Assembly (NCBI GenBank): GCA_024655965.1
Contig: JANLFL010000006.1
Span: forward strand, 879 to 64,878
Length of the DNA: 64,000 bases
Direction of reading: 5' to 3'
Origin: Caldisericota bacterium
Lineage (GTDB): Bacteria; Caldisericota; JANLFM01
In this document: piece by piece, positions 1 to 64,000 of the stretch
Position numbering within the stretch: position 1 is the first letter of the stretch
How the letters are laid out: the number at the start of each line of letters is the position of its first letter
Position numbers and translations under genes: made by a program
Notes under the pieces: model-generated
Databases searched by the model: none
What the model was told of the DNA's origin: nothing
What the model saw: the letters and a program-made list of their open reading frames with translations, nothing else

Positions 1-154
1 AAAGAAGATGGCCGGTCACATGGGATTGAAAAGGGTTACAGTTCGGAACCTCCAAGTAGTTCAGGTTTCCCCCGAGAGAAATCTCCTTTTTGTGAAAGGA
101 AGCGTTCCCGGTTCTCGGGGATCTCTGGTTTTGATTCAGGAGGAGGCAAGATGA
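1..154 (+). CDS. rplC: 50S ribosomal protein L3, C-terminal fragment (5' end lies outside the window)
   Basis: Frame 2 reads [45 protein letters not shown], the conserved L3 C-terminus. Its TGA at 152-154 overlaps the L4 ATG (ATGA). It sits in the expected position upstream of rplD. Confidence 0.85.
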
Positions 155-777
155 GCGACATCAACGTGCCTATTTATAATCCCAGTGGAGAACAAACCGG
201 GACTGTGGAACTTCCGGAAAGGGTTTTTTCCGTTGAATTACATAAAGAGTCTATCCTTCGCGCTTTCCGACGCCAGATGGCCAACAAGAGAAGGGGGACT
301 GCCTGCACTCTCACCCGGGGAGAGGTCGCCGGAGGGGGAAGAAAACCATATCCCCAAAAAGGAACAGGAAACGCAAGGCAAGGGACCATCCGTTCTCCTC
401 TTTGGCCGGGAGGTGGAATTACCTTCGGGCCAAGGCCTCGTTCCTACGAAATGAAAATGCCTCAAGAGGAAAGGAGAAAGGCGATTTTCTCCCTTCTTTC
501 TGAAAAGGCGGCCAACGGTTACCTCCGGGTGATCGACCTTTCTGAACTTGAACCCAAGACCAAAAAGGTTGTCTCGGCATTTAAGTCCCTCGGTCTTGAG
601 GGCAAGGTTCTGATTGCCCTTGATGAAAGCGAAAACCAGGTGCTCAAGGCAGCCAGGAACATCCCTTTTGCTTCGGCGATCCTTTGGCAAAACCTTAACG
701 TGAGAGACCTTTTGGGTTGCGATTTTCTCCTTTTGAGCCAGAAAGCTCTGGGGAAAATAAAGGAGGTATGGGGATAA
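151..777 (+). CDS. rplD: 50S ribosomal protein L4
   Basis: 208-aa ORF with the L4 motif [30 protein letters not shown]10-operon synteny. Confidence 0.95.
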
Positions 778-1067
778 TGAAAAATCCCACTGATATCATC
801 ATCAAACCCCTCTTGGTTGAAAAAGTAATGAGACAAAAGGAAGGCCCGAAGAAGTATGCCTTCCTGGTTGACCCAGGGGCCAATAAGAAAGAAATCAAAT
901 GGGCGGTTGAGACCATGTTCAAGGTTAAGGTCCAATCGGTGAATACAACAGTCCGGAAGAGCAAACCCAAGAGAACGAGGTTAATCCCTTCCCGGACTCC
1001 CCAGCGTAAGAAAGCCATTGTAGCCCTTCAACCTGGGCAGAGAATTGACATTCTGGAGAACCTATAG
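777..1067 (+). CDS. rplW: 50S ribosomal protein L23
   Basis: [17 protein letters not shown] is L23-like. The ATG at 777 lies 10 nt after AGGAGG. The ORF-track start at 717 would overlap L4 and is unlikely. Confidence 0.9.
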   Translation: MKNPTDIIIKPLLVEKVMRQKEGPKKYAFLVDPGANKKEIKWAVETMFKVKVQSVNTTVRKSKPKRTRLIPSRTPQRKKAIVALQPGQRIDILENL

Positions 1068-1076
1068 GAGTAACAG

Positions 1077-1904
1077 ATGGGGTTAAAAGTATATAAGCCA
1101 ACATCGCCTGGAATTCGATTCCGGGTTTCCTTAAACAGAAAAGAATTAGCTCCGAAGGAGCCCGAAAAATCCCTTGTCCGCCGACTGATGAAGAACGCTG
1201 GCCGGAACAACCAGGGTAAAATTACCGTTCGTCATCGGGGCGGAGGAGTTAAGAGACTCTACCGCATTATCGATTTTAAAAGGGATAAAGACGGGATTCC
1301 CGCGAAGGTTTCTTCCATCGAATACGATCCCAATCGCACTGCTTTCATTGCCCTTTTGACTTACGCCGATGGAGAGAAGCGGTACATCATCGCCCCCTCC
1401 GACTTAAAGGTAGGCGATACGGTGATCTCCGGAACAGACGTGGATATCAAGCCCGGAAACTGCCTTCCTTTGAGGAACATCCCCACTGGGACCTTCATCC
1501 ATAACATTGAGCTTCAGACCGGAAGAGGTGGGATCCTTGTCCGCTCCGCGGGAAGCGCTGCTCAACTTCTTGCCAAAGAGGGACCTCATGCTCATGTGCG
1601 TCTTCCCTCGGGCGAGGTTCGGCTAATTTCCCTTGATTGCCGGGCGACAATCGGCCAGGTTTCCAATATTGATCAGGAGAATATCTCCCTCGGAAAAGCG
1701 GGTCGCAGGCGTTTATTGGGCTGGCGTCCATCAGTGCGGGGTGTCGCCATGAATCCGGTCGACCATCCCCATGGTGGTGGTGAGGGAAGGTCTCCAGTAG
1801 GGATGCCCTCTCCGGTTAGCCCTTGGGGGAAGCCCACTTTAGGGTACAAGACCCGAAGAGGGAAGAAATATTCGGATAAATTGATCGTGAAGAGGCGGAG
1901 ATAA
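1077..1904 (+). CDS. rplB: 50S ribosomal protein L2
   Basis: 275 aa with [16 protein letters not shown] and [13 protein letters not shown] motifs. Confidence 0.97.
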
Positions 1905-1906
1905 TT

Positions 1907-2191
1907 ATGGCACGCTCAAAGAAGAAAGGACCCTTTGTCGATCAGCATCTTCTGAAGAAAATTGAGGAGCTGAACCAGAAGGGCGAAAAGAGAATCATAA
2001 AAACTTGGTCCAGGCGCTCCACCATTGTCCCGATAATGGTTGGGCATACCATCGCAGTTCACAACGGAAAGGGCCATGTTCCAGTGTACATTACAGAACA
2101 GATGGTGGGACACAAGCTCGGGGAATTTGCCCCTACCAGGACCTTTAGAGGTCATGGCGAACCAACCGAGCGGTCCACAGCACTGAAGTGA
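1907..2191 (+). CDS. rpsS: 30S ribosomal protein S19
   Basis: [12 protein letters not shown]...VHNGK...GHKLGEF, a typical S19. Confidence 0.96.
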
Positions 2192-2199
2192 GGTCTGAA

Positions 2200-2538
2200 A
2201 TGGAAGTTAGAGCTCAATCCAAATTTATCCGGATTTCTCCTCAAAAGGCTCGAAGGGTGATGGAGCTCATTAAGGGGAAGCCCGTTAAGGAAGCGATGGC
2301 CATTTTGACCGTCCTTCCCCATAAAGGGGCTTTCCATTTAAAGAAGCTTTTGAAATCCGCCATTGCCAACGCCGAGAATAACTATGACCTCAAGGCTGAC
2401 GACCTTTTCGTATTCCGAGTTTTCGCAGACTCAGGCCCCATACTTCCCCGTTACCTTCCCAGGGCGAGGGGGAGAGCGGACAGGATAAAGAAAGGGTCCA
2501 GTCACTTAACCATCGTTGTCAAGGAGAGAGAGGAGTAG
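2200..2538 (+). CDS. rplV: 50S ribosomal protein L22
   Basis: [20 protein letters not shown] is L22-like. The ATG at 2200 follows GAGG by 6 nt. The GTG at 2188 is an alternative start. Confidence 0.92.
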
Positions 2539-2540
2539 AA

Positions 2541-3218
2541 GTGGGACAGAAGACACATCCTTTTGGTTTACGATTAGGGATCATTAAAGATTGGCGGAGC
2601 AAGTGGTTCGCTCCCAAGAGGATTTTTGCTAAACAGCTCCACGAAGACATGACCATTCGGAAGATTATTAAGGAAAGGTTTGTGGCCAGCGGGATATCAA
2701 CCGTGGAAATTGAAAGATCTTACAACCGCATCAGGGTTACCATTCATACCGCCAAACCGGGAATGGTAATCGGAAAAGGTGGAGCCGGGATCGATGCCCT
2801 CAGGAAAGAACTGGAAGTTTTAACTGGAAAGCAGGTCCTTTTAAACATCGAGGAGATCCGCTATCCGGAGCTTGACGCTCAGCTTCTTGCTGAAAATGTC
2901 GCCCAGCAGATTGAAAAGAGGGTCTCCCATAAGAGGGCGATGAAGCTGGCCATTTCAAGGGCCCTAAAGGCTGGAGCTTTAGGAATTAAGATCCAGTGCA
3001 GCGGAAGGCTTGCGGGAGCAGATATTGCCCGTTCCGAGTGGTACAGGGAAGGGCGGGTTCCTCTTCAGACCTTGAGGGCGAACATTGATTACGGAACGGC
3101 GGAAGCCTTGATTAAGTACGGCCGAATTGGAGTGAAAGCCTGGATTTATAAGGGGGATGTGATTCCAGGAGTGTCTACCAGTCCCGCAAAACCCGAACAC
3201 AAAAGAGTCGAGGGATAA
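2541..3218 (+). CDS. rpsC: 30S ribosomal protein S3
   Basis: GTG start. [18 protein letters not shown] with a KH domain (GKGGAGI). Confidence 0.96.
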
Positions 3219-3233
3219 AAGGAGAAATTTGCC

Positions 3234-3680
3234 ATGTTAATGCCAAAAAGGGTCAAATATCGCAAAATGCACCGGGGACGAATGCGGGGAAAGGCATACC
3301 GCGGGAATAAACTCGCTTTCGGTGATTTTGGAGTTCAAGCCCTTGAGCCCTGCTGGCTCACCGCTCGTCAGATTGAGGCGGCAAGGATCGTCCTGACAAG
3401 GGCTTTGAGTAAGGGAGGGAAACTCTGGATTCGAGTTTTCCCCCATAAGCCAGTTACCAAACACCCTGCGGAAGCAAGGATGGGTGGAGGAAAAGGTTCC
3501 CCTGAATTCTGGGTAGCGGTGGTTAAGCCCGGGACCATCCTGTTTGAGATGACCGGCATCCCCAAGACCCAGGCGGAGGAAGCAGTCATACATGCCTCAC
3601 ACAAACTCCCGATAAAGGTGAGGTTCGTGGAAAGGGAATTGGAAGGCAGCGTGAAAGATGAAAGCCTTGAAGTTGCGTGA
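3234..3680 (+). CDS. rplP: 50S ribosomal protein L16
   Basis: [19 protein letters not shown]...[11 protein letters not shown]. Confidence 0.96.
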
Positions 3681-3864
3681 TCTTACAATAGATGAATTGA
3701 AAGGGAAACTTGCTGACCTGAAAAGTGAGCTTTTTAATTTAAGGTTCCAGCTCTCCACTGGTCAGCTCAGGAACCCGATGCGCATTAAAGAGGTTCGCAA
3801 GGATATCGCCAGGATTCTTACCGTTATCCGCGAAAAAGAGCTCAGTTCAGAGGAAAAGATATGA
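3658..3864 (+). CDS. rpmC: 50S ribosomal protein L29
   Basis: 68 aa, [26 protein letters not shown]. Overlaps the 3' end of rplP by 23 nt. Confidence 0.93.
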
Positions 3865-4151
3865 GTAAAGCAAAGGTAATTTTGGGTAAGGTTCTCTCAA
3901 ATAAAATGGAAAAGACTGTGGTGATTGGAGTAGAGCGAAGGTTTAAACATCCTCGTTACGGTAAGGTCATCTCCAAATTGACCAAGCTCTATGCCCATTC
4001 CGAGAAGCCCCTAAACCCTGGTGATGTTGTGGAGGTTGTCCAGACGAGGCCTTTGAGCAAGCTAAAAAGGTGGATGGTTCTCCGCGTAGTGACCAAGGGG
4101 ATGGGCGACCTGGGACTCCCCACGGAAAGCGAGGAGATCAGCAATGATTAG
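3861..4151 (+). CDS. rpsQ: 30S ribosomal protein S17
   Basis: [31 protein letters not shown] overlap with rpmC. Confidence 0.94.
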
Positions 4152-4512
4152 GCCTTACACCAGATTGAAGGTTGCTGATAATACTGGTGCCAAAGAAGTC
4201 CTCTGCATCCGTGTTTTGGGGAGCCCAAACAAGAAATATGGCCGCGTGGGAGACGTTATCGTTTGCACAGTTAAAGAAGCCTCCCCGGGAGGGTCAGTGG
4301 GCAAGGGCGATATAGTGAAAGCGGTCATCGTTCGGACAAAAAAGGAAACCAGGAGACCCGATGGTTCCCTTGTCCGCTTTGACCAGAATGCCGCTGTAAT
4401 CATTGATGAAACCGGTAACCCAAAAGGGACAAGAATTTTTGGACCCGTTTGCAGAGAACTTAGGGATAAGGGTTACATGAAGATCATTTCGTTGGCACCG
4501 GAGGTTGTGTGA
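4144..4512 (+). CDS. rplN: 50S ribosomal protein L14
   Basis: [19 protein letters not shown]...IFGPV.REL, 122 aa. Confidence 0.97.
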
Positions 4513-4850
4513 TGACTTCGATTACTCCCGTTAAGACCCAAATCCGAAAGGGAGACTTTGTAGTTGTCCTTTCGGGAGATGATAAAGGAAAGAAGGGCAA
4601 GGTCCTTAAGGTTTTCCCTTCTAAAGGTAGGCTCATTGTCGAGGGCATCAACATAGTCAAAAAGCATACTCGGCCCTCCCAGAAAATGCCTCAGGGAGGA
4701 ACAGTGACCATTGAACAGCCCCTCCCTATAAGCCGGGTAATGTTGATTTGCCCGGCATGCAAGAAGCCGACCCGGACCACCCGGGAAGAGGTTTCTGGGG
4801 GAAAGAGGGTCCGGATTTGCAAAAAGTGTGGAGAGGTTATCGATAAATAA
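4512..4850 (+). CDS. rplX: 50S ribosomal protein L24 with a C-terminal CxxC...CxxC zinc ribbon
   Basis: KOW motif [21 protein letters not shown]. The C-terminus reads CPACKKPTR...[10 protein letters not shown]. The ATG at 4512 overlaps the rplN TGA. The GTG at 4509 is an alternative start. Confidence 0.92.
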
Positions 4851-5458
4851 TGGCTACGAAAAAATCCGTTTCCAAGACAAAGCAAGAAACCCAGGAGCCA
4901 GCCGTCCAGGAAGAACCGGGAAAGGCTCTTAAGGAGAGGTACCTCAACGAGGTGGTTCCCTCCTTAATGAAAAGGTTCAACTACTCCAACCTTATGGAGG
5001 TCCCCAAAATCTTGAAAGTGGTTGTTTCAAGAGGAGTAGGGGAGGCAGTGAGCAATCCCAAAGCCCTGGAGAATGCCGTTGAAGAACTTCAGGTGATTAC
5101 CGGTCAAAAGCCCCTGGTGACCAAAGCAAAGAAGTCCATTGCCTCGTTCAAATTAAGGACTGGGATGAAAATTGGATGCCTTGTGACCCTTAGGGGAAAG
5201 AGGATGTACGATTTTCTTGCCAAGTTGATTAATGTTGCTTTACCACGCATCCGGGACTTCAAAGGCGTTAATCCCAGAGGCTTCGATGGAAGGGGCAATT
5301 TTAACCTAGGCCTGAGGGAACAGTTGATCTTCCCGGAGATCTCATACGATAAGATCGACAAGGTCCGGGGGATGAACGTAACCATCGTCACCAATGCCAG
5401 GACTGACGAAGAGGCAAGGGCGCTCCTGGAATTACTTGGCGTCCCATTCAGATCTTAA
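4850..5458 (+). CDS. rplE: 50S ribosomal protein L5 with an N-terminal extension of about 24 aa
   Basis: The conserved L5 core starts at [19 protein letters not shown]. No in-frame ATG/GTG/TTG lies between 4850 and the core. TAATG junction with rplX. Confidence 0.93.
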
Positions 5459-5470
5459 TGGAGGTTTAAA

Positions 5471-5656
5471 TTGGCGAGAAAAGCTTTAATTGAAAAGCAA
5501 AGGGCAAAACAGAAATATCCGGTAAGGCATTACAACCGTTGCTTGCGTTGTGGAAGACCCAGGGCCTACTACCGGAGGTTCGGGCTCTGCAGGATTTGCC
5601 TGAGGGAGCTTTCCTTGAAAGGCGAAATCCCGGGAGTCAAGAAAGCGAGCTGGTAG
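5471..5656 (+). CDS. rpsZ: 30S ribosomal protein S14, zinc-binding type Z
   Basis: 61 aa with a TTG start. [20 protein letters not shown] is a four-Cys motif. Confidence 0.93.
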
Positions 5657-5666
5657 GAGAGAAGAA

Positions 5667-6065
5667 ATGGTAAACTCTGACCCAATTTCCGATATGCTAA
5701 CCAGAATTCGCAATGCAAACCTCGCTTACCACGAATCGGTAGAGATCCCCGCTTCAAAAATCAAAACCGAAATCGCTCGAATTCTAAAAGAGGAAGGATA
5801 CATCAATGATTTCGTGGTCGATTCCTCCTCGGGGCACGATGTCCTTCGGGTTTTTTTGAAGTACGGACCCAAGAAGGAACGGATCATTACTGGAATTAAG
5901 CGGGTGTCAAAACCGGGACGGCGTGTCTACGTTGGAAAGGACAAGATCCCAAGGGTTTTAAGGGGTTTGGGAATAGCCATTATTTCCACTTCAAAAGGGC
6001 TCCTTACTGATAAGGAAGCCAGAAAACTTGGGGAAGGTGGCGAGGTATTATGTTACATCTGGTAA
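5667..6065 (+). CDS. rpsH: 30S ribosomal protein S8
   Basis: [21 protein letters not shown]...GGEVLCYIW. Confidence 0.96.
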
Positions 6066-6075
6066 GGAGTAAAAA

Positions 6076-6624
6076 ATGTCACGGATAGGTAAAAAACCAA
6101 TTCCTATACCTCAGGGAGTTACCGTTGATTTGAAAGATCATACGGTGCGGGTTAAAGGGCCCAAAGGGATCCTGGAGAGAAGCCTTCCTCCCAGCATTGA
6201 AGTTTTTTTGGAGGAGGGAAAGATATTTGTTAAGCGACCAAATGACGATAAAGAGAACAGGGCTCTGCACGGTTTAACCCGAGCCTTGCTTGCTAACATG
6301 GTAATGGGAGTAACCGAGGGCTTTTCAAAGGTCCTGGAGCTCTCCGGGGTAGGGTACAAAGCACAGGTTCAGGGAAGCAAGCTCATTTTAAACGTGGGCT
6401 ACACCCATCCGGTAGTCTTCGAGGCCCCCCAGGGGATCTCAGTGACAACCGATGGCATGAAGATTACTGTCTCTGGAGCTGACAAAGAGGCTGTCGGGGC
6501 TTTTGCCGCCAAAATTAGAGCCACCCGGAATCCGGATCCTTACAAAGCCAAGGGAGTGAAGTACGAGGGTGAAATCATCCGGAGAAAAGCGGGTAAGGCT
6601 CTCGGAAAAGGCACTGGAAAATAG
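6076..6624 (+). CDS. rplF: 50S ribosomal protein L6
   Basis: [15 protein letters not shown]...[12 protein letters not shown]. Confidence 0.96.
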
Positions 6625-6632
6625 GTGAAAAA

Positions 6633-6998
6633 ATGGCTTACGTGAAGAGTAAAGATAAACGAGAGATACGGCACAAGCGAGTGAGAAGGAAAGTGATCGG
6701 GGATGCAGAGCGTCCCAGACTTTCCGTCTTTCGGGCATTAAGGCATATTTATGCCCAGGTGATAGATGATTCAAGTGGACGGACCCTGGTCAGTGCCTCG
6801 AGCCTTGATGAGGAAATTAAATCTCGGGCTTCTGGACTGAAGAAAACAGAGGTTGCAGCTTTAGTGGGAGCCCTGGTCGCCCAGAGGTGCAAGAGCAAGG
6901 GTATAAATAAGGTGGTTTTTGACCGGGGAGGCTATAAGTTTCACGGAAGGGTTAAGGCCCTGGCTGATGCTGCAAGATCTTCAGGGCTGGAGTTCTAA
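6633..6998 (+). CDS. rplR: 50S ribosomal protein L18
   Basis: [20 protein letters not shown]...[20 protein letters not shown]. Confidence 0.95.
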
Positions 6999-7010
6999 TT
7001 AGGAGGAATA

Positions 7011-7511
7011 ATGGCTCGAATCGATACCACAGGTTTAGAATTGCAGGAAAGGGTAATCCAGATTCGAAGGGTTACTAAGGTTGTCCAGGGCGGAAAACGC
7101 TTAAAATTCCGCGTTGTCGTGGTAGTAGGCGATTCCCAGGGACATGTCGGGGTTGGAGTTGGAAAAGCCGCGGAAATTCCCAACGCAGTAAGAAAAGGGG
7201 TGGAGGATGCTAAAAAGAGGATGATCGAGGTTCCCCTCTCCGGAACTACAATTCCCCATGAGACCACCGGAAAAGCAGGAGCGGGAATTGTCTTCCTCAA
7301 ACCCGCTGTACCTGGCACAGGTGTAATTGCCGGGGGAGCAGTTCGTGCAGTAATGGAACTTGCGGGAATTAAGGACGTCCTCTCCAAATCCCTTGGATCG
7401 AACAATGCTCTGAATATGGCAAGGGCTGCGGTGAAAGCCCTGGAAGTTTTGAAAAGTCCCGAAGTTGTGGCGCGAAATAGAGGAAAGAAAGTCCACGAAT
7501 TATGGAGTTAG
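7011..7511 (+). CDS. rpsE: 30S ribosomal protein S5
   Basis: [27 protein letters not shown]...[11 protein letters not shown]. Confidence 0.96.
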
Positions 7512-7516
7512 ATGAC

Positions 7517-7960
7517 ATGAAATTGCACAATCTGAACAAGCTCTCCGGCATTAAAAAGCCAAAGAGGGTTGGCCGCGGACCGGGCTCTGGTCACGGAAAA
7601 ACCTCAACATACGGGCATAAAGGTCAAAAGGCCCGATCGGGAGGAACCAAGAGATTAGGATTCGAAGGGGGTCAAATTCCTCTATACCGTCGTCTTCCCC
7701 AGCGGAAAGGCTTCAAACCACTTGCCAAAACCTTCCCCTCCCTGGTTAACCTATCCCAGTTGAACATCTTTGAGGATGGAACAACAGTCACCAAGGGGCT
7801 TTTGTACGAAAAGGGCTTGATCAGGTCCCTCGATGTCCCCGTGAAAATATTGGGAAACGGGGAACTCAAGAGGAAACTGATTATCCAGGCGGAATCTTTC
7901 TCCCAGAAAGCCCTTGAAAAGATCAAGCAGGCTGGAGCAAAGGCGGAGGTAAAAGGCTAA
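7517..7960 (+). CDS. rplO: 50S ribosomal protein L15
   Basis: MKLHNLNKLSGIKKPKRVGRGPGSGHGKTS. The ATG at 7517 follows GGAG by about 9 nt. The ATG at 7502 is an alternative start. The gene directly follows rpsE, with no rpmD between them. Confidence 0.92.
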   Translation: MKLHNLNKLSGIKKPKRVGRGPGSGHGKTSTYGHKGQKARSGGTKRLGFEGGQIPLYRRLPQRKGFKPLAKTFPSLVNLSQLNIFEDGTTVTKGLLYEKGLIRSLDVPVKILGNGELKRKLIIQAESFSQKALEKIKQAGAKAEVKG

Positions 7961-9237
7961 TGGCTGTCCTTGAAACCATTCGAAATGCATGGAAGATTCA
8001 AGATTTAAGGCGCCGGATTATCCTCACCTTGGCACTTCTGGTCCTCTTTCGCTTGGGAGCATTCGTCCCCGTTCCTGGAGTGGATGTCCAGGAGATTCAG
8101 AAGATTGCCACCGCAGGTGGACTTCTGGGCCTTTTGAACCTCTTCTCGGGGGGAAGCCTTTTGAATTTCGGGGTCCTCTCCTTGGGGGTCCTTCCCTACA
8201 TCAACGCTTCGATTATCATGCAGCTTCTTCAGATGGTGATCCCGAAATTAAAGGAGATGGCCAAAGAAGGCGGAGAGCAGGGAAGAAGGAAACTGGCCCA
8301 GTACAGCAGGTACCTCTCCCTCGCCCTAGCCTTTCTGGAAGCTTTTTTCTTTTTGATTTATCTTGAACGGTCAGGAGTTGCCATTTCCCCTGACACCTTC
8401 CTCACCAAGATGGTTATCGTCCTCTCCCTCGCAGTGGGTGCCCTCTTGACCCTCTGGATTGGAGAGGAGATCACCGAGAAGGGAATCGGGAATGGAGTTT
8501 CCTTGATCATTTTCATCGGAATTGTAGCCAGGCTTCTACCCGGAGCCATTGAAGCAGGAAGTTTGCTTGCCACCGGGGAACTTCCCGTCCCCGAGCTAAT
8601 CCTTGTTCTTTTAATCTCTTTATTCATTATCGCGGGAGTAATCACAGCATACACCGCCGAGCGGAAGGTCCCTGTACAATACGCAAAAAGGGTTGTGGGA
8701 AGAAGGATGTATGGGGGACAATCCACTTTCATCCCTCTTCGGCTTATTCAAGCGGGAGTCCTTCCCATTATTTTCGCTCAGGCGATCCTCATGTTCCCAG
8801 TCACCTTGGCGGGATTTATCCCTTCCCTTTCGAACTTTGCCCAGATCTTTTACAGCACTACTTCCTGGGTCTACAACGTGCTCCTATTCCTCTTAATCAT
8901 CGGATTCACCTATTTCTACACCTCGATGACCTTTAACCCTACCGAGCTTGCGGATAACCTTCAAAAGTACGGGGGCTTTGTCCCTGGTGTGAGGCCCGGT
9001 TATCCCACCTCAATTTACTTCTCCCGAATCCTTGGCAGGATTACCCTCCCGGCCTCCATTTTTCTTGGGATCTTGGCCATATTGCCCAATTTCTTCATGC
9101 CCCTTCTTGGCGTCCCGGGGACAAGGTTCCTTTTCGGGGGGACTTCCATCCTGATCGTTATCGGAGTTGCCCTTGAAACTGTTAAGCAAATTGAGGCCTT
9201 CATGCTCATGAGGCACTACGAGGGGTTCTTAAGGTAA
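7960..9237 (+). CDS. secY: Preprotein translocase subunit SecY
   Basis: 425 aa and polytopic. Conserved GVLPYINASIIMQLL and GGTSILIVIGVALET. TAATG junction with rplO. Confidence 0.96.
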   Translation: MAVLETIRNAWKIQDLRRRIILTLALLVLFRLGAFVPVPGVDVQEIQKIATAGGLLGLLNLFSGGSLLNFGVLSLGVLPYINASIIMQLLQMVIPKLKEMAKEGGEQGRRKLAQYSRYLSLALAFLEAFFFLIYLERSGVAISPDTFLTKMVIVLSLAVGALLTLWIGEEITEKGIGNGVSLIIFIGIVARLLPGAIEAGSLLATGELPVPELILVLLISLFIIAGVITAYTAERKVPVQYAKRVVGRRMYGGQSTFIPLRLIQAGVLPIIFAQAILMFPVTLAGFIPSLSNFAQIFYSTTSWVYNVLLFLLIIGFTYFYTSMTFNPTELADNLQKYGGFVPGVRPGYPTSIYFSRILGRITLPASIFLGILAILPNFFMPLLGVPGTRFLFGGTSILIVIGVALETVKQIEAFMLMRHYEGFLR

Positions 9238-9238
9238 A

Positions 9239-9868
9239 ATGAATCTCATATTTCTTGGCCCTCCGGGCGCGGGGAAGGGAACACAAGCAAAAATTATTTG
9301 CCAGGAATTCGGGTATACCTATCTTGGAACCGGTGATCTTCTCCGATCACTTGTCTCCCGTAGTGATCCTCTGGCCTTGAAGGCCAAGGAATTCATGGAA
9401 AAAGGGGAATTGGTTCCGGATTCGTTGATGGTGGAGATTGTTTCCGGACAGCTTAAGACCTTGAAAAATGGGTTCATCCTCGACGGTTTCCCCAGAACGC
9501 TTGAACAGGCCCAGATTTTGGAGGAAATGCTCAAGGAGTTGGGGATCCAGATCGATCACGTGATCTATTTCCACCTGGATGATGCGGAAGCGGAAAATCG
9601 GCTTTCCAATCGGTACCAGTGCAAAAATTGCGGAAATATATATAATAGTAATCTTGGCCAGTGCCCGAAATGCGGAGGGAGCCTTTTCCGGCGGAAAGAC
9701 GATGAACCCGAAACAATAAGAAAAAGGCTCGAGGTGTACCATCTGCAAACCGCACCTCTTCTCGAATACTATGAAAGAAGAGGAAAATTAAAGCGGATCG
9801 ACGCCCAGGGCAGCGTTGAGGAAATTTCTGGGCGAATAAAATCAATTTTGAGAAATGGTAAAAATTAA
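9239..9868 (+). CDS. adk: Adenylate kinase with a zinc-lid
   Basis: P-loop GPPGAGKGTQA. The lid reads CKNCGNIY...CPKCGG. Confidence 0.96.
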   Translation: MNLIFLGPPGAGKGTQAKIICQEFGYTYLGTGDLLRSLVSRSDPLALKAKEFMEKGELVPDSLMVEIVSGQLKTLKNGFILDGFPRTLEQAQILEEMLKELGIQIDHVIYFHLDDAEAENRLSNRYQCKNCGNIYNSNLGQCPKCGGSLFRRKDDEPETIRKRLEVYHLQTAPLLEYYERRGKLKRIDAQGSVEEISGRIKSILRNGKN

Positions 9869-10604
9869 AAGTAAAGGGGAAATTGACAAAATCCAAAAGG
9901 CGGGGTCGATCTTAAGCCGGGTTTTAAAGCTTCTAAAAGAGGCAGTAAAACCCGGGATTAAGACTCTGGAACTCGATTCTCTTGCGGAAAGGGCTATTCT
10001 CACCGCAGGAGGCCTACCCGCATTTAAAGGGTACCGGGGTTTTCCCGCTTCCCTTTGCGTTTCCGTAAACGACGAAGTTGTCCATGGAATTCCGGGTAAT
10101 CGAGTCCTGAAAGAGGGAGATATTGTCTCCCTCGACCTGGGAGTCGTAGTAGATGGTTATTATGCGGATGCCGCCATCACTGTTCCAGTGGGAAGGGTCT
10201 CCCCTCTGGCTCAAAAATTGCTCTTTGTTTGTCGGGAGGCCTTAATGGCTGGGATCCGAAATGCCTTTCCCCGAAAGCACCTCAATGATATTTCCTCAGC
10301 CATTCAGAATGAAGCAGAGAGACATGGTTTTTCCGTTGTCCGGGACTTCGTGGGCCACGGAATAGGTAGGGCACTTCACGAGGAGCCCCAGGTACCCAAT
10401 TTTTCCATCCCGGAGAATGGATTGATTCTGGAGGAGGGAATGACTTTAGCTATTGAACCAATGGTCAACACCGGAACCTATCAGGTCAAGGTCCGGCCGG
10501 ATGGGTGGACCGTAATTACCCAGGATGGTGGATTGTCTGCTCACTTTGAGCATACTGTGGCAATCACCAGTAGCGGGCCAAAAATCCTAACGGAGTTCAA
10601 ATGA
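9855..10604 (+). CDS. map: Type I methionine aminopeptidase
   Basis: [32 protein letters not shown] and HFEHTV are M24A metal-ligand motifs. Confidence 0.95.
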
Positions 10605-10876
10605 GAAAAAAGAGTTCAGGAAAGGGGAAGACAGTTCCTGGGAGGGATCACTATAGCGAGAAAGCCCGGGAGGGCTTTATCGAGGTTGAAGGAAGAGTGG
10701 TGGAAGCGTTACCCAACGCCACATTCCGGGTCGAGCTTCCCAATGGGCACAAAATCCTTGCCCATGCTTCGGGGAAGATGCGGATTCACTACATCAAAGT
10801 TTTACCCGGGGACAGGGTTAAGGTTGAGGTTTCCCCCTACGACCTGAATCGCGGTCGCATAATTAGGAGATTGTGA
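10601..10876 (+). CDS. infA: Translation initiation factor IF-1 with an N-terminal extension of about 19 aa
   Basis: S1-like core [35 protein letters not shown]...[10 protein letters not shown]. The only in-frame canonical start is the ATG at 10601, which forms an ATGA overlap with map. Confidence 0.9.
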
Positions 10877-10889
10877 AAGAGGAGAGGAA

Positions 10890-11006
10890 ATGAAAGTCAG
10901 ACCATCGGTAAAGAAAATTTGCGAAAAGTGCAAAATCATCAAGCGAGAGAAAAAAGTGATGGTGATTTGCGAGAATCCAAAACATAAGCAGAGGCAGGGT
11001 AAATAA
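10890..11006 (+). CDS. rpmJ: 50S ribosomal protein L36
   Basis: Not in the ORF track (38 aa). My translation is [45 protein letters not shown] precedes the start. TAAATG junction with rpsM. Confidence 0.93.
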
Positions 11007-11378
11007 ATGGCGCGAATTGCAGGAGTTGATTTACCTAAAGAAAAGCGCATTGATATCGCGCTGAGTTACATTTATGGAATTGGACGCCCACTCGCGGCCA
11101 AGATCCTTTCCCAGACCCCCATTGACCCTGGAAAAAGGGTTAAGGACTTGACCGAAAGCGAGGTCAACCTCTTGAGGGATATTATTTCCAAAAACTGCAA
11201 GGTGGAGGGGGACCTTCGCAAGGAGGTCGCTCAGAACATCCGCCGCTTGATTGAAATCGGCTCCTACCGGGGGTTGAGGCACAAGAGGGGAATGCCCGTT
11301 CGGGGTCAACGAACAAGGACCAACGCTCGCACTCGAAAAGGACCAAAGAGGACCGTGGGCGTAAAGAGAGGAAAATAA
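11007..11378 (+). CDS. rpsM: 30S ribosomal protein S13
   Basis: [26 protein letters not shown]...[10 protein letters not shown]. Confidence 0.96.
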
Positions 11379-11400
11379 TGTTTAGGAGGAACATTGCCAT

Positions 11401-11790
11401 ATGGTGACTCCCAAAGGGAGTAAGAAAAGAAAAGAGAAAAAGGTAATTCCTTACGGACTGGCTCATATCCATGCCAGTTTCAATAACACCATCGTTACCA
11501 TCACCGACCCCTCAGGGAACGTGATTTCCTGGGCATCCGCTGGTTCCGTGGGATTTAAGGGAACCAGGAAGGGCACTCCTTACGCTGCCCAGATGACCGC
11601 TGAAACGGCTGCCAAGAAAGCGATGGACCATGGAGTGAGGCAGGTCGATGTTCTGGTCAAGGGACCTGGCGTTGGCCGGGAGACGGCTATCCGATCTCTT
11701 CAAGTTGCTGGTTTAGAAATCAACTCCATTAAAGACGTGACCCCCATCCCTCACAATGGATGCCGTCCCCCCAAGAGAAGGAGAATGTAG
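11401..11790 (+). CDS. rpsK: 30S ribosomal protein S11
   Basis: [30 protein letters not shown]...[14 protein letters not shown]. Confidence 0.96.
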
Positions 11791-11802
11791 GAGGTTTGAA
11801 AA

Positions 11803-12432
11803 GTGTCAAGATATAACGATCCAGATTGCCGCCTTTGTCGCCGGGAGTTAGTAAAACTTTATCTTAAAGGAAACCGCTGTTTCTCCTTGAAATGTCCCCT
11901 GGAGAAAAAATCGCAGCTCCCCGGACAACACGGTGCCGCAAGGAAAAAGCTCTCAGAATATGCTCTCCGCTTAAGGGAGAAACAGAAACTTCGCCGCTAT
12001 TACGGAGTCCTCGAAAGGCAATTCCGCAGGTATTTTGATATTGCTACCAGACAGAGGGAAATTCCCACAGGTACCAGGCTTCTTCAACTCCTTGAGCTGC
12101 GGCTGGATAATGTCGTTTACCGTTTGGGCTTTGCACCATCCCGAAGTGCTGCCCATCAATTAGTGAGCCATGGGCATTTCCTGGTTAATGGGAAGTCGAC
12201 GAATATCCCTTCCTATTCTTTAAAACCCGGGGATGTTGTCGAGCTTAAACCTGGTTCCCGGGATATCCCCATGGTCCTCGAGGGGCTTGAACAAGTCAAA
12301 AGCCAGAGGATTCCTGAATGGTTGAGGCTTGATCCTGAGAACTTCCGGGCTGAAGTTGTCGCTTTACCCTCCAGGGAGCAGATCGATGCCCCGGTTCAGG
12401 AACAGCTGGTAGTGGAGTTCTACTCGAGATAA
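11803..12432 (+). CDS. rpsD: 30S ribosomal protein S4
   Basis: GTG start. CRLCRRE...[19 protein letters not shown], with an S4 RNA-binding domain. Confidence 0.95.
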
Positions 12433-12446
12433 AGGGGAGGTTTCCT

Positions 12447-13364
12447 TTGCTTAAATTAGAAAAACCAATTATTGAAGTCGTTGAAAGCGGCGAGGATTTC
12501 GGCCACTTTCTCATAAGCCCTCTGGAAAAGGGGTATGGAATGACCCTGGGGAACGCTTTAAGGAGGGTTCTCCTTTCTTCCATTCCGGGGGCTGCTGTTA
12601 CTGCAGTTCAGATCGATGGAGTGCTTCATGAGTTCTCCACAGTGCCAGGAGTGAGAGAAGACGTTTCGGAGATCATCCTTAACCTGAAGTCCCTGGTCCT
12701 GCGCTCCCGGGCACCGGAAACAAAAATCCTTTACCTTGAGGCAAAGGGTGAAGGAGAGGTAAAAGCTTCGGATATTGAGGAAGATTCCGAGGTGGACATT
12801 TTAAACCCGGAACTTCACATTGCCACCCTTGACACCCCTGAGGCCAATCTCCGTATGCAGATTTATGTTCAGCAGGGAAAAGGTTACGTTCCTGCGGAAC
12901 AGAACAAAAAGGCAAACTTTCCCATTGGGGTGATCGCGGTGGACTCCTTCTTTTCTCCGGTCAAGCAGGTTTCCTTCAATATCACTCCCACAAGGGTTGG
13001 CCAGGCAATTGAGTACGACAAGCTGGAGCTGAAAATATGGACCAATAGAGCGACTTCTCCTTTTGACGCCCTGACCCATGCTGCCCAGATTCTTGTGGAC
13101 CACTTCACCATTGTTCTGGAATTAAAGAAGGCTGCAGGAAAGGAAATGATTCACGTCAACCTCCTGGATATCCCTCTTGATAAACTTCACCTTTCCGTTC
13201 GATCCTATAACGCTCTATCTTCAGCAAATATCAGGACCACGGGGGAATTAATTACCAAAAGCGAGGATGAGCTTTTGGGGATAAAGAACCTCGGAAAGCG
13301 CTCCCTCGAAGAGATCAAGCTCAAGCTACAGGAACTCGGTTTGAGCCTGAAAGAAGAGGAGTAA
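12447..13364 (+). CDS. rpoA: DNA-directed RNA polymerase subunit alpha
   Basis: TTG start. GHFLISPLEKGYGMTLGNALRRVLLSSIPGAAV. The C-terminal domain contains LSVRSYNAL. Confidence 0.95.
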   Translation: MLKLEKPIIEVVESGEDFGHFLISPLEKGYGMTLGNALRRVLLSSIPGAAVTAVQIDGVLHEFSTVPGVREDVSEIILNLKSLVLRSRAPETKILYLEAKGEGEVKASDIEEDSEVDILNPELHIATLDTPEANLRMQIYVQQGKGYVPAEQNKKANFPIGVIAVDSFFSPVKQVSFNITPTRVGQAIEYDKLELKIWTNRATSPFDALTHAAQILVDHFTIVLELKKAAGKEMIHVNLLDIPLDKLHLSVRSYNALSSANIRTTGELITKSEDELLGIKNLGKRSLEEIKLKLQELGLSLKEEE

Positions 13365-13365
13365 A

Positions 13366-13719
13366 ATGAGACACCTAAAAGACCATAGAAAACTATCAAA
13401 AAGCTCGGGCCCAAGAAGGGCTTTGCTGCGAAATCTTGCCACCAGTTTCTTTTTGAAATCCCGCATCGAAACCACCGAAGAGAAGGCAAAGGAAGCTCAA
13501 AGGGTAGTTGAGGAGCTTATTACCAAAGCAAAGAGTAAAGACCTTTCCACCCAGAGGGAGGTTTTCGCCTTCCTCCTTTCCAAAGAGGCAGGACAACGCC
13601 TTTACTCCACAATTCTTCCCAAAGTCGGAGAGCGTCCTGGGGGGTACACCCGAATCGTAAAAACTGGAAAGAGGAGAGGCGACGGGGCATCCTTGGCTAT
13701 CCTGGAGTTAGTGGAGTAA
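13366..13719 (+). CDS. rplQ: 50S ribosomal protein L17
   Basis: MRHLKDHRKLSKSSGPRRALLRNL...GGYTRIVKTGKRRGDGA. Confidence 0.95.
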   Translation: MRHLKDHRKLSKSSGPRRALLRNLATSFFLKSRIETTEEKAKEAQRVVEELITKAKSKDLSTQREVFAFLLSKEAGQRLYSTILPKVGERPGGYTRIVKTGKRRGDGASLAILELVE

Positions 13720-13720
13720 A

Positions 13721-14566
13721 ATTCCCCCCCTCATTACCCTGAAAGGGGTAAGCTACAGCTACAGGACGGAAAAAGGATCCCCCGTCAATGCGCTTTCTTC
13801 AATCGATCTGGAAATCGAGGCGGGGGATTTTCTATGTATTCTGGGGGCGAATGGGTCGGGGAAATCCACCCTGGCAAAACTCCTTAACGCCCTTATTGTC
13901 CCTTCCAAGGGCCAGGTTCTGGTAGATGGCATTGATACCCGGGATCCCCTTCGGACCTGGGAGATCCGCCAAAAGGTTGGACTGGTCTTCCAGAATCCCG
14001 ACAATCAGATTGTGGGGACGGTGGTGGAGGAGGATATTGCTTTCGGATTGGAAAATCTGGGATTTCCCCCCGCGGAAATTAGAAAAAGGGTGGACTGGGC
14101 ATTGAGTAAAGTGGGCATGCTTTCTTACCGGGAGCACCCTCCACACATGCTTTCCGGGGGTCAGAAACAGCGCGTGGCAATAGCCGGGATTCTGGCAATG
14201 AAGCCTACCTGCATCGTCCTCGACGAGCCAACCAGCCTTCTCGATCCCCGGGGAAGGTCCGAGGTGCGGGAGATTTTACAGGAGCTTAATCGGGAAGGAA
14301 TCACCATTGTCTTGATCACCCATTTAATTGAGGAAGCCATTCTCTCCAAAAAAGTTCTGGTTTTGGACCAGGGGAGGATTGCGTTGGCAGGAACCCCGGA
14401 GGATGTTTTGAGCAAAAGCCAGGAGCTTAAGACCTTTCATCTCGAACCGCCTTTGACTGTGAGGCTGGTCCAGGCCCTCCGGGGGAATGGGATCCATTTT
14501 TCAAAACAGGTGATGCCTCTCGAGGAACTAAAGAAAGCCCTATGCGAATTGAGGCAAAAGACCTAA
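13721..14566 (+). CDS. ecfA1: Energy-coupling-factor transporter ATPase EcfA1. The start is uncertain and no canonical start codon is available.
   Basis: The frame is open from the TAG at 13709-13711. It reads IPPLITLKGVSYSY...ILGANGSGKSTL (Walker A)...LSGGQKQRVAIAG...IVLDEPTS. The ORF track starts only at M14012, which is downstream of Walker A. A start at the ATT at 13721, 4 nt after GGAG, gives a typical 281 aa. Confidence 0.8.
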   Translation: MPPLITLKGVSYSYRTEKGSPVNALSSIDLEIEAGDFLCILGANGSGKSTLAKLLNALIVPSKGQVLVDGIDTRDPLRTWEIRQKVGLVFQNPDNQIVGTVVEEDIAFGLENLGFPPAEIRKRVDWALSKVGMLSYREHPPHMLSGGQKQRVAIAGILAMKPTCIVLDEPTSLLDPRGRSEVREILQELNREGITIVLITHLIEEAILSKKVLVLDQGRIALAGTPEDVLSKSQELKTFHLEPPLTVRLVQALRGNGIHFSKQVMPLEELKKALCELRQKT

Positions 14567-15402
14567 CCTATATTTATGGCGCAGGGCTCCCCTGGGAGAG
14601 AAAAGCCCTCGATGGGGTTTCCTTCAGCGTTGAGGAAGGGGAGTTTGTTGGCTTAATAGGGGAGACGGGAAGCGGAAAGTCAACTCTCGTACAGATCCTG
14701 AATGGCATTCTTCGCCCAACGGCCGGGGAGGTTCTTTTAGACGGGATCAACATCTTTAAAGAAAAAGCCCTTTTATCCAAAGTCCGCTTTCAGATCGGGC
14801 TAATTTTTCAATTTCCCGAGCAACAGTTGTTCGCGGAAACGGTTTTTGAGGATGTAGCTTTTGGCCCAAGGAACATGGGGCTTGGACCGGAAGAGGTTTC
14901 CCGGAGGGTGGAGGAAGCACTCCTGAAGGTTGGGTTAAATCCTCTTCAATTCAGGAACCGGTCACCCTTCAGCCTTTCAGGAGGGGAAAAGAGGCTTGTT
15001 GCCATAGCTGGTGTCCTGGCGATGAAGCCCCGGGTTTTAATCCTAGACGAGGTCACTGCGGGGCTGGACCCCAAAGGGAAGAAGGAGATCCTGGCGCGTA
15101 TTCAGCTTTTACACCAGAAAGAAAAGGCCACTATCATTATGGTCTCTCACGATATGGATGAAATCTCCGCCCTGGCTCAAAAAATCATCATTTTGAAGGG
15201 GGGGCGGGTTGTCCTTTCCGGTACCCCCGAGGAAGTGTTCTCCCGGGGAGAGGTAATTGAAGCGCAAGGCCTTGCGCTTCCCACCATCCCCAAACTTTTT
15301 TACTCGCTCAAACAATGCGGTTGGGACCTCCCCGCAACTGTTCTGGATTTGAAAGAAGCCTGCAGATTGATCAAGAAGGAGTTAACCCGTGCCTCTGGCT
15401 GA
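14542..15402 (+). CDS. ecfA2: Energy-coupling-factor transporter ATPase EcfA2
   Basis: GETGSGKSTL, LSGGEKRLVAIAG and LILDEVTAGLD. Follows ecfA1 and precedes ecfT. Confidence 0.92.
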   Translation: MRIEAKDLTYIYGAGLPWERKALDGVSFSVEEGEFVGLIGETGSGKSTLVQILNGILRPTAGEVLLDGINIFKEKALLSKVRFQIGLIFQFPEQQLFAETVFEDVAFGPRNMGLGPEEVSRRVEEALLKVGLNPLQFRNRSPFSLSGGEKRLVAIAGVLAMKPRVLILDEVTAGLDPKGKKEILARIQLLHQKEKATIIMVSHDMDEISALAQKIIILKGGRVVLSGTPEEVFSRGEVIEAQGLALPTIPKLFYSLKQCGWDLPATVLDLKEACRLIKKELTRASG

Positions 15403-15403
15403 A

Positions 15404-16210
15404 ATGGTCACCCTGGGCCAATACGTTCCCGGGACATCTTTCCTCCATCGAATGGACCCCAGGGTTAAATCGCTTCTTGCCGTATTTTTCCTGACCGTCC
15501 TTTTTTTCATCAACAAGATTTCAGGGTATATTTTCTTCCTTTTCTTCCTGTTCCTTCTCGTAGAGCTCTGCGGGATCTCCTTGAAATACCTTTTTAAAGG
15601 TTTAAGGCCAATTTTGATTTTGATTCTATTTACCCTTGTCGCCCAGGGACTATTCAGCGGTGAGGGAAGGATCCTCTTCTCCTGGGGAATAATCACCGTT
15701 TCGGATGTGGGTTTATGGAAAGCAATTTTCATGAGCATGCGCCTTGCGATGCTCGTTTTTGTCACTACCCTGTTAACACTCGTAACTTCACCCATCGATC
15801 TGACAGATGGCATGGACAGGATGCTCTCCTTCCTCACCCATTTGCGAATTCCCATTCATGAGGTCTCCATGATGATGACCATCGCCTTACGCTTCATTCC
15901 CACCCTGCTCGATGAAACTGATAAAATAATTAAAGCCCAAATTTCCCGGGGAGCACCCTTGGACCGGGGCAATATCTTTAAACGCCTGAGGGCTTTAATT
16001 TCCGTTTTCATCCCCTTGTTCGTTTCAGCCTTCAGGAGGGCGGATGAGTTAGCAATGGCCATGGAATCAAGGTGCTATAGAGGAGGGAAGGGAAGGACTC
16101 GCATGAAAGAGATGCGGGTTTCCCCGCTGGATTTATGGGGGTCCCTGGTTGCCATCCTCGCGGGTTTTCTTTCCATCCTTTTGAACTTTCTGCCTTACTG
16201 GTTCTTATGA
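15404..16210 (+). CDS. ecfT: Energy-coupling-factor transporter transmembrane subunit EcfT
   Basis: Polytopic, with the conserved RFIPTLLDE...I..AQ.SRG motif. The ATG at 15404 is preferred. The GTG at 15389 is an alternative start. Confidence 0.9.
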   Translation: MVTLGQYVPGTSFLHRMDPRVKSLLAVFFLTVLFFINKISGYIFFLFFLFLLVELCGISLKYLFKGLRPILILILFTLVAQGLFSGEGRILFSWGIITVSDVGLWKAIFMSMRLAMLVFVTTLLTLVTSPIDLTDGMDRMLSFLTHLRIPIHEVSMMMTIALRFIPTLLDETDKIIKAQISRGAPLDRGNIFKRLRALISVFIPLFVSAFRRADELAMAMESRCYRGGKGRTRMKEMRVSPLDLWGSLVAILAGFLSILLNFLPYWFL

Positions 16211-16941
16211 GGAACATCCTTTTAGATCTCTCTTACCTGGGGACATATTTTTTTGGTTTCCAGAAGCAAAAGAATGCCTTAACCGTTCAGGGCTTATTGG
16301 AAAAAACCTTGGAGGACATCACTGGTGAGAAAGTGAAAGTGGTGGGATCTGGGAGGACGGATCGTGGTGTTCACGCCCTCTCGCAAATTTGCAACTTCCA
16401 TACCAATTCTCGCTTGACCCCCCAAGAATTTGAAAAAGCTTTGAATTCCCTGCTTCCCCCCCAAATTCGCGTGAACCACGCTCTTGAGGTTGATGAAAAT
16501 TTTCACTCCCGGATATGCGCAAAGGGGAAAATTTACTGCTACTTTGTCTGGACGGACCGGATTCTCCCTCCTTTCCTTTTGAATTTTGCTTTCCATTTCC
16601 CCTTTTCCTTGGATTCTGAGAGGATGAGGGCCTCCCTTAATGAAATAAAGGGGAAACACGATTTCAGCTCCTTCGCCAAAGCAGGAAGCTTCAAGGGAAA
16701 CCCCCTGAGGGAAATAAAAAGAGCGGAACTGGTTGAGGACCCACCCCTATTATGCTTCCTCTTCGAGGGGTCAGGATTCCTTCAGCACATGGTGAGGGCG
16801 ATAGTGGGAACAATCCTCGAGGTGGGAAGAGGGAAGTCAAACCGGGGGGAGATTTTGGAGATATTAAAAAGAAAAGACCGCCGCTTGGCAGGCCCCACGG
16901 TTCCCCCTGAGGGCTTATTCCTGGTGAAAGTCCTGTATTGA
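16207..16941 (+). CDS. truA: tRNA pseudouridine(38-40) synthase TruA
   Basis: MRNILLDLSYLGTYFFGFQKQ...GSGRTDRGVHAL (catalytic Asp motif). ATGA overlap with ecfT. The ORF-track start at 16135 lies inside ecfT. Confidence 0.92.
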   Translation: MRNILLDLSYLGTYFFGFQKQKNALTVQGLLEKTLEDITGEKVKVVGSGRTDRGVHALSQICNFHTNSRLTPQEFEKALNSLLPPQIRVNHALEVDENFHSRICAKGKIYCYFVWTDRILPPFLLNFAFHFPFSLDSERMRASLNEIKGKHDFSSFAKAGSFKGNPLREIKRAELVEDPPLLCFLFEGSGFLQHMVRAIVGTILEVGRGKSNRGEILEILKRKDRRLAGPTVPPEGLFLVKVLY

Positions 16942-16974
16942 ACTTCCCGGAGATAAGGGAAATGATATTGGGGA

Positions 16975-19212
16975 ATGTCTGAGACCTCCCAGAATCAAAA
17001 CAGGAAAAATTTCCTTTTAGTCCGGACCGAAAGGCTCGGGGTAGGGGAAATCTGGGCCCTTCCTATCTCCCAGGTGGGAGGGGAAAGCAAGGAACCTCGG
17101 GAAAGTCCCCTTCCTTTAATTGAATACCAGGAGGAGAAATTCAAGGGGGGAATTCGATTAACCCCGGACGAGGTCATCAGGAAAGGAAGCGCAAGATTAA
17201 AAGGGCTTCTGGAAGAAGATGACTTCCCCACTATCGATTTTCCGGTGGGGGATGGGGAAGAATTACCTGCTTTATTTTTTGAATTCCTCGTGCACTGGGG
17301 TTTCCCCGGAGGGGTAGTTGGCGGTTACGAGGTTCTCCCCAAAGCTGCATCCTTCCTGGAACAGTTTTTAAGGGCAAACCCCGGCTGCCAGGTGATGGTC
17401 ACGGGGCCCAAGAGATCCCTGGCAATCCTCGGAGATTTTTTAAAAAAAAGCGAGGGAGTTTTTCTTCTCTCGCCCAATGAAGTGGAGGAGTGGAAAGGGA
17501 GCTATTCGTTGAGCTTCCTCCTTATCCTTGATGCCGAACAAGGGGTGAATTATGCTACCCCCTACTTTTTTTCCTTACTAAAAATCCCAAGGAGGATCTC
17601 CTTTGCTCAATTCAATTCCAAGGGGTTTTTGCGGACTTCAAAAAAGGAAGCTTTATCGAAGATTTTTGGGGTTTCTTACTATTCCGTCATCTGGGATTTT
17701 TGCATTCTCGACCGGAACTCTTCCTTCTTTTTTCAGCCAAGAAGTTATTCCTTCCTCGAGAGACAACCGATCTCCTTGACCTTCGCCGAGTTCACCTTGA
17801 AGGATGGCTCGACTTTGGAAGTGACTATCCCTCCTAAGGCTCAGGTTCCTCAGGTGGTTTCCCTTCCTCCCGGAAAGTCCTTTTTGGAGGAAGGCGAGGC
17901 TCTGGCTTCCAGGGAGGGGGAAAAGGCCGAGTTCGTTCCTTTCCGCAAGTACTTCCCCACCTATTCAGACCTGAGCGATTCTCAATTGAGGTGGTACCTT
18001 TTTTGGAGGACACAGGCAAGAAAGGGGGAATACCTCGAAACCGATCTTTCCTACCTTTTCCTTTTTTCCTATGAGCTGATCAACTGCATCGGGCAGGAAA
18101 GTCCCTTCCAGGGTTACCAGAAGCTCAAGGAATTGTGGAGGAACTACCGGGAGGATTTTCCTCGATTGGACAATTATTTGATCGACTGGATTGTGGATTT
18201 CTCCATCGTTTATTCCTGCCCCGTGAACCCTCTTGAGACCTATAAGGAAGCCTTGAATTTTGGGGTGGTGAAGAATCCCGACCTCCTGATTGAGGAATTT
18301 TTGAGGGATGGAGCGGAGGAGATCCCCCTGGTCCTCCTTGAGGAATTATCCTTTTACAAGTTTTTAAAGAGCCCCTTCTTCAAAAAATTCCCAGAACCGG
18401 AAGTCGCAGAAAGGTTCAGAAGGGCCTTTTGGAGAATTGATGATTTTTTTAAGGAGTCCACAAATTCGGGGATTTTCGAAAAGTTCCGTCCTCCCTCAAA
18501 AATAAAGGTTAGGAGATTCCCTTTTCAGGGAGCCCTTTGGGGAAAGGAGAAGCTGGAGATGATCACCCTTGGGGAAGCTCATCCTTATTCCCGTTTCTCC
18601 CCTCTGGCTAATTTTTTTACCTCGATTTTTAAAGAAATTGAAAACTGCTTGAGGGAAAAATACCGGTTTCCCGGAAGATTGGGGGACTCGGGGCTTCCTC
18701 CGGACATCAGGAGATTTATCAGGGAAGCGATTTTTGAGGAAATCCCCCGACCTCACCAACCCCGGAGAGTTGATGAAGAAGTGGTAAGGAGGCTCCTTAA
18801 GGAATCGGAGGAAGTTCGGGAGTTGATTCAGCGATTCTCGTCCTCCAGGGATTATGAGGTTACCCAATCTTCAGGGGAGGAACTCCCAAATTCCTTTCCT
18901 GAGGCTGAAGAGGCTCCTTTTCCTGGGGTTTCCAGCGAATGGCGGCTCTTTGCTGGAAGGCTCAAGCCTTTTCAAAGGGAGGTTCTTCGGGCTTTATTGA
19001 AAGAGGATGACCCTATTCCTCTGATCGTAAGAATTTCGCGGGAAAATGGAATTATGCCCGAGGCCCTTTTGGATTCCTTAAACGAGATTTCCCTGGAGGC
19101 AGTTGGCGACCTCATCCTGGATGGCAATTCCACCCCGCCGGTGATCTTCGAGGAGAACAGGGATATAATTAAACAAATTCTTTCGATCTTTGGCGAGGAT
19201 GAACGCTCTTAA
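16975..19212 (+). CDS. sngA: TerB-N/TerB-C domain protein (Shango SngA-like) with an uncharacterised N-terminal region of about 320 aa
   Basis: aa 320-370 read FVPFRKYFPTYSDLSDSQLRWYLFWRTQARKGEYLETDLSYLFLFSYELIN, which matches my recollection of the TerB_N signature. The C-terminus reads RRLLKESEEVRELI...MPEALLDSLNEISLEAVGDLILD, which is TerB_C-like. It is the first gene of a coupled triad. The domain call is from memory of the family motifs, not from a search. Confidence 0.75.
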   Translation: MSETSQNQNRKNFLLVRTERLGVGEIWALPISQVGGESKEPRESPLPLIEYQEEKFKGGIRLTPDEVIRKGSARLKGLLEEDDFPTIDFPVGDGEELPALFFEFLVHWGFPGGVVGGYEVLPKAASFLEQFLRANPGCQVMVTGPKRSLAILGDFLKKSEGVFLLSPNEVEEWKGSYSLSFLLILDAEQGVNYATPYFFSLLKIPRRISFAQFNSKGFLRTSKKEALSKIFGVSYYSVIWDFCILDRNSSFFFQPRSYSFLERQPISLTFAEFTLKDGSTLEVTIPPKAQVPQVVSLPPGKSFLEEGEALASREGEKAEFVPFRKYFPTYSDLSDSQLRWYLFWRTQARKGEYLETDLSYLFLFSYELINCIGQESPFQGYQKLKELWRNYREDFPRLDNYLIDWIVDFSIVYSCPVNPLETYKEALNFGVVKNPDLLIEEFLRDGAEEIPLVLLEELSFYKFLKSPFFKKFPEPEVAERFRRAFWRIDDFFKESTNSGIFEKFRPPSKIKVRRFPFQGALWGKEKLEMITLGEAHPYSRFSPLANFFTSIFKEIENCLREKYRFPGRLGDSGLPPDIRRFIREAIFEEIPRPHQPRRVDEEVVRRLLKESEEVRELIQRFSSSRDYEVTQSSGEELPNSFPEAEEAPFPGVSSEWRLFAGRLKPFQREVLRALLKEDDPIPLIVRISRENGIMPEALLDSLNEISLEAVGDLILDGNSTPPVIFEENRDIIKQILSIFGEDERS

Positions 19213-20521
19213 GATTCCCAGGAGAATATCCACGGCAATTCTAAATTCCCTCAACTCGGGAGTGGTCCCCCGGATTGGGCTGGAATATTTCGCTGTGGGT
19301 AGGAAGAAGGAAACGGAAGCCCTTCTCTCTGACCTGGAAAGTGTTGGCCAGGGGGGTTCAATATTTCGAATGATCGTGGGGAGATACGGTTCCGGGAAAA
19401 GTTTCCTGCTGAATCTCCTTCGAAACCTGGCCCTTGACCAGGGCTTTGTAGTCATGGATTGTGACCTTTCTCTGGAGCGCCGTCTTTCCGGGTCCAATAG
19501 GGAAGGCCTGAACACCTACCGGGAACTGGTTAAGAACCTTTCCTTGAAAACCAGGCCGGAAGGTGGTGGCCTCCCGGTTATTCTGGAGAGGTGGATTTCC
19601 AGTCTTCAAACCGAAGTGCTTAAAAGGACCGGCCTTTCCCCCCAGGATCCCCGATTTTCCCTTGAATTGGAAAGGGAAGTTTTCCAGACCGTGGGGGAAC
19701 TGGAAGACCTGGTGCACGGTTTCGACTTTGCCACCGTGGTCAATTCCTACTGGAAAGGCTACCTGGCGGGGGATGAAGAATTAAAGACCAACAGCCTGAG
19801 GTGGCTCCGTGGGGAGTATGATTACCGGGTCCAAGCCCGGGAGGCCCTGGGGGTGAGAGTGATCATCGACGAGGATAGCTGGTACGATTATTTGAAACTC
19901 TTCAGCCAGTTCGTTGTCAGGATCGGTTATAAGGGTTTGCTCGTCCTTTTTGATGAGGTGGGAAACCTGTACAAGATCAGTCATTATATCTCAAGGCAGA
20001 ACAATTACGAGAAATTGCTTTTCATTTTCAATGACACAACCCAAGGGAAAGCCTCCAATTTCGGAGTTTTCATGGCTGGAACCCCCCAGTTTCTGGAGGA
20101 CACCCGGAGAGGGCTTTTCAGCTATGAAGCCCTTCGTTCCCGGTTAAGCCCATCGAGGGTTTTGGATTCCGAACTTTTAACTTCTTCTGGACCGGTGATC
20201 AGGCTTCAAGTCCTATCATTTGAGGAAATCTTCGTCCTTCTGGGGAAGGTTCAGGAAATCTACTCCTCCCATTATTCTGTTCCTCCAATTCTTTCAAGCT
20301 CCGAAATCCAGGCTTTCCTGAACGAGATCTCCCGAAGGCTTGGCTCAAGGGATTTCCTCACTCCCCGGGAGGTCACCCGGGATTTCCTTTCCTTGCTGGA
20401 TACTTTAAGACTCAAGCCTGAGGTTAAATTTGAACAGATCATCACCTCCCCGGATTTTCAGCCTTCGAGAGAGGAGGGACAGAGGAAGCCGGGGGACGAC
20501 CTGGAGGACATCCTGTTATGA
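19199..20521 (+). CDS. sngB: DUF2791/BrxC-D-like P-loop ATPase (Shango SngB-like)
   Basis: Walker A is GRYGSGKS (nt 19378-19401). Walker B is LLVLFDEVGNL. The N-terminus RISTAILNSLNSGVVPRIGLEYFAVGRKKE is typical of the family. The start is the ATG at 19199 or the TTG at 19190, so the gene overlaps the upstream gene by 14-23 nt. Confidence 0.75.
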   Translation: MNALKIPRRISTAILNSLNSGVVPRIGLEYFAVGRKKETEALLSDLESVGQGGSIFRMIVGRYGSGKSFLLNLLRNLALDQGFVVMDCDLSLERRLSGSNREGLNTYRELVKNLSLKTRPEGGGLPVILERWISSLQTEVLKRTGLSPQDPRFSLELEREVFQTVGELEDLVHGFDFATVVNSYWKGYLAGDEELKTNSLRWLRGEYDYRVQAREALGVRVIIDEDSWYDYLKLFSQFVVRIGYKGLLVLFDEVGNLYKISHYISRQNNYEKLLFIFNDTTQGKASNFGVFMAGTPQFLEDTRRGLFSYEALRSRLSPSRVLDSELLTSSGPVIRLQVLSFEEIFVLLGKVQEIYSSHYSVPPILSSSEIQAFLNEISRRLGSRDFLTPREVTRDFLSLLDTLRLKPEVKFEQIITSPDFQPSREEGQRKPGDDLEDILL

Positions 20522-22710
20522 ACGAGAACCCATTTTTTAAGCTGGCCCCTTTTATTCAGGAGTTTATTTTTGCTCACGGATGGACGGAACTCCGGGCAGT
20601 CCAGGTGGAGGCATGCAGGGTAATCTTTGACACCGATGCCCATCTTCTCCTGGCCACTGGGACCGCTTCCGGGAAGACCGAAGCAGCTTTTCTTCCTATC
20701 CTGACCCTCCTTCACCAGGACCCCCCTCAATCTGTGGGAGTCCTCTACCTCGGGCCAACCAAAGCGCTGATAAACGATCAATTTCAAAGGTTAAATGAAC
20801 TTTTGAAAGAAGCAGAAATACCGGTTTTCCACTGGCACGGTGATGTCCCCCTCTCCGAAAAAATGAGGGTTTTAACTGAGCCCAAAGGAGTCCTTCAGAT
20901 TACCCCCGAATCGATGGAAGCCCTTTTAATGCATCGCAAGACCGATCTCATGAAAATCTTCGGGGATTTGAGGTTTGTGGTAATTGATGAGGTGCACGTG
21001 TTCATGAACTCGGATAGGGGAAGGCAGATTCTCGCTCAACTTGGGCGCCTTAAACCTTATTTAAGGAAGGAACCGAGAAGGGTCGGGCTTTCTGCTACCT
21101 TGGGGGATTATTCGGAGGTTGAAGAATGGCTGCGCCAGGGTACTTCCCGACCGGTGATCACACCGAAAGTGGGAACAGGAGAGCAGAAGATCCGCTTGGC
21201 ACTGGAGCACTTCTTTCTCCTTAAAGGGACGGATGGCAAGGGCTCCGTGAAGGAGGACAAGGTGATCAACCCCTATTATGAATTCATCTTTGATCACTCC
21301 CTTAACCGGAAATGCCTGATTTTTTCCAACTCAAAGGAGGAAGCGGAATCCATGCTTTCCTCCCTGCGAATGGTCGCTAAAACCAAAAAGTCCCCCGATT
21401 TCTATTACATGCATCACGGTTCGATTTCTGCTCCTTTGAGGGAGGACGCTGAGGACACCCTTAAAGATCCCACCATTCCCGCGATCGTTGCCGCAACAAC
21501 CACCTTGGAGTTGGGGATCGATGTCGGTCCCCTGGAGAGGATTATTCAGCTCGAAGCACCCTATTCCGTTTCAAGCTTCTTGCAGAGGCTGGGAAGGTCC
21601 GGAAGGAGGGGCAATCCCCAGGAAATGGTCATGGTCTTCCGGGAGGAAGAACCGATCGGCGATGAGCTCCTTCCTCAGCAATTTCCTTGGAGCTTCCTTC
21701 AAGGGATCGCCCTGATTCAACTTTATTTGGAGGAAAGGTGGATCGAACCTTTGCGCCCTGTCCGTTTCCCTTTCAGCCTTCTTTACCATCAGACGATGGC
21801 CATCCTCGCCTCCCAGGGGGAGCTCAGGTTTTCCGAGCTTGCAGACAGAGTCCTTCAACTTCCACCCTTCCTTCAAGTTCCAGTGGAGGACTTGAAGGAG
21901 CTTGTTGGACATCTCCTGGCGATCGATCACCTTGAGAGGACGGAGGAAGGTGGCTTAATTGTAGGTTTGAAGGGGGAGGAGATTGTAAGAAGTTTTCGCT
22001 TTTATGCCGTCTTCCAGGATGAGGACGAGTACACGGTGAAAGACGGTTCAAGGGAGATCGGAAGCGTTGCCTTCCCCCCTCCTCCTGGAGAAAGGTTCGG
22101 GCTTGCAGGCCGCACCTGGGAAGTCTTAGAAGTCGATCCCCGGCACAAGGTCATCCTGGTTAGGGGGGTTGAAGGGAAAGCCCTCACCACCTGGCCTGGA
22201 CCTTCAGGAGTGATTCACACGAGAATCAAACAGCGGATGAAGCAAGCGCTCCTTGAGGATGTTGACTATCCTTACTTGCAGCCCAACGCCCGGCAAAGAC
22301 TTAAAGAAGCCAGGAACCTTGCTCGAATGGTTGGCCTGGAAAAAAATCACATCCTCCCACTCGGGGGGCGAACCTTTGCCCTTTTTCCCTGGCTCGGCAC
22401 CCGGTCTTTCAGGGTGATGTCCCGGGTTTTGAAACGCCTTTTGGCTTCGGAATTCAAAATCACCAACGTTGAAGGAGAGCCCTCGAATTACCTTATTTTC
22501 AAGATGGAGAAAGGGGATCAGGAGGAATTGAATCGGAGGCTTGTTTCCCTTGCCAGGGAGGGTATTTCCCCTGAGTCCCTTCTGGGGACAAATGAAGCCC
22601 CGATAATGCAGAAATTTGACCCATTTCTCCCCCCGAAGCTTCTTCGAAAAGCCTTCGCCTATGACCACCTTGATGTGGAAGAATTTTGCCAGATTGTGGG
22701 AAATTGGTAG
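20518..22710 (+). CDS. sngC: SF2 DEAD/DEAH-box helicase, Lhr-like (Shango SngC-like)
   Basis: Motif I is ATGTASGKT (20653-20679). Motif II is DEVH (20986-20997). Motif III is SAT. Motif VI is QRLGRSGRR. The C-terminal ~330 aa resembles the Lhr winged-helix and beta-barrel region (GERFGLAGRTWEVLEVD). ATGA overlap with the ATPase gene. Confidence 0.85.
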   Translation: MNENPFFKLAPFIQEFIFAHGWTELRAVQVEACRVIFDTDAHLLLATGTASGKTEAAFLPILTLLHQDPPQSVGVLYLGPTKALINDQFQRLNELLKEAEIPVFHWHGDVPLSEKMRVLTEPKGVLQITPESMEALLMHRKTDLMKIFGDLRFVVIDEVHVFMNSDRGRQILAQLGRLKPYLRKEPRRVGLSATLGDYSEVEEWLRQGTSRPVITPKVGTGEQKIRLALEHFFLLKGTDGKGSVKEDKVINPYYEFIFDHSLNRKCLIFSNSKEEAESMLSSLRMVAKTKKSPDFYYMHHGSISAPLREDAEDTLKDPTIPAIVAATTTLELGIDVGPLERIIQLEAPYSVSSFLQRLGRSGRRGNPQEMVMVFREEEPIGDELLPQQFPWSFLQGIALIQLYLEERWIEPLRPVRFPFSLLYHQTMAILASQGELRFSELADRVLQLPPFLQVPVEDLKELVGHLLAIDHLERTEEGGLIVGLKGEEIVRSFRFYAVFQDEDEYTVKDGSREIGSVAFPPPPGERFGLAGRTWEVLEVDPRHKVILVRGVEGKALTTWPGPSGVIHTRIKQRMKQALLEDVDYPYLQPNARQRLKEARNLARMVGLEKNHILPLGGRTFALFPWLGTRSFRVMSRVLKRLLASEFKITNVEGEPSNYLIFKMEKGDQEELNRRLVSLAREGISPESLLGTNEAPIMQKFDPFLPPKLLRKAFAYDHLDVEEFCQIVGNW

Positions 22711-22773
22711 GGGCAAACATCCTTGCCTGAGCCTCTGATATTATTTAAAATAGCAAATCGCAATTTTCCCAAT

Positions 22774-22803
22774 TTTGACAGGAATTTGGCCCGGAGTTTA
22801 TAA
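22774..22803 (+). promoter_or_regulatory. Sigma-70-type promoter for rplU-rpmA
   Basis: Perfect TTGACA (22774-22779), an 18-nt spacer and perfect TATAAT (22798-22803), about 27 nt upstream of the rplU ATG. GGAAAGGAAGG serves as the RBS. Confidence 0.65.
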
Positions 22804-22830
22804 TTACCCTAATCAGGAAAGGAAGGTAAT

Positions 22831-23157
22831 ATGTACGCGGTAATCCATTTAGGCGGAAAGCAATACAAGGTTCAGCCAGGGATGACCTTCAAAGTAGACT
22901 ACCTGGAAGGTGAAGTTGGAAAACCCCTGGAGCTGGAGAAGGTTTCCCTGGTTGTTGATAAGGAAAAGGTGCTTGTGGGCAAACCTTGGGTGGAAGGAGC
23001 CAAGGTTAAGGTTACAGTGCTTGAACACGGTCGGGACAAAAAAGTCCAGGTTTTCACCTATAAATCAAAGACAAATTTTAAGAGAATGCAGGGGCACAGG
23101 CAGGATATTACCACTTTAAGGGTTGACCAGATTCTGTACCCCGGTCAGGAGGAATAA
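22831..23157 (+). CDS. rplU: 50S ribosomal protein L21
   Basis: MYAVIHLGGKQYKV...GHRQDITTLRV. Confidence 0.95.
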   Translation: MYAVIHLGGKQYKVQPGMTFKVDYLEGEVGKPLELEKVSLVVDKEKVLVGKPWVEGAKVKVTVLEHGRDKKVQVFTYKSKTNFKRMQGHRQDITTLRVDQILYPGQEE

Positions 23158-23163
23158 AGATAA

Positions 23164-23415
23164 ATGGCGCACAAAAAAGCCGGAGGCAGCTCCCGCAACG
23201 GGCGAGACTCCAAATCAAAGAGATTAGGGATCAAGCGTTTTGACGGCCAATTTGTCAAGGCTGGATCCATCCTTGTCAGGCAAAGGGGAACCAAAATTAA
23301 ACCCGGTTTGAACGTTGGCCTGGGTAAGGACTTCACTATTTTTGCCAAGGTTGACGGTTTCGTAAAATTCCAACCCCTGGGGAGAGACCAGAAAAAAGTC
23401 AGTGTCATTCAATAA
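23164..23415 (+). CDS. rpmA: 50S ribosomal protein L27
   Basis: [29 protein letters not shown]...QRGTKIKPG. There is no N-terminal propeptide. Confidence 0.96.
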
Positions 23416-23434
23416 ACTGGATATTGATTTCCAT

Positions 23435-23475
23435 AGACTCCGGTTTCGGTTAACGAACGGAGTCTGTTTGTTTTT
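23435..23475 (+). terminator. Rho-independent terminator or attenuator after rpmA
   Basis: AGACTCCG (23435-23442) pairs with CGGAGTCT (23458-23465) across a 15-nt loop, followed by GTTTGTTTTT. Confidence 0.55.
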
Positions 23476-23480
23476 CGGGG

Positions 23481-24755
23481 ATGTTTGTAGATAAGGCCTC
23501 CATAATTGTCCGTGGGGGCAAAGGAGGTAACGGGTGCGTCGCCTTCCGCAGGGAGAAATTCGTCCCCCGAGGTGGACCTTCAGGGGGGGATGGTGGTAAT
23601 GGAGGGAGCGTTTATCTCGAGGCCAGCCCTAACCTTTTCACCCTTCTTGATTTTACTTATAAAAGGGTTTACCAGGCACCTTCGGGTAAAAATGGCCAGG
23701 GAGGGAAAAAGCATGGGGCAAGCGGGGAGGATCTTGTCATTCCCGTTCCCGTGGGGACCGTGATTTACACCTCCCAAGGGGAAATCCTTGGTGATCTAAC
23801 CCAACCCGGCCAGCGCGTCCTGGTTGCCAGGGGAGGAAGGGGAGGAAGGGGAAATGCATCTTTTGCAACTTCCATCCAAAGATCCCCCCGATTTGCGGAA
23901 AAAGGGGAAAAGGGAGAGGAGGTGGAACTTCAGCTTGAACTACGTCTCATCGCCGATGTGGGGATAATCGGAAAACCAAATTCCGGAAAATCAACCCTTC
24001 TGGGAGCCTTAACTGCCTCTTCTCCAAAGGTTGCTGATTATCCCTTCACCACTTTGAGCCCGGTCCTGGGAGTCCTTAGTTTTCCCGATTTCAGCACCCT
24101 CATCCTTGCGGAAATCCCCGGACTGGTCCAAGGGGCTCATTCAGGGACTGGATTGGGGCACGAGTTCCTTCGCCACGCTTTGCGCTGCAGGGTCTTGCTC
24201 TGGCTTCTCGACCTTACCGGGGAACCATTGAAGGATTTTCAAATGCTAAAGGAAGAGCTTGCCTTGTACGATGAGACGCTTCTTAAAAAACCTTTCCTGA
24301 TCGCTTTGAATAAATGCGATATTGTAAGCGAGGAGGAAATTTCCAGGATTTTAGCCCAATTTGAAAAAGAGGGGCAAAAACCCTCCGTCATTTCCGCCAA
24401 GGAGGGGGTCAACCTTGAGGGGCTAAAGAATTCCCTCAAAGAGATGGCCAAAAATGCTCCTCCCGTGGAGTCCCCTCTTTCGCGGACAAAAGTGGTCTAC
24501 CGGCTGGGACCTGGCCAGAGTAAGGATTTCGTGGTGAAAAAAGTCTCGGATGGCCTCTTCCAGGTTGAAGGGGATTTTATCTCCCGGCTGGTTGAAAGGA
24601 CCGATTTTGAAAATCCCGATGGAGTTAGAAGGCTTCAAATGAAATTTGAAAAATTAGGAGTGGAGAAGGAACTTAAGAAAGCCGGGATTAAAGAGGGAGA
24701 TACGGTCAAGATCGGGGAAATGGAATTCGAATATCAGGAGTCCCAAGAGGAATGA
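23481..24755 (+). CDS. obg: GTPase Obg/CgtA
   Basis: MFVDKASIIVRGGKGGNGCVAFRREKF (Obg fold), G1 motif GKPNSGKST, and a C-terminal OCT domain. Confidence 0.95.
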   Translation: MFVDKASIIVRGGKGGNGCVAFRREKFVPRGGPSGGDGGNGGSVYLEASPNLFTLLDFTYKRVYQAPSGKNGQGGKKHGASGEDLVIPVPVGTVIYTSQGEILGDLTQPGQRVLVARGGRGGRGNASFATSIQRSPRFAEKGEKGEEVELQLELRLIADVGIIGKPNSGKSTLLGALTASSPKVADYPFTTLSPVLGVLSFPDFSTLILAEIPGLVQGAHSGTGLGHEFLRHALRCRVLLWLLDLTGEPLKDFQMLKEELALYDETLLKKPFLIALNKCDIVSEEEISRILAQFEKEGQKPSVISAKEGVNLEGLKNSLKEMAKNAPPVESPLSRTKVVYRLGPGQSKDFVVKKVSDGLFQVEGDFISRLVERTDFENPDGVRRLQMKFEKLGVEKELKKAGIKEGDTVKIGEMEFEYQESQEE

Positions 24756-25351
24756 ATCGAATCGGAATCATCGGGGGTTCTTTCAATCCCATTCATTACG
24801 GTCACCTATTTGCCGCAGAGGAAGCCCGGGTGACCTTCAATTTAGACCTTGTTTTTTTCGTACCCACAGGGGTCCCGGTCTGGGAAAAGGAGGAGCCCCT
24901 TCTCCAGGGGGAAACCCGTTTACGGATGGTTCTTCTGGGAACCCAGGACAACCCCTTTTTTCGGGTATCCAGGGAGGAGATTGACAGGTCGGGGAAATCC
25001 TTTACAGTTCTGACTTTGCAGAGCTTTCACCATCTTTTTCCCGATTCTCTTCTTTTTTTCATTACCGGTATGGATGCACTTTTTCAATTTCATAAATGGC
25101 GGGAGCCGGAGAAGATCCTGGAGCTCGCTGAACTGATCGCCGTCTCTCGACCCGGGTATTCCCTTGACCAGTTTTCCGGACCCCCATTAAACCCCAAAAT
25201 TCACCTTTTGAAGACCGTGGGGGTGGCTGTCTCTTCAAGAGAAATTAGGGAGAGGGTGCGGAAGGGACTTCCCATAAAGTACCTCCTTCCCCCTCCAGTT
25301 GAGGCTTTTATTCATGAGAACAAGCTCTATAGAGAGGAGGTGTCGAAGTAG
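24752..25351 (+). CDS. nadD: Nicotinate-nucleotide adenylyltransferase
   Basis: GIIGGSFNPIHYGHL (HxGH motif) and ISSREIR-like VSSREIRERV. ATGA overlap with obg. Confidence 0.92.
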   Translation: MNRIGIIGGSFNPIHYGHLFAAEEARVTFNLDLVFFVPTGVPVWEKEEPLLQGETRLRMVLLGTQDNPFFRVSREEIDRSGKSFTVLTLQSFHHLFPDSLLFFITGMDALFQFHKWREPEKILELAELIAVSRPGYSLDQFSGPPLNPKIHLLKTVGVAVSSREIRERVRKGLPIKYLLPPPVEAFIHENKLYREEVSK

Positions 25352-25362
25352 AAAGCGAACGT

Positions 25363-25689
25363 TTGCTGGAAGAGTTAGTTGAACTTCTTCTTTCCAAGAA
25401 AGCAGAAGAAGTGGTCACTCTGGACTTAAGGGGCGTCTCCGCTTTTGCTGACTTTTTCATTATCTCCAGCGCGGAGAGCACTAAACAAAGCAGAGCCCTG
25501 GTGGAAAGTTTGAATCAGAAAATTTCCTCTCTCGGAATCGTCCCCTACGGGATTGAGGGGGAAGAGGACTCTAGGTGGATTCTCTACGATTTAGGGGATA
25601 TCGTAATCCATATCTTCACCCCCGAGTTGAGGGCTTTTTACGATCTGGAAAATCTCTGGTCCCAAGCAAAAAAGAAGGTTTATTTGTAG
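25363..25689 (+). CDS. rsfS: Ribosomal silencing factor RsfS
   Basis: TTG start. KKAEEVVTLDLRGVSAFADFFIISSAESTKQ...WILYDLGDIVIHIF. Confidence 0.9.
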   Translation: MLEELVELLLSKKAEEVVTLDLRGVSAFADFFIISSAESTKQSRALVESLNQKISSLGIVPYGIEGEEDSRWILYDLGDIVIHIFTPELRAFYDLENLWSQAKKKVYL

Positions 25690-25703
25690 GAAAGGGTTTT
25701 TTG

Positions 25704-28301
25704 ATGAAAGAAAAGGATAGGATCGTCCTCGTAGACGGGAACAGCATTCTCTATCGAACCTATTTTGCCCTTCCCAGCCTCACCACCTCCCAGGGGATCC
25801 CTACGGGAGGGGTCTACGGGTTGACCAATATCCTTTTCCGCTTGTTTGAGGAAGTAAAACCGGACTACATTGCTTTTTCCTTCGACCGCCGGGGTCCGAC
25901 CTTTAGGCACCTGGAATTCAAAGAGTATAAGGCTCAGCGCCCCAAAACCCCCTCTGATCTAATTACTCAGGTAGCCCTAGCCAAGGACCTTGCCGCTGCC
26001 TTCCAGATCCCAGTCTTTGAAAAGGAAGGCTACGAAGCTGACGATTGCATCGCCACCCTGGCGCGGAAGGCTGTGGAATCCGAGAAAAAAGTGATCATCC
26101 TGAGCGGGGACCTGGATTCCCTTCAGTTGGTCTCTCAGAATATCCTTCTAATGGTTCCCCTGAAGGGTATCTCCCAGATTTTTGTTTACGACGAAGAAGC
26201 CGTGATCAAACGGTATGGGCTTAAACCGAGCCAAATGGTCGATTACAAAGCCCTTGTGGGAGACCCTTCGGACAACATCCCCAGGATTCCCGGAATTGGT
26301 GAAAAAACTGCCCGGGATCTCCTTTCCCGATATGGTTCAATTGAGGGGATCTACGCTCACTTATCTGAATTGAGCCCCAAAATTAGGGAAACCCTTGAAA
26401 ATTTCCAGAAACAGGTGGAGCAAAACCGAAGGCTTTCAAAATTGGTGGATGACCTAGATCTGGAAATCCACTGGGAAAAGCTAAAAACCCGTGAGCCAGA
26501 CTCCCAAAGGCTTCTTGAGCTTTTCTCCCGGCTTGAATTCAAGACCCTGATCAAAAAATTCTCCCCCACCGAAAAAAGGAACCTAACAGAGGTCAAGCCC
26601 CTTTCTTCTTGGGCGAAACCCACTGAACCATGCTCGGTTTTCCTCCTCCCCGGAGAACCTGCGGTGCTTGCCTTGGCTACTAAAGACGAAGTCTTCGCGG
26701 GGGAAATCGACCCTTCATCTCAGGCATTATCACTTTTTTCCAGTTTTCTTCCCATTCCTGGTCCAGTCTCCCAATTCCTTGAGGATGAAAGCGCACCCAA
26801 ATGGACCCACGATTATAAGTCTATCTATAAGTTTTTTAAGGCGAAGGGGCTTAACATCAGAGGAATCCAATTCGACACCCTCTTGGCTTCCTACCTTTTG
26901 AACTCCTCCAGAAGTTCCCATTCCCTTGAGCAGATTTTCCTTGAAAGGGAAAAACAACCCCTCTTCCCGGAGGAAGGGAAAATCACCCCGGAGATCAAAG
27001 CGGGCCTTTCCGCAAGTGCTATCAAGGAATTAACCCCAATTTTGAAGGGAGAGCTTGAAGATCAGGGTCTATTCGATCTTCTATCCTCCCTCGAGCTCCC
27101 CCTGTCCGAAGTGCTTGGGGAAATGGAAATCCGGGGGATAAGGATTTCCCTCGAGGTGCTTTCTGACCTCCGCCAGGAAGCGGAAAAACGCCTCCGCAAC
27201 CTGGAAAGTGAAATATATTCCCTGTGCGGTTGTGATTTCAACATTGCTTCCCCCAAACAATTGAGCTTCGTCTTATTTGAAAAGCTGGGCCTTTCCCGCG
27301 GGAAAAAGACCAAGACGGGTTATTCCACAGATATCTCCGTCCTGGAAAGCCTCAAGGGGATGCACCCGGTAATTGAAAAGATCATCGAGCACAGGGAACT
27401 CTCCAAGCTTAAAAATACTTATATCGACTCCCTCCCCTTGCTCGCGGACTCCCAGGGCAGGGTTCATACAACTTTCCTGCAGACTTCAACTTCCACGGGA
27501 AGGCTTTCCTCGGTGAATCCCAACCTTCAAAACATCCCCATCCGTTCAGAATTTGGGGGAAGGATCAGAAAGGCATTTGTGGCAAGTTCCCCTCAGCACC
27601 TCCTCCTAAGCGCGGATTATTCCCAAATTGAGCTCCGGATCCTTGCCCACCTTTCCGGGGATAAGAAGCTTCAGGAGGTTTTTTTAAGTGACGGGGATAT
27701 TCATACGAACACCGCCTGCTACATCTTCAAAGTGAGGGAGGATCAAGTGACCTCTGAGATGCGCCGGGTAGCCAAGACGGTGAATTTCGGGATTATTTAT
27801 GGAATGAGTTCCTTCGGGCTCTCTCAGGCGATCTCCGTTCCTGTTGAGGAAGCCCAAGCATACATTGATGCCTTTTTCCTTGAACATTCCGGGGTTAGGG
27901 AGTTCCTGGATCGGGTTCTCGAGGAAGGGAGAAAGGAAGGATTCGTCAGAACCATCCTTGGGCGGAGGAGATACCTTCCCGACCTTAACTCTCCGAACAA
28001 GAAACTTTCCCAACAGGCTGAGAGGATGGCGATCAACGCACCGGTTCAGGGTTCAGCGGCGGACATCATCAAAATTGCTATGATCAGACTCCATGATGCC
28101 CTGAAGAAAGAGGGGTTGAAGAGCCACCTGGTTCTTCAGGTTCACGATGAGCTGGTGCTTGACTGCCCCCAGGAGGAAAAGGAGAGGGTAGGGGAGATGG
28201 TCAGGGAAATAATGTCCAGGGCCTTTCCGCTCTCCGTTCCTTTGAAGGTGGATTTGAAGGTGGGAAAAAACTGGTTCGAAATGGAACCTCTCAATGCCTG
28301 A
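25704..28301 (+). CDS. polA: DNA polymerase I, probably deficient in 3'-5' exonuclease
   Basis: The 5'-nuclease domain reads LVDGNSILYRTYFAL...GDPSDNIPRIPGIGEKTA. The Pol domain has DYSQIELRILAH, RRVAKTVNFGIIYG and QVHDELV. In the region expected for the Exo I motif (DxE) I did not recognise a motif, though this is a reading by eye and not an alignment. The start is the ATG at 25704. The ORF-track start at 25575 lies inside rsfS. Confidence 0.95.
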   Translation: MKEKDRIVLVDGNSILYRTYFALPSLTTSQGIPTGGVYGLTNILFRLFEEVKPDYIAFSFDRRGPTFRHLEFKEYKAQRPKTPSDLITQVALAKDLAAAFQIPVFEKEGYEADDCIATLARKAVESEKKVIILSGDLDSLQLVSQNILLMVPLKGISQIFVYDEEAVIKRYGLKPSQMVDYKALVGDPSDNIPRIPGIGEKTARDLLSRYGSIEGIYAHLSELSPKIRETLENFQKQVEQNRRLSKLVDDLDLEIHWEKLKTREPDSQRLLELFSRLEFKTLIKKFSPTEKRNLTEVKPLSSWAKPTEPCSVFLLPGEPAVLALATKDEVFAGEIDPSSQALSLFSSFLPIPGPVSQFLEDESAPKWTHDYKSIYKFFKAKGLNIRGIQFDTLLASYLLNSSRSSHSLEQIFLEREKQPLFPEEGKITPEIKAGLSASAIKELTPILKGELEDQGLFDLLSSLELPLSEVLGEMEIRGIRISLEVLSDLRQEAEKRLRNLESEIYSLCGCDFNIASPKQLSFVLFEKLGLSRGKKTKTGYSTDISVLESLKGMHPVIEKIIEHRELSKLKNTYIDSLPLLADSQGRVHTTFLQTSTSTGRLSSVNPNLQNIPIRSEFGGRIRKAFVASSPQHLLLSADYSQIELRILAHLSGDKKLQEVFLSDGDIHTNTACYIFKVREDQVTSEMRRVAKTVNFGIIYGMSSFGLSQAISVPVEEAQAYIDAFFLEHSGVREFLDRVLEEGRKEGFVRTILGRRRYLPDLNSPNKKLSQQAERMAINAPVQGSAADIIKIAMIRLHDALKKEGLKSHLVLQVHDELVLDCPQEEKERVGEMVREIMSRAFPLSVPLKVDLKVGKNWFEMEPLNA

Positions 28302-29112
28302 ACTTCCCGAAGTCGAGACGATTAAAAGGGGGTTGGATGAGGGGCTCCGGGGAGTTTCCATTTTAGAAATTGAGGTCCTTCACCCCGGTGTTTTAAAGAA
28401 CCAGTCCCCCGAAGCTTTTCGTTTGAGGCTCCTCGGGGATTCCTTCATCAAGGTTGAAAGGCGGGGAAAGTTCCTCCTTCTTTTTCTCCATTCCGGTCAG
28501 GTGATCCTCATTCATTTGAGGATGACCGGAAATTTGTTTCTTTCGGACCCGGATTCTCCACGCCAGAAGCACCTCCATCTCCTCTTTCGCTTGGACAACG
28601 GGGAGGATCTTCGCCTGGTTGATCAGAGGAAATTCGGGGAGGTCCACCTCATTTTTGCCTCTCAGGTCCCCGAATACCCCCCTCTGAAGAAATTGGGGGT
28701 GGAGCCCTTCGACCCCTCTTTCAGTCCTGAAAACCTTTTTTCCATCCTTAAGGGATCAAAAAGGGGAATCAAACAACTTCTCCTTGACCAGACGAAGATT
28801 TCCGGGATTGGAAACATCTATGCCGATGAAGCCCTTTTTTGCGCCAAAATTCACCCTTCAAGGGAGGCGAATTCCCTCTCCTTCGAGGAAGCCAGAAGGC
28901 TCTTTTCATCAATTCGAGAGGTTCTCAACAGGTCAATTCAGGCTCAAGGTCGGACTTTTTCCAATTACTTGAACGCCAGGGGGGAGCCCGGGGATTATCA
29001 GCCCCTGGTGCATGATGCCAAAAAGGAGTACTGCCCTTACTGCGGAACTCCGATTGAGCACAGAAAGCTCTTCGGTAGGGGAACCTTCTATTGTCCAAAA
29101 TGTCAGAAATGA
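28294..29112 (+). CDS. mutM: Formamidopyrimidine-DNA glycosylase
   Basis: MPELPEVETIKRGL at the N-terminus and a C-terminal zinc finger, CPYCGTPIEH...YCPKCQ. Confidence 0.94.
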   Translation: MPELPEVETIKRGLDEGLRGVSILEIEVLHPGVLKNQSPEAFRLRLLGDSFIKVERRGKFLLLFLHSGQVILIHLRMTGNLFLSDPDSPRQKHLHLLFRLDNGEDLRLVDQRKFGEVHLIFASQVPEYPPLKKLGVEPFDPSFSPENLFSILKGSKRGIKQLLLDQTKISGIGNIYADEALFCAKIHPSREANSLSFEEARRLFSSIREVLNRSIQAQGRTFSNYLNARGEPGDYQPLVHDAKKEYCPYCGTPIEHRKLFGRGTFYCPKCQK

Positions 29113-29705
29113 AGGTGATAGTCCTTACCGGGGGAATTGCCTCCGGGAAGAGCGAGGTTTCCCGAATACTTAAAGGATTTGGAGCCCAGGTGATCGACGC
29201 TGACCAAATCGTTCACGGGATATTGAAAAGGGGAAAGAGGATAAAAAAGAAGCTCCTTGATGATTTTGGCCCCCAGGTCTTTCAAGGTGAGGAAGTTGAT
29301 CGCAGGGCCCTGGGAAAGCTGATTTTTTCCCGGAGGGAATTCCGGGAAAAACTCGAGAAGATCCTTCATCCCCAAGTAAAACGGATCGTCTCCAGAAAGG
29401 TGCGAAACCTGGAAATGAAGGGGGTTAAGGTGGTTTTCCTGGAGATCCCCCTTTTCTTTGAGGCCGGATGGCCTCCATCCCCGGATCAAGTCTGGGTTGT
29501 GTATTCCCCCCCCGAACTTCAAAGGGAGCGTTTAAAGGAGAAAGGCTTGTCCTCTGAAGAGATCGAAGGGAGGATTTCCGCCCAGCTACCATGGCAAAGG
29601 AAGTTGAGTTCTTCCTCCTTGGTGATCAATAATACAGGTTCCCTTAAGGACCTGGAGGAAAAAGTGCGCGGGGCTTTAAAAGACTTGAAACTTGTGGGGG
29701 ATTGA
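29109..29705 (+). CDS. coaE: Dephospho-CoA kinase
   Basis: MKVIVLTGGIASGKS P-loop. ATGA overlap with mutM. Confidence 0.9.
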   Translation: MKVIVLTGGIASGKSEVSRILKGFGAQVIDADQIVHGILKRGKRIKKKLLDDFGPQVFQGEEVDRRALGKLIFSRREFREKLEKILHPQVKRIVSRKVRNLEMKGVKVVFLEIPLFFEAGWPPSPDQVWVVYSPPELQRERLKEKGLSSEEIEGRISAQLPWQRKLSSSSLVINNTGSLKDLEEKVRGALKDLKLVGD

Positions 29706-30426
29706 ACCTGTGTACGTTTCCTTTTCCCGGATCTCGGCATATTTAAGCTGTCCTTACCGGTATTTCCTCCAGTACGTCCAGGGGTTTAAACCGCCTGCGA
29801 ACCATCTGATGAGCTTTGGAACTTCACTTCATGCTGCCCTGCGGGACTTTTATTCCCAGGGAAAGATCCCTCCCACCCTGGACGATTTATTTTTTCACTA
29901 CTTCCGGAATTGGTCCTCATTCGGCTTCCGGAGCAGGGAGCTCGAAACCCGGTTCTTCCAGGAAGGCCTTTCCATCCTTGAGGAATACTACGATAGGAAT
30001 ATCGGAGACTTCTCTCCCGCTCTTTTCGTGGAGCGTAAGTTCAGGGCGGAAATTAAGGGGATTCCCTTTTTAGGAATTGCTGACCGGATTGACAGGCTCC
30101 GGGACGGTTCCCTTAGGGTCCTTGATTATAAAACTTACCACCGGAACGAAGTTAATGAACTTCAACTCCTTCTTTATCGCCTGGCCCTGGAAGAGGTCTT
30201 CGGGTATCCCCCTCAAGAGCTGGTTTTTTATTTCCTCAAGGAACAGGAGACCTTAAAAGTGGAAGCAAGCCAAGAAGCTCTGGAAGAGGCTGAGGAAGCT
30301 TTAATCAGGGTGAGCGAAGGGATCTCAAGAGGAATTTTCACCAAAACCAGGGGTCAAAGCTGTCTGAACTGCGATTTCCAAAGGTTCTGCGAGCTTGAGG
30401 ATCTGGATTTCCAGGAGGAATTTTAA
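29692..30426 (+). CDS. Cas4/RecB-like PD-(D/E)XK nuclease with a four-Cys Fe-S cluster motif
   Basis: An N-terminal Cys (YLSCPYRY), motif II GIADRID, motif III VLDYKT, QLLLY (QxxxY), and C-terminal CLNCDFQRFC. The start is the TTG at 29692 or the GTG at 29710. Confidence 0.75.
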   Translation: MWGIEPVYVSFSRISAYLSCPYRYFLQYVQGFKPPANHLMSFGTSLHAALRDFYSQGKIPPTLDDLFFHYFRNWSSFGFRSRELETRFFQEGLSILEEYYDRNIGDFSPALFVERKFRAEIKGIPFLGIADRIDRLRDGSLRVLDYKTYHRNEVNELQLLLYRLALEEVFGYPPQELVFYFLKEQETLKVEASQEALEEAEEALIRVSEGISRGIFTKTRGQSCLNCDFQRFCELEDLDFQEEF

Positions 30427-31700
30427 TCCCTGTGATGGAGCAGGGGAGCGGCGATGAAACTCAACCCCTTTTCGGTTAGGGCTTTTGCCGTAAGATTGAT
30501 GGACTCGTGTTTGTCCAAAAAGTTGCGCAGAAGTAAAGGCATTTCCCCCTTTTCCTCAATTTCCGATTTAAACCTGAAATAATCAAGAATATCCGAAGGG
30601 TGCTCCCTTTGCTTTTCAACCTCGATTTCTCCGCCTTCGTGCTTAGCTGAGATGTTGGCTACATGATCTGCCAGTTCAACCAGTTCTTCCCGGCGATTGT
30701 AGGGCTGAATCACGATGCTCTTCCAGGTTTCCGTGATGTGATGTTCAAAGCGGACTACCTTTTCGAACCCCAGTGCTTCCCGGAACTGTGCGGAAACCTC
30801 CATCGTCCGGTTATTCACTGAGTTCGACCAGTTGAATCCCACGAGGGGTGAAGTCCCGTCGTCGCGAGAAAAGAGCTTCGCGGCCAAGAGCGTCCAGAGG
30901 GCAGCGTAGGGGTTATCGTTCCCCATAAAAACGGAGATCTTGAATTCGATGTCGATTCCCAGTTTGAAGAGGAAATAGCCTAAAATGACGGTTCCGGGAT
31001 TGATGTTTAAAACCTGCTTGATCCCGTAATTTGTATAGTAATAAAGGAGCTCTTCCACCCACTTGAGGGGGTGGTCGTTTGGTTGTCCTACTCCTCCGAA
31101 GTAGCCGGTGATCGTTTCCGGTCCTCCCAAGTGGATATTTGAGCCGTCAGTTCCCTTCGTGTCCAGTGTCTCCACGTAACTTGAGCCCATGATTTGCATG
31201 GCGGAACCAAAGGCCAAGAGATCCCCCTGATCTGCCTCGGATTCCTTCATCTTCCTCACCCTGATGAACCTCCCGGGCATCAACTCCCTTTTTTCCAGGG
31301 CTTGCTGGGCCTCAGCGATGATCCAGGGAAAATACTGAGCAGCGCTAATTTCCAGGGTGACCGCATAATCTTCTTTAAATTTAAATTTGGGGTAATCCTG
31401 TCCCAGGACTTTCTCCCGGAACTGGCGAACCGTGATGAACCTTCCCCTGTCCCTCTGCTCCTTCAGCCACAGGACATCTTTGAGGTATGGGGAGCCCATC
31501 TCTTTTAAACGGGAGATTTGATTCTCCAGTTTCCTCGCCTCCGCTGCTTTGCGGTTGATCTCCTCGGGGTTTCCAAATTTTTCAATCACGTCGAGGAACT
31601 CCTCGATCACGATCATATCCGGGCGGGATAAAACCTCATTGATGGCTTCAAGGCGTTCAGGAGGGATTCGGAGCCTGCCTCTCATTTCATTTCTGTCCAT
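30423..31700 (-). CDS. Hypothetical protein, 425 aa, family not recognised
   Basis: A long ORF with coding-like composition and no competing ORF. Its N-terminus is helical and charged. The central region reads GGPETITGYFGGVGQPNDHP...FKISVFMGNDNPYAALW. I found no diagnostic motif. Confidence 0.6.
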   Translation of the reverse strand: MDRNEMRGRLRIPPERLEAINEVLSRPDMIVIEEFLDVIEKFGNPEEINRKAAEARKLENQISRLKEMGSPYLKDVLWLKEQRDRGRFITVRQFREKVLGQDYPKFKFKEDYAVTLEISAAQYFPWIIAEAQQALEKRELMPGRFIRVRKMKESEADQGDLLAFGSAMQIMGSSYVETLDTKGTDGSNIHLGGPETITGYFGGVGQPNDHPLKWVEELLYYYTNYGIKQVLNINPGTVILGYFLFKLGIDIEFKISVFMGNDNPYAALWTLLAAKLFSRDDGTSPLVGFNWSNSVNNRTMEVSAQFREALGFEKVVRFEHHITETWKSIVIQPYNRREELVELADHVANISAKHEGGEIEVEKQREHPSDILDYFRFKSEIEEKGEMPLLLRNFLDKHESINLTAKALTEKGLSFIAAPLLHHRD

Positions 31701-31839
31701 GGAAAGCCTCCTTTTGGCGTTCTCTCATAATTTTACCAGATGGAAGTGAATAAAAATGGAGGAACAATTGGAGAACTTGTTATAAAATCAACTTAGCCTT
31801 TTTAAAAAAGGACCAGTCCTTTAACGGAGAAGGAGGGAA

Positions 31840-32889
31840 ATGTATAAATTAGCTCTTGTCGGTTTCGGGGTTGTTGGTCAAGGTTTTTGCGAACTTCTCT
31901 CTTCGAAAAAGAATTTTCTAAAAAAGAATTTCAATCTGGATTACAGGGTTGTAGCCATTTCAGACTCTCAGAAGGGTTCGGTTTTTTCCCGGGAAGGTAT
32001 CGATCTCTCAAAAGCTCTGGAATGGGTCAAAGGCGGAAGGAGTTTGGACGAATTTCCCGGGGATGAAAACGGCTGGGACGCCTTGACAACCATCGAAAGA
32101 TCCGGGGCGGATATCCTTTTTGAGGCCACCTGGACGGACATCCGCACGGGAGAACCAGGATTGAGCCATATCAGGAAGGCTCTGGAGAAGGGGATGCACG
32201 TAGTGACCACTAACAAGGGCCCGATCGCCCTTTTCGGAAATCAGTTGCAAAGGGATGCAGAGGAAAAGGGCCTGTTTTTGCGCTTCGAAGGTACGGTTAT
32301 GAGCGGCACTCCCCTTTTGAACCTCATCCGGGAGTGCCTGGCAGGTTGCCAGATCCAGGAAATAAGGGGGATCGTGAATGGGACGACCAACTTCATCCTC
32401 ACCCAGATGTTCGAGGGAAAATCATACGCCGAGGCATTGAAAACTGCTCAGGAACTCGGTTACGCGGAAGCAGTTCCCGATGCGGACGTTTTAGGATGGG
32501 ACGCACTGGCGAAGGCCTGCATTTTAGCCAATACTGTTTTTGGGGCTCAAATCAAACCTGACCCGGATAAACTTCCCTGCCAAGGCATCGACAAGGTTTC
32601 ATTAAAGGATATCGAACAAGCCAAAAGCGAGGGAATGGTGATCAAGTTGATTGCCCGGGTTTTTATAGAAAACGGTGAGGTCCGAGTAAAGGTCTCACCG
32701 GAGAGGATCCCCCTTAGCGATCCCCTTTCAGGTATAAAGGGAGCGAAAAACGCCCTGACCATCAAAACCGATGCTCTCGATGAGATTACGATTACCGGGT
32801 ACGGTGCGGGAAAAACTCCCACCGGGTTTGCCATGCTGGTGGATTTCCTGGATATTCATAAAAAACTTTCAAGGAGAGGAAATGAATAG
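31840..32889 (+). CDS. hom: Homoserine dehydrogenase-like NAD(P)-binding dehydrogenase, without an ACT domain
   Basis: Rossmann motif LVGFGVVGQG, then VNGTTNFILTQM and AQELGYAEAVPDADVLGWDALAKACILA, which resemble Hom catalytic-domain motifs. Confidence 0.7.
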   Translation: MYKLALVGFGVVGQGFCELLSSKKNFLKKNFNLDYRVVAISDSQKGSVFSREGIDLSKALEWVKGGRSLDEFPGDENGWDALTTIERSGADILFEATWTDIRTGEPGLSHIRKALEKGMHVVTTNKGPIALFGNQLQRDAEEKGLFLRFEGTVMSGTPLLNLIRECLAGCQIQEIRGIVNGTTNFILTQMFEGKSYAEALKTAQELGYAEAVPDADVLGWDALAKACILANTVFGAQIKPDPDKLPCQGIDKVSLKDIEQAKSEGMVIKLIARVFIENGEVRVKVSPERIPLSDPLSGIKGAKNALTIKTDALDEITITGYGAGKTPTGFAMLVDFLDIHKKLSRRGNE

Positions 32890-34660
32890 CCCATTATTTG
32901 ACCGTTACCTTCGGGTGGACCTTAATAAAAGGTCTTTTTCCGCAGAAAAGATTGATCGGGATACCCTGAGGAAGTATGTGGGTGGGAAAGGGGTGGGGCT
33001 CTCCCTCCTTTATCAACTTGACAAGTCCGACGATCCTTTTGATCCCTCGAACCCTTTGATTCTCACAACCGGTCCCCTCACCGGTTCAATCATCCAGACC
33101 TCTGCCCGCTCGGTGATCGTCACCCGTTCTCCGCTTACGGGAAATTTCCTCGACTCCGGGGCCGGGGGCCATTTCGGTCCAGCATTAAGGAGGGCTGGCT
33201 GGGACTATGTCTCAATCACCGGTGCTTCCCCTGAACCCCTGTATTTGCTCATCAAGCCATCAGGGGTGGAGTTCAAGGATGCCTCTGACCTCTGGGGAAA
33301 AGATATCTTCGAAACCGAGAGGATCCTCAAGGAAAGGCATCCTGGGAGCAGGGTGGCCTCAATTGGTCCAGGGGGAGAAAATCTGGTCCGGTTTGCCTGC
33401 ATCGGGACTGAACTATATCGGCAATTCGGAAGGGGTGGAGCTGGAGCGGTGATGGGGTCAAAAAAATTGAAAGCGGTAGTTGTACAGGGGAACGAGAGGA
33501 TCGAATACGCCGACGAAAAGCGATTCCAGGAGCTGGCCAGGGAAATCGTGGAAGAATTGAAGGTCCACCCCAATGCCAAAAGAAGGTATGACCTGGGGAC
33601 GATGATGTGGGTAAGAATGGGGCAGGAGATCGGACATTTCCTCCCCACTCGGAATTTTCAAAGAAGCGAATTCCCCGAATACGAAGGGATTACCGCGGAG
33701 ACCATGAAAAGAGAGCTGGAATGGAAATCCGTTGGCTGCTTCGGGTGTGCCATCATCCGTTGCGCCAAATTCGCCAAGTGGAATGGCTTCGAGCTTGAAG
33801 GGCCTGAATATGAGACTACCGCTTTCCTTGGTTCCAATTGCTGCCTGAAAAATGCAAAGGATGTTGCTTATGCCAACTGGCTCTGCGATCGGTACGGACT
33901 GGATACTATTTCCACCGGGGTGACTATCTCCTTTGCCATGGAATGCGCGGAAAGGGGACTCCTGGAAAAGCAGGATAACCAAAGGATTCACTTCGGTTCA
34001 GCCCCCGCGGTTCATTCCCTGATCGAAGAGATCGCTTTCCGGAGGGGAATCGGGGAAATCCTCGCCGAGGGTACGCGAAGGGCATCGAGGATTATCGGCA
34101 AAGGCAGCGAGTACTTCGCCATCAACATTTCCGGGATGGAGATTTCCGGGGTGAACATTTTGGGTTGCTATTCCATGGGTTTGAACCTGGCCACGGCGGA
34201 TTTTGGCAGCCACACCCGTTTCTGGAGCGCCACCGACGAGATGAACAATGCGCTCAGCCTGGAAGGGTTACCCGCCTACATAAAAAAGGGACAGGATGAG
34301 ATAAATGTTCGAAATAGCATGGTAATCTGCGATTTCTTCCCCTTCGGTTTGGACCGACTTGCTCCCTTCATGGAAGCGGCAACGGGCTTCGACTACACAG
34401 CCCAGGAATTGCTTGAGGTTGGGGAGCGGATCCATTCGCTCTCCCGGCTTTACAATCTCAAAACCGGAAGGACCCATGCCGACGATACCCTTCCCCCCCG
34501 CTTTTTCGAGGAGGAAAGTACTGCTGGCCTGATGAAAGGTAGAAAAATCCCTCGAGAGTTTTTTGAAAAACAGGTTCAGGAGATCTTTTCACTCAGAGGA
34601 TGGGACCAGGAAGGGCGGCCCAGGCCTGAAACACTGAAAAAGCTGAAGATCGAATTTTAA
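32882..34660 (+). CDS. aor: Aldehyde:ferredoxin oxidoreductase (tungstopterin AOR family)
   Basis: The N-terminus LRVDLNKRSFSAEKIDRDTLRKYVGGKGVGLSLLY is AOR-like, and the protein is 592 aa. The ATG at 32882 overlaps the hom 3' end by 8 nt. The ORF-track start at 32771 lies inside hom. Confidence 0.85.
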   Translation: MNSPLFDRYLRVDLNKRSFSAEKIDRDTLRKYVGGKGVGLSLLYQLDKSDDPFDPSNPLILTTGPLTGSIIQTSARSVIVTRSPLTGNFLDSGAGGHFGPALRRAGWDYVSITGASPEPLYLLIKPSGVEFKDASDLWGKDIFETERILKERHPGSRVASIGPGGENLVRFACIGTELYRQFGRGGAGAVMGSKKLKAVVVQGNERIEYADEKRFQELAREIVEELKVHPNAKRRYDLGTMMWVRMGQEIGHFLPTRNFQRSEFPEYEGITAETMKRELEWKSVGCFGCAIIRCAKFAKWNGFELEGPEYETTAFLGSNCCLKNAKDVAYANWLCDRYGLDTISTGVTISFAMECAERGLLEKQDNQRIHFGSAPAVHSLIEEIAFRRGIGEILAEGTRRASRIIGKGSEYFAINISGMEISGVNILGCYSMGLNLATADFGSHTRFWSATDEMNNALSLEGLPAYIKKGQDEINVRNSMVICDFFPFGLDRLAPFMEAATGFDYTAQELLEVGERIHSLSRLYNLKTGRTHADDTLPPRFFEEESTAGLMKGRKIPREFFEKQVQEIFSLRGWDQEGRPRPETLKKLKIEF

Positions 34661-35085
34661 GCTTTCAGAGTCTCAAAAGCCCTTTTTAAAATTTCCTTAT
34701 CCCCGGGGTAGGTAGCCAGGTTTAAGGCCTCCTCGGGCTGGAAAAAACGCGCTTCCTCGACCTCGAAGTCGTGGTTGTTCAAATCGCCTCCCACCGCCTT
34801 GAACAGAAAGAAGTAAACCTTCTTGTGGTATCTGACCTTTTCCTCGGGGGAGAAAAACCAGTATTCGATCGATCCCAGGGGTTTCTGGATTTCCACCTTT
34901 AAACCCGTTTCTTCTTCCACTTCCCTTAAAGCGGCGACCTCCGGTTTTTCCCCTTTTTCGATTAGCCCCTTGGGGAGGGTCCACGATTTCTGGGTCTTAA
35001 TCAAGGCTATCTCCACCCCTGATCTGGTGGGGCGGTAAACCACTCCCCCTGCGGAAAAAGCCAGTTTAATGGGAGGCTTTTCCAC
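34657..35085 (-). CDS. NUDIX hydrolase
   Basis: Nudix box GLIEKGEKPEVAALREVEEETGL. I place the start at the GTG at 35085, which lies 8 nt after AGGTGG and gives 142 aa. The ORF-track start at 35223 would lie deep inside the aldolase gene. Confidence 0.8.
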   Translation of the reverse strand: MEKPPIKLAFSAGGVVYRPTRSGVEIALIKTQKSWTLPKGLIEKGEKPEVAALREVEEETGLKVEIQKPLGSIEYWFFSPEEKVRYHKKVYFFLFKAVGGDLNNHDFEVEEARFFQPEEALNLATYPGDKEILKRAFETLKA

Positions 35086-35680
35086 GGAAAAATTCCACCT
35101 CCTGGGGTGTGAGGATGTTGAATTTTCCCTGAAGATTTGAAAATACCAGGGTTCTTGCGAAACTTTCCGCCATTTCCAGGAAATCAAAAGCCTCCTCAAG
35201 GGAATGCCCAATCGAGAGGGCACCGTGGTTTAAAAGGACTCCCACTTTCGATTCCCTCATTCCCTCCTTCACCGCAAGAGCTAACTCCGCAGTTCCGGGC
35301 CGAAAATACGGGATTTTGGCGATTTTCCCAAGCACCATTTCCATCTCGGGAAGGATGGGAATGAAATCCTGCCCGGTGACCGCCATGACCGTGAGAAAAG
35401 GGGGGTGGGCGTGGATGATTGCATTGACCTCGGTCCGGGTTTTATAAATTTCGAAATGCATCCGGCTCTCGCTGGAGGGTCTCCCCTCGGTCAGGGGTTT
35501 TCCCTCGAGATCGGTTTCCAGAATTTGTTCCGGGCTCAGGCGGTGTTTCGGGAGCCCAGCAGGGGTGATGAAAATCCTTTCTCCCCTGCGAAAGGAAAGA
35601 TTGCCGCCGTAGCCAAAGTTAAGCCTCCTTTGGTATAAGAGCTTTCCAAAATTTACAATTTCTTCCCGGATATCGCTCAC
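35066..35680 (-). CDS. Class II aldolase/adducin family protein (FucA/MtnB-like)
   Basis: GNLSFRRGERIFITPAG...SSESRMHFEIY...AIIHAHPP contains the zinc-ligand His motifs of class II aldolases. Confidence 0.8.
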   Translation of the reverse strand: MSDIREEIVNFGKLLYQRRLNFGYGGNLSFRRGERIFITPAGLPKHRLSPEQILETDLEGKPLTEGRPSSESRMHFEIYKTRTEVNAIIHAHPPFLTVMAVTGQDFIPILPEMEMVLGKIAKIPYFRPGTAELALAVKEGMRESKVGVLLNHGALSIGHSLEEAFDFLEMAESFARTLVFSNLQGKFNILTPQEVEFFRGKASH

Positions 35681-35733
35681 GGATAAAATGTTAGCAAAAT
35701 CTTAATTTTTCTTTAATGAGTTAAAATAAGGCC

Positions 35734-37083
35734 ATGGTGAAACTCGTTTTTTACGGCGGCGTTGGGGAAATCGGAGGAAATAAAGTCCTCCTCCAGGATG
35801 GTGATACCAGGATCTTCCTCGATTTTGGGAAAAGCTTCTCCAGGAGAGCTTACTACTTCGATGACCCCTTTCTTGTCCCCAGGGAAATTGAGGACTTCCT
35901 TGAGCTTGAGCTGATCGAACCCATTCAGGGGGTTTACAAGATCCCCAATGCTTCTGAAACCCAGAAATTGGTGGACGCAATTTTTATTTCCCATGTCCAC
36001 GCGGATCATGTTGACCACGCCTCCTTGAGCCATCCTATGATCCCAATTTACGTAGGGGAAACGGGGAGGCTGATACTGAACAGCCTTGGGGTAACCAGGT
36101 TTCGTCAGATCGACAACGACCTCTCGGAGCTCCAGTTTCGAACCTTCAGAACTGGTAGCACTTTGAAAGTGGGAAGGATGGAGATCGAGCCCATCCACGT
36201 TGACCATTCGATCCCCGGATCTTACGGTTTCATTGTCCATACCTCCCAAGGACCGATGGTATACACGGGGGATTTCAGACTTCACGGCCCTAACTCCCAC
36301 CTTTCCTGGGACTTCCTGAATCGAGCCAAAGAGGTGCAGCCCGTGGCATTGATTTCCGAGGGGACAAATGCTTTCGCCACCACCTTCTTGAAGGAGAAGG
36401 AAATCGAGGAGAAAATGGAGGTCCTGATCAGATCCTCAAAGGGCCTGGTGGCTGTTTCTTTTCTCTTTAAGGACGTTGACCGATACCGGTCCATTTATCG
36501 GGCATGCAAAAACGCGGGGAGGAAGCTGGTTCTTTCCTTAAAGCATGCCCATCTTCTCCGCTCCTTGAGAAACGATTCCAAACTGACCACTTCCATCCCC
36601 TTGCCCGGCGAGGAAGAGGTCTATTTCCTCGTAAGGAGAAGGGGTTGCACCTACGAATGGGAGATGGAGCTTAGTTCTCAGCTCGAAAAAATGGGAAGGT
36701 TGGTGACCTCGGAGCTCATCAGAGAGAACCAGAAGGAGTTCGTGGTCAACTTGAACCTTTTCGACCTTCCCGAGCTGGTAAAGATAAAACCATTGCCCGG
36801 GAGCATCTTCATCCTTTCATTGACCGAGCCTTTCAACGAGGAGATGGAACTTGATTACGAAAGGCTCACCCATTGGTTGGAGCACTTCGGAATGCCTCTT
36901 TATTCACTTCATTCCTCAGGCCATGTGCTTCCCCATGACTTAAAAGGAGCGGTGGAATATTTGAATCCCGAGAAGGTCTTTTTGATCCATTCGGAGGAAC
37001 CCCTCCTCCTTTCAAAGTATCTTTCCGATTCAGCCAGCGAGGTCGTTATTCCCGAAAAGGGCAAGGAATATCTTTTTGGTTGA
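35734..37083 (+). CDS. MBL-fold metallo-hydrolase, RNase J/beta-CASP-like
   Basis: MVKLVFYGGVGEIGGNKVLLQDGDTRIFLDFG is an RNase J-like N-terminus. HVHADH matches HxHxDH, and the C-terminal HSSGH is typical of beta-CASP. Confidence 0.7.
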   Translation: MVKLVFYGGVGEIGGNKVLLQDGDTRIFLDFGKSFSRRAYYFDDPFLVPREIEDFLELELIEPIQGVYKIPNASETQKLVDAIFISHVHADHVDHASLSHPMIPIYVGETGRLILNSLGVTRFRQIDNDLSELQFRTFRTGSTLKVGRMEIEPIHVDHSIPGSYGFIVHTSQGPMVYTGDFRLHGPNSHLSWDFLNRAKEVQPVALISEGTNAFATTFLKEKEIEEKMEVLIRSSKGLVAVSFLFKDVDRYRSIYRACKNAGRKLVLSLKHAHLLRSLRNDSKLTTSIPLPGEEEVYFLVRRRGCTYEWEMELSSQLEKMGRLVTSELIRENQKEFVVNLNLFDLPELVKIKPLPGSIFILSLTEPFNEEMELDYERLTHWLEHFGMPLYSLHSSGHVLPHDLKGAVEYLNPEKVFLIHSEEPLLLSKYLSDSASEVVIPEKGKEYLFG

Positions 37084-37151
37084 CGCTGTCAGACAAAGCC
37101 GTTTATTATTTCTTAAAGGAAGGCTTTTAACGAGAAAGAGGTGCGCCCGAA

Positions 37152-37613
37152 TTGAAGGTCGACATCACCTTGAAGGTCAATGGCAAGCTTTTTCAGCTCT
37201 CCCTTCCTCCCTCAACCACCCTTCTTGAGGCTCTTAGGGATCATCTTGGTTTCACTGGGGTAAAGGAGGGCTGCGGAAAAGGGGAATGCGGAGCATGCAC
37301 TGTCCTAATTGACGGAAAACCCATCAACTCTTGTTTGATGCTTGCCCCGCAGGCTGAAGGAAAAGAAGTAATTACAATCGAAGGCCTGAGCGAAAATGGC
37401 CCAACCCCTCTCCAGAAAGCATTCGTAGAGGAGGGAGCGGTCCAGTGTGGATACTGTACCCCGGGAATGATTCTTTCTTTAACTGCTCTTTTGAATCAAA
37501 ACCCATCCCCTTCTGAGGAGGAGATAAAGGAAGCCATCTCCGGGAATCTCTGTCGTTGCACAGGCTACTTAAAAATTATCCAAGCGGTAAAGAGGACAAC
37601 CTCGGGGCAATGA
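37152..37613 (+). CDS. Xanthine-dehydrogenase-family [2Fe-2S] small subunit (CoxS/XdhC-type), copy 1
   Basis: Two 2Fe-2S motifs, GCGKGECGACTV...NSC and QCGYCTPGM...CRCTGY. TTG start after GAGGTG. Confidence 0.88.
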   Translation: MKVDITLKVNGKLFQLSLPPSTTLLEALRDHLGFTGVKEGCGKGECGACTVLIDGKPINSCLMLAPQAEGKEVITIEGLSENGPTPLQKAFVEEGAVQCGYCTPGMILSLTALLNQNPSPSEEEIKEAISGNLCRCTGYLKIIQAVKRTTSGQ

Positions 37614-38215
37614 TTTTCTCTGGCCTAGTCTTGGCAGCGGGAGAGTCGGAAAGAATGGGGACTCCCAAGATGCTTCTCCCATGGAAAGGGAGGACTGTCC
37701 TCGAACAGGTCATCCAGGGCGCATTTGATGGCGGGGTGCAGGAAATTGTAGTTGTCCTGGGGGGCGATAAGGAAAAAATTCAAGAGAAGCTTCAAAAAAA
37801 TACCTGGCCAAAACCATTGAGGATGGTCTTCAATCCGGATTTCAAGAAGGGGATGCTTTCCTCCATCCAAGCAGGTATGAAGGAAATCGACCAAAAATCT
37901 GAGGCGGTCCTTCTCGCTTTGGGGGATCAACCAGCCATTCCCTCACGGATTTACCGGGAACTTCTGGATTTTTTCCCTTCCTGCGGAAAGGGGATCTTGG
38001 TCCCCAGGTATAAGGGAAAAGGAGGTCACCCCATGGTGATATCCAGGAAATATTTTGATTTCATTTTCAGCCTTGATCCCCAAAAGGATAGCCTTCATTC
38101 TCTAACCAAATCCTTTTTTTTCGATATTTTCCACTTAGAGGTCTCCGCGCCGGAGATCCTTCAGGACATAGACAGGCCTGAGGATTTTGAGGCTTTGTCA
38201 AAAAGGGGGGAATAG
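37610..38215 (+). CDS. mocA: Molybdenum cofactor cytidylyltransferase (MobA-like NTP transferase)
   Basis: MIFSGLVLAAGESERMGTPKMLLPW matches the LAAGxSxRMG motif. ATGA overlap with the upstream gene. Confidence 0.8.
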   Translation: MIFSGLVLAAGESERMGTPKMLLPWKGRTVLEQVIQGAFDGGVQEIVVVLGGDKEKIQEKLQKNTWPKPLRMVFNPDFKKGMLSSIQAGMKEIDQKSEAVLLALGDQPAIPSRIYRELLDFFPSCGKGILVPRYKGKGGHPMVISRKYFDFIFSLDPQKDSLHSLTKSFFFDIFHLEVSAPEILQDIDRPEDFEALSKRGE

Positions 38216-38219
38216 TCAA

Positions 38220-39083
38220 GTGAGGGATTTTAAATATTTCCGACCCAAGACCCTTAAGGAGGCATTAAAAATTCTCCGGAATGAAAGAGGAAAGGTTCTG
38301 GCCGGGGGTACGGACCTACTTGTAAAAATGAAGGACGGCTTGATTTACCCTGAAAGCGTAATCGATATCACCTTGCTCGAGGAGCTGAGGAATATTCGCC
38401 AGAGGGATGGAAGGGTAGAGATCGGAGCGCTGGCCACCCTGTCCATGGTCGCTTCTTCCCAGATCATTCAGTTAAGAGCCCCTCACCTTGCTGAATCAGC
38501 CCGGTTGATTGGTTCCCCTCAGATAAGGAATATGGCAACCATCGGGGGGAACATCGTCAACGCCTCTCCCGCGGGAGACTCCATCCCTCCCCTTTATACC
38601 TTAAATTCCGAACTGATCCTGGAATCAGAAAATGAGAAGAGGGTGGTAAAAATTGAGGATTTTTTTTCGGGCCCCGGCGTTTCTTCCATCCGCCCCCATG
38701 AGCTTTTAACCGCCATCACTTTCCCCTTCCCCGAAGAACCCTTCTTCTCTTTCTTCAAAAAGGTGGGACAGAGGAAAGCCCTGGCGATCTCCAAAATTAG
38801 CCTGGCTTTCTTGGGGGTTATTGAGGAACAAGGAAGGAGTTTTCGTGATGTGAGGATCTCCCTTGGGGCCGTAGCACCCACTGTTATTCGGGCAAGAAGG
38901 ACCGAGGACTTCCTCAAGGGTAAAATCATCGACCAAAAGGTCCTGGAAGAAGTTTCGGGCCTTTGCGCTGAGGAGACCAAGCCTATTTCCGATATCCGAT
39001 CCACCTCAGTTTACAGAAGGAAGGTTTCCGGGGAGTTGTTAAAAAAAGGTTTAGTCGAATTTACGGAAGGGGTGATTTCGTGA
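38220..39083 (+). CDS. Xanthine-dehydrogenase-family FAD-binding medium subunit (CoxM/XdhB/YgfM-type), copy 1
   Basis: FKYFRPKTLKEALKIL...VLAGGTDLLVKMK...ATIGGNIVNASPAGDSIP. GTG at 38220 follows AGGGGGG. Confidence 0.85.
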   Translation: MRDFKYFRPKTLKEALKILRNERGKVLAGGTDLLVKMKDGLIYPESVIDITLLEELRNIRQRDGRVEIGALATLSMVASSQIIQLRAPHLAESARLIGSPQIRNMATIGGNIVNASPAGDSIPPLYTLNSELILESENEKRVVKIEDFFSGPGVSSIRPHELLTAITFPFPEEPFFSFFKKVGQRKALAISKISLAFLGVIEEQGRSFRDVRISLGAVAPTVIRARRTEDFLKGKIIDQKVLEEVSGLCAEETKPISDIRSTSVYRRKVSGELLKKGLVEFTEGVIS

Positions 39084-40417
39084 GGGTTGAACGGATTGTT
39101 CCCAAATCCATTCCCCCAGGGGAAAGAAAGGATTTCTCGGAAGTTTATTCAAGTTTTGCTTTTCAAGAAGCCCTTTTTGAAGCCAGAAGATGCCTTTACT
39201 GTTATGATGCTCCCTGCGTGAAGGGGTGTCCTACGGGGGTGAACATCCCCGAGTTCATCTCAAGGATAAAATCCGGGAACCTCATTGGGGCTGCGAGGTT
39301 AATCTATTCTGCAAACCCTTTGGGTTCGGTCTGCGGAAGGGTATGTCCAACAGAGGTTTTATGCGAGAGGTCCTGTACAAGCAAACTTTTGAATATTCCC
39401 ATCGCCATCGGTCATCTCCAGCGTTATGTCTGTGACTTCGCCCTGGAAAATGAAAGGGTCTCCTTCCCTTACCCCCAACCCCAGAAAGGCCCCATCGCTG
39501 TAGTTGGTGGTGGCCCTGCCGGCCTTTCCTGCATTCATTTTCTCAAGCTTCTCGGTTATCGGGTTACCCTTTTTGAAAGGGAGGAAGAACCGGGTGGGCT
39601 CCTACTCAATGGGATTCCTCCCTACAGGCTTCCTGAAAAGACTGCCAGGAAGGAGATTTCCTTAATCCTCCAGGGGGTGGAAATCGGAAAAGGGATTGAG
39701 ACGAAAGAGGATGCTTTAAGGGTTATTAAGGAATTCAAAGCCATTTTCCTTTCCCCTGGGGCGAATAAACCAGTGAGCCTGGGGGTGCCCGGAGAGGACC
39801 AAGAGGGTGTAATTTCTGCCGGGGACTTTTTGAAAGAGGTTTCTAAGGAAAAAGGACAATTTGATTTCTCGGGGAAGGTGGTTGCCATACTGGGAGGAGG
39901 GGCTTCAGCCATGGACGCTTCCAGGGTGGCGCTCCGCTTGAACGCCTCCCGGGTTATTGTCCTTTATCGCAGGACAAGGGAGGAAATGCCGGCCTTTCCC
40001 TCGGAATTCCAGGAAGCTCTTGAAGAAGGCGTGGAGTTTCTCTGGCTGGTTCAGCCAGTGGAAATCAAAAAGCGAGATGGGAGGCTTTTTCTTACCCTTG
40101 AAAGGATGACCTTGAAAGAGCCGGATGAAAGTGGAAGACGGGCTCCAAAAGGAACCGGTGAGACTTTTGAGATGGCCTGCGATATCCTAATCAAGGCGAT
40201 TGCAGCTTTTCCCGATCCCCGCTTTCTTGAGATCTGGCCGGGTTTGAAATTGGACCCCCGAGGTTATCCCCTTGAGAATAACCGCCAGAGCACCAATCCC
40301 AAAATTTTCCTGGGAGGGGATCTTATAAAAGGAGGCACGGTTGTCCAGGCTGTTGCTGATGGAAAAGAGGGCGCAAGAAGGATTGACGAATGGTTGAAAG
40401 GAGGAGGTGCCCAATGA
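39080..40417 (+). CDS. preT: NAD-dependent dihydropyrimidine dehydrogenase subunit PreT-like (glutamate-synthase small-chain family)
   Basis: The N-terminal 4Fe-4S region reads EARRCLYCYDAPC...CPTGVNIP...CGRVCP. Dinucleotide folds VVGGGPAGLSC and ILGGGASAMD are present. Confidence 0.8.
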   Translation: MRVERIVPKSIPPGERKDFSEVYSSFAFQEALFEARRCLYCYDAPCVKGCPTGVNIPEFISRIKSGNLIGAARLIYSANPLGSVCGRVCPTEVLCERSCTSKLLNIPIAIGHLQRYVCDFALENERVSFPYPQPQKGPIAVVGGGPAGLSCIHFLKLLGYRVTLFEREEEPGGLLLNGIPPYRLPEKTARKEISLILQGVEIGKGIETKEDALRVIKEFKAIFLSPGANKPVSLGVPGEDQEGVISAGDFLKEVSKEKGQFDFSGKVVAILGGGASAMDASRVALRLNASRVIVLYRRTREEMPAFPSEFQEALEEGVEFLWLVQPVEIKKRDGRLFLTLERMTLKEPDESGRRAPKGTGETFEMACDILIKAIAAFPDPRFLEIWPGLKLDPRGYPLENNRQSTNPKIFLGGDLIKGGTVVQAVADGKEGARRIDEWLKGGGAQ

Positions 40418-41610
40418 CCCCCGATCTTTCAGTAAATTTCTGCGGGATAAAATTTCCCAACCCCTTCATCCTGGCAGCAGCCCCAACCACGGATGACGGG
40501 GAGGTGGTTGCCCGGGCTTTTGAAGCTGGCTGGGCTGGGGCTGTCTTGAAGACAACTTCCGTGGAGAAGGAACCTGTTGAGCTCGTCTATCCACAGATGG
40601 GGGCGATCGAGGTCAACGGCCAGAAGTTGATTGGCATGGTCAACATTGACTTGATTTCCAAAAGGCACATTGATCAGGTTGAGAAAGATGTCCGCAATTT
40701 GAAAAAGGCCTTCCCAGACAAGGTCGTGATGGCTTCGATCATGGGTTCGAGGAAAGAGGACTGGCAGGAACTCGTTTTCCGTTTGGAGGAAGCGGGAGTT
40801 GATATGATTGAATGCTCTTTCTCCTGTCCACATGGAATGCCGGAGAGAGGGATGGGCTCGACCATTGGCCAGAATCCGGAGTTGACTGAGCGCACTGCCA
40901 GGTGGGTTAAGGAGGCGGCAAAAAGGGTCCCAGTGATGATTAAACTAACGCCCAACGTCACGGATATCGTCCCCATTGCTCGAGCAGTTAAGAATTCTGG
41001 TGCCGATGCCGTCTGTGCGATCAATACCGTTCTGGGGTTAATCGGAATAGACCTAGATACCTTTTCCCCTCTCCCAAGCGTGGATGGAATGGGGATCTAC
41101 GGAGGAGTTTCTGGGCCGGCGATCAAGCCCATTGCCCTTCATTTCGTCTCCAAAATTGCCCGAAACGTGGATATCCCAATTTCGGGGGTGGGAGGAATTA
41201 GCACCTGGAAGGATGCAGTGGAATTCTTGCTTGTAGGAGCAAGGACCGTCCAGCTCTGTACTGCCCCCATGCACTACGGTTTCCGGATAATAGATGACCT
41301 AATTGATGGGCTTTCCGCTTACCTTGAGGAGAAAGGGTTCAAGGGCGTAGAGGAGATCATCGGTCTTTCCCTTCCCAGGTTAACCTCTTATGAGCACCTC
41401 TCCAGGACCCACAAAGTGAGATCTCAAATCGACCTCGATTCCTGCATCAAGTGCGGATTGTGTTATGTTTCCTGCAGGGACGGGGGGCATCAGGCGATTC
41501 TCCTTAGGGAGGACCGAACCCCGGTGGTCGATGAGGAGAAATGCGTGGGGTGCGCTTTGTGCCCTCAGGTATGCCCCGTGGGGGCTATCTCTTTAAAGAG
41601 AATCCAATAA
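40414..41610 (+). CDS. preA: Dihydropyrimidine dehydrogenase subunit PreA-like (DHOD-type TIM barrel with a C-terminal 2x[4Fe-4S] domain)
   Basis: CGIKFPNPFILAAAP...ECSFSCPHG...KLTPNVTD. The C-terminus reads CIKCGLCYVSC...CVGCALCPQVCP. ATGA overlap with preT. Confidence 0.82.
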   Translation: MTPDLSVNFCGIKFPNPFILAAAPTTDDGEVVARAFEAGWAGAVLKTTSVEKEPVELVYPQMGAIEVNGQKLIGMVNIDLISKRHIDQVEKDVRNLKKAFPDKVVMASIMGSRKEDWQELVFRLEEAGVDMIECSFSCPHGMPERGMGSTIGQNPELTERTARWVKEAAKRVPVMIKLTPNVTDIVPIARAVKNSGADAVCAINTVLGLIGIDLDTFSPLPSVDGMGIYGGVSGPAIKPIALHFVSKIARNVDIPISGVGGISTWKDAVEFLLVGARTVQLCTAPMHYGFRIIDDLIDGLSAYLEEKGFKGVEEIIGLSLPRLTSYEHLSRTHKVRSQIDLDSCIKCGLCYVSCRDGGHQAILLREDRTPVVDEEKCVGCALCPQVCPVGAISLKRIQ

Positions 41611-41832
41611 TTGAGGATAAGGGTTCAGGCCTTAGGAGGGCTAACGAAGGAAGATCTGGTCTGCGAGATGGACGTTCGGGAGGGGACCACGGTGGATGAT
41701 GTGGCAAAAAGCCTCCCTCTCAAGGAGACCCCATTTTTGATTTTTCTGGCCAACGGGTCAAGGGTTTCTGGAAATTACCCTCTGCAAGAGGGCGATTCCT
41801 TGATTATTTTCCCACCTGTCTTGGGAGGTTAA
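41611..41832 (+). CDS. MoaD/ThiS-family ubiquitin-like protein with a C-terminal Gly-Gly
   Basis: 73 aa ending in IIFPPVLGG. TTG start immediately after the preA stop, and 2 nt before the next gene. Confidence 0.65.
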   Translation: MRIRVQALGGLTKEDLVCEMDVREGTTVDDVAKSLPLKETPFLIFLANGSRVSGNYPLQEGDSLIIFPPVLGG

Positions 41833-41834
41833 AC

Positions 41835-42704
41835 TTGATTCCCCCTTTAAACTACCTCCGCCCAAATAACCTTGAAATTGCCTTATCCTTCCTTTCTGAT
41901 GAAAAGCTAAAACCCCGTTTCATATTAGCGGGAGGGACTGACCTGATTGTGGAATTGAGAAAAGGAAATATCCCACCGGATTCCTTTGTTGTGGACATTT
42001 CCTTCCTCCCGGAACTACGGAAGCTCCATTTGAACAACGGAGAGCTCCAAATCGGTCCCCTAATTACTCACAGGGAGATTTCGGATTCCAGCCTGGTGAG
42101 GACCTTTTCCCCTCTTCTTTCCCGGGCATGCGGAGAGGTGGGAACCCCCCAGGTTAGAGCTCGGGGTACTATTGGGGGAAACATCGCCCACGCTTCTCCC
42201 GCAGCTGACTCCATCCCCCCTCTTCTCCTTCACGATGCGGTTGTACACTTGCGTTCCCTGGATTCAACGCGGTCAGTTCCCCTTTCATCCTTTTTGAAAG
42301 GCCCCTATTCCACGGATTTGGAGGAAGGAGAACTGATTGAAAGGATAACCCTTTCTCCCCTTAAGGGTTTTAATTTCGGGTTCGAGCGGTTGATTCCCAG
42401 GCAGAGGGTGGGGATCCCCAGGCTGATCATCTGCGTGGCCCTTAAGGTTGGCCAGGTAATCGAGGAGGCTCGGATTTCCATTGGGGCAGCCACTCCCGTG
42501 GCCTTCAGGGCCAAAGATGCTGAGGATTTCTTAAAAGGCAAATTTTTTTCCGATGAAATTTTCCATGAGGCCTCCCGACTTGCCAGCCAGGAAATGCTGG
42601 AGATCTCCGGAATGAGGTGGTCCACCCCATATAAAAAACCAGTTCTCGAAGCACTTTTGAGGAGAGCCTTAAAGGTTGCTTCCGGATCGACCCCCGATGA
42701 ATAA
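41835..42704 (+). CDS. Xanthine-dehydrogenase-family FAD-binding medium subunit, copy 2
   Basis: YLRPNNLEIALSFL...ILAGGTDLIVELR...GTIGGNIAHASPAADSIP. TTG start. Confidence 0.85.
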   Translation: MIPPLNYLRPNNLEIALSFLSDEKLKPRFILAGGTDLIVELRKGNIPPDSFVVDISFLPELRKLHLNNGELQIGPLITHREISDSSLVRTFSPLLSRACGEVGTPQVRARGTIGGNIAHASPAADSIPPLLLHDAVVHLRSLDSTRSVPLSSFLKGPYSTDLEEGELIERITLSPLKGFNFGFERLIPRQRVGIPRLIICVALKVGQVIEEARISIGAATPVAFRAKDAEDFLKGKFFSDEIFHEASRLASQEMLEISGMRWSTPYKKPVLEALLRRALKVASGSTPDE

Positions 42705-43173
42705 AGTTAGAATCAGGCTAAAAGTAAATGGTGGGGACTATGTCCTGGAGGTCTTTCCAAATAAGCGGCTCCTTGACATCCTGCGCGATGACCTTGGCTT
42801 AACCGGTACGAAGGAAGGCTGTGGCATTGGTGAATGCGGGGCTTGCACAGTCCTGTTGGATGGAGAAGCGGTGAACTCCTGTCTGGTTCTCGCCCCCCAG
42901 GCTGACGGGAAAGAAGTCCTTACCGTCGAAGGGCTGGGGGATGGAAAAAACCTTCACCCCCTTCAGAAGGCCTTCATCGAACATTTTGCCTTTCAATGCG
43001 GCTTCTGTACTCCGGGGATGCTGATGGCCGCCCTTTCGTTAATTTCCAAAAACCCCCAACCCACGGAAGAAGAAATCAGAAAGGGGTTATCGGGTGTTCT
43101 TTGCAGGTGCACGGGGTATCTCCCCATTATTGAAGCCGTAAAAAAAGCAGCGGAGGAGATGAAAAAATGTTGA
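42697..43173 (+). CDS. Xanthine-dehydrogenase-family [2Fe-2S] small subunit, copy 2
   Basis: GCGIGECGACTV...NSC and QCGFCTPGM...CRCTGY. The ATG at 42697 overlaps the 3' end of the FAD-subunit gene. Confidence 0.88.
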   Translation: MNKVRIRLKVNGGDYVLEVFPNKRLLDILRDDLGLTGTKEGCGIGECGACTVLLDGEAVNSCLVLAPQADGKEVLTVEGLGDGKNLHPLQKAFIEHFAFQCGFCTPGMLMAALSLISKNPQPTEEEIRKGLSGVLCRCTGYLPIIEAVKKAAEEMKKC

Positions 43174-44492
43174 TTGGAGGAGGTCCGCTTTTCACCTTCG
43201 GCAAGGAGGATATTTTTTTGGAAAATGGAGGAGTTCGGGTGGAAGGAGGTTTAGTGAAGGAGGTCGATTCCTGGACTTCCCTCCGGAAGAAATTTCCTCA
43301 AGAGGAATTTTTCGATACCCAGGGAGGGGTAATCATCCCCGGCATGACCTGTGCTCACCACCATTTTTATTCCTCCTTCGCCCGAGGGATGAGTTTGAAG
43401 GGGAAAAGCCCCCGAAATTTCGGGGAGATATTACAGGATCTCTGGTGGAGTCTGGACAAGAAATTGACCCCGGAGGATATCTATTTTTCCGCCCTTGTAG
43501 CCCTGATCGATGCTATCAAATGCGGGACGACCTCCATCCTTGATCATCATGCCAGCCCTAAATCTATAAAAGGAAGCCTCAGGATGATCGCCCAGGCAGT
43601 TAAGAAAGCAGGTGTCAGGGCATGCCTCTGCTACGAGGTGTCAGATCGGGATGGCCCCCAGGCGGCCAAGGAAGGCCTTGAGGAAAACGCCGATTTTCTT
43701 CGGGAAACGAAAATTGAAGATTCCGATTTCCTGAAGGCTACCTTCGGGCTCCACGCCTCTTTTACTTTATCCCAGGAAACTCTTATTTCCGCTCGGGATA
43801 TGGCTTCCGCGCTTGGTGCTGGTTTTCACATCCACGTTGCCGAGGGGGAAGAGGACCAGGAGGATAGCCTCCGATCCTACGGGAAAAGGGTAATCGAGAG
43901 GCTTCGAGATTCCGGCATTTTGGGGGAAAAGACCCTGGCGATCCACTGCATCCACGTTGACCAGAGAGAAATCGGGATTTTGAAGGATACTAAAACCATG
44001 GTTGTCCACAATCCCTCCTCCAACATGAATAACGCTGTCGGGTATGCCCCGGTAGAGGAAATGATCTCCCGGGGAATAACCTGCGGATTGGGAACCGATG
44101 GTATGAGCTCGGACATGTTCCAGGAATTGAAGACCGCTTTCTTTCTTTTGAAGCACCAATCCCGCGACCCAAGGAAGGGCTGGGAAGAGATCCAGAAAAT
44201 TTATTTCCAAAATAACCCCAAGATTTTTGCCAAATTCTTCCCCCATCCTTTGGGAAGCCTATCGCCCGGCTCTTATGCCGATATGGTGGTTCTCGATTAC
44301 GATCCCCCCACCCCCTTAAATAGGGAAAACTTCCTGGGTCACCTTCTTTTTGCAATTCAATCCCGGAATGTTAGGGATGTGATCGTGGGGGGTAATTTCC
44401 TCATGAGGGATAGACAGATCCTGACCCTCGATGAGGGGGAAGTTTTAAAAGAGTCCCGGAAATTGGCTTTAAAACTCTGGGAAAGGTTTTGA
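43167..44492 (+). CDS. ssnA: Amidohydrolase-superfamily aminohydrolase, SsnA/chlorohydrolase-like
   Basis: PGMTCAHHHFYSSFARGM carries the HxH metal motif in an SsnA-like context. HIHVAEG and HCIH are also present. 441 aa. Confidence 0.7.
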   Translation: MLIGGGPLFTFGKEDIFLENGGVRVEGGLVKEVDSWTSLRKKFPQEEFFDTQGGVIIPGMTCAHHHFYSSFARGMSLKGKSPRNFGEILQDLWWSLDKKLTPEDIYFSALVALIDAIKCGTTSILDHHASPKSIKGSLRMIAQAVKKAGVRACLCYEVSDRDGPQAAKEGLEENADFLRETKIEDSDFLKATFGLHASFTLSQETLISARDMASALGAGFHIHVAEGEEDQEDSLRSYGKRVIERLRDSGILGEKTLAIHCIHVDQREIGILKDTKTMVVHNPSSNMNNAVGYAPVEEMISRGITCGLGTDGMSSDMFQELKTAFFLLKHQSRDPRKGWEEIQKIYFQNNPKIFAKFFPHPLGSLSPGSYADMVVLDYDPPTPLNRENFLGHLLFAIQSRNVRDVIVGGNFLMRDRQILTLDEGEVLKESRKLALKLWERF

Positions 44493-44495
44493 TTT

Positions 44496-46286
44496 ATGCA
44501 GTTTTGTAGGGAAAAGCTGGGAAGCGTTTCCCGAACCCTTGCCCGGACTGCAATGGGGGAGGAAAAAGCCGACCTCGTTCTAATTGGGGGAAAGCTGATT
44601 AATGTCTGTTCGGGGGAAATTCTGGAGAGGATGGACGTCTCCATAAAGGGTTCGAGAATCGCTTACGTCGGGCCGGATGCCTCTTTTTCGGTCGGAGAGG
44701 GAACGGAGGTTCTGGATGTCAAGGGAATGTACCTTTCCCCGGGGTTCCTGGATGGCCATGTTCACGTTGAATCCTCAATGCTTACCATTAGGCAATTTGC
44801 TTCCGCTGTTCTCCCTCACGGCACCACCGGTATTTTTTGGGATCCTCACGAAATCGCCAACGTTTTCGGTTTAAAAGGTGTAAAGCTGATGCTCGAAGAT
44901 TCACGCGGACTCCCCCTTCAAGTGTTTATGGAGATCCCCTCCTGCGTCCCTTCCTGTCCTGGGTTTGAAACCTCCGGGGCCCAGGTATCCCTTGAAGATA
45001 TTTCGGAAGCACTTTCCTGGGAGGGAGTCATCGGTCTTGGAGAAGTAATGAACTTCCCTGGGGTCATTTCCGGGGATCCCTTTCTTCACGAAGCAATCGC
45101 CAGGACCCTGGAAGCCGGGAAGGTGGTTACCGGGCATTATTCCTCTCGGGACCTGGGAAGGGCTTTCCAGGCTTATGCCGCCTCGGGAATCGGGGACTGC
45201 CACGAGGGTGTTTCCTTAGACGATGCCAGATCGAGGATCAGGGCAGGGATGTATGCCTTGATCCGCTTCGGCTCTGCCTGGCATGACATCAAGGAAAACA
45301 TCAAAGCCGTCACTGAAGCCCGCCTCGATTCCAGATTCATTTGCCTGGTTTCTGACGATCGCCATCCCGAGACCCTCCTGAGCCGCGGTCACATGGACGA
45401 TGTTTTAAGGGAGGCGATTGGAAACGGCGTGCCCCCAATTATGGCCATTCAGATGGCTACCCTTAACACCGCAAGTAATTTTGGCATCTCGCGGGACTTC
45501 GGGTCGGTAAGCCCCTCCCGCTTTGCGGACATCGTTGTTTTGGAGGATTTAAAAGAGGTAAAAATAAATTCGGTAATCGCCTGTGGAAGGGTGGTCTATC
45601 GGGAAGGGCAACTCCTCACCCAGTTTGAGCCCTTTCCTTACCCCGAGGAAATCAAAAACTCCGTCAAGTTGAGAGATCTTCCCCGGGAAGAGGATTTCAG
45701 GATCCCCGTCCAAAGTCTTGGCCATGCAAGGGTAAGGATAATTGAGGTGATTGAGAATCAAGTGTTAACCAGGCACAGGGTTTTTGACCTTCCCGTTTTA
45801 AATGGGTTTTTGTCTCCTTCCCCGGAACTTGACGTGGCAAAAATCGCAGTGCTTGAAAGGCACCATAAATCGGGAAACATCGGGCTGGGGTTCGTAAAGG
45901 GTTTGAGGATTAGGAGGGGGGCAATTGCTTCCACGGTCTCCCACGATTGCCACAACCTCCTTGTCTGCGGAATGAGTGATCGGGAAATGGCCAGGGCCTG
46001 CGCAGAAGTTGTCCGGATGGGGGGCGGCATGGCCGTCATTTTGGGGGACCAGGTCCTGGCAAGGGTGGAACTCCCCATCGGTGGATTGATGTCCGATGAA
46101 CCAGTGGAGGTTGTTTCAGCTAAGGTGAGGAAGCTGGGGGAGGGTTTAAAGGAAATTGGCTGCGATTTGAATTCCGCGATGATGACCTTTTCCCTGCTCG
46201 CCCTTCCGGTGATTCCCGAGCTCAGGCTCACTGATCGGGGCCTCTTTGACAGCGTTACTTTTCAACCAGTCCCTATTCTGGTTTAA
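44496..46286 (+). CDS. ade: Adenine deaminase
   Basis: ADLVLIGGKLINV...PGFLDGHVHVESSML. The 596-aa two-domain layout is typical of Ade/AdeC. Confidence 0.85.
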   Translation: MQFCREKLGSVSRTLARTAMGEEKADLVLIGGKLINVCSGEILERMDVSIKGSRIAYVGPDASFSVGEGTEVLDVKGMYLSPGFLDGHVHVESSMLTIRQFASAVLPHGTTGIFWDPHEIANVFGLKGVKLMLEDSRGLPLQVFMEIPSCVPSCPGFETSGAQVSLEDISEALSWEGVIGLGEVMNFPGVISGDPFLHEAIARTLEAGKVVTGHYSSRDLGRAFQAYAASGIGDCHEGVSLDDARSRIRAGMYALIRFGSAWHDIKENIKAVTEARLDSRFICLVSDDRHPETLLSRGHMDDVLREAIGNGVPPIMAIQMATLNTASNFGISRDFGSVSPSRFADIVVLEDLKEVKINSVIACGRVVYREGQLLTQFEPFPYPEEIKNSVKLRDLPREEDFRIPVQSLGHARVRIIEVIENQVLTRHRVFDLPVLNGFLSPSPELDVAKIAVLERHHKSGNIGLGFVKGLRIRRGAIASTVSHDCHNLLVCGMSDREMARACAEVVRMGGGMAVILGDQVLARVELPIGGLMSDEPVEVVSAKVRKLGEGLKEIGCDLNSAMMTFSLLALPVIPELRLTDRGLFDSVTFQPVPILV

Positions 46287-46362
46287 TTTTTTATCGGGAG
46301 ATTTCAAAAGGGGGTGAGATTTAAATTAAAGTCTTAAAAAAAATCTGGAAAGGAGAGGTTGG

Positions 46363-47511
46363 ATGGTAAGAAAAAAAGGAATTCTGGTTTTTTTGGCTCT
46401 TTTCGTGCTTTTAGCCTTCACCGCAACTTCCTGCGCTACATCGACGCCTACACCGACTCCCACTACCCCCACCCAGACTGCAACCCCCACTCCTTCGGAG
46501 AAGAAACTGAAAGTCGCCTTCATTTACGTGGGGCCAATTGGAGATGGTGGATGGACCTATGAGCACGATCAGGGAAGGAAGATGCTTGAGCAGGAAGTCC
46601 CCGGGGTTGAGACCACATATGTGGAATCCGTCCCCGAGGGAGCTGATGCCACAAAGGTAATCCGGGATTTTGCCCAGAAGGGTTACGATGTGATCATCAC
46701 CACTTCCTTCGGGTACATGGACCCCACAATTGAGGTGGCAAAGGATTTCCCCAACATCGTTTTCCTTCATTGTTCGGGATACAAGACCGCTCCAAACGTC
46801 GGTACTTACTTCGGGAAAATTGAGGAACCCCGATACCTCTCGGGGTTAGTCGCCGGGAAAATGACCAAGAGCAACCTCATTGGTTACGTGGCAGCTTATC
46901 CAATCCCTGAAGTAATTCGGGGAATCAACGCTTTCACCCTGGGAGTGCGGGCGGTTAACCCGGATGCGGAGGTCAGGGTTGTCTGGACGAACACCTGGTA
47001 CGATCCTGCAAAGGAGCGCCAGGCAGCCGAGGGCCTGCTCGATGTGGGATGCGATGTGATCGCCCAACACCAGGATACCCCTGGACCCCAGCAAGCGGCA
47101 GAAGCCCGGGGTGTATATGGGGTAGGTTACGATTCCGATATGTCCAAATTCGCCCCCAAGGCCGTTTTGACCAGCCCCATCTGGAAGTGGGGAGTTTACT
47201 ATGTGGATGCCATCAAAAGGATCAAAGCGGGCACCTGGAAAACTGAACAGTATTGGGGTGGAATGAAGGATGGGATCGTTGACCTTGCTCCCCTTGCTTC
47301 CTTTGTCCCCGATGATGTGAAACAGCTGGTCGAGGCTAAGAAAAAGGAAATCATGGAAGGGAAATTCGACATCTTTAAAATTTTCTCAGGGCCTTTGAAG
47401 GACCAGAGCGGGCAAATAAGGGTTGAAGAAGGGAAATCGATGACCGGGGAAGAGATCCTGAACATGAACTGGTTCGTGGAAGGGGTCGTGGGCGAAATTC
47501 CCCAGGAGTGA
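46363..47511 (+). CDS. BMP-family (PnrA-like) nucleoside ABC transporter substrate-binding lipoprotein
   Basis: Signal peptide with a lipobox-like TATSC, then a Thr/Pro-rich linker, then KVAFIYVGPIGDGGWTYEHDQG. Confidence 0.88.
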   Translation: MVRKKGILVFLALFVLLAFTATSCATSTPTPTPTTPTQTATPTPSEKKLKVAFIYVGPIGDGGWTYEHDQGRKMLEQEVPGVETTYVESVPEGADATKVIRDFAQKGYDVIITTSFGYMDPTIEVAKDFPNIVFLHCSGYKTAPNVGTYFGKIEEPRYLSGLVAGKMTKSNLIGYVAAYPIPEVIRGINAFTLGVRAVNPDAEVRVVWTNTWYDPAKERQAAEGLLDVGCDVIAQHQDTPGPQQAAEARGVYGVGYDSDMSKFAPKAVLTSPIWKWGVYYVDAIKRIKAGTWKTEQYWGGMKDGIVDLAPLASFVPDDVKQLVEAKKKEIMEGKFDIFKIFSGPLKDQSGQIRVEEGKSMTGEEILNMNWFVEGVVGEIPQE

Positions 47512-47517
47512 GCTTTT

Positions 47518-47549
47518 GCGGGGGAGATTTGAAATCTCCCCCGCTTTTT
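47518..47549 (+). terminator. Strong intrinsic terminator or attenuator between the binding-protein gene and the ATPase gene
   Basis: GCGGGGGAGAT pairs with ATCTCCCCCGC (11-bp perfect stem, 5-nt loop), followed by TTTTT. Confidence 0.7.
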
Positions 47550-47564
47550 AAGGGGTTTCAAACC

Positions 47565-49103
47565 GTGGAAAACCACGCTGTATTCATGGAGGGAATCGTC
47601 AAAAGATTCCCGGGTGTGTTGGCCAATGATCATGTAGACTTTGAGGTAAAAGCGGGGGAGGTACACGCCCTTCTGGGGGAAAACGGGGCTGGGAAGACCA
47701 CTTTAATGTCCATTCTTGCGGGGATTTACCGGCTGGACGCCGGACAAATTTTTATCAATGGAAGGAAAGTCCAAATCAAGAGTCCCCGTGACGCAATAAA
47801 GGAAGGAGTGGGCATGATCCACCAGAATTTCCTCCTGGTGAACTCCCACTCGGTCGCGGAAAATATCACCCTCGGATATGACCGCCCCAAGTTCTTCATG
47901 AACCGGAGGGAAATCGAAAAGGAAATCAAAGAAATCGGGGAAAAATTCGGCCTTTTCGTGGACCCCAAAGCAAAGATCTGGCAACTATCTGTTGGTGAAC
48001 AGCAGAGGGTGGAAATTTTAAAAATGCTCTTCCGCGGGGCAAAGATCCTGGTCATGGATGAACCAACAGCTGTCCTCACTCCTCAGGAAGTGAATGAACT
48101 TTTCTCCACCCTCCGTTCCATGGCTCAAGCTGGCCATGCGGTGGTTTTCATCAGCCACAAGCTTGATGAGGTGATGAGGATCTCGGACCGGGTCACCGTC
48201 TTGCGTAAAGGGAAGAAGGTAGCCACCCTGAATACCAGGGATACAACCCCTAACGAACTGGCCAGGTTGATGGTGGGAAGGGAGGTCTTCCTGGAAGTAA
48301 AGAAGACCGATCACCCGCCCGGGGAAAAGATCCTCCAGGTCTCCAGGCTGGAAGCCCTGTCCGATAAAGGCCTTCCCGCATTGAAGGGGATTAATCTCAT
48401 CATTCATTCGGGTGAAATCCTGGGGATTGCGGGAGTGGCGGGGAACGGACAGAGGGAACTTGCTGAAGTTATTTGCGGGCTTCGACCTGCAAGGGGCGGG
48501 AAAATATTAATCTGCGGGAAGGACCTCACCTCCGTTCCCCCAAGAAAGGTGATTGAAGAAAAGGTCGCCTACATCCCGGAGGACCGGAAGGGAATGGGCA
48601 CGGTTGGGAACCTGAGCGTCCTCGAAAACCTTGTTTTGAAGGATTATCGACGCTCACCGTTCAGTTCCGGGGCCTTTTTGAATTTGCGGCAACTCCGACA
48701 GCACGCTTCTACTTTGGTGGAAAAGTTCCAGATCCAGACTCCGAAATTGGAAACCCCCGCAAAGTTGCTCTCTGGAGGAAACATCCAGAGGTTAATCCTG
48801 GCAAGGGAAATTTCCTGTTCCCCGAAATTACTGGTTGCTGTCCACCCCACCCGTGGTCTGGATGTGAGCGCCACCGAATCGGTACATCGAATGTTGCTGG
48901 AGCAGAGGGAAAGCGGGGCGGCCATCCTCCTCATTTCGGAGGATCTCGATGAGCTCACAAGCCTTTCCGATTGGCTTGCGGTGATCTATGAGGGGGAGAT
49001 CATGGGGATAGTTGATCCCCGGAAGGCCTCACTTGAGGATATCGGGTTGATGATGGCGGGAAAAAAGAGACAAACTCCCCAGGAAGCGGTGATCGAAGCA
49101 TGA
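47565..49103 (+). CDS. Nucleoside/sugar ABC transporter ATP-binding protein (tandem ABC domains)
   Basis: GENGAGKTTL, LSVGEQQRVEILK, VMDEPTAVL and a second ABC domain. I place the start at the GTG at 47565, 9 nt after AAGGGG and downstream of the hairpin. The ATG at 47586 is an alternative start. Confidence 0.88.
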   Translation: MENHAVFMEGIVKRFPGVLANDHVDFEVKAGEVHALLGENGAGKTTLMSILAGIYRLDAGQIFINGRKVQIKSPRDAIKEGVGMIHQNFLLVNSHSVAENITLGYDRPKFFMNRREIEKEIKEIGEKFGLFVDPKAKIWQLSVGEQQRVEILKMLFRGAKILVMDEPTAVLTPQEVNELFSTLRSMAQAGHAVVFISHKLDEVMRISDRVTVLRKGKKVATLNTRDTTPNELARLMVGREVFLEVKKTDHPPGEKILQVSRLEALSDKGLPALKGINLIIHSGEILGIAGVAGNGQRELAEVICGLRPARGGKILICGKDLTSVPPRKVIEEKVAYIPEDRKGMGTVGNLSVLENLVLKDYRRSPFSSGAFLNLRQLRQHASTLVEKFQIQTPKLETPAKLLSGGNIQRLILAREISCSPKLLVAVHPTRGLDVSATESVHRMLLEQRESGAAILLISEDLDELTSLSDWLAVIYEGEIMGIVDPRKASLEDIGLMMAGKKRQTPQEAVIEA

Positions 49104-50155
49104 GTTTTGTCTTAGAAAAAAGGGAGAGATCCTCCCCCCTCGTTAATTTTCTGGTCCCCACCCTTTCCATTGTTCTCGCCCTCCTTCTTGGGGCTTTGAT
49201 CATTTATCTTTCCGGTTTTTCCCCCAAAGAAGCATACCTTGAAATGTTCAATGGATCTTTCGGCTCGGGTTACGCATTTTCTGAGACCATCGTCAAGGCC
49301 ATTCCTTTAATGCTTTGTGCCCTGGGGGTTGGTTTTGCTTTCCGGACAGTTCTGTGGAACATTGGCGCCGAGGGACAGCTTTATATGGGTGCCTGGGCTG
49401 CTGGCTGGATTGCTTTGAATTTTCCCCAGGGACAGTCCTGGTGGCTGATTCCCTCGATGATGGTCGCGGGTTTTCTTGCGGGAGCGTTTTGGGGGTTAAT
49501 CCCCGGAATCCTTAAAGCTTCCCTCAACGTGAATGAAATTATCACCTCCTTGCTCTTAAACTACGTTGCCATCCTCTGGGTTGATTATTTCGTCTACGGT
49601 CCCTGGAAGGACCCCAAGGGTTATGGATTCCCCTTTAGCCCCTTTTTTGGCGAAGGGGCCTGGCTCCCCACCTTTTTCGGGACCAGGATTCACCTGGGTC
49701 TTGTTTTTGCCCTCCTCGCCGCTCTTCTCATTTTCTTCCTTTTAAGGAGCACCAGGCTGGGTTTTGAAGTGAGGGTGATCGGGGAAAACCCTCAGGCTGC
49801 AAGGTATGCCGGGATGAACATCTTCCGGACGGTTATCCTGGTCTTCATGATTTCGGGTGGTTTAGCCGGTCTTGCGGGAATGGCTGAAGTTTCCGGGGTA
49901 ATCCATAGGATGCAACACGCCATTTCCCCCGGTTACGGTTATACCGCAATCATCATTGCCTGGCTTTCCCGGTTAAACCCCCTCGTTACCGTGGTCGTCT
50001 CTATCCTTTTCGGCGGTCTGCTTGTGGGAGGATTTTCCGTTCGCTCCCTGGGTTTATCCGAATCCCTGGTTTACGTAATTCAGGGGATCATCCTCTTCCT
50101 TTTGCTCGCAGGTGACATTTTGACCAGGTACCGCTTATCCTGGAGGAAAGGGTAA
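49100..50155 (+). CDS. ABC transporter permease (BMP/nucleoside system)
   Basis: 351 aa and polytopic. ATGA overlap with the ATPase gene. Confidence 0.88.
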   Translation: MSFVLEKRERSSPLVNFLVPTLSIVLALLLGALIIYLSGFSPKEAYLEMFNGSFGSGYAFSETIVKAIPLMLCALGVGFAFRTVLWNIGAEGQLYMGAWAAGWIALNFPQGQSWWLIPSMMVAGFLAGAFWGLIPGILKASLNVNEIITSLLLNYVAILWVDYFVYGPWKDPKGYGFPFSPFFGEGAWLPTFFGTRIHLGLVFALLAALLIFFLLRSTRLGFEVRVIGENPQAARYAGMNIFRTVILVFMISGGLAGLAGMAEVSGVIHRMQHAISPGYGYTAIIIAWLSRLNPLVTVVVSILFGGLLVGGFSVRSLGLSESLVYVIQGIILFLLLAGDILTRYRLSWRKG

Positions 50156-51090
50156 TGAACATCGATATCGTCATCGCCACACTTTCGGCGACAATCAAAG
50201 CAGGAACCCCGCTCCTTTTCGCCACTTTAGGGGAGGTCCTCGCCGAAAGAGCAGGGATCTTGAACCTCGGTTTAGAGGGCATGATGCTCGTGGGAGCCCT
50301 AACTGGATTTTTCATCTGCTTCCTTACCTCAAATCCTTGGCTGGGACTCCTGGTAGCTCTTTTCTCCGGAGCACTTATTGCCCTCATTCATGGTTTCTTG
50401 ACAATTAATTTGAAAGCGAACCAGGTGGTCTCCGGTTTGGCCCTTACTCTTTTTGGGACTGGGCTTTCCGGTTTTCTGGGAAAGATGGTGATCGGGGTTC
50501 CCATCCCCAACTACTTCACCCCGGTTGGGATCCCTGGACTAGAACAGATCCCCTTCATTGGCCCCATCTTTTTTAAGCAGGATCCCCTTGTGTATCTGAG
50601 TTACATTCTCGTTCCCTTCTTTGCTTTCTGGATCTACCGGACCAGACCTGGCTTACACTTAAGGGCTGTTGGGGAGAATCCGGCTGCTGCCGACGCCCTT
50701 GGGGTTAACGTTTATGGTGTCCGTTACCTATACACCTTGATCGGAGGAGCACTTGCGGGAATCGCGGGCGCTTACCTTTCCCTCGCTTACACTCCTGTCT
50801 GGATCGAGAACATGACGGCTGGAAGGGGATGGATCGCCATTGCCCTGGTGATTTTCGCCACCTGGGACCCCTTCAAAGCCCTTCTTGGTTCTTACTTGTT
50901 TGGACTGGTGGATGCCATCCAATTCCGTCTTCAAGCGGTAGGAGTTGCCGTCCCTTCATTTTTCCTCAACATGACCCCTTATATCGCCACGATCATAGTT
51001 TTGATCTTCGCCACCACCGAAACGGCCCGCAGGCGGATTGGGGCTCCCGCAGCCCTGGGGTTGCCGTATGAGCGCGAGGAGAAATCCTGA
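50155..51090 (+). CDS. ABC transporter permease (BMP/nucleoside system), second subunit
   Basis: 311 aa and polytopic. TAATG junction with the first permease gene. Confidence 0.88.
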   Translation: MNIDIVIATLSATIKAGTPLLFATLGEVLAERAGILNLGLEGMMLVGALTGFFICFLTSNPWLGLLVALFSGALIALIHGFLTINLKANQVVSGLALTLFGTGLSGFLGKMVIGVPIPNYFTPVGIPGLEQIPFIGPIFFKQDPLVYLSYILVPFFAFWIYRTRPGLHLRAVGENPAAADALGVNVYGVRYLYTLIGGALAGIAGAYLSLAYTPVWIENMTAGRGWIAIALVIFATWDPFKALLGSYLFGLVDAIQFRLQAVGVAVPSFFLNMTPYIATIIVLIFATTETARRRIGAPAALGLPYEREEKS

Positions 51091-51091
51091 G

Positions 51092-51208
51092 ATGAGGAAG
51101 AAATTGGTCATCTTTGCTATAGGGTTGGTTTTCGTGGGCCTGGGACTTTTTATTCTCTGGAGGCTTGGCCGTAAGCAGGTCGCTCTTTTTGATTTTTTGG
51201 AGGACTAA
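51092..51208 (+). CDS. Possible 38-aa single-pass membrane peptide
   Basis: My translation is MRKKLVIFAIGLVFVGLGLFILWRLGRKQVALFDFLED. The ATG lies 1 nt after the permease stop, and one hydrophobic helix is flanked by basic residues. I recognise no homologue. Confidence 0.3.
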   Translation: MRKKLVIFAIGLVFVGLGLFILWRLGRKQVALFDFLED

Positions 51209-51212
51209 AAAT

Positions 51213-51290
51213 GGGTTAGGGTTTACTCCCTAACCCAAGAAGACACGGTTTATTTGGTTACCATTAATTAACCAACCCGTCTTCCGCTTT
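51213..51290. terminator. Convergent terminator region with two hairpins
   Basis: Hairpin 1 pairs GGGTTAGGG with CCCTAACCC (51213-51236), with a T-run on the minus strand (51207-51211). Hairpin 2 is imperfect, GAAGAC..TTGGTTA pairing with TAACCAA..GTCTTC (51239-51284), followed by CGCTTTTAATTT on the plus strand. Confidence 0.5.
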
Positions 51291-51337
51291 TAATTTACCT
51301 TTTTCCCCTTTAAAAATCAAATACCTTAAAAAGTGCA

Positions 51338-52447
51338 TTAAATCCCCATTATTTCCGCCCTTATGCGTAAAGCGTCCAGAAGCCCCTGTCGGGTGATGAT
51401 CCCGATCAACTTTCCATCTTCCATTACTGGGAGTCTGCCAACGTTCTTGGAAGTCATTTTTAAGAGAGCGTCGTAGGCGTTCTCCTCTGGGGAAACCGTT
51501 TCGATCTGATCCATGGGGGTCATAATTTGCCTGACGGTTTCTGAATTCCACTGATCCCTGGGTATTTTTTTTAAATCCCCGATTGTCACAATCCCCAGGA
51601 CTTCATCCCCCCAGGAGACAAAAAAGGCTGTCTGCTGGAAGCCAAGGAAATGTTCCCGGGCAAGTTCTTCGAGGGTAATGTTGGGAGGGACGCTTTTGAT
51701 TTCCGTCTCCATGATGGAGCGAACAGTTAATCCCGAAAGGGCTTGCTTTATCAGAAGTTGCTGATAGCTGGATTCCGCAGAATTCTGGAGGAACCAACCG
51801 AGGATGATCCACCATAGTCCGGTGACCAGGTTCCCCTGAAGGAGGGAGAAGAAGCCCAGAAAGATTAAAAAATAGGAAAAAACGATCCCCGTGGAAGTCG
51901 CAATCCTCGTGGCTTGCTTGTAGTCCTTTTTCCACTTCCAGAGGATTGCTCTCAAGACTCTTCCTCCGTCGAGAGGGAAAGCGGGGAAAAGGTTGAATAC
52001 CGCAAGCAGGACGTTGATCAAGAAAAGGTACGAAAGGATGGCAGAGGAGATCTCCTCCGGGGAAAGATATGCCAGGAGGAAGAAGATTCCCGCCAGAACC
52101 AGGCTGGCTATGGGCCCCGAAAGGGAAATTAGAAGTTCCGAATTGGCTTCCTTTGGCTCTTCGGTGCTCTGGGCAACCCCTCCGAAGATGAAGAGGGTGA
52201 TGCTCTTCACTTCGGTGCCTTTTTTGATGGCCACCAAGGAATGGGCGAGTTCGTGGACCAGCACTCCCCCGAAAAGAAATATCGTGGAGATGGCCCCCGC
52301 TGCCCAGTAACTAATTCCGCTCCAGCCGGGGAAGTATTGGGGGAAATACCCTGAAGCAAGGCTCCAGGTGAAGAGGAAAAAGACGATCAGCCAGGTGTAA
52401 TGGACTTCAATTGATATCCCGAATACTTTTCCAATTTTTATTTTCAT
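51338..52447 (-). CDS. Site-2 (M50) metalloprotease with a C-terminal CBS pair
   Basis: HELAHSLV (HExxH) in a polytopic N-terminal half. [12 protein letters not shown] matches the LDG motif. CBS-like repeats occupy the C-terminal part. Confidence 0.88.
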
Positions 52448-52549
52448 GGCTTCCCCTTAAAATAGTTTAACATTTGCGCCCCCTTTAATTTAATCCCATT
52501 TTCTGGTACACTAACCACCTGTGAAAAATTCCCATTAGGGGGTTATTGA

Positions 52550-52642
52550 ATGGGCTCAGTACTTAAAAAACGACGGAAAAAGATTAGCAAACACAAACTG
52601 AAAAAGCGTCGCAAAGCACAAAGACATAAGAGGAAGAAATAA
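52550..52642 (+). CDS. 30-aa highly basic protein resembling ribosomal protein bS22 (AURKAIP1/COX24-like family)
   Basis: Not in the ORF track. My translation is MGSVLKKRRKKISKHKLKKRRKAQRHKRKK. AGGGGG lies 7 nt upstream. It matches my recollection of actinobacterial bS22 ([21 protein letters not shown]...). Confidence 0.65.
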   Translation: MGSVLKKRRKKISKHKLKKRRKAQRHKRKK

Positions 52643-52700
52643 TCCTGGTTTCCTTTCTTTTCTAAAATCGTTGGAATTCAGGATCTGAAATTTCAAAAAA

Positions 52701-52761
52701 GGACCCTTTCCCGAGATAACCTCCCGATTTTCTCTGAAATAGGAAGGGGTCCTTTATTTTT
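52701..52761. terminator. Putative bidirectional terminator between the bS22-like ORF and the DUF59 gene
   Basis: GGACCCTTTCC (52701-52711) pairs with GGAAGGGGTCC (52742-52752) as 11 bp with one G-U pair. AAAAAA lies upstream and TTTATTTTT downstream. The 30-nt loop weakens the call. Confidence 0.4.
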
Positions 52762-52787
52762 CCGGGTAAAATGGACGGGGAAGGGCT

Positions 52788-53102
52788 TTAGGGCTCGATC
52801 TTCCTCTGGTCAAATAATTTCTCTAAAGCTTCCTTGTTGATTCTTTCCGGGGTCCATGGGGGATCCCACACCACCTCAACTGATGCCTCCTTAATCCCTT
52901 CAACCTTCAGGAGCCTCTCCCGTACTTCCGCGGAAAGGATTTCGGAGAGCGGGCAACCCGGGGCGGTGAGCGTCAATTTCACATGAACGTTATCATTGGA
53001 GATCTGAACGTCGTAAATCAACCCCAGATCGACGATGTTTATAGGAATTTCGGGATCGTAAACCTCTTTTAAAGCGGTAAGAATATCTTCTTTCGTGGGC
53101 AT
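52788..53102 (-). CDS. DUF59/MIP18-family Fe-S assembly protein (SufT/PaaD-like)
   Basis: ILTALKEVYDPEIPINIVDLGLIYDV...LTAPGCPL. Confidence 0.88.
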   Translation of the reverse strand: MPTKEDILTALKEVYDPEIPINIVDLGLIYDVQISNDNVHVKLTLTAPGCPLSEILSAEVRERLLKVEGIKEASVEVVWDPPWTPERINKEALEKLFDQRKIEP

Positions 53103-53198
53103 TATTTTCTCCTTTTTGTTTTCTTATTAATATTTACAGGAATTTTGAGGGAAAAATTCCAAATTGCCTCTTTTCCCTTCCTTTTGTATTTTACTCTT

Positions 53199-53816
53199 AT
53201 GCAAAATGAAATAGGGAAAATCATCGAAGAATTTATCCTCAATTTTGGCTTCTGGGCTGTTTTATTAACCATGACCGTGGAGAGCATGGGAATGCCCTTG
53301 CCCTCCGAGGTGATCATGCCCTTTGCTGGTTTCCTCGTTAGTATGGGGCAGATGGAGATGTGGGAGGCGGTTCTGGCAGGGACATTTGGTTGCTCGGCGG
53401 GATCCTACCTTTCTTATGTTTTAGGGAGGAAATGGGGAGATCAAGTGATCTCCAGAATTGGGAAATTCCTCCTTATTACCCCCCATGCGATGGAAAGGGG
53501 GATGAATTGGTTTAAGAAATATGGAACTTCCGTGGTTTTCTGGGCCCGTCTTCTTCCGGTGGTCAGGGGAGTGATCTCTTACCCGGCAGGATCAGCCAAA
53601 ATCCCCCTGCTTCTCTTTCTCCTCCTTTCTACTTTGGGGTCATTGATCTGGTGCTGGCTTCTTGCCTATCTTGGTTTTCTCCTCGAGGAAAACTGGAGGG
53701 TTATCCATCACACCATTTCCGGGCCCACCCTTTATGTTGTCCTGGGGGTGGTTGTCCTGGTCTTTTTAGCCCTGGGATTCTTTCTCTGGAGAAGATCCCG
53801 GAAAAAGACCCTCTGA
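53199..53816 (+). CDS. DedA-family membrane protein
   Basis: VESMGMPLPSEVIMPFAGFL...FWARLLPVVRGVISYPAG. The ATG at 53199 is preferred. The TTG at 53145 is an alternative start. Confidence 0.82.
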   Translation: MQNEIGKIIEEFILNFGFWAVLLTMTVESMGMPLPSEVIMPFAGFLVSMGQMEMWEAVLAGTFGCSAGSYLSYVLGRKWGDQVISRIGKFLLITPHAMERGMNWFKKYGTSVVFWARLLPVVRGVISYPAGSAKIPLLLFLLLSTLGSLIWCWLLAYLGFLLEENWRVIHHTISGPTLYVVLGVVVLVFLALGFFLWRRSRKKTL

Positions 53817-54725
53817 ATTAGGGGAGGTTTCTTCCAAAAGCAGGGCTCTGATTTGCCAGGCGTTTATCACAGCCCTGTCCCGGAAACAATTATTGAAAAG
53901 GACGTGAACTTGTTTAGTTTTGCTCTGGAGTTCCCGGATTTTTGGTACCCATTCTCCCAGTTCCCCCTCGCTGTAAAGGTAATTGAACCGTTCTGCAGCG
54001 GTTAACCCTTTTTTCTCCCATGTTTCCCGATTCCTCCCGTGGAACCTGATGATCCCGATTTCCGAAGTGGCCTCGACTATGGGAGGAATGCTGGATTTGA
54101 AGCCCTGGGGCTCGTCCACGCAGACGTATGAAAGGTTGTTTCTTCTCAGGAAGGAAAGGGCTTTCTCTCGATTCCTTTCGCTCAACCATAGCCCATTCCG
54201 GAATTCGACGGCAATCCGGAACTGGGGAAGTTTTTCCTGGCACTTCAGGATGTGATTTAAAGCCTCCGCGCTGGGGTTAAACCAGGGAGGAAATTGGAAG
54301 AGGACCACTCCCAGCTTTCCCGAACTGTCAAGGGGGAGGAGCGATCGCTCGAACCTCTTCCAGAGTTCTTCTTCAATTTCCGCCGGCAAATCTCTCAAAT
54401 AATAGTACTTTTTCTCTTCCGAAAGCCGGGGAAGCTCTTTCCTGAGATCCTGGGGGAAAGCTTGAGGGGGTGTGGGGTGTAGGGTGAAGATGCGGAAGGC
54501 TTTAAGGTCAAAGATAAACCCCCTATTTGTTCTTTCAACCCATAGGCCGCTGGTTTTCTGGTTGGGTAGGGCATAATAAGTGCTATCAACTTCTACGATG
54601 GGGAACTGACTGGAGTAATACTGGAGGCGCTCTTCCGGAGTTTTTACCCAATCGGGATAAAACCCCTTACTCTCAATCAAGGTGGGGTCTGTCCAGGAAC
54701 ATGTTCCCACGAGAATTTCACCCAT
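53766..54725 (-). CDS. DUF72 (UPF0759) family protein
   Basis: ILVGTCSWTDPTL...LQYYSSQFPIVEVDSTYYALP...VVLFQFPPWF. Its 3' end overlaps the dedA 3' end by 51 nt. Confidence 0.85.
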   Translation of the reverse strand: MGEILVGTCSWTDPTLIESKGFYPDWVKTPEERLQYYSSQFPIVEVDSTYYALPNQKTSGLWVERTNRGFIFDLKAFRIFTLHPTPPQAFPQDLRKELPRLSEEKKYYYLRDLPAEIEEELWKRFERSLLPLDSSGKLGVVLFQFPPWFNPSAEALNHILKCQEKLPQFRIAVEFRNGLWLSERNREKALSFLRRNNLSYVCVDEPQGFKSSIPPIVEATSEIGIIRFHGRNRETWEKKGLTAAERFNYLYSEGELGEWVPKIRELQSKTKQVHVLFNNCFRDRAVINAWQIRALLLEETSPNSEGLFPGSSPEKESQG

Positions 54726-54810
54726 ATCTTCTTTATTTTAACTGTCCCCGGCTCTTTTGTTCCATGGAAAAGAAAAAGGGGGATTGAGAGAAAAAAATAT
54801 TTTTGGTCTA

Positions 54811-54868
54811 TTGACTTTTCCCAGGATTTGAAAATAATTTTATAGAGTGAATTCTTTTTTCAAAGAAT
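54811..54868 (+). promoter_or_regulatory. Candidate promoter and palindromic operator upstream of eda
   Basis: TTGACT (54811-54816), an 18-nt spacer and TAATTT (54835-54840). An inverted repeat follows, ATTCTTT-tttc-AAAGAAT (54851-54868), 38 nt before the eda ATG. An IclR regulator is encoded in the same operon. Confidence 0.4.
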
Positions 54869-54906
54869 GAAAAAATTTTTAAATTTTTCTGATCAAAGGA
54901 GAGACT

Positions 54907-55566
54907 ATGAATCCTTTGGAATCAATTCAAAAGATCCTTCAAAGCGGAATCATTGCCATCATGCGAGCCCCCAGTTCTAAACAACTCCTCGACGCTGCGA
55001 GCGCAATCTTAGAAGGTGGGTTGGATGTAATCGAGGTAGCGATGACCACTCCCGGAGCCCTTGAAGTCGTTAGAGGCGCGGTAAGCCAATTTGGAGACAA
55101 GGTCCTTTTCGGGGCGGGAACAGTTTTGGACCCCGAGACCGCCAGGGCCGCAATCCTTTCTGGAGCTCAATTTGTAGTTAGCCCCTCCTTGAACCTTAAG
55201 GTCATTGAAATTTGTAAGCGATATTCAGTTCCCGTAATTCCTGGGGCTTACACTCCCACGGAGATCGTCTCCGCCTGGGAGGCTGGAGCTGATATGGTTA
55301 AGGTTTTTCCGGCAAGTATTGGAGGGCCGGAATACATTAAAGCACTTCGTGGTCCCCTTCCCCAGGTCCTTCTCGCTGCGGTGGGAGGAGTGAACCTGGA
55401 AAATACCAAGGAATTTATTCAGGCGGGGGTGGATGTGGTTGGAGTTGGAGCAGATCTGGTAAACCCCAAACTCCTGGAGGAAAGAAATTTCCAGGAAATT
55501 TCCAAGCGGGCGAGAGATTTCAAGCTTGAAGTGGAAAAAGGGCGCGAGTTGCGGAGGAAGAAATGA
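54907..55566 (+). CDS. eda: KDPG/KHG aldolase
   Basis: IIAIMRAPS...GGLDVIEVAMTTPGA...GAGTVL...VKVFPA (Schiff-base Lys context). Confidence 0.9.
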   Translation: MNPLESIQKILQSGIIAIMRAPSSKQLLDAASAILEGGLDVIEVAMTTPGALEVVRGAVSQFGDKVLFGAGTVLDPETARAAILSGAQFVVSPSLNLKVIEICKRYSVPVIPGAYTPTEIVSAWEAGADMVKVFPASIGGPEYIKALRGPLPQVLLAAVGGVNLENTKEFIQAGVDVVGVGADLVNPKLLEERNFQEISKRARDFKLEVEKGRELRRKK

Positions 55567-55850
55567 TTGAAAGACACGTTACATTCAAGGTAATCCCCGG
55601 AAAAGAAAAGGAATTCGAAAGGCTCTTTGTGGAGGAATATCGCCCAGCAATGTCCAAAATGAAGGGGTTCCGAAGCGTCTACCTTCTTTTCGAGGAGGAT
55701 GATCCCCAAAATTATCAAATGGTGATCCGGTTTGATTCCCCCGAGGAAGCCCTGGCCTGGAGAAGCTCACCCGAGCACCAGGCCCTCCAGCCAAAGATTA
55801 AGTCCCTTTATGAAGGGAGCCAGGTGAAAGTTTACCGGGTTGTTTCATGA
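55563..55850 (+). CDS. Antibiotic-biosynthesis-monooxygenase (ABM/Dabb) domain protein
   Basis: 95 aa. HVTFKVIPGKEKEFERLF...GFRSVYLL...YQMVIRFDSPEEALAWRSSPEH. ATGA overlaps on both sides. Confidence 0.75.
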   Translation: MIERHVTFKVIPGKEKEFERLFVEEYRPAMSKMKGFRSVYLLFEEDDPQNYQMVIRFDSPEEALAWRSSPEHQALQPKIKSLYEGSQVKVYRVVS

Positions 55851-56680
55851 GCCCCAAGAAAGTGCGCCCTCCGGAAGAGAAAAAGAGCCGGTACAGCGTA
55901 CGGGTCTTGGAGAGGGCATTTAATATTCTGCAAATTTTGTCCGATGGGAGACCTCGCACTCTGGCTGAAATTTGTGAAGCAATCCATCTAAGTCCCAGCA
56001 CCACTTACCGTTTTCTGGCTACTCTTTTGGGTTTTCGGTTAGTTTCCAAGGATCCCAGAAACCATTATTCCCTTGGCTTGGCCTCCCTGGAGCTTGCCCG
56101 CTCCTTTCTTGAAAGCAATGACCTTAGAAAGGTTGCTCTCCCGGAAATCGAGGCCCTTAGAAATGAGGTCAAGGAGACCGTTCATCTCGCCATCCTCAAT
56201 GAGATGGAGGTTGTTTACCTGGAAAAGCTCCCGGGATTACACGCCATTGGCTTAATGGGTTCCCGCGTCGGAGGGAGAGCTCCCGCTTATTGTACGGGCT
56301 TGGGGAAGGTCCTTCTTGCCTTTTCTCCCCCTTCCGAGGTGAGGGAATATTTCCAGACTCACCCCCTCAAAATCTTCACCGAAAAAACAATCACCGATCT
56401 TAAATCATTAGAAAGGGAATTGGAGGAAATTCGTCGAAAAGGTTACGCCCTTGACCGTGGGGAGCACGAGACTGAGGTACGGTGCGTGGCTGCCCCCATA
56501 TTTGATATTAGCGGGAGGGTGGTTGGGGCCCTGAGTATTTCTGGTCCTGCGGGCCGCTTTGAGCCCTTGGAGGAAAACACCTATCTGATCGAAAAAGCCT
56601 GCAAAACCGCAGCAAATATTTCCCAAAAGCTTGGTTTTCATTCTCCTTCCCGGGGAAATCCCACAAACGATAAGGGGTGA
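55847..56680 (+). CDS. IclR-family transcriptional regulator (KdgR-like)
   Basis: The wHTH region reads VRVLERAFNILQILSDGRPRTLAEICEAIHLSPSTTYRFL. An IclR effector domain is present (GEHETEVRCVAAPIFD). Confidence 0.9.
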   Translation: MSPKKVRPPEEKKSRYSVRVLERAFNILQILSDGRPRTLAEICEAIHLSPSTTYRFLATLLGFRLVSKDPRNHYSLGLASLELARSFLESNDLRKVALPEIEALRNEVKETVHLAILNEMEVVYLEKLPGLHAIGLMGSRVGGRAPAYCTGLGKVLLAFSPPSEVREYFQTHPLKIFTEKTITDLKSLERELEEIRRKGYALDRGEHETEVRCVAAPIFDISGRVVGALSISGPAGRFEPLEENTYLIEKACKTAANISQKLGFHSPSRGNPTNDKG

Positions 56681-56684
56681 AATT

Positions 56685-57365
56685 ATGAGAGCCATTATTA
56701 ACAAGCGAGAAGTAACTGTTGACCAAGGCGTTTTAGAGGGGTTTAAGGAACTCTTAAAAATTTACAGCCCCTCTTGCGTGGTTGCTGATTCTCAGGAGAG
56801 AGAGGGAGTGATGCGGAGCTACATCAGGCCCTTAATGCCAAATACTCGGTTTGTTGGCCCCGCCCTCACCGTGCACTTACAACCTGGAAACCAGGTGGAT
56901 TGCCTGGATGCCCTTTCTGTTGCCATGCCCGGGGACGTGATCGTGGTGGATGCCGGGGGTGAGACGGAAACTTCAATTTGGGGAGGATTAATGGCCGGGT
57001 TGTGCAAAATGAAAGGGGTAGTGGGAGCGGTCGTTGATGGTGCTATTCGGGATGTTGATGAAATTAGAGATTTAGGTTTTTTCATTTTTTCCAAGGCTAT
57101 CGTCCCCCGGTCAACTCACTCCCCCTATTCGGGAAAATATGATCCCATCGAAGTGAACGTCCCCATCCAATGTGGAGGTGTTCTAGTGCGGCCCGGGGAC
57201 CTGATCCTGGGAGATGATATCGGGGTAGTGGTGATTCCCTTGGAGAATGCGGAAATCGTCTTGAAGAACGCCAAGGAACAGGCTCGGAAGGAAGAATTGA
57301 CCCGGGAGAAAATCAGGCAAGGGAAAACCGTTGAGGAACTTCTTCAAGAGTTTGGCAGGCTTTGA
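56685..57365 (+). CDS. RraA-family protein (HMG/CHA aldolase or oxaloacetate decarboxylase-like)
   Basis: GPALTV...GDVIVVDAGGETETSIWGGLMA...GAVVDGAIRDVDEI. The ATG at 56685 follows AAGGGG. Confidence 0.85.
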   Translation: MRAIINKREVTVDQGVLEGFKELLKIYSPSCVVADSQEREGVMRSYIRPLMPNTRFVGPALTVHLQPGNQVDCLDALSVAMPGDVIVVDAGGETETSIWGGLMAGLCKMKGVVGAVVDGAIRDVDEIRDLGFFIFSKAIVPRSTHSPYSGKYDPIEVNVPIQCGGVLVRPGDLILGDDIGVVVIPLENAEIVLKNAKEQARKEELTREKIRQGKTVEELLQEFGRL

Positions 57366-57385
57366 GTCGAAAAGGAGGTTTTTTA

Positions 57386-58564
57386 ATGAATCCATTTGAA
57401 AGACAAAGAGTTTTTAATTTGCAGAAGAGGATGAGCCAGGAAGGAATACAGGCCCTGGTTTGTCGTCTACCCGAGAATGTTCTTTTTCTCACAGACTACT
57501 GGCCCCACCACGGTATCTCGGTAGCGGTTCTCCCCCAGGAGGGGAAGCCCTTGCTTTTCGTTCCCGAGGTGGAGGAAGAATATGCCAAGCCTGAGTGGGC
57601 AGAAGTAAAACCCTTTGGCTGGGGTCTTCTGAAAGATGGAGACCTTTATCAGAATTTTGAATCCTTGCTGAGCCAGGCCTCTTCAATTTTTGATTTGCCG
57701 GGGAAGAGGGTTGCCGTGGAAATTGGTTTTGAAGTTGTTGCCCCGAGTTACAGGATTGCTGAACCGGTTGTCCCCTCAGGGCCCTGGCAGGATCTCTTGA
57801 AAAAGGTTTTTTCTTCTTCTCAATTGATTGATTCCTCCCCGATTATCCAAGGTGTTCGGGCCATCAAAACCCCTTATGAGATTGAGAAGCTCCGGATCGC
57901 CAATGAAATAGCGGAGAAGGGGATTTTGGAGGGGATCTCGAATATTAAAGCGGGGATGACCGAGGTCCAATTGGGAGCCCTTATTGAGCACTGGATAAGG
58001 GCGAATGGCCCGGGCTACAAGGGAGCCAGGCTGGTAAGGGCGGAAGTGGAGGTTGGCGCTGGCCCCGTGGGAAGTACGAAAGGAACCCTGCTCGTTCCCT
58101 CCACCCCCTATTCCTTCAAAGAGGGGGACTTGGTAATGATCGAGGTTGCCACCATGGTCGACGGTTACTTTTCGGATTTGACCTACATGGCTGTTGTGGG
58201 GACCCCAAACCCCCGACAGAAAGAGGTGTACAATTCCCTTCTTGAAGCACAAAAAGCCGCGGCCAAAGAAATGTACGAGGGGAATCCCTGGGAGGCTCCG
58301 GACACTGCTGCCCGGAAGGTACTGGAGAAAGCTGGTTTAAAGGAGTTTTTTGTTCATATTACTGGCCACGGATTGGGCTTCAGATACCATGAATCGATGC
58401 CAATCCTTGCCCCAGGAGCACAAGGAGTCTTGGCGCTGGGGAACGTCTGCAGCATTGAGCCCGGGATTTACATTCCCGGTTTTGGGGGTTTGAGAATTGA
58501 GGATGATGTTGTGGTGGGGGAGAAAGGGCCAGTATTCCTTTCCACCCCGCGGGAACCCTGGTAA
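57386..58564 (+). CDS. M24-family (Xaa-Pro peptidase/creatinase-like) hydrolase
   Basis: A creatinase-like N-domain with a pita-bread C-domain: VDGYFSDLTYM, HITGHGLGFRYHE, CSIEPGIY and LRIEDDVVV. The ATG at 57386 lies 7 nt after AAAGGAGG. Confidence 0.82.
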   Translation: MNPFERQRVFNLQKRMSQEGIQALVCRLPENVLFLTDYWPHHGISVAVLPQEGKPLLFVPEVEEEYAKPEWAEVKPFGWGLLKDGDLYQNFESLLSQASSIFDLPGKRVAVEIGFEVVAPSYRIAEPVVPSGPWQDLLKKVFSSSQLIDSSPIIQGVRAIKTPYEIEKLRIANEIAEKGILEGISNIKAGMTEVQLGALIEHWIRANGPGYKGARLVRAEVEVGAGPVGSTKGTLLVPSTPYSFKEGDLVMIEVATMVDGYFSDLTYMAVVGTPNPRQKEVYNSLLEAQKAAAKEMYEGNPWEAPDTAARKVLEKAGLKEFFVHITGHGLGFRYHESMPILAPGAQGVLALGNVCSIEPGIYIPGFGGLRIEDDVVVGEKGPVFLSTPREPW

Positions 58565-58587
58565 AAAGCTTTAAAAAGGAGGGAGTA

Positions 58588-59364
58588 ATGGCAAATCGTT
58601 TTGTGAACCAAGTTGTGATCGTCACGGGGGGAGCCAAAGGAATTGGATGGGGAATTGCCAAAGTCTTCAGCCAGGAAGGGGCAAAGGTGGTTATTGCTGA
58701 CTGGGACGAAACGAACGGACCCAAAGCGGCAGAAGAGCTCCGAAAGAATGGAGGAGAGGCCCTCTATGTGAGGTGCGATGTCTCCCAGGAGGAGCAAGTA
58801 AAGGCCATGGTGGAACAGACCATCCAGACTTTTGGCCGGATTGATGTCCTGGTCAATAACGCTGGGGTGGGAATTTACAAGTCTATTCTGGACGCCTCCA
58901 GCCAGGACTGGGATCTCTGTTTGAGCGTCAACTTGAAGGGCGTTTTTCTCTGCTCCAAGTACGTTATCCCTTACATGCAGAAACAGGGAAAAGGGAACAT
59001 CATCAATATCTCCTCTGTACACTCTTTCCAGACTGTGAATGGGGTGGCTCCCTATGCAGCCTCCAAAGGTGGGATCACCGCTTTGACCAGGAACATGGCC
59101 ATTGATTATGGCCCAACGATTCGCGTGAACTCCATTGCACCGGGTTGGGTCCTTACCCCCTTGATTCAGAGCATTTTTGACAGCTACCCGGATCCCGAAG
59201 CTCAGAGAAAGGCCGTAGAGCAGCGCCAGATAATGAAGAGGATTGGGCAACCGGAGGATATCGGTTATGCTGCGGCATTCTTAGCCAGTGACGAAGCCTC
59301 TTTTATTACCGGTACCCAGCTCTTCGTTGACGGAGGGTTAACTGCCCAGCTGGAGACCTGGTAA
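58588..59364 (+). CDS. SDR-family oxidoreductase (KduD/glucose-1-dehydrogenase-like)
   Basis: VTGGAKGIGWGIA, NNAG and YAASKGG (YxxxK). Confidence 0.9.
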   Translation: MANRFVNQVVIVTGGAKGIGWGIAKVFSQEGAKVVIADWDETNGPKAAEELRKNGGEALYVRCDVSQEEQVKAMVEQTIQTFGRIDVLVNNAGVGIYKSILDASSQDWDLCLSVNLKGVFLCSKYVIPYMQKQGKGNIINISSVHSFQTVNGVAPYAASKGGITALTRNMAIDYGPTIRVNSIAPGWVLTPLIQSIFDSYPDPEAQRKAVEQRQIMKRIGQPEDIGYAAAFLASDEASFITGTQLFVDGGLTAQLETW

Positions 59365-59380
59365 TTTTCGGAGCGGCAAA

Positions 59381-60538
59381 ATGGAGAACAGGGGATTAAC
59401 ATTTAACATTTTGAAAGACGATCTCGGTAGATTTTCGGGAAAAGGTCCTGTTTTTGTCACCTTTGGTGAGACGATGGTCCGGGACACCCCAGCGGACATG
59501 CAAAGACTCGAAAGAACCGGGAGCATATATGTTTCTTTAGCGGGGAGTGAATTTACCGTCGCGGTCCTTCTTGGCCGGTTCGGAATTCCCTCCGCTTACA
59601 TTACCCGGGTTCCAGATAATCCCTACGGTTGGATGCTCCGTGATACTGCGAGGAGCAATGGGGTAGATACGCGGTTCATCGTCTGGGGCAATAAAGCGGA
59701 ACCCATGGGAAGGTTGTTATATGAAATCGGGCGGACTCCTCGGAAAAGCGTGGGTTGGTATCAAAGGATGTTTTCCGCAGCGAGCAGGCTGGGCCCTGGA
59801 ATGGTGAAGTGGGAAGAGGCTCTAAAGGACTGCGAGATCTTTCACACTTCAGGGATCACTTTTGGCCTTGCCTTCCACAGCAAATATGAAAAAAACTTCT
59901 TGCTTGAGGCTTTTGAGGAAGCCCTTTCCTTTAAGCCTTCAAATTGCAAGGTGGGACTGGATTTTAATTTCAGGGCAACCCTTTGGCCTGCCGAGAAGTG
60001 TAAAGAGGTAATGACCCCTTTGGTAAAAAACCACGTGGATATCTTAATCACTACCATTGAAGACATGGCAACAGTCTACGGTTTTCCCTGCGGAAGGTAT
60101 TCGCCCGAGGAAATCGACAAGGGGGAAATGGGGGAAATTTCTGACGATGACCTTAAATCCCTTGCTACGCGCTTGGGAGAGTTTTTCGATCTCTCCATTG
60201 TGGCCATCACTATCAGGTATCCTGATTCCTTCGAGGAAAATCGGTGGGAGAGCGCAGTTATGGACAACCAAGGAAATTTCTTCCGTTCACCCCAGGTAAA
60301 GTCAATAACTTTGTTAGATCGATTAGGAGGAGGTGATACTTGGAACGGAGGATTTTACTACGGTTTGTTAACGTCTGGTTTTGGGCCAGAGGGGCTTGAG
60401 AAAGGCCTTCTGGTAGGGGATGCAGCCACCCGGATTAAACAGACACTGATGTTCGATCTACCCATCATCACCAAGAACGAAGTTCAAGAGATTCTCAAAG
60501 CGGATGTTGAGGGTGGGGGGAAAAGGGTCTCCCGCTAA
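59381..60538 (+). CDS. PfkB-family sugar/keto-deoxy-sugar kinase (KdgK-like, long form)
   Basis: FVTFGETMVRD...LAGSEFTVAVLLGRFG. The C-terminal DRLGGGDTWNGGFYYGL resembles the PfkB ATP/anion-hole motif. Confidence 0.8.
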   Translation: MENRGLTFNILKDDLGRFSGKGPVFVTFGETMVRDTPADMQRLERTGSIYVSLAGSEFTVAVLLGRFGIPSAYITRVPDNPYGWMLRDTARSNGVDTRFIVWGNKAEPMGRLLYEIGRTPRKSVGWYQRMFSAASRLGPGMVKWEEALKDCEIFHTSGITFGLAFHSKYEKNFLLEAFEEALSFKPSNCKVGLDFNFRATLWPAEKCKEVMTPLVKNHVDILITTIEDMATVYGFPCGRYSPEEIDKGEMGEISDDDLKSLATRLGEFFDLSIVAITIRYPDSFEENRWESAVMDNQGNFFRSPQVKSITLLDRLGGGDTWNGGFYYGLLTSGFGPEGLEKGLLVGDAATRIKQTLMFDLPIITKNEVQEILKADVEGGGKRVSR

Positions 60539-60593
60539 TCCGGGCTGTGTCTTGAGGAAAAGGAGGAAAAATTTTAATTTAAAGGAGGAAAAA

Positions 60594-61637
60594 GTGGAAA
60601 GAAAAGCAGTAAAAATTCTGTTTGTGGTCCTCTTGATTGCCACCTTCCTTGTGGGATGCTCTTCCGCTCCTTCAACCACGCCCACTTCAACCGCTCCTTC
60701 GGAGAGCCAAACTCCTACCCCTAAACCCAGTGTTTCCAACGAGGAGTACATTTATGTCTCCTGCATGGGAAACCTCGAGTTCTTCAACGCCCACAAATAT
60801 GGATGGAAATGGGCGGGGGAAGTTCTTGGAGTTAAGACCACCTATGTCGGACCTGCGGAATACGACTTGAATGCCATGGTAGCTGCCTTCGACCAGGCAA
60901 TTGCCAAGAAACCAGCAGGAATTTGCGTTTTCGCGGTGGAACCGGTTCTTGAACCAGAGATCAACAAGGCAGTTGAAAATGGAATCCCTGTGGTCACCAT
61001 CCTGGGAGATCTTCCCAACTCCAAGAGGCTAGCTTTTGTTGGCTCTCACCAGTACGATCTTGGATACGTTGGCGGAAAGAAACTCGCGGAGGCTTTGGGA
61101 GGAAAAGGAAAGGTTGCCATCCTGAGCATCCCTGGAGTTCAAATGTTCGACGATCGAGAGCAGGGTTACAGAGCCGCTTTCGCAGAGTATCCGGGGATCG
61201 AAGTGGTCCAGGTTGGCGACACCAAGGCAGATACCGTTACTGCCATCAGTGTTGCCAAGGACATCCTTCAGCGCTACCCTGACCTCTCTGCTTTTGTGGG
61301 GACCGACTCCACGGGAGGAATTGGCGCGGCCACCGCTGTGAAGGAAGCCGGCAAGGTTGGGCAGGTAAAGACGGTTGCCATGGACCGGAACTCTGACGTC
61401 CTCCAGGCTATTCAAGACGGGATTCTCACTGGCACCGTCGCCCAGGACGACGCGGCGATGGCATACTGGGCCCTTCTTGTGCTCTACAATTACAACCACC
61501 ACCAAGCTCCTCTTACCAGTGATAACGCCAAAGCCGGCGCTCGAACCGGGCCCACGGTCGTTTATATGTCCGTTAACTACATCGATAAGAGCAATCTCCA
61601 GTACTACCTTGAGGCTAACAAACTCTATCTTCCTTAA
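60594..61637 (+). CDS. Sugar ABC transporter substrate-binding lipoprotein (ribose/PBP-1 type)
   Basis: GTG start after AAAGGAGG. Signal peptide with lipobox LVGC, then a Ser/Thr/Pro linker and a periplasmic-binding fold (VVTILGD...VAMDRN). The ORF-track start at 60504 lies inside the kinase gene. Confidence 0.85.
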   Translation: MERKAVKILFVVLLIATFLVGCSSAPSTTPTSTAPSESQTPTPKPSVSNEEYIYVSCMGNLEFFNAHKYGWKWAGEVLGVKTTYVGPAEYDLNAMVAAFDQAIAKKPAGICVFAVEPVLEPEINKAVENGIPVVTILGDLPNSKRLAFVGSHQYDLGYVGGKKLAEALGGKGKVAILSIPGVQMFDDREQGYRAAFAEYPGIEVVQVGDTKADTVTAISVAKDILQRYPDLSAFVGTDSTGGIGAATAVKEAGKVGQVKTVAMDRNSDVLQAIQDGILTGTVAQDDAAMAYWALLVLYNYNHHQAPLTSDNAKAGARTGPTVVYMSVNYIDKSNLQYYLEANKLYLP

Positions 61638-61650
61638 TCGTTGATTAATG

Positions 61651-61681
61651 CCCCGGGGGAAGGGTCTTCCTTCCCCCGGGG
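61651..61681 (+). promoter_or_regulatory. GC-rich intercistronic stem-loop after the binding-protein gene, without a U-tract
   Basis: CCCCGGGGGAAGG (61651-61663) pairs with CCTTCCCCCGGGG (61669-61681) as a 13-bp perfect stem with a 5-nt loop. GAAAGAG follows it, so it does not look like a classical terminator. Confidence 0.55.
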
Positions 61682-61706
61682 GAAAGAGATAATTTGAGGT
61701 TTTGGA

Positions 61707-63233
61707 ATGGAAGAGGTTCTTAGGGCAGAGCATATTTCAAAAAGATTTCCTGGCGTTTTGGCGGTTGACGACGTTAGTTTTTCCCTCAATCGGGGGGAAA
61801 TCCTGGCTTTAATTGGGGAAAACGGGGCAGGTAAGAGCACTCTTTCTTTAATTTTAAGCGGGATTCATAAGCCCGATAGCGGGAGTATTTTCCTCGAAGG
61901 GAAGAAAATTTCATTCAACGCCCCGGTCGATGCGATTCATGCCGGAATTGCAATGGTTTTCCAGGAACTTTCCCTTGTGGGGAGCCTTTCTGTTGCCGAG
62001 AACATCTTTGCCAACAGGCAACCCGTGGGAGTTGGGGGTAAGATAAGGTGGGATGAACTTTATAAGAGAACAAAGGAATTTCTGGGGCGTTTCGACCTTG
62101 ACCTGAACCCCCGTCTTCAGGTCAAGTTTCTCTCCATGGGGCAGCAACAAATCCTGGAAATTCTTAAGGCAATCTCCATTAATCCCAAGGTTTTAATCCT
62201 TGACGAACCCACTTCCTCTCTTGCGGAATCGGAGGTGGCCTACCTTTTTGAGAACATCCGGAAGCTTCAGAAACAGGGGATTTCCATCATTTACATCACC
62301 CACAAACTATCGGAGGTTTTCAGAATTGCGGATCGGGTAATCGTCATGCGGGATGGGAAGCATGTGGGGACCTGTCCGGTTTCCGAAGTGACGGAAAATG
62401 ACCTGGTTTCCATGATGGTTGGAAGGAAGATCACAAGTTTGTACGGGGATGTGGCAAAAACAGATGGAGAGGAATATTTCAAGGTTCAGAGGTTTTCCCG
62501 AAGAGGAGCATTTCATGATGTTTCCTTTTCCCTCAAAAAGGGGGAAATTCTCGGGTTCTTTGGTTTAGTTGGTGCGGGGCGGAGCGAACTGGCCCGGGCA
62601 ATAGTAGGGGCTTTCCCAAAGGACTCGGGGAATGTCTTCCTCGATGGCAGGGAGGTTTTTATTAAGAACCCCTCGGATGCCATTCATCAGGGAATCGCGT
62701 ACCTCACCGAGGACCGGAAGGGCGATGGCTTGTACCTTGGGATGAGCGTGAAGGACAACCTTGTTGCCCCTTCCCTTCCGAGGTTTTTAAAATATAAGAG
62801 TTTCTTGGATTTTCGGCGAATTGAAGAATTCTCCCAGAAATCCGTTCAGGAGTTCTCCATCGTAACCCCTTCTTTGAACAAGAAAATCTCCAACCTCTCC
62901 GGAGGGAATCAACAGAAGTGTCTGATTGCCATGTGGATGGGGACAAACCCCAAGGTCGTTCTCTTCGACGAACCCACCAGGGGAGTGGATGTGGGAGCAA
63001 GAGCGGAAATTTACCACAAGCTCCGGGAGATGGCCAGTACCGGTGTTGGGGTCGTAATGATTTCGTCTGACCTCCCTGAACTGATAGGGATGTGTGATCG
63101 GATCATCGTCATGCACCATGGCCACATCACCGGAGAACTTAAAAGAGGGGAATTTTCTGAGGAGAGGATCATGGCATATGCAGCAGGAATTACCCCCAGG
63201 GAAAATATTCCACAAGAGGTGACTTATGGCTAA
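61707..63233 (+). CDS. Sugar ABC transporter ATP-binding protein (RbsA-like, tandem ABC domains)
   Basis: GENGAGKSTL, LSMGQQQILEILK, ILDEPTSSL, and a second domain with LSGGNQQK and LFDEPTRGVD. Confidence 0.92.
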   Translation: MEEVLRAEHISKRFPGVLAVDDVSFSLNRGEILALIGENGAGKSTLSLILSGIHKPDSGSIFLEGKKISFNAPVDAIHAGIAMVFQELSLVGSLSVAENIFANRQPVGVGGKIRWDELYKRTKEFLGRFDLDLNPRLQVKFLSMGQQQILEILKAISINPKVLILDEPTSSLAESEVAYLFENIRKLQKQGISIIYITHKLSEVFRIADRVIVMRDGKHVGTCPVSEVTENDLVSMMVGRKITSLYGDVAKTDGEEYFKVQRFSRRGAFHDVSFSLKKGEILGFFGLVGAGRSELARAIVGAFPKDSGNVFLDGREVFIKNPSDAIHQGIAYLTEDRKGDGLYLGMSVKDNLVAPSLPRFLKYKSFLDFRRIEEFSQKSVQEFSIVTPSLNKKISNLSGGNQQKCLIAMWMGTNPKVVLFDEPTRGVDVGARAEIYHKLREMASTGVGVVMISSDLPELIGMCDRIIVMHHGHITGELKRGEFSEERIMAYAAGITPRENIPQEVTYG

Positions 63234-64000
63234 GGAAGAAGCGGGAATTTTAAAATCTCTTAGAGCTATTGTGGCTTTTCGGGAATTTGCCTTAATAATC
63301 GTTATTGTCATTTTCGGCTTCGCCATGTCTCTGGCTTCTCCCGTATTCCTCACAATGCAAAATATCGAGGCGATACTCCTCGCCCTCTCTGTTGAAGCAA
63401 CAATCGCCGTGGGGATGGTGAATCTATTAATCTCGGGGGGCCTAGATTTATCAGTTGGTTCTACGCTTGCTTTTACAGGGGTGGTGACGGGTTTAGCTTT
63501 GAATGCCGGAACCCCGGTTGTCCTTTCCATAATCCTCGGCCTCCTTGCTGCTTTAGGGGTAGGGTTCGTTAACGGTTTTCTGGTCTCAAAGATGAAAATC
63601 AACCCCTTTATCGTTACCCTGGGGACGAACATGGCTGTTCGAGGCCTCCTCCTGGTCCTTGCCCAGGGCCGGGCTGTCCTGAATCTTCCCCCGGAGTTCA
63701 CCGTGATAGGGCAGGGTAGGCTTTTCGGAATCCAGTATCCGATATACGTGATGCTGGCTTTAGTGATTATCGGTGATTTTCTTGTCCGGAATACCCGCTT
63801 CTTCCGGCAGAATTATTACATTGGGAGCAACGAAAGGGCTGCGAGGTTCTCAGGGATCAACGTTGATTTAGTGAAAGTCATCAATTATTGCATTGTAGCC
63901 CTTCTTGCGGGAGTAGCAGGGCTAATGATAACTGCTCGTTTTGGCTCAGCTTCCGTGACCGTTGGAAGTGGGCTTGAGCTTCGGGTAATCACGGCCACGA
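63226..64000 (+). CDS. Sugar ABC transporter permease (RbsC-like), 5' part. The gene runs off the window end.
   Basis: The ATG at 63226 overlaps the ATPase stop. My translation is MAKEEAGILKSLRAIVAFREFALIIVIV...GGLDLSVGS...NPFIVTLGT, and the frame stays open to position 64000. It is not in the ORF track because no stop lies within the window. Confidence 0.85.
   Translation, partial: MAKEEAGILKSLRAIVAFREFALIIVIVIFGFAMSLASPVFLTMQNIEAILLALSVEATIAVGMVNLLISGGLDLSVGSTLAFTGVVTGLALNAGTPVVLSIILGLLAALGVGFVNGFLVSKMKINPFIVTLGTNMAVRGLLLVLAQGRAVLNLPPEFTVIGQGRLFGIQYPIYVMLALVIIGDFLVRNTRFFRQNYYIGSNERAARFSGINVDLVKVINYCIVALLAGVAGLMITARFGSASVTVGSGLELRVITAT

Follow-up and report, generated by a model that had tools for sequence, protein, structure and literature searches.

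The interval 16975-22710 of the window, by which we mean the whole 64,000-nucleotide stretch of Caldisericota DNA that was analysed, holds a complete and intact Shango (SngABC) cassette of variant architecture, which its clade acquired once and has since passed on vertically, in place between truA and rplU. The explanation that best joins the available lines of evidence, and which we regard as probable, is that this intact Shango variant is vertically fixed and acts as a nuclease-free, ATP-driven surveillance complex for DNA or other nucleic acids. The genes of the cassette, the conserved gene upstream of it and the promoter downstream of it are as follows.

16207..16941, + strand: truA, conserved upstream neighbour and last gene of the rpoA-rplQ-ecfA-ecfA'-ecfT-truA block
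16975..19212, + strand: sngA, 745 aa, encoding a pseudo-SNF2 lobe (by predicted fold), TerB_N, a helical/beta middle part and TerB_C (AF2 mean pLDDT 85.4)
19190 (TTG) or 19199 (ATG)..20521, + strand: sngB ORF, 443 or 440 aa; from 19199, a 440-aa BrxD-type P-loop ATPase (DUF2791; Pfam BrxC_BrxD, PF10923, 3.1e-151)
20518..22710, + strand: sngC, 730 aa
22775..22804, + strand: promoter of rplU-rpmA-obg, TTGACA-18 nt-TATAAT, 12/12 match

The three overlapping ORFs run in the same direction, and none of them contains an internal stop. The TAA stop of sngA lies at 19210-19212, and the two in-frame starts of sngB give an overlap of 23 nt (TTG, 19190) or 14 nt (ATG, 19199); the ATG start with its 14-nt overlap is favoured, because, in the TTG form, the match to the PADLOC SngB model starts only at residue 4, and because the SngB proteins of relatives are called at 440 aa. 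Most close loci keep the 14-nt overlap (it is 4 nt in L006 and 23 nt in L005), sngB and sngC share an ATGA at 20518-20521 (a 4-nt overlap), and the order sngA-sngB-sngC is identical in 12 related loci. Each protein finds its best PADLOC match in the corresponding Shango model (SngA 3.4e-74, SngB 4.2e-172, SngC 3.6e-238), above the BREX models in every case, and Pfam recognizes TerB_N, TerB_C, BrxC_BrxD (DUF2791), DEAD and Helicase_C in the triad; the HMM E-values, from 1e-30 to 1e-238, exclude a chance match. SngC matches over nearly its whole length (residues 1-727 against model positions 1-717 of 720), and the SngA match is confined to residues 292-736, corresponding to model positions 72-527 of 528. 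Membership in the Shango family is thus carried by the best matches to SngA, SngB and SngC, by the intact motifs and by the contiguous, co-directional genes, while the defence-island, hotspot or mobile-element context that is typical of Shango, though not defining for it, is lacking, the flanks being ecf-truA and rplU-rpmA-obg.

A preliminary description of this DNA had proposed three translationally coupled, co-directional ORFs (overlap 14-23 nt, shared ATGA) forming a Shango-type cassette, and both proposals hold, the first on direct reading of the junctions and the second on the Pfam domains and PADLOC best matches. Its identification of the second gene as a DUF2791 P-loop NTPase agrees with the PF10923 match and with the presence of both nucleotide-binding motifs, and its identification of the third as an SF2 helicase with the intact motifs ATGTASGKT, DEVH, SAT and QRLGRSGRR, all kept in nine loci. 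The parts of the two enzymes are located as follows.

19379-19405, + strand: SngB Walker A, GRYGSGKS, conserved in nine loci
19937-19963, + strand: SngB Walker B, LLVLFDEV (hhhhDE), conserved in nine loci
20518..21657, + strand: sngC helicase core, aa 1-380, SF2 RecA1 and RecA2 (DEAD 2e-27, Helicase_C 4e-17)
20653-20688, + strand: SngC motif I, ATGTASGKT, invariant in nine loci
20977-21003, + strand: SngC motif II, DEVH, invariant in nine loci
21577-21612, + strand: SngC motif VI, QRLGRSGRR, invariant in nine loci
21658..22710, + strand: sngC C-terminal half, aa 381-730, predicted winged helix and Lhr-type domain-4-like part (AF2 pLDDT 86.3)

In SngB the nine loci retain the extended GRYGSGKSF and the hydrophobic-DE Walker B, and in SngC motif III (SAT) is likewise invariant. 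SngC belongs with the SF2 helicases of Lhr/BrxHI type, and its winged-helix and domain-4 parts resemble those of Lhr: it presents the RecA1-RecA2-WH-domain 4 architecture of the Lhr helicase family, the core by sequence and the highly conserved C-terminal half by fold. Its best PDB sequence matches are Lhr (5v9x, 7lhl) and MrfA (6znp), at 1.6e-29 to 2.6e-26, and Foldseek, queried with the predicted structure of aa 361-730, places Lhr 5v9x (from M. smegmatis) first (5.2e-4, prob 1.0, TMq 0.46) and MrfA next. By predicted fold, therefore, the C-terminal half is Lhr-like, as had been surmised earlier, at 13% identity to Lhr and with a weak WH_Lhr match (9.4e-4) that lies under the Pfam cutoff. 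Orthology with Lhr or with the ligase-associated Lhr is rejected, since the NCBIfam equivalogs score far under their cutoffs (TIGR04121 198 bits of 850, PRK13767 162 of 849, PRK09751 104 of 1496). No nuclease fold was found in the searched parts of the SngC C-terminal half, nor in the parts of the triad that were searched, in line with the earlier remark that no nuclease is visible in the three genes.

The departure from the known architecture lies in SngA, for which three regions can be delimited.

17002..17769, + strand: SngA aa ~10-265, SNF2-like lobe, predicted alpha/beta fold, mostly pLDDT >90
17875..18351, + strand: SngA TerB_N, aa 301-459, Pfam PF13208 4.9e-30, all-helical
18781..19167, + strand: SngA TerB_C, aa 603-731, PF15615 8.7e-8, 33 bits (cutoff 26.3)

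Both TerB matches exceed the Pfam gathering scores, and TerB_N holds nine of the 11 columns that are invariant across 64 SngA homologues. The preliminary description was right about TerB_N and TerB_C, and it overlooked the N-terminal ~290 aa, which lie outside TerB_N and outside the SngA model. This N-terminal region contains a conserved, previously unremarked domain. The structure prediction indicates with high confidence that aa ~10-265 fold as one SWI2/SNF2 ATPase lobe: the top Foldseek matches in the PDB are Chd1, ISWI, INO80, SsoRad54, CSB and ZorD, the BFVD matches are SNF2/SF2 helicases, and dozens of matches across the two databases are consistent with one another. The predicted lobe superposes on a single SNF2 ATPase lobe over about 180-200 columns with an rmsd of 3-6 A, and in the motif alignment Ia, II ('LLEADxLIKSxxSKLF') and III are recognizable in the same order as in the SWI2/SNF2 proteins Chd1, ISWI, INO80, SsoRad54 and ZorD of Zorya.

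The SNF2-like assignment is one of fold level only, resting on predicted structure and short motif resemblance, and sequence searches for SNF2 gave no match in Pfam with SngA aa 1-300 (at E<=10), in Pfam with 24 long-form SngA proteins, among PDB sequences with a long-form profile, or in PADLOC with the isolated N-modules. The residues of the active site are replaced: 'VLPKA' stands in place of the Walker A GxGKT and 'LILDAEQ' in place of DExH, GKT is absent from all 30+ aligned members of the N-lobe family, and DExH is degenerate in every one of them. With one lobe instead of two, neither GxGKT nor DExH, and no Pfam SNF2-rel_dom match, the lobe as modelled is catalytically dead; it is not a member of the SNF2 family and should be unable to hydrolyse ATP canonically. 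Within the clade the lobe has an identity of 0.56 and TerB_N one of 0.61.

Outside this architecture the N-lobe is common only to rare "long-form" SngA proteins of ~1050-1250 aa, in which the segment equivalent to aa 60-300 of the window protein aligns to roughly aa 370-620. The long forms carry a further ~300-370 uncharacterized N-terminal residues, often with a second TerB_C, and they occur in the deeper syntenic members of the clade (L032, L034, L044 and L045) as well as in Desulfitobacterium hafniense, Desulfosporosinus hippei and locus L007, where SngB and SngC genes also lie downstream. The genes around L007 are defence-like (Cap4 nuclease, SbcCD-like, AddAB-like).

The surroundings of the triad are those of core genes. 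The 33-nt gap between truA and sngA is not conserved and contains no promoter-like or terminator-like site. The rplU-rpmA-obg promoter begins 65 nt past the sngC stop, is the only 12/12 promoter match, retains its -35, -10 and Shine-Dalgarno sequences in six loci and marks the downstream limit of the cassette. Transcription of the triad is probably constitutive, with the three genes forming the end of the rpoA-rplQ-ecf-truA operon, for neither a promoter nor a terminator could be assigned to the triad itself; this reading relies on missing consensus signals only. No defence gene, integrase or tRNA lies beside the triad, scanning the window for Rfam families and tRNAs gave no match, and GC content at the triad does not deviate.

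We compared the truA-rplU interval among relatives and found that each of the ~12 lineages sampled from a discrete deep Caldisericota clade carries the triad there (the window, L001, L002/3/8/37, L004/43, L005/39, L006, L032, L033, L034, L040, L044 and L045); this fixation covers the sampled members of the clade, among which no empty truA-rplU site occurs. An Obg-anchored scan of contigs with query-specific peptides recovered one further Caldisericota genome (L008) along with unrelated phyla, and an L21 protein search showed a gap between relatives at 75% and those at 54% identity. Other cargo of the interval varies in the deeper lineages and is metabolic, not defensive. The SngC proteins of the clade are monophyletic, distances between Sng proteins follow those between housekeeping genes (r 0.97-0.98), and in close pairs the dS of the triad equals that of its neighbours. 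In the same close pairs, on which these estimates are based because dS is saturated and unusable between the window and its relatives, dN/dS is 0.03-0.055 for SngB/SngC, 0.04-0.11 for PolA/Obg and 0.09-0.21 for SngA. SngB and SngC are thus under purifying selection that matches PolA and Obg in strength; SngA outpaces its two partners in evolutionary rate by a factor of 2-3. Fixation at this locus across the lineage with a housekeeping role had been named in the preliminary description as a finding that would speak against its reading. This applies in large part: the triad is fixed in the sampled clade, which does not in itself prove a housekeeping role.

Shango has been shown to be anti-phage for the systems of E. 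coli and P. aeruginosa PA14 (Millman et al. 2022; Johnson et al. 2023), where protection amounted to about 10-fold in the former and about 10-100-fold in the latter. Compared with these reference systems, the Caldisericota triad has the same gene order and domain content, and its SngB and SngC align full length to the models, whereas its SngA carries the pseudo-SNF2 lobe as an N-terminal addition to what the 528-position SngA model describes. The setting differs as well: the reference systems reside in variable defence islands, hotspots and plasmids, whereas the Caldisericota triad is fixed between core operons. The P. aeruginosa hotspots cDHS1 and cDHS2 are likewise variable intervals between conserved core genes and can hold Shango, but their defence content turns over between strains, while Shango is the single constant resident of the truA-rplU interval past synonymous-site saturation. 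As the triad is fixed, co-diverges with housekeeping genes and has dN/dS values like those of PolA and Obg, the contextual support that a mobile defence island usually lends is removed.

No mechanism for Shango is given in the published literature, which agrees with the earlier statement that its trigger and effector mechanism have no published account; this lack is a property of the Shango family and not of the Caldisericota locus. By extrapolation from Lhr biochemistry and domain logic, we infer that the three Sng proteins, probably soluble, may form an ATP-driven machine for nucleic-acid surveillance. SngA would be its non-catalytic sensor and scaffold, in which the dead SNF2 lobe would bind duplex DNA or dock a partner ATPase and TerB_N would offer its invariant polar residues as a ligand or partner site, and SngB would serve as an NTP-dependent switch or loader. 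SngC would be the motor and effective effector, which, if it translocates 3'-to-5' on single-stranded DNA as Lhr does, could unwind the DNA or RNA:DNA intermediates that invading replicons form. Immunity might then come about through the dismantling of replication or recombination intermediates or their exposure to host nucleases, a scheme that would need no nuclease inside the Shango system itself. The pseudo-SNF2 lobe offers a specific domain for deletion or mutation.

An alternative, which we consider a good deal less probable but a live rival, is that the triad of this clade was co-opted as a core genome-maintenance machine and no longer serves primarily in phage defence, acting for example on R-loops, on intermediates of stalled forks and replication-transcription conflicts, or in DNA damage repair, and expressed together with the block of translation and transcription genes. 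The atypical context and the housekeeping-level selection fit such a role equally well: the triad stays constant in its interval in every sampled lineage while the other cargo turns over, it co-diverges with housekeeping genes, and the dN/dS of SngB/SngC is indistinguishable from that of PolA/Obg on short and long time scales. The lack of neighbouring defence or mobile genes and of a separate promoter or terminator points the same way, as does the loss, in the short-form clade, of the ~300-370-aa N-terminal region of long-form SngA. Lhr and MrfA (YprA), the closest solved relatives of SngC (by sequence for the motor, 5v9x, 7lhl and 6znp, and by fold for the C-terminal half), are DNA-repair helicases, although SngC is not orthologous to them and is encoded in an operon with SngA and SngB. 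Against domestication, the family is experimentally anti-phage and plasmid-borne elsewhere, SngA, the presumed sensor, outpaces its partners as immune sensors often do, and constant phage pressure could keep a defence system in place over the long term. The high conservation of SngC was considered as a sign of domestication and rejected, since homologues from different phyla are already 54-60% identical; SngC is intrinsically slow-evolving in every phylum, and its conservation is therefore weak evidence either way.

A more specific form of this alternative, to which we give slightly less credence again, is a constitutive core genome-maintenance complex wired into the ribosomal-protein/RNA-polymerase block, with the dead SNF2 lobe of SngA, instead of a membrane function, as the DNA-engaging sensor; if this were true, Shango would at root be a DNA-structure surveillance machine and this lineage would hold a natural 'always-on' version of it. 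Weighing these readings, the Caldisericota triad is most likely an anciently fixed Shango variant for nuclease-free, ATP-driven DNA surveillance. A defence-family cassette that behaves as a core gene provides a test case for the fixation or domestication of immune modules, and, if clade-wide fixation holds in complete genomes, it counsels caution in automatically scoring HMM-defined 'defence systems' as accessory immunity, particularly in uncultured phyla.

It is improbable that the triad is a Ter-type module for membrane or metal (tellurite) stress, or for 'membrane surveillance', with a TerB-like protein at the membrane. The idea draws on the domain names TerB_N and TerB_C and on speculation in the literature that the TerB-containing systems Shango and Bunzi survey the membrane. 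We reject it, as TerB_N and TerB_C are the only such domains in SngA at E<=0.01, with no match to TerB proper (PF05099), the flanks contain no TerC, TerD, TerA or TelA gene, and no TM-grade hydrophobic segment occurs in SngA, SngB or SngC; moreover, SngA carries a helicase-like lobe in the same chain, and its gene partners are two NTPases of nucleic-acid type to which it is coupled. The inactivated SNF2-like lobe and the lack of a membrane segment point to DNA engagement by the 'TerB' component, away from membrane surveillance.

Least probable, and effectively refuted, is a remnant or accessory module of BREX, a BrxD and BrxHI pair deprived of PglX, PglZ and BrxC, with an unrelated TerB-like gene upstream, which would account for the matches of SngB to BrxD (PADLOC 5.3e-49, NCBIfam BREX_BrxD 1e-49) and of SngC, over its full length, to BrxHI (2.8e-123), but both proteins fit the Sng models much better (571 bits versus 166 for SngB, 791 versus 411 for SngC), NCBIfam BrxD reaches 170 bits, far short of its 350-bit cutoff, no PglX, PglZ or BrxC lies within 10 kb of the triad, be it in the window or in the syntenic loci, and sngA is translationally coupled to sngB by an overlap that most close loci conserve. 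The homologous ATPase and Lhr-like helicase pair of BREX, BrxD-BrxHI, is reportedly found in BREX types 2 and 6; the Caldisericota pair differs in its coupling to a TerB_N/TerB_C protein. SngC, BrxHI, DruE and DpdJ form one defence-helicase clade.

All three genes of the cassette lie on the forward strand at the positions proposed in the preliminary description:

16975-19212, forward strand: sngA (gene 1), 745 aa
19190 (TTG) or 19199 (ATG) to 20521, forward strand: sngB (gene 2), 443 or 440 aa
20518-22710, forward strand: sngC (gene 3), 730 aa

Their junctions, read directly, are also as described there: sngA stops with TAA at 19210-19212 and overlaps sngB by 23 nt from the in-frame TTG (19190) or 14 nt from the ATG (19199), and sngB and sngC have ATGA in common. 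The ATG is favored as the likelier sngB start because the match to the PADLOC SngB model starts at residue 4 of the longer TTG form, and because relatives are called at 440 aa and repeat the 14-nt overlap in most loci. Pfam searches found TerB_N (4.9e-30, aa 301-459) and TerB_C (8.7e-8, aa 603-731) in SngA, BrxC_BrxD/DUF2791 (3.1e-151) in SngB, and DEAD and Helicase_C in SngC, bearing out the initial typing of gene 2 as DUF2791/BrxD-like and the helicase motifs read in gene 3. The top PADLOC models are SngA (3.4e-74), SngB (4.2e-172), and SngC (3.6e-238, over the full length), with the homologous BREX models BrxD and BrxHI far behind the SngB and SngC scores; no NCBIfam equivalog scored above its cutoff for the triad proteins, and identical proteins are present in NCBI under generic names, from a 'Caldiserica bacterium' MAG. 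Every compared locus retains its catalytic motifs and lacks internal stops. By Pfam and PADLOC alike the Shango call was correct, and the triad is almost certainly a bona fide family member. It is thus a system of known kind, which automated tools would label Shango; what is new here is the SngA architecture, with a pseudo-SNF2 lobe of which searchable Shango papers make no mention, and fixation in the core genome.

The main surprise of the analysis is the housekeeping context of the triad and its evolution across the clade, the Caldisericota group that carries it between truA and rplU. Upstream lie rpoA-rplQ-ecfA-ecfA'-ecfT-truA and downstream rplU-rpmA-obg-nadD-rsfS-polA-fpg-coaE, and the same synteny occurs on contigs with SngA relatives at 66, 56, 52, 51, and 46% identity, as well as in L008, the one GTDB Caldisericota representative recovered. 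In an L21-anchored metagenome scan, sngC is upstream of rplU on every upstream-reaching contig with a Caldiserica-type L21 (at least 76% identity), and none of these contigs has an empty truA-rplU site. The clade is discrete, since L21 identity of at least 75% among its members drops to at most 54% beyond it. Candidatus Jettenia, which has the nearest outgroup SngC, carries it in an unrelated gene context. GC content and skew over the triad interval show no departure from the flanks, clade SngC proteins are monophyletic, and pairwise Sng and housekeeping distances correlate at r = 0.97-0.98. Synonymous sites are saturated between most clade lineages, and dN/dS was taken from close pairs (dS 0.04-0.06), in which triad dS equals that of neighboring genes. 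By dN/dS in these pairs, SngB (0.053-0.055) and SngC (0.027-0.051) are about as constrained as PolA (0.043-0.072) and Obg (0.039-0.112); the ratio is higher for SngA (0.12-0.21). Conservation of SngC alone says little because this protein evolves slowly everywhere, with identity across phyla already 54-60%. Collectively, these data indicate, within the limits of sampling, that the triad in this clade is probably an ancient, vertically inherited fixture rather than a mobile island. Outside the clade the Shango family is mobile: 690 plasmids, 540 of them conjugative, carry full-length SngC-like helicases, and a Paenibacillus megaplasmid carries a canonical triad with a 573-aa SngA.

NCBI assigns one protein of the syntenic SngC clade (P0117, 67% identity) to 'Coprothermobacterota bacterium', which means either that the clade extends across this label or that MAG taxonomy conflicts with the Caldiserica/Caldisericota labels of the window and L008. 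In one lineage (L005 and L039), three unrelated genes separate truA from sngA, encoding a GNAT acetyltransferase, an alpha/beta hydrolase, and a 91-aa ORF (L005 7998-9975), so the truA/sngA junction can take cargo while sngC and rplU stay linked. Among deeper relatives (L032, L033, L034, L040, L044, and L045; SngC 59-69% identical), L032, L033, L034, and L040 have the triad, or as much of it as the contig shows (just the 3' end of sngC in L040), upstream of rplU. Contigs L044 and L045 stop short of rplU; the triad directly follows truA in L044, and the flanking genes of L045 are as in L032. SngA is of the long form (1048-1215 aa) in L032, L034, L044, and L045; in L033 and L040 the sngA gene lies beyond the contig. 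Cargo on both sides of the triad differs between these loci:

GntR and alanine racemase
ROK, Ppx, and PPK
ABC-F protein and, at L033 8906-10498, reverse strand, a PIF1-family helicase fused to a WYL domain
L044 10057-10368, reverse strand: PemK toxin

The PIF1-WYL protein and PemK-type toxin could be defense- or toxin-antitoxin-related.

SngA matches the 528-position Shango SngA model from residue 292 only, and residues 1-300 have no Pfam match even at E<=10. This region is nevertheless a real domain, conserved within the clade much like TerB_N (identity 0.56 vs 0.61). An AlphaFold2 model built from a 64-sequence alignment (mean pLDDT 85) predicts an alpha/beta domain at aa ~10-265, where pLDDT is mostly over 90, and then a disordered linker (aa 267-296). 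Its top Foldseek PDB matches are all SWI2/SNF2 ATPase lobes (Chd1, ISWI, INO80, SRCAP, CSB, SsoRad54, and the Zorya protein ZorD), typically over 180-200 columns at rmsd 3-6 A, and a viral structure library independently returned SNF2/SF2 helicases. The family alignment keeps the SNF2 motif order, with 'WGxPGGIVG', 'ILVVGxKKxLD' (Ia-like), 'LLEADxLIKSxxSKLF' (comparable to SNF2 motif II, 'DEAHRIKNxxSK'), and 'LTLGLFSG' (III-like). Walker A GKT is absent from every aligned member, and the window SngA carries 'VLPKA' and 'LILDAEQ' at the degenerate motif sites. The model thus points to a single inactivated SNF2-like lobe, at the level of fold and motif only, since sequence-based searches against Pfam, PADLOC, and PDB returned no match for it. 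Searched exhaustively with phmmer, 1.84 billion representative proteins yielded the N-module in only 41 clusters, nearly all long-form SngA (~1050-1250 aa) with the module at about aa 370-620. These long forms (P0010, P0019, P0020, and others; L007 10001-13684) often have a duplicated TerB_C, and their extra ~300-370 N-terminal residues have no Pfam, PDB, or PADLOC match. Other SngA homologues (P0025, P0036, and P0037) have FHA, ankyrin, or UVR N-termini, and given this variety the SngA N-terminus appears to be a swappable module.

SngC resembles Lhr over its whole length. Among solved structures, mycobacterial Lhr and B. subtilis MrfA are closest to it in sequence, and aa 361-730, modeled separately (pLDDT 86), match Lhr best (5v9x, prob 1.0, TMq 0.46), as first suggested for this C-terminal region, then MrfA; the other fold matches are winged-helix regulators, with no nuclease fold among them.

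Work in E. coli and P. aeruginosa PA14 gave Shango its name and validated it, with modest protection (about 10- to 100-fold). The preliminary description left the mechanism open, which holds for Shango but characterizes the family as a whole and not this locus: the literature reports no mechanism, its sole idea being a speculative 'membrane surveillance', and SngA, SngB, and SngC have no transmembrane-grade hydrophobic segment. That the triad still serves defense in this clade is somewhat probable, because SngA evolves faster and the family has a validated anti-phage phenotype. These same two observations speak against a domesticated role in genome maintenance, which we consider unlikely; in its favor are the core-gene behavior of the triad, its lack of defense neighbors, and the DNA-repair relatives of SngC. 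For the defense reading, domain homology tentatively suggests a three-part mechanism. SngA would lack catalysis and serve as sensor or scaffold, with its dead SNF2 lobe binding DNA or a partner and an invariant polar cluster of TerB_N (R345, E367, N370, and D408) forming a putative binding site; SngB may be an NTP switch or loader; and SngC, as an Lhr-like 3'-5' motor, might act by taking apart replication, recombination, or RNA:DNA intermediates or by making them accessible to host nucleases.

The sole perfect sigma-70-type match in 13.5-24 kb is the rplU promoter (TTGACA-18 nt-TATAAT, 22775-22804), and the truA-sngA spacer, 33 nt in the window and not conserved across loci, has no promoter-like site; the cassette would therefore most simply be the tail of the upstream operon. 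In six loci (the window, L001, L002, L004, L005, and L006) the rplU -35, -10, and Shine-Dalgarno are invariant and the promoter elements begin about 15-65 nt past the sngC stop, a gap so short in L004 and L006 that it leaves no room for a terminator. The rplU Shine-Dalgarno is unusually long, GGAAAGGAAGGTAA, and together with the promoter (window 22775-22830 and homologous sites) is unchanged across lineages with saturated synonymous sites; no Rfam L21-leader match was obtained.

Elsewhere in the window, a 425-aa ORF (30423-31700, reverse strand, opposite to its neighbors) has no Pfam match at 1e-5, and positions 1-64000 contain the S10/spc/alpha ribosomal-protein region yet no tRNA gene or Rfam family at gathering threshold. 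The first ecfA (13709-14566) has no ATG, GTG, or TTG before its Walker A; its frame opens directly after the rplQ stop (TAA, 13717-13719), with ATT (13721 and 13733) or CTG (13739) as the only candidate starts. The mechanical ORF (GTG 14012, 184 aa) excludes the P-loop, and gene-caller lengths in relatives are inconsistent (214-254 aa); a non-canonical start codon is the likely cause.

Follow-up and report, generated by a model that had tools for sequence, protein, structure and literature searches.

A probable purine-catabolism operon of a Caldisericota bacterium whose xanthine-dehydrogenase-family subunits are encoded at two loci

The genome of a Caldisericota bacterium contains an operon of about 15 kb in which two pairs of small 2x[2Fe-2S] (S) and FAD (M) subunits of the xanthine dehydrogenase (XDH) family flank the genes of a PreT/PreA-type reductase, and two large molybdopterin (L) subunit genes are located on another contig, a split that is conserved in related genomes. 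The locus is probably a purine-catabolism operon carrying the S and M genes of two ordinary XDH-family heterotrimers whose L genes are distal, on contig C22. The locus represents a recently described pathway in an unusual arrangement of genes and not a new type of enzyme complex, and a direct complex between PreT/PreA (PreTA) and the S and M proteins is not supported; what is new is the gene order, the system itself being already known.

Organization of the operon and its conservation in the family

The window, the whole stretch of 64,000 nucleotides analysed, corresponds to bases 879-64878 of the 65344 of contig C44, and the operon occupies its positions 35734-51090 on the plus strand. The first gene encodes an MBL-fold protein (beta-CASP/RNase J-like, 35734..37083), recognized by Pfam Lactamase_B_2 and scoring 80 bits, below the cut-off, with TIGR00649. 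The core of the operon is the block from S1 to S2, whose neighbouring genes overlap or are 0-2 nt apart. This comprises S1 (37152..37613; Fer2 and Fer2_2), a MocA-like molybdenum cofactor cytidylyltransferase (37556..38215; NTP_transf_3, PF12804, 116 bits; TIGR03310, 159 bits, below its cut-off of 186 bits), M1 (38187..39083; FAD_binding_5 and CO_deh_flav_C), a PreT-like NAD(P)H/FAD/2x[4Fe-4S] subunit of the GltD family (39080..40417; Fer4_20 and Pyr_redox_2), a PreA-like FMN/2x[4Fe-4S] reductase subunit (40390..41610; NF006183, 540 bits, cut-off 335), a MoaD/ThiS-like protein of 73 aa with the C-terminus PPVLGG (41611..41832; PF02597, 34 bits), M2 (41835..42704; FAD_binding_5 and CO_deh_flav_C), and S2 (42676..43173; Fer2 and Fer2_2). 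The genes of an SsnA amidohydrolase (43167..44492; NF005540, 589 bits, cut-off 444; TIGR03314, 568 bits, cut-off 455.5), an adenine deaminase (44496..46286; TIGR01178, 517 bits, cut-off 472.5), and a Bmp/PnrA-type nucleoside ABC importer (46363..51090), made up of a binding protein, an ATPase, and two permeases (Pfam Bmp, ABC_tran, and BPD_transp_2 twice), follow on the same strand. On the upstream side, an AOR-family tungsten/molybdenum enzyme gene (32771-34660) is separated from the operon by NUDIX and class II aldolase genes, both on the minus strand.

The coordinates and domain matches confirm the co-directional order from S1 to S2 that an earlier sequence-only reading of this DNA had described. 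As that reading had also stated, the 4+2+2 Cys residues of both 2Fe-2S sites are intact in S1 and S2, and the AGGTDL and TIGGN motifs in M1 and M2; its estimate by eye of a smaller divergence between the S copies than between the M copies agrees with identities of 61% (S1 vs S2) and 36% (M1 vs M2). The comparison of gene neighbourhoods that it had proposed showed that at least three genera of the family share this order, with protein identities of 35-89%, which indicates that the pattern is not due to chance. The Bmp importer is downstream of the cluster in every family member, and the MBL-fold gene is directly 5' of S1 in G001, G002, G007, and G004; the clusters of other phyla lack the latter gene, which appears to be family-specific.

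Molybdopterin subunits at a second locus

The sequence-only reading had reported no large molybdenum-subunit ORF in the 64 kb; contig C44 indeed has no MoCoBD (PF02738) match, but large ORFs do exist in the window, those of 745, 730, and 908 aa encoding a TerB protein, a DEAD helicase, and DNA polymerase I, respectively. The genome-wide search for large molybdenum subunits, also suggested there, gave totals of six L, six M, and six S genes. Four of the L genes adjoin their own M and S genes (two on C43 and one each on C33 and C45), and the other two constitute a stand-alone tandem on C22, at least 70 kb from the S/M pairs and with no S or M genes nearby. In this tandem Lb (730 aa, C22:50971-53163) is the first-transcribed gene and La (775 aa, C22:48642-50969) is transcribed after it. 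The catalytic Glu equivalent to bovine E1261 is present in both proteins and the R880 equivalent in La; the XdhD-type signature (Glu606 insertion) is found in the L subunit of the XdhD-type M-S-L set on C33 and is absent from La and Lb. With the curated models La and Lb missed every equivalog cut-off, the best match being PucD at 575-580 bits (cut-off 784), and no common operator was found in the sequences upstream of the tandem and of the S/M operon.

The S/M pairs, previously regarded as orphan, are not truly so, as the C22 tandem matches them, and the proposal of an unusual split, with the catalytic subunits at another place in the genome, is strongly supported. In particular, the gene counts, the phylogenetic profile of one family genome (G004), and the synteny in other phyla agree in pairing La and Lb with the two S/M sets, S1 and M1 being the probable partners of Lb, and S2 and M2 those of La. 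G004, which is 98% complete, has exactly one L gene, on its contig C3 and 63% identical to Lb, and exactly one M and one S gene, on its contig C1 in the arrangement MBL-S1-MocA-M1, so two loci have to contribute to the one XDH-type enzyme that it has. La, M2, S2, PreTA, and SsnA are all absent from this genome. The pairing of Lb with S1 and M1 is suggested mainly by this one informative genome, together with weak tree support (87). The split layout is kept in G001, G002, G003, and G007, and the order Lb-then-La in G001, G003, G005, and G006.

The assignment of La is drawn from 72 loci of other phyla, for which an M2-like gene was the sole selection criterion. In 64 of these a La-type L gene is directly 5' of the M2-like gene, and among the six L paralogues of the genome its best match is La (42-59% identity), ahead of the others by 150 to 360 bits; S2-type genes come after M2-type genes in these L-M-S units. 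In an IQ-TREE phylogeny of 90 L proteins, La is nested in one clade (SH-aLRT 95); each of the 60 other members is immediately followed by an M gene, and the clade shares an invariant signature in which the positions equivalent to bovine R880 and E1261 are included. Judged from sequence, La is orthologous to the L subunit of L-M-S operons in other phyla; Lb has a signature of its own, in common with the L subunits of M-S-L units from clusters of Halanaerobiaceae and Bacillota. In Zixibacteria and Ignavibacteria, for example, the gene set of the operon and the tandem is found at a single locus, as MocA-L-S-M-L-M-S-PreT-PreA-Ade-SsnA, which indicates that both L genes were relocated in this Caldisericota family. 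The mirror order of the S/M pairs would be a relic of an S-M-L-L-M-S-type array that the central Lb-La pair has left and whose centre is now taken by PreT-PreA-MoaD. The MoaD-like gene, found with a C-terminal GG in six family genomes and without homologues in the clusters of other phyla, is a putative family-specific insertion where La is located in those phyla.

Predicted pathway and alternative explanations

The operon would be responsible for anaerobic purine catabolism with two XDH-family heterotrimers, Lb+S1+M1 and La+M2+S2. MocA would provide the cytosine-dinucleotide cofactor for the six L subunits; it is the only match in the genome (tblastn), so a single MocA is probably shared by all of them, which explains its presence without a nearby L gene, a point raised by the sequence-only reading. 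The Bmp importer may take up purine nucleosides or bases, adenine would be deaminated to hypoxanthine, and the molybdenum enzymes, possibly assisted by the XdhD-type set of C33, would add hydroxyl groups to the purine ring or remove them, giving 2,8-dioxopurine. PreT/PreA would then reduce the ring with NAD(P)H, a role played by YgfK in E. coli and by UacX in C. difficile, and SsnA would open the reduced ring by hydrolysis. The reductive urate (2,8-dioxopurine) pathway, in which 2,8-dioxopurine is converted to ring-opened products by YgfK or a PreA/PydA homologue and SsnA, was published in 2025 (PMC12507026; bioRxiv 10.1101/2025.04.24.650524), and the conversion has been demonstrated for UacX, a PydA homologue, with SsnA (PMC12507026).

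Ring reduction followed by ring opening in this pathway is the most likely role of PreTA and SsnA, PreA being a candidate 2,8-dioxopurine (or pyrimidine-ring) reductase. The identity between PreT and its E. coli counterpart is 34%, and no cut-off of the curated equivalog models is reached; PreA shares 44.6% identity with E. coli PreA and 48-57% with the PreA proteins adjoining La-M2-S2 and SsnA in Zixibacteria, Ignavibacteria, and Krumholzibacteria. It is rather unlikely that PreTA is instead a true dihydropyrimidine dehydrogenase and SsnA a dihydropyrimidinase analogue, forming a reductive uracil/thymine pathway merely co-located with purine-oxidising XDH enzymes. The score of PreA above the NCBI equivalog cut-off, its similarity to a genuine dihydropyrimidine dehydrogenase subunit, the description of SsnA as a PydB relative (PMC12507026), and the failure to find YgeX in the genome are in favour of this explanation. 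However, SsnA exceeds the cut-off of its own specific equivalog model; PreA or PreTA, SsnA, the recurrent adenine deaminase, and the La-M2-S2 unit are found together in many phyla; La, M2, S2, PreTA, and SsnA are lost jointly in G004; and the activity of UacX with SsnA on 2,8-dioxopurine likewise argues for the purine substrate.

The other hypothesis of the sequence-only reading, that the S/M proteins are dedicated electron-transfer partners of PreT/PreA in a new flavo-FeS supercomplex, with or without a distal L subunit, is improbable. The tight packing, the S/M pairs on either side of PreT-PreA, and the retention of this arrangement in several genera are consistent with it, and by our own reckoning the route from hypoxanthine to dihydro-2,8-dioxopurine would be redox-neutral overall, making an internal routing of electrons plausible. 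Against it, S1-MocA-M1 is present in G004 without PreTA, the M2/S2 orthologues of other phyla belong to standard L-M-S units, and the position of PreA in those phyla is variable, either upstream or downstream, fused to PreT, or without PreT. Moreover, an FAD/NAD(P)H entry point already exists in PreT, and two L genes would be left without S or M partners.

A partnership of the S/M pairs with the neighbouring AOR-family enzyme instead of an XDH-type L subunit is highly improbable. The AOR gene is upstream of the cluster also in G001 and G002, AOR homologues adjoin XDH-type genes in three other phyla, and locus L040 has an AOR gene in a tightly coupled unit of the order M-S-AOR-L; nevertheless, L040 still contains its L gene, two minus-strand genes intervene here, no AOR gene is near S1-MocA-M1 in G004, and no AOR enzyme is known to have XDH-type S/M subunits. 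It is scarcely credible that the S/M genes are functionless remnants decaying after the loss of L, as the lack of an adjacent L gene might suggest, since their cysteines and FAD motifs are all intact, their reading frames have stayed open, with 35-78% identity, in three or more genera, and matching L genes, intact and with the catalytic Glu, are present elsewhere in the genome.

Comparison with known systems

The similarity to the E. coli ygeV-ygfT purine/urate cluster was correctly recognized by the sequence-only reading, and this cluster has been explained biochemically; together with that of C. sporogenes, it comprises XdhD-YgfM or XdhAC, YgfK, SsnA, and others (PMC12507026; bioRxiv 10.1101/2025.04.24.650524). 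The shared features are SsnA, MocA, parts of an XDH-family molybdenum enzyme, among them a YgfM-like FAD subunit, a ring reductase of the NAD(P)H flavo-FeS type beside SsnA, and a context of purine salvage and uptake. In contrast, the Caldisericota operon has a two-subunit PreT+PreA in place of the 1032-aa YgfK, two S/M sets whose L genes are relocated, La and Lb lacking the Glu606 insertion with the XdhD-like L on the separate contig C33, and the additional family-specific MoaD-like and MBL-fold genes. YgeX and YqeC were not found in the genome and YgeY and HyuA have only weak homologues, so that, measured against E. coli, the downstream part of the pathway is not complete.

In the variant cluster of C. 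difficile, YgfK is replaced by UacX (PF01180) and, as here, a PF01180 FMN reductase adjoins SsnA and XDH-family genes; however, UacX, probably a ferredoxin-dependent enzyme, has no FAD/NAD(P)H partner, whereas PreT is present in the operon described here. A UacX-like form consisting of PreA only (~365 aa, ~30% identical) is found in clusters of Halanaerobium, Acetomicrobium, and Atribacterota. The domain architecture of S, M, and L is that of the canonical three-subunit bacterial XDH enzymes, E. coli xdhABC, B. subtilis pucCDE, and Eubacterium barkeri ndhFSLM, which are single operons, unlike the two loci described here. PreT and PreA have the overlapping two-gene architecture and domain set of the E. 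coli NAD-dependent dihydropyrimidine dehydrogenase, but they are surrounded by SsnA, molybdenum-hydroxylase subunits, and adenine deaminase, and due to this non-pyrimidine context the substrate is likely to differ. The same gene set as in this Caldisericota family is encoded by contiguous clusters of environmental MAGs of Zixibacteria, Ignavibacteria, and Eiseniibacteriota (loci L091, L111, L050, and L047), in which the second of the L-M-S units (La 51-53%, M2 40-44%) and PreA (50-51.5%) are orthologous to those described here, and the S-M and M-S orders match those of the operon; both L genes are in place in these clusters, whereas in the Caldisericota family they form the distal tandem and the MoaD-like gene occupies the position of La.

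Operon content and location of the molybdenum subunits

The genes of the window operon are all on the forward strand and follow the order S1, MocA, M1, PreT, PreA, MoaD-like, M2, S2 given by the sequence-only reading, each being backed by a Pfam or NCBIfam match. The small subunits S1 (37152-37613) and S2 (42676-43173), both with PF00111 and PF01799, have the N-terminal plant-type 2Fe-2S domain and the C-terminal Fer2_2 domain, and their alignment (61% identity) keeps all eight cysteines (4+4 ligands) of the 2Fe-2S motifs. The FAD subunits M1 (38187-39083) and M2 (41835-42704) are only 36% identical and share the FAD_binding_5 and CO_deh_flav_C domains as well as the AGGTDL and TIGGN motifs; the by-eye impression that the S copies have diverged less than the M copies was right. 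The remaining genes are a MocA-like gene (37556-38215; PF12804), PreT (39080-40417; Fer4_20 and a pyridine-nucleotide oxidoreductase domain), PreA (40390-41610; PF01180, a DHO_dh fold, with Fer4_21 and NF006183), and a MoaD/ThiS-like ORF of 73 aa with a GG end (41611-41832; ThiS Pfam). The co-directional unit is longer than the S1-S2 block, since it is headed by an MBL-fold gene (35734-37083) and continues downstream of S2 with the amidohydrolase SsnA (43167-44492), an adenine deaminase (44496-46286), and a Bmp/PnrA nucleoside ABC importer (46363-51090). Upstream of the operon, an AOR-family gene (tungsten/molybdenum pterin; 32771-34660) forms part of a hom-like/AOR pair, from which the operon is separated by two minus-strand genes, a NUDIX gene and a class II aldolase gene.

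In the XDH/CoxSML family the molybdopterin subunit (L), M, and S usually share one operon, without this being strictly defining. The absence of L, already noticed for the 64 kb, extends to the whole 65,344-bp contig C44, of which the window takes up bases 879-64878 and where PF02738 (MoCoBD) has no match. The ORFs of 745, 730, and 908 aa considered as a hidden L in the window are a TerB protein, a DEAD helicase, and DNA polymerase I (PolA). At 16975-22710, genes for a 745-aa TerB_N/TerB_C protein, a 443-aa ATPase of the BrxC/BrxD family, and a 730-aa DEAD/DEAH helicase follow one another; this trio resembles a defence system and has no connection to the purine operon.

A profile HMM search of the whole genome (1.73 Mb in 47 contigs, 98% complete) retrieved six L (PF02738), six M (PF00941), and six S (PF01799) genes. 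Four of the L genes adjoin their own M and S, two on contig C43, one on C33 in an M-S-L unit and one on C45 as M plus an S-L fusion. The other two stand alone, in tandem, on the 436-kb contig C22: Lb (730 aa; C22:50971-53163, minus strand) and then La (775 aa; C22:48642-50969, minus strand), both with hammerhead, MoCoBD_1, and MoCoBD_2 domains and the catalytic Glu. The neighbours of this tandem are unrelated, with no S or M genes nearby, and the C22 and C44 loci are at least about 70 kb apart even if both contigs abutted. The counts thus match, since two L genes lack S/M and as many S/M pairs lack L. Of the two alternatives proposed at the outset, the encoding of the catalytic subunits elsewhere in the genome is the one strongly supported, La and Lb being the L genes available to S and M.

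No riboswitch or other RNA element was found by Rfam at gathering thresholds in the window or at the C22 locus. In a search for a shared operator or promoter motif, the sequences upstream of the operon and of Lb had only a 9-mer in common, and nothing near the window operon corresponds to the TTGACA-N-TGTCAA palindrome that precedes Lb.

Two other XDH-type loci of the genome deserve mention. A second mirrored array, M-S-L-L-M-S with both L genes central, lies at C43:71933-79355 (L014) and is the intact counterpart of the window arrangement. On the minus strand at C45:970-6997 (L016), an OTCase-like carbamoyltransferase, the FAD subunit, the S-L fusion of 927 aa, and an amidohydrolase with 28% identity to SsnA are found, a locus that may be another heterocycle-degrading module.

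Predicted pairing of La and Lb with the two S/M pairs

The layout AOR...MBL-S1-MocA-M1-PreT-PreA-MoaD-M2-S2-SsnA-(Ade)-Bmp is kept in three relatives of the same Caldisericota family (G001, G002, and G007) and is also visible on truncated contigs of two others (G003 and G008), with protein identities of 35%-89% and never with an L gene nearby; the Lb-then-La tandem is likewise kept in family relatives, on separate contigs. The MBL-fold and MoaD-like genes are additions specific to this family. The former (35734-37083; orthologues at L029, L030, L031, and L034) is RNase J-like, scores below the RNase J cut-off, and is the first gene of the S1 operon in all family members, reduced G004 locus included; clusters of other phyla are without it.

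The relative G004 (98% complete) is particularly informative. Its locus is cut down to MBL-S1-MocA-M1-Bmp, and the whole genome contains no more than a single gene each for L, M, and S; this L is the Lb orthologue (63% identical) and lies on a contig other than that of the S1-M1 locus. The sole XDH-type enzyme of G004 must hence draw on two loci, and Lb is thereby linked to S1/M1. La, M2, S2, PreTA, and SsnA are absent from G004 as a group, and this joint absence connects La with M2/S2 as well as with the function of PreTA and SsnA.

Further evidence comes from synteny in other phyla. With an alignment of M2 orthologues as the sole query, 80 loci were retrieved from a species-representative genome collection, and outside the Caldisericota family 72 loci have an M2-type gene. 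In 64 of these 72 an L gene is directly 5' of the M2-type gene, and its best match among the six paralogues of the genome is La (42-59% identity, with a margin of +150 to +360 bits). The remaining eight comprise five loci with L downstream, among them L040, where an AOR gene stands between S and L, two cut by contig ends (L039 and L095), and one without L (L062). A maximum-likelihood tree built from 90 L proteins places La inside a clade with SH-aLRT 95, and each of the 60 other members of this clade has an M gene directly after it (60/60); Lb groups weakly (support 87) with the L of M-S-L units from Halanaerobiaceae and Bacillota clusters. Counts, the G004 profile, and cross-phylum synteny together argue for two predicted heterotrimers, La with M2/S2 and Lb with M1/S1.

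As for further lineages with S/M lacking L, L040 was discarded because its L starts right after the AOR gene and runs off the contig, and L039 and L095 because contig ends cut both loci. At L062:9444-10846 (CAVXFM010000010.1, a MAG labelled uncultured delta proteobacterium) an S-M pair stands alone, the 10 kb on each side being free of L, PreA, and SsnA; L062, the sole remaining candidate, may represent another lineage that encodes XDH-type subunits at split loci. A literature search on split-encoded XDH-family enzymes and on purine metabolism in Caldisericota found nothing relevant.

Pairing of the S/M pairs with the nearby AOR (32771-34660) is unlikely, even if AOR genes recur beside XDH-type genes in three other phyla, in one case inside an M-S-AOR-L unit. 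The latter, tightly coupled, is that of the Halanaerobiales MAG PUNT01000133.1 (L040:4853-8676), and AOR homologues 34-36% identical to that of the window flank XDH/SsnA genes in Spirochaetia and Anaerolineaceae (L052 and L109). The other initial proposal, in which the S/M modules serve as electron-transfer partners in a dedicated complex with PreTA, is not supported, given that G004 has S1/M1 without PreTA, that M2/S2 orthologues elsewhere are ordinary operon partners of L, and that the NAD(P)H entry point is already supplied by PreT.

Active sites and cofactor supply of La and Lb

Residues were mapped to bovine numbering by phmmer alignment to PDB 3sr6. The La clade has an invariant signature, D/R/F-or-Y/L/V/E at E802/R880/F914/F1009/A1078/E1261, which spans Bacillota, Zixibacteria, Synergistota, and Atribacterota; the signature of Lb is E/N/F/Y/S/E, and its Y and S are common to the L of the M-S-L units in Halanaerobiaceae and Bacillota clusters. 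La retains the equivalents of R880 and E1261, which are typical of purine-oxidising XDH. With the PucD/XdhA equivalog model TIGR03196, La and Lb reach 580 and 575 bits, below the 784-bit cut-off, and both are uncharacterised subfamilies. The XdhD-specific insertion carrying Glu606 (PMC12507026) is absent from La and Lb and present in the L of the C33 unit, with which E. coli XdhD clusters in the 90-protein tree, and in L076_L2. In several Halanaerobiales loci (L043, L044, L057, L099, L101, L105, and others), which also hold two tandem SsnA paralogues, the second L is split into genes of ~400 and ~325 aa, like NdhL/NdhM of nicotinate dehydrogenase.

The genome encodes nine molybdo-/tungstopterin enzymes (six XDH-type and three AOR-type) together with MoaA, MoaC, MoaB, MoeA, a ThiF/MoeB-like gene, and a MOSC-domain gene; the Moco operon is located at C43:9079-15268 (L123). 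MoaE was found in none of nine genomes, this one and eight family relatives, by the Pfam model, by a custom HMM from sister-family MoaE (--max, E up to 10), or by tblastn with E. coli MoaE; in the sister family, 13 of 14 genomes carry it. A 152-aa ORF of the Moco operon, considered as MoaE, is the MOSC-domain protein. The ThiS/MoaD family is represented only by the window ORF (41611-41832) and by a gene next to an AOR paralogue at C22:240922-241134. The window ORF is above the ThiS Pfam cut-off with a conserved GG end and below that of TIGR01687, and no MoaE partner for it was found by the searches described. The MocA-like protein, whose best-scoring model is TIGR03310 (159 bits, cut-off 186), is the sole homologue found in the genome by tblastn, which would explain its presence in an operon without an adjacent L.

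A wider assembly can be imagined in which S/M, PreT/PreA, and the distal La/Lb associate physically into one redox-neutral purine machine, L being encoded apart for a separate maturation route. Electrons from Mo-dependent ring hydroxylation would then be routed internally through the FAD/FeS chains, with no free NAD(P)H, to Mo-dependent dehydroxylation and PreA-catalysed ring reduction, and the maturation of L would use the family-specific MoaD-like protein in a lineage without recognisable MoaE. We regard this as highly improbable.

A probable split-locus version of a known purine-degradation system

The E. coli/Clostridium cluster was solved in two 2025 papers: an XDH homologue (XdhD-YgfM or XdhAC) dehydroxylates urate to 2,8-dioxopurine, YgfK then reduces the ring, a step taken in C. 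difficile by UacX, a homologue of PydA/PreA, and SsnA opens the reduced ring (PMC12507026; bioRxiv 10.1101/2025.04.24.650524). SsnA of the window is above both cut-offs (589 vs 444 bits with NF005540, 568 vs 455.5 bits with TIGR03314). PreA is above that of NF006183 (540 vs 335 bits), is 44.6% identical to E. coli PreA, and is 48-57% identical to the PreA accompanying La-M2-S2 and SsnA in other phyla. PreT is below the cut-off of every NCBIfam model and has 34% identity to E. coli PreT. The scores of SsnA and PreA and the kinship of PreA, together with the reductase forms found across other phyla, suggest that in this lineage PreTA reduces 2,8-dioxopurine with NAD(P)H, the substrate being predicted from sequence, and that SsnA would be the ring-opening hydrolase coupled to it; a purely pyrimidine role of PreTA and SsnA has a low probability. 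Purines would be fed in by the adenine deaminase and the nucleoside importer.

The downstream enzymes (full set HyuA, YgeW or UacY, YqeA, YgeY, YgeX, YqeB, and YqeC, where YqeB and YqeC are the Se-cofactor genes of the reductive urate pathway) were sought with the E. coli proteins as tblastn queries. Neither YgeX nor YqeC had a match in the genome, so that the full set was not recovered; YgeY-like (27% identical) and HyuA-like (30-31%) homologues are weak, YqeB is matched in its N-terminal part only, and a YqeA homologue (51%) adjoins carbamoyltransferases on contig C11. Since the E. coli enzymes are just partly recognisable, the lower pathway may differ.

The same gene set is contiguous in other phyla, namely in Zixibacteria and Ignavibacteria (MocA-L-S-M-L-M-S-PreT-PreA-Ade-SsnA), in Halanaerobium (L-M-S-SsnA-SsnA-M-S-L-PreA-Ade), in several candidate phyla (L-M-S-PreT-PreA-(Ade)-SsnA and PreT-PreA-L-M-S), and in one MAG (S-M-L-L-M-S-MocA). 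The S-M/M-S mirror is thus best read as inherited from arrays with two facing units. The centre of an S1-M1-Lb-La-M2-S2 array may have moved away, the distal Lb-La tandem keeping the expected order.

Several independent lines of evidence give an ordinary solution to the puzzle of FeS/FAD subunits without a catalytic partner: a whole bacterial family appears to encode stably two heterotrimeric molybdenum hydroxylases at split loci, where annotation pipelines and neighbourhood-based prediction will mis-call 'orphan' S/M and 'orphan' L genes. The La-type L-M-S clade, widespread and biochemically uncharacterised, joins its invariant active-site signature to a link with SsnA and PreA-type reductases and, with the three reductase architectures, offers concrete targets for enzyme assays.

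The region represents a split-locus rearrangement, specific to this lineage, of a purine-degradation system characterised recently. The reductive urate (2,8-dioxopurine) pathway, described in gut bacteria in 2025, would extend to environmental anaerobes of Caldisericota, Zixibacteria, Ignavibacteria, Halanaerobiales, Atribacterota, and Synergistota. Across the phyla with La-M2-S2 and SsnA the reductase takes three forms, PreT plus PreA, a fused protein of ~850 aa, or PreA alone of ~365 aa, in parallel with the published alternation of YgfK and UacX.
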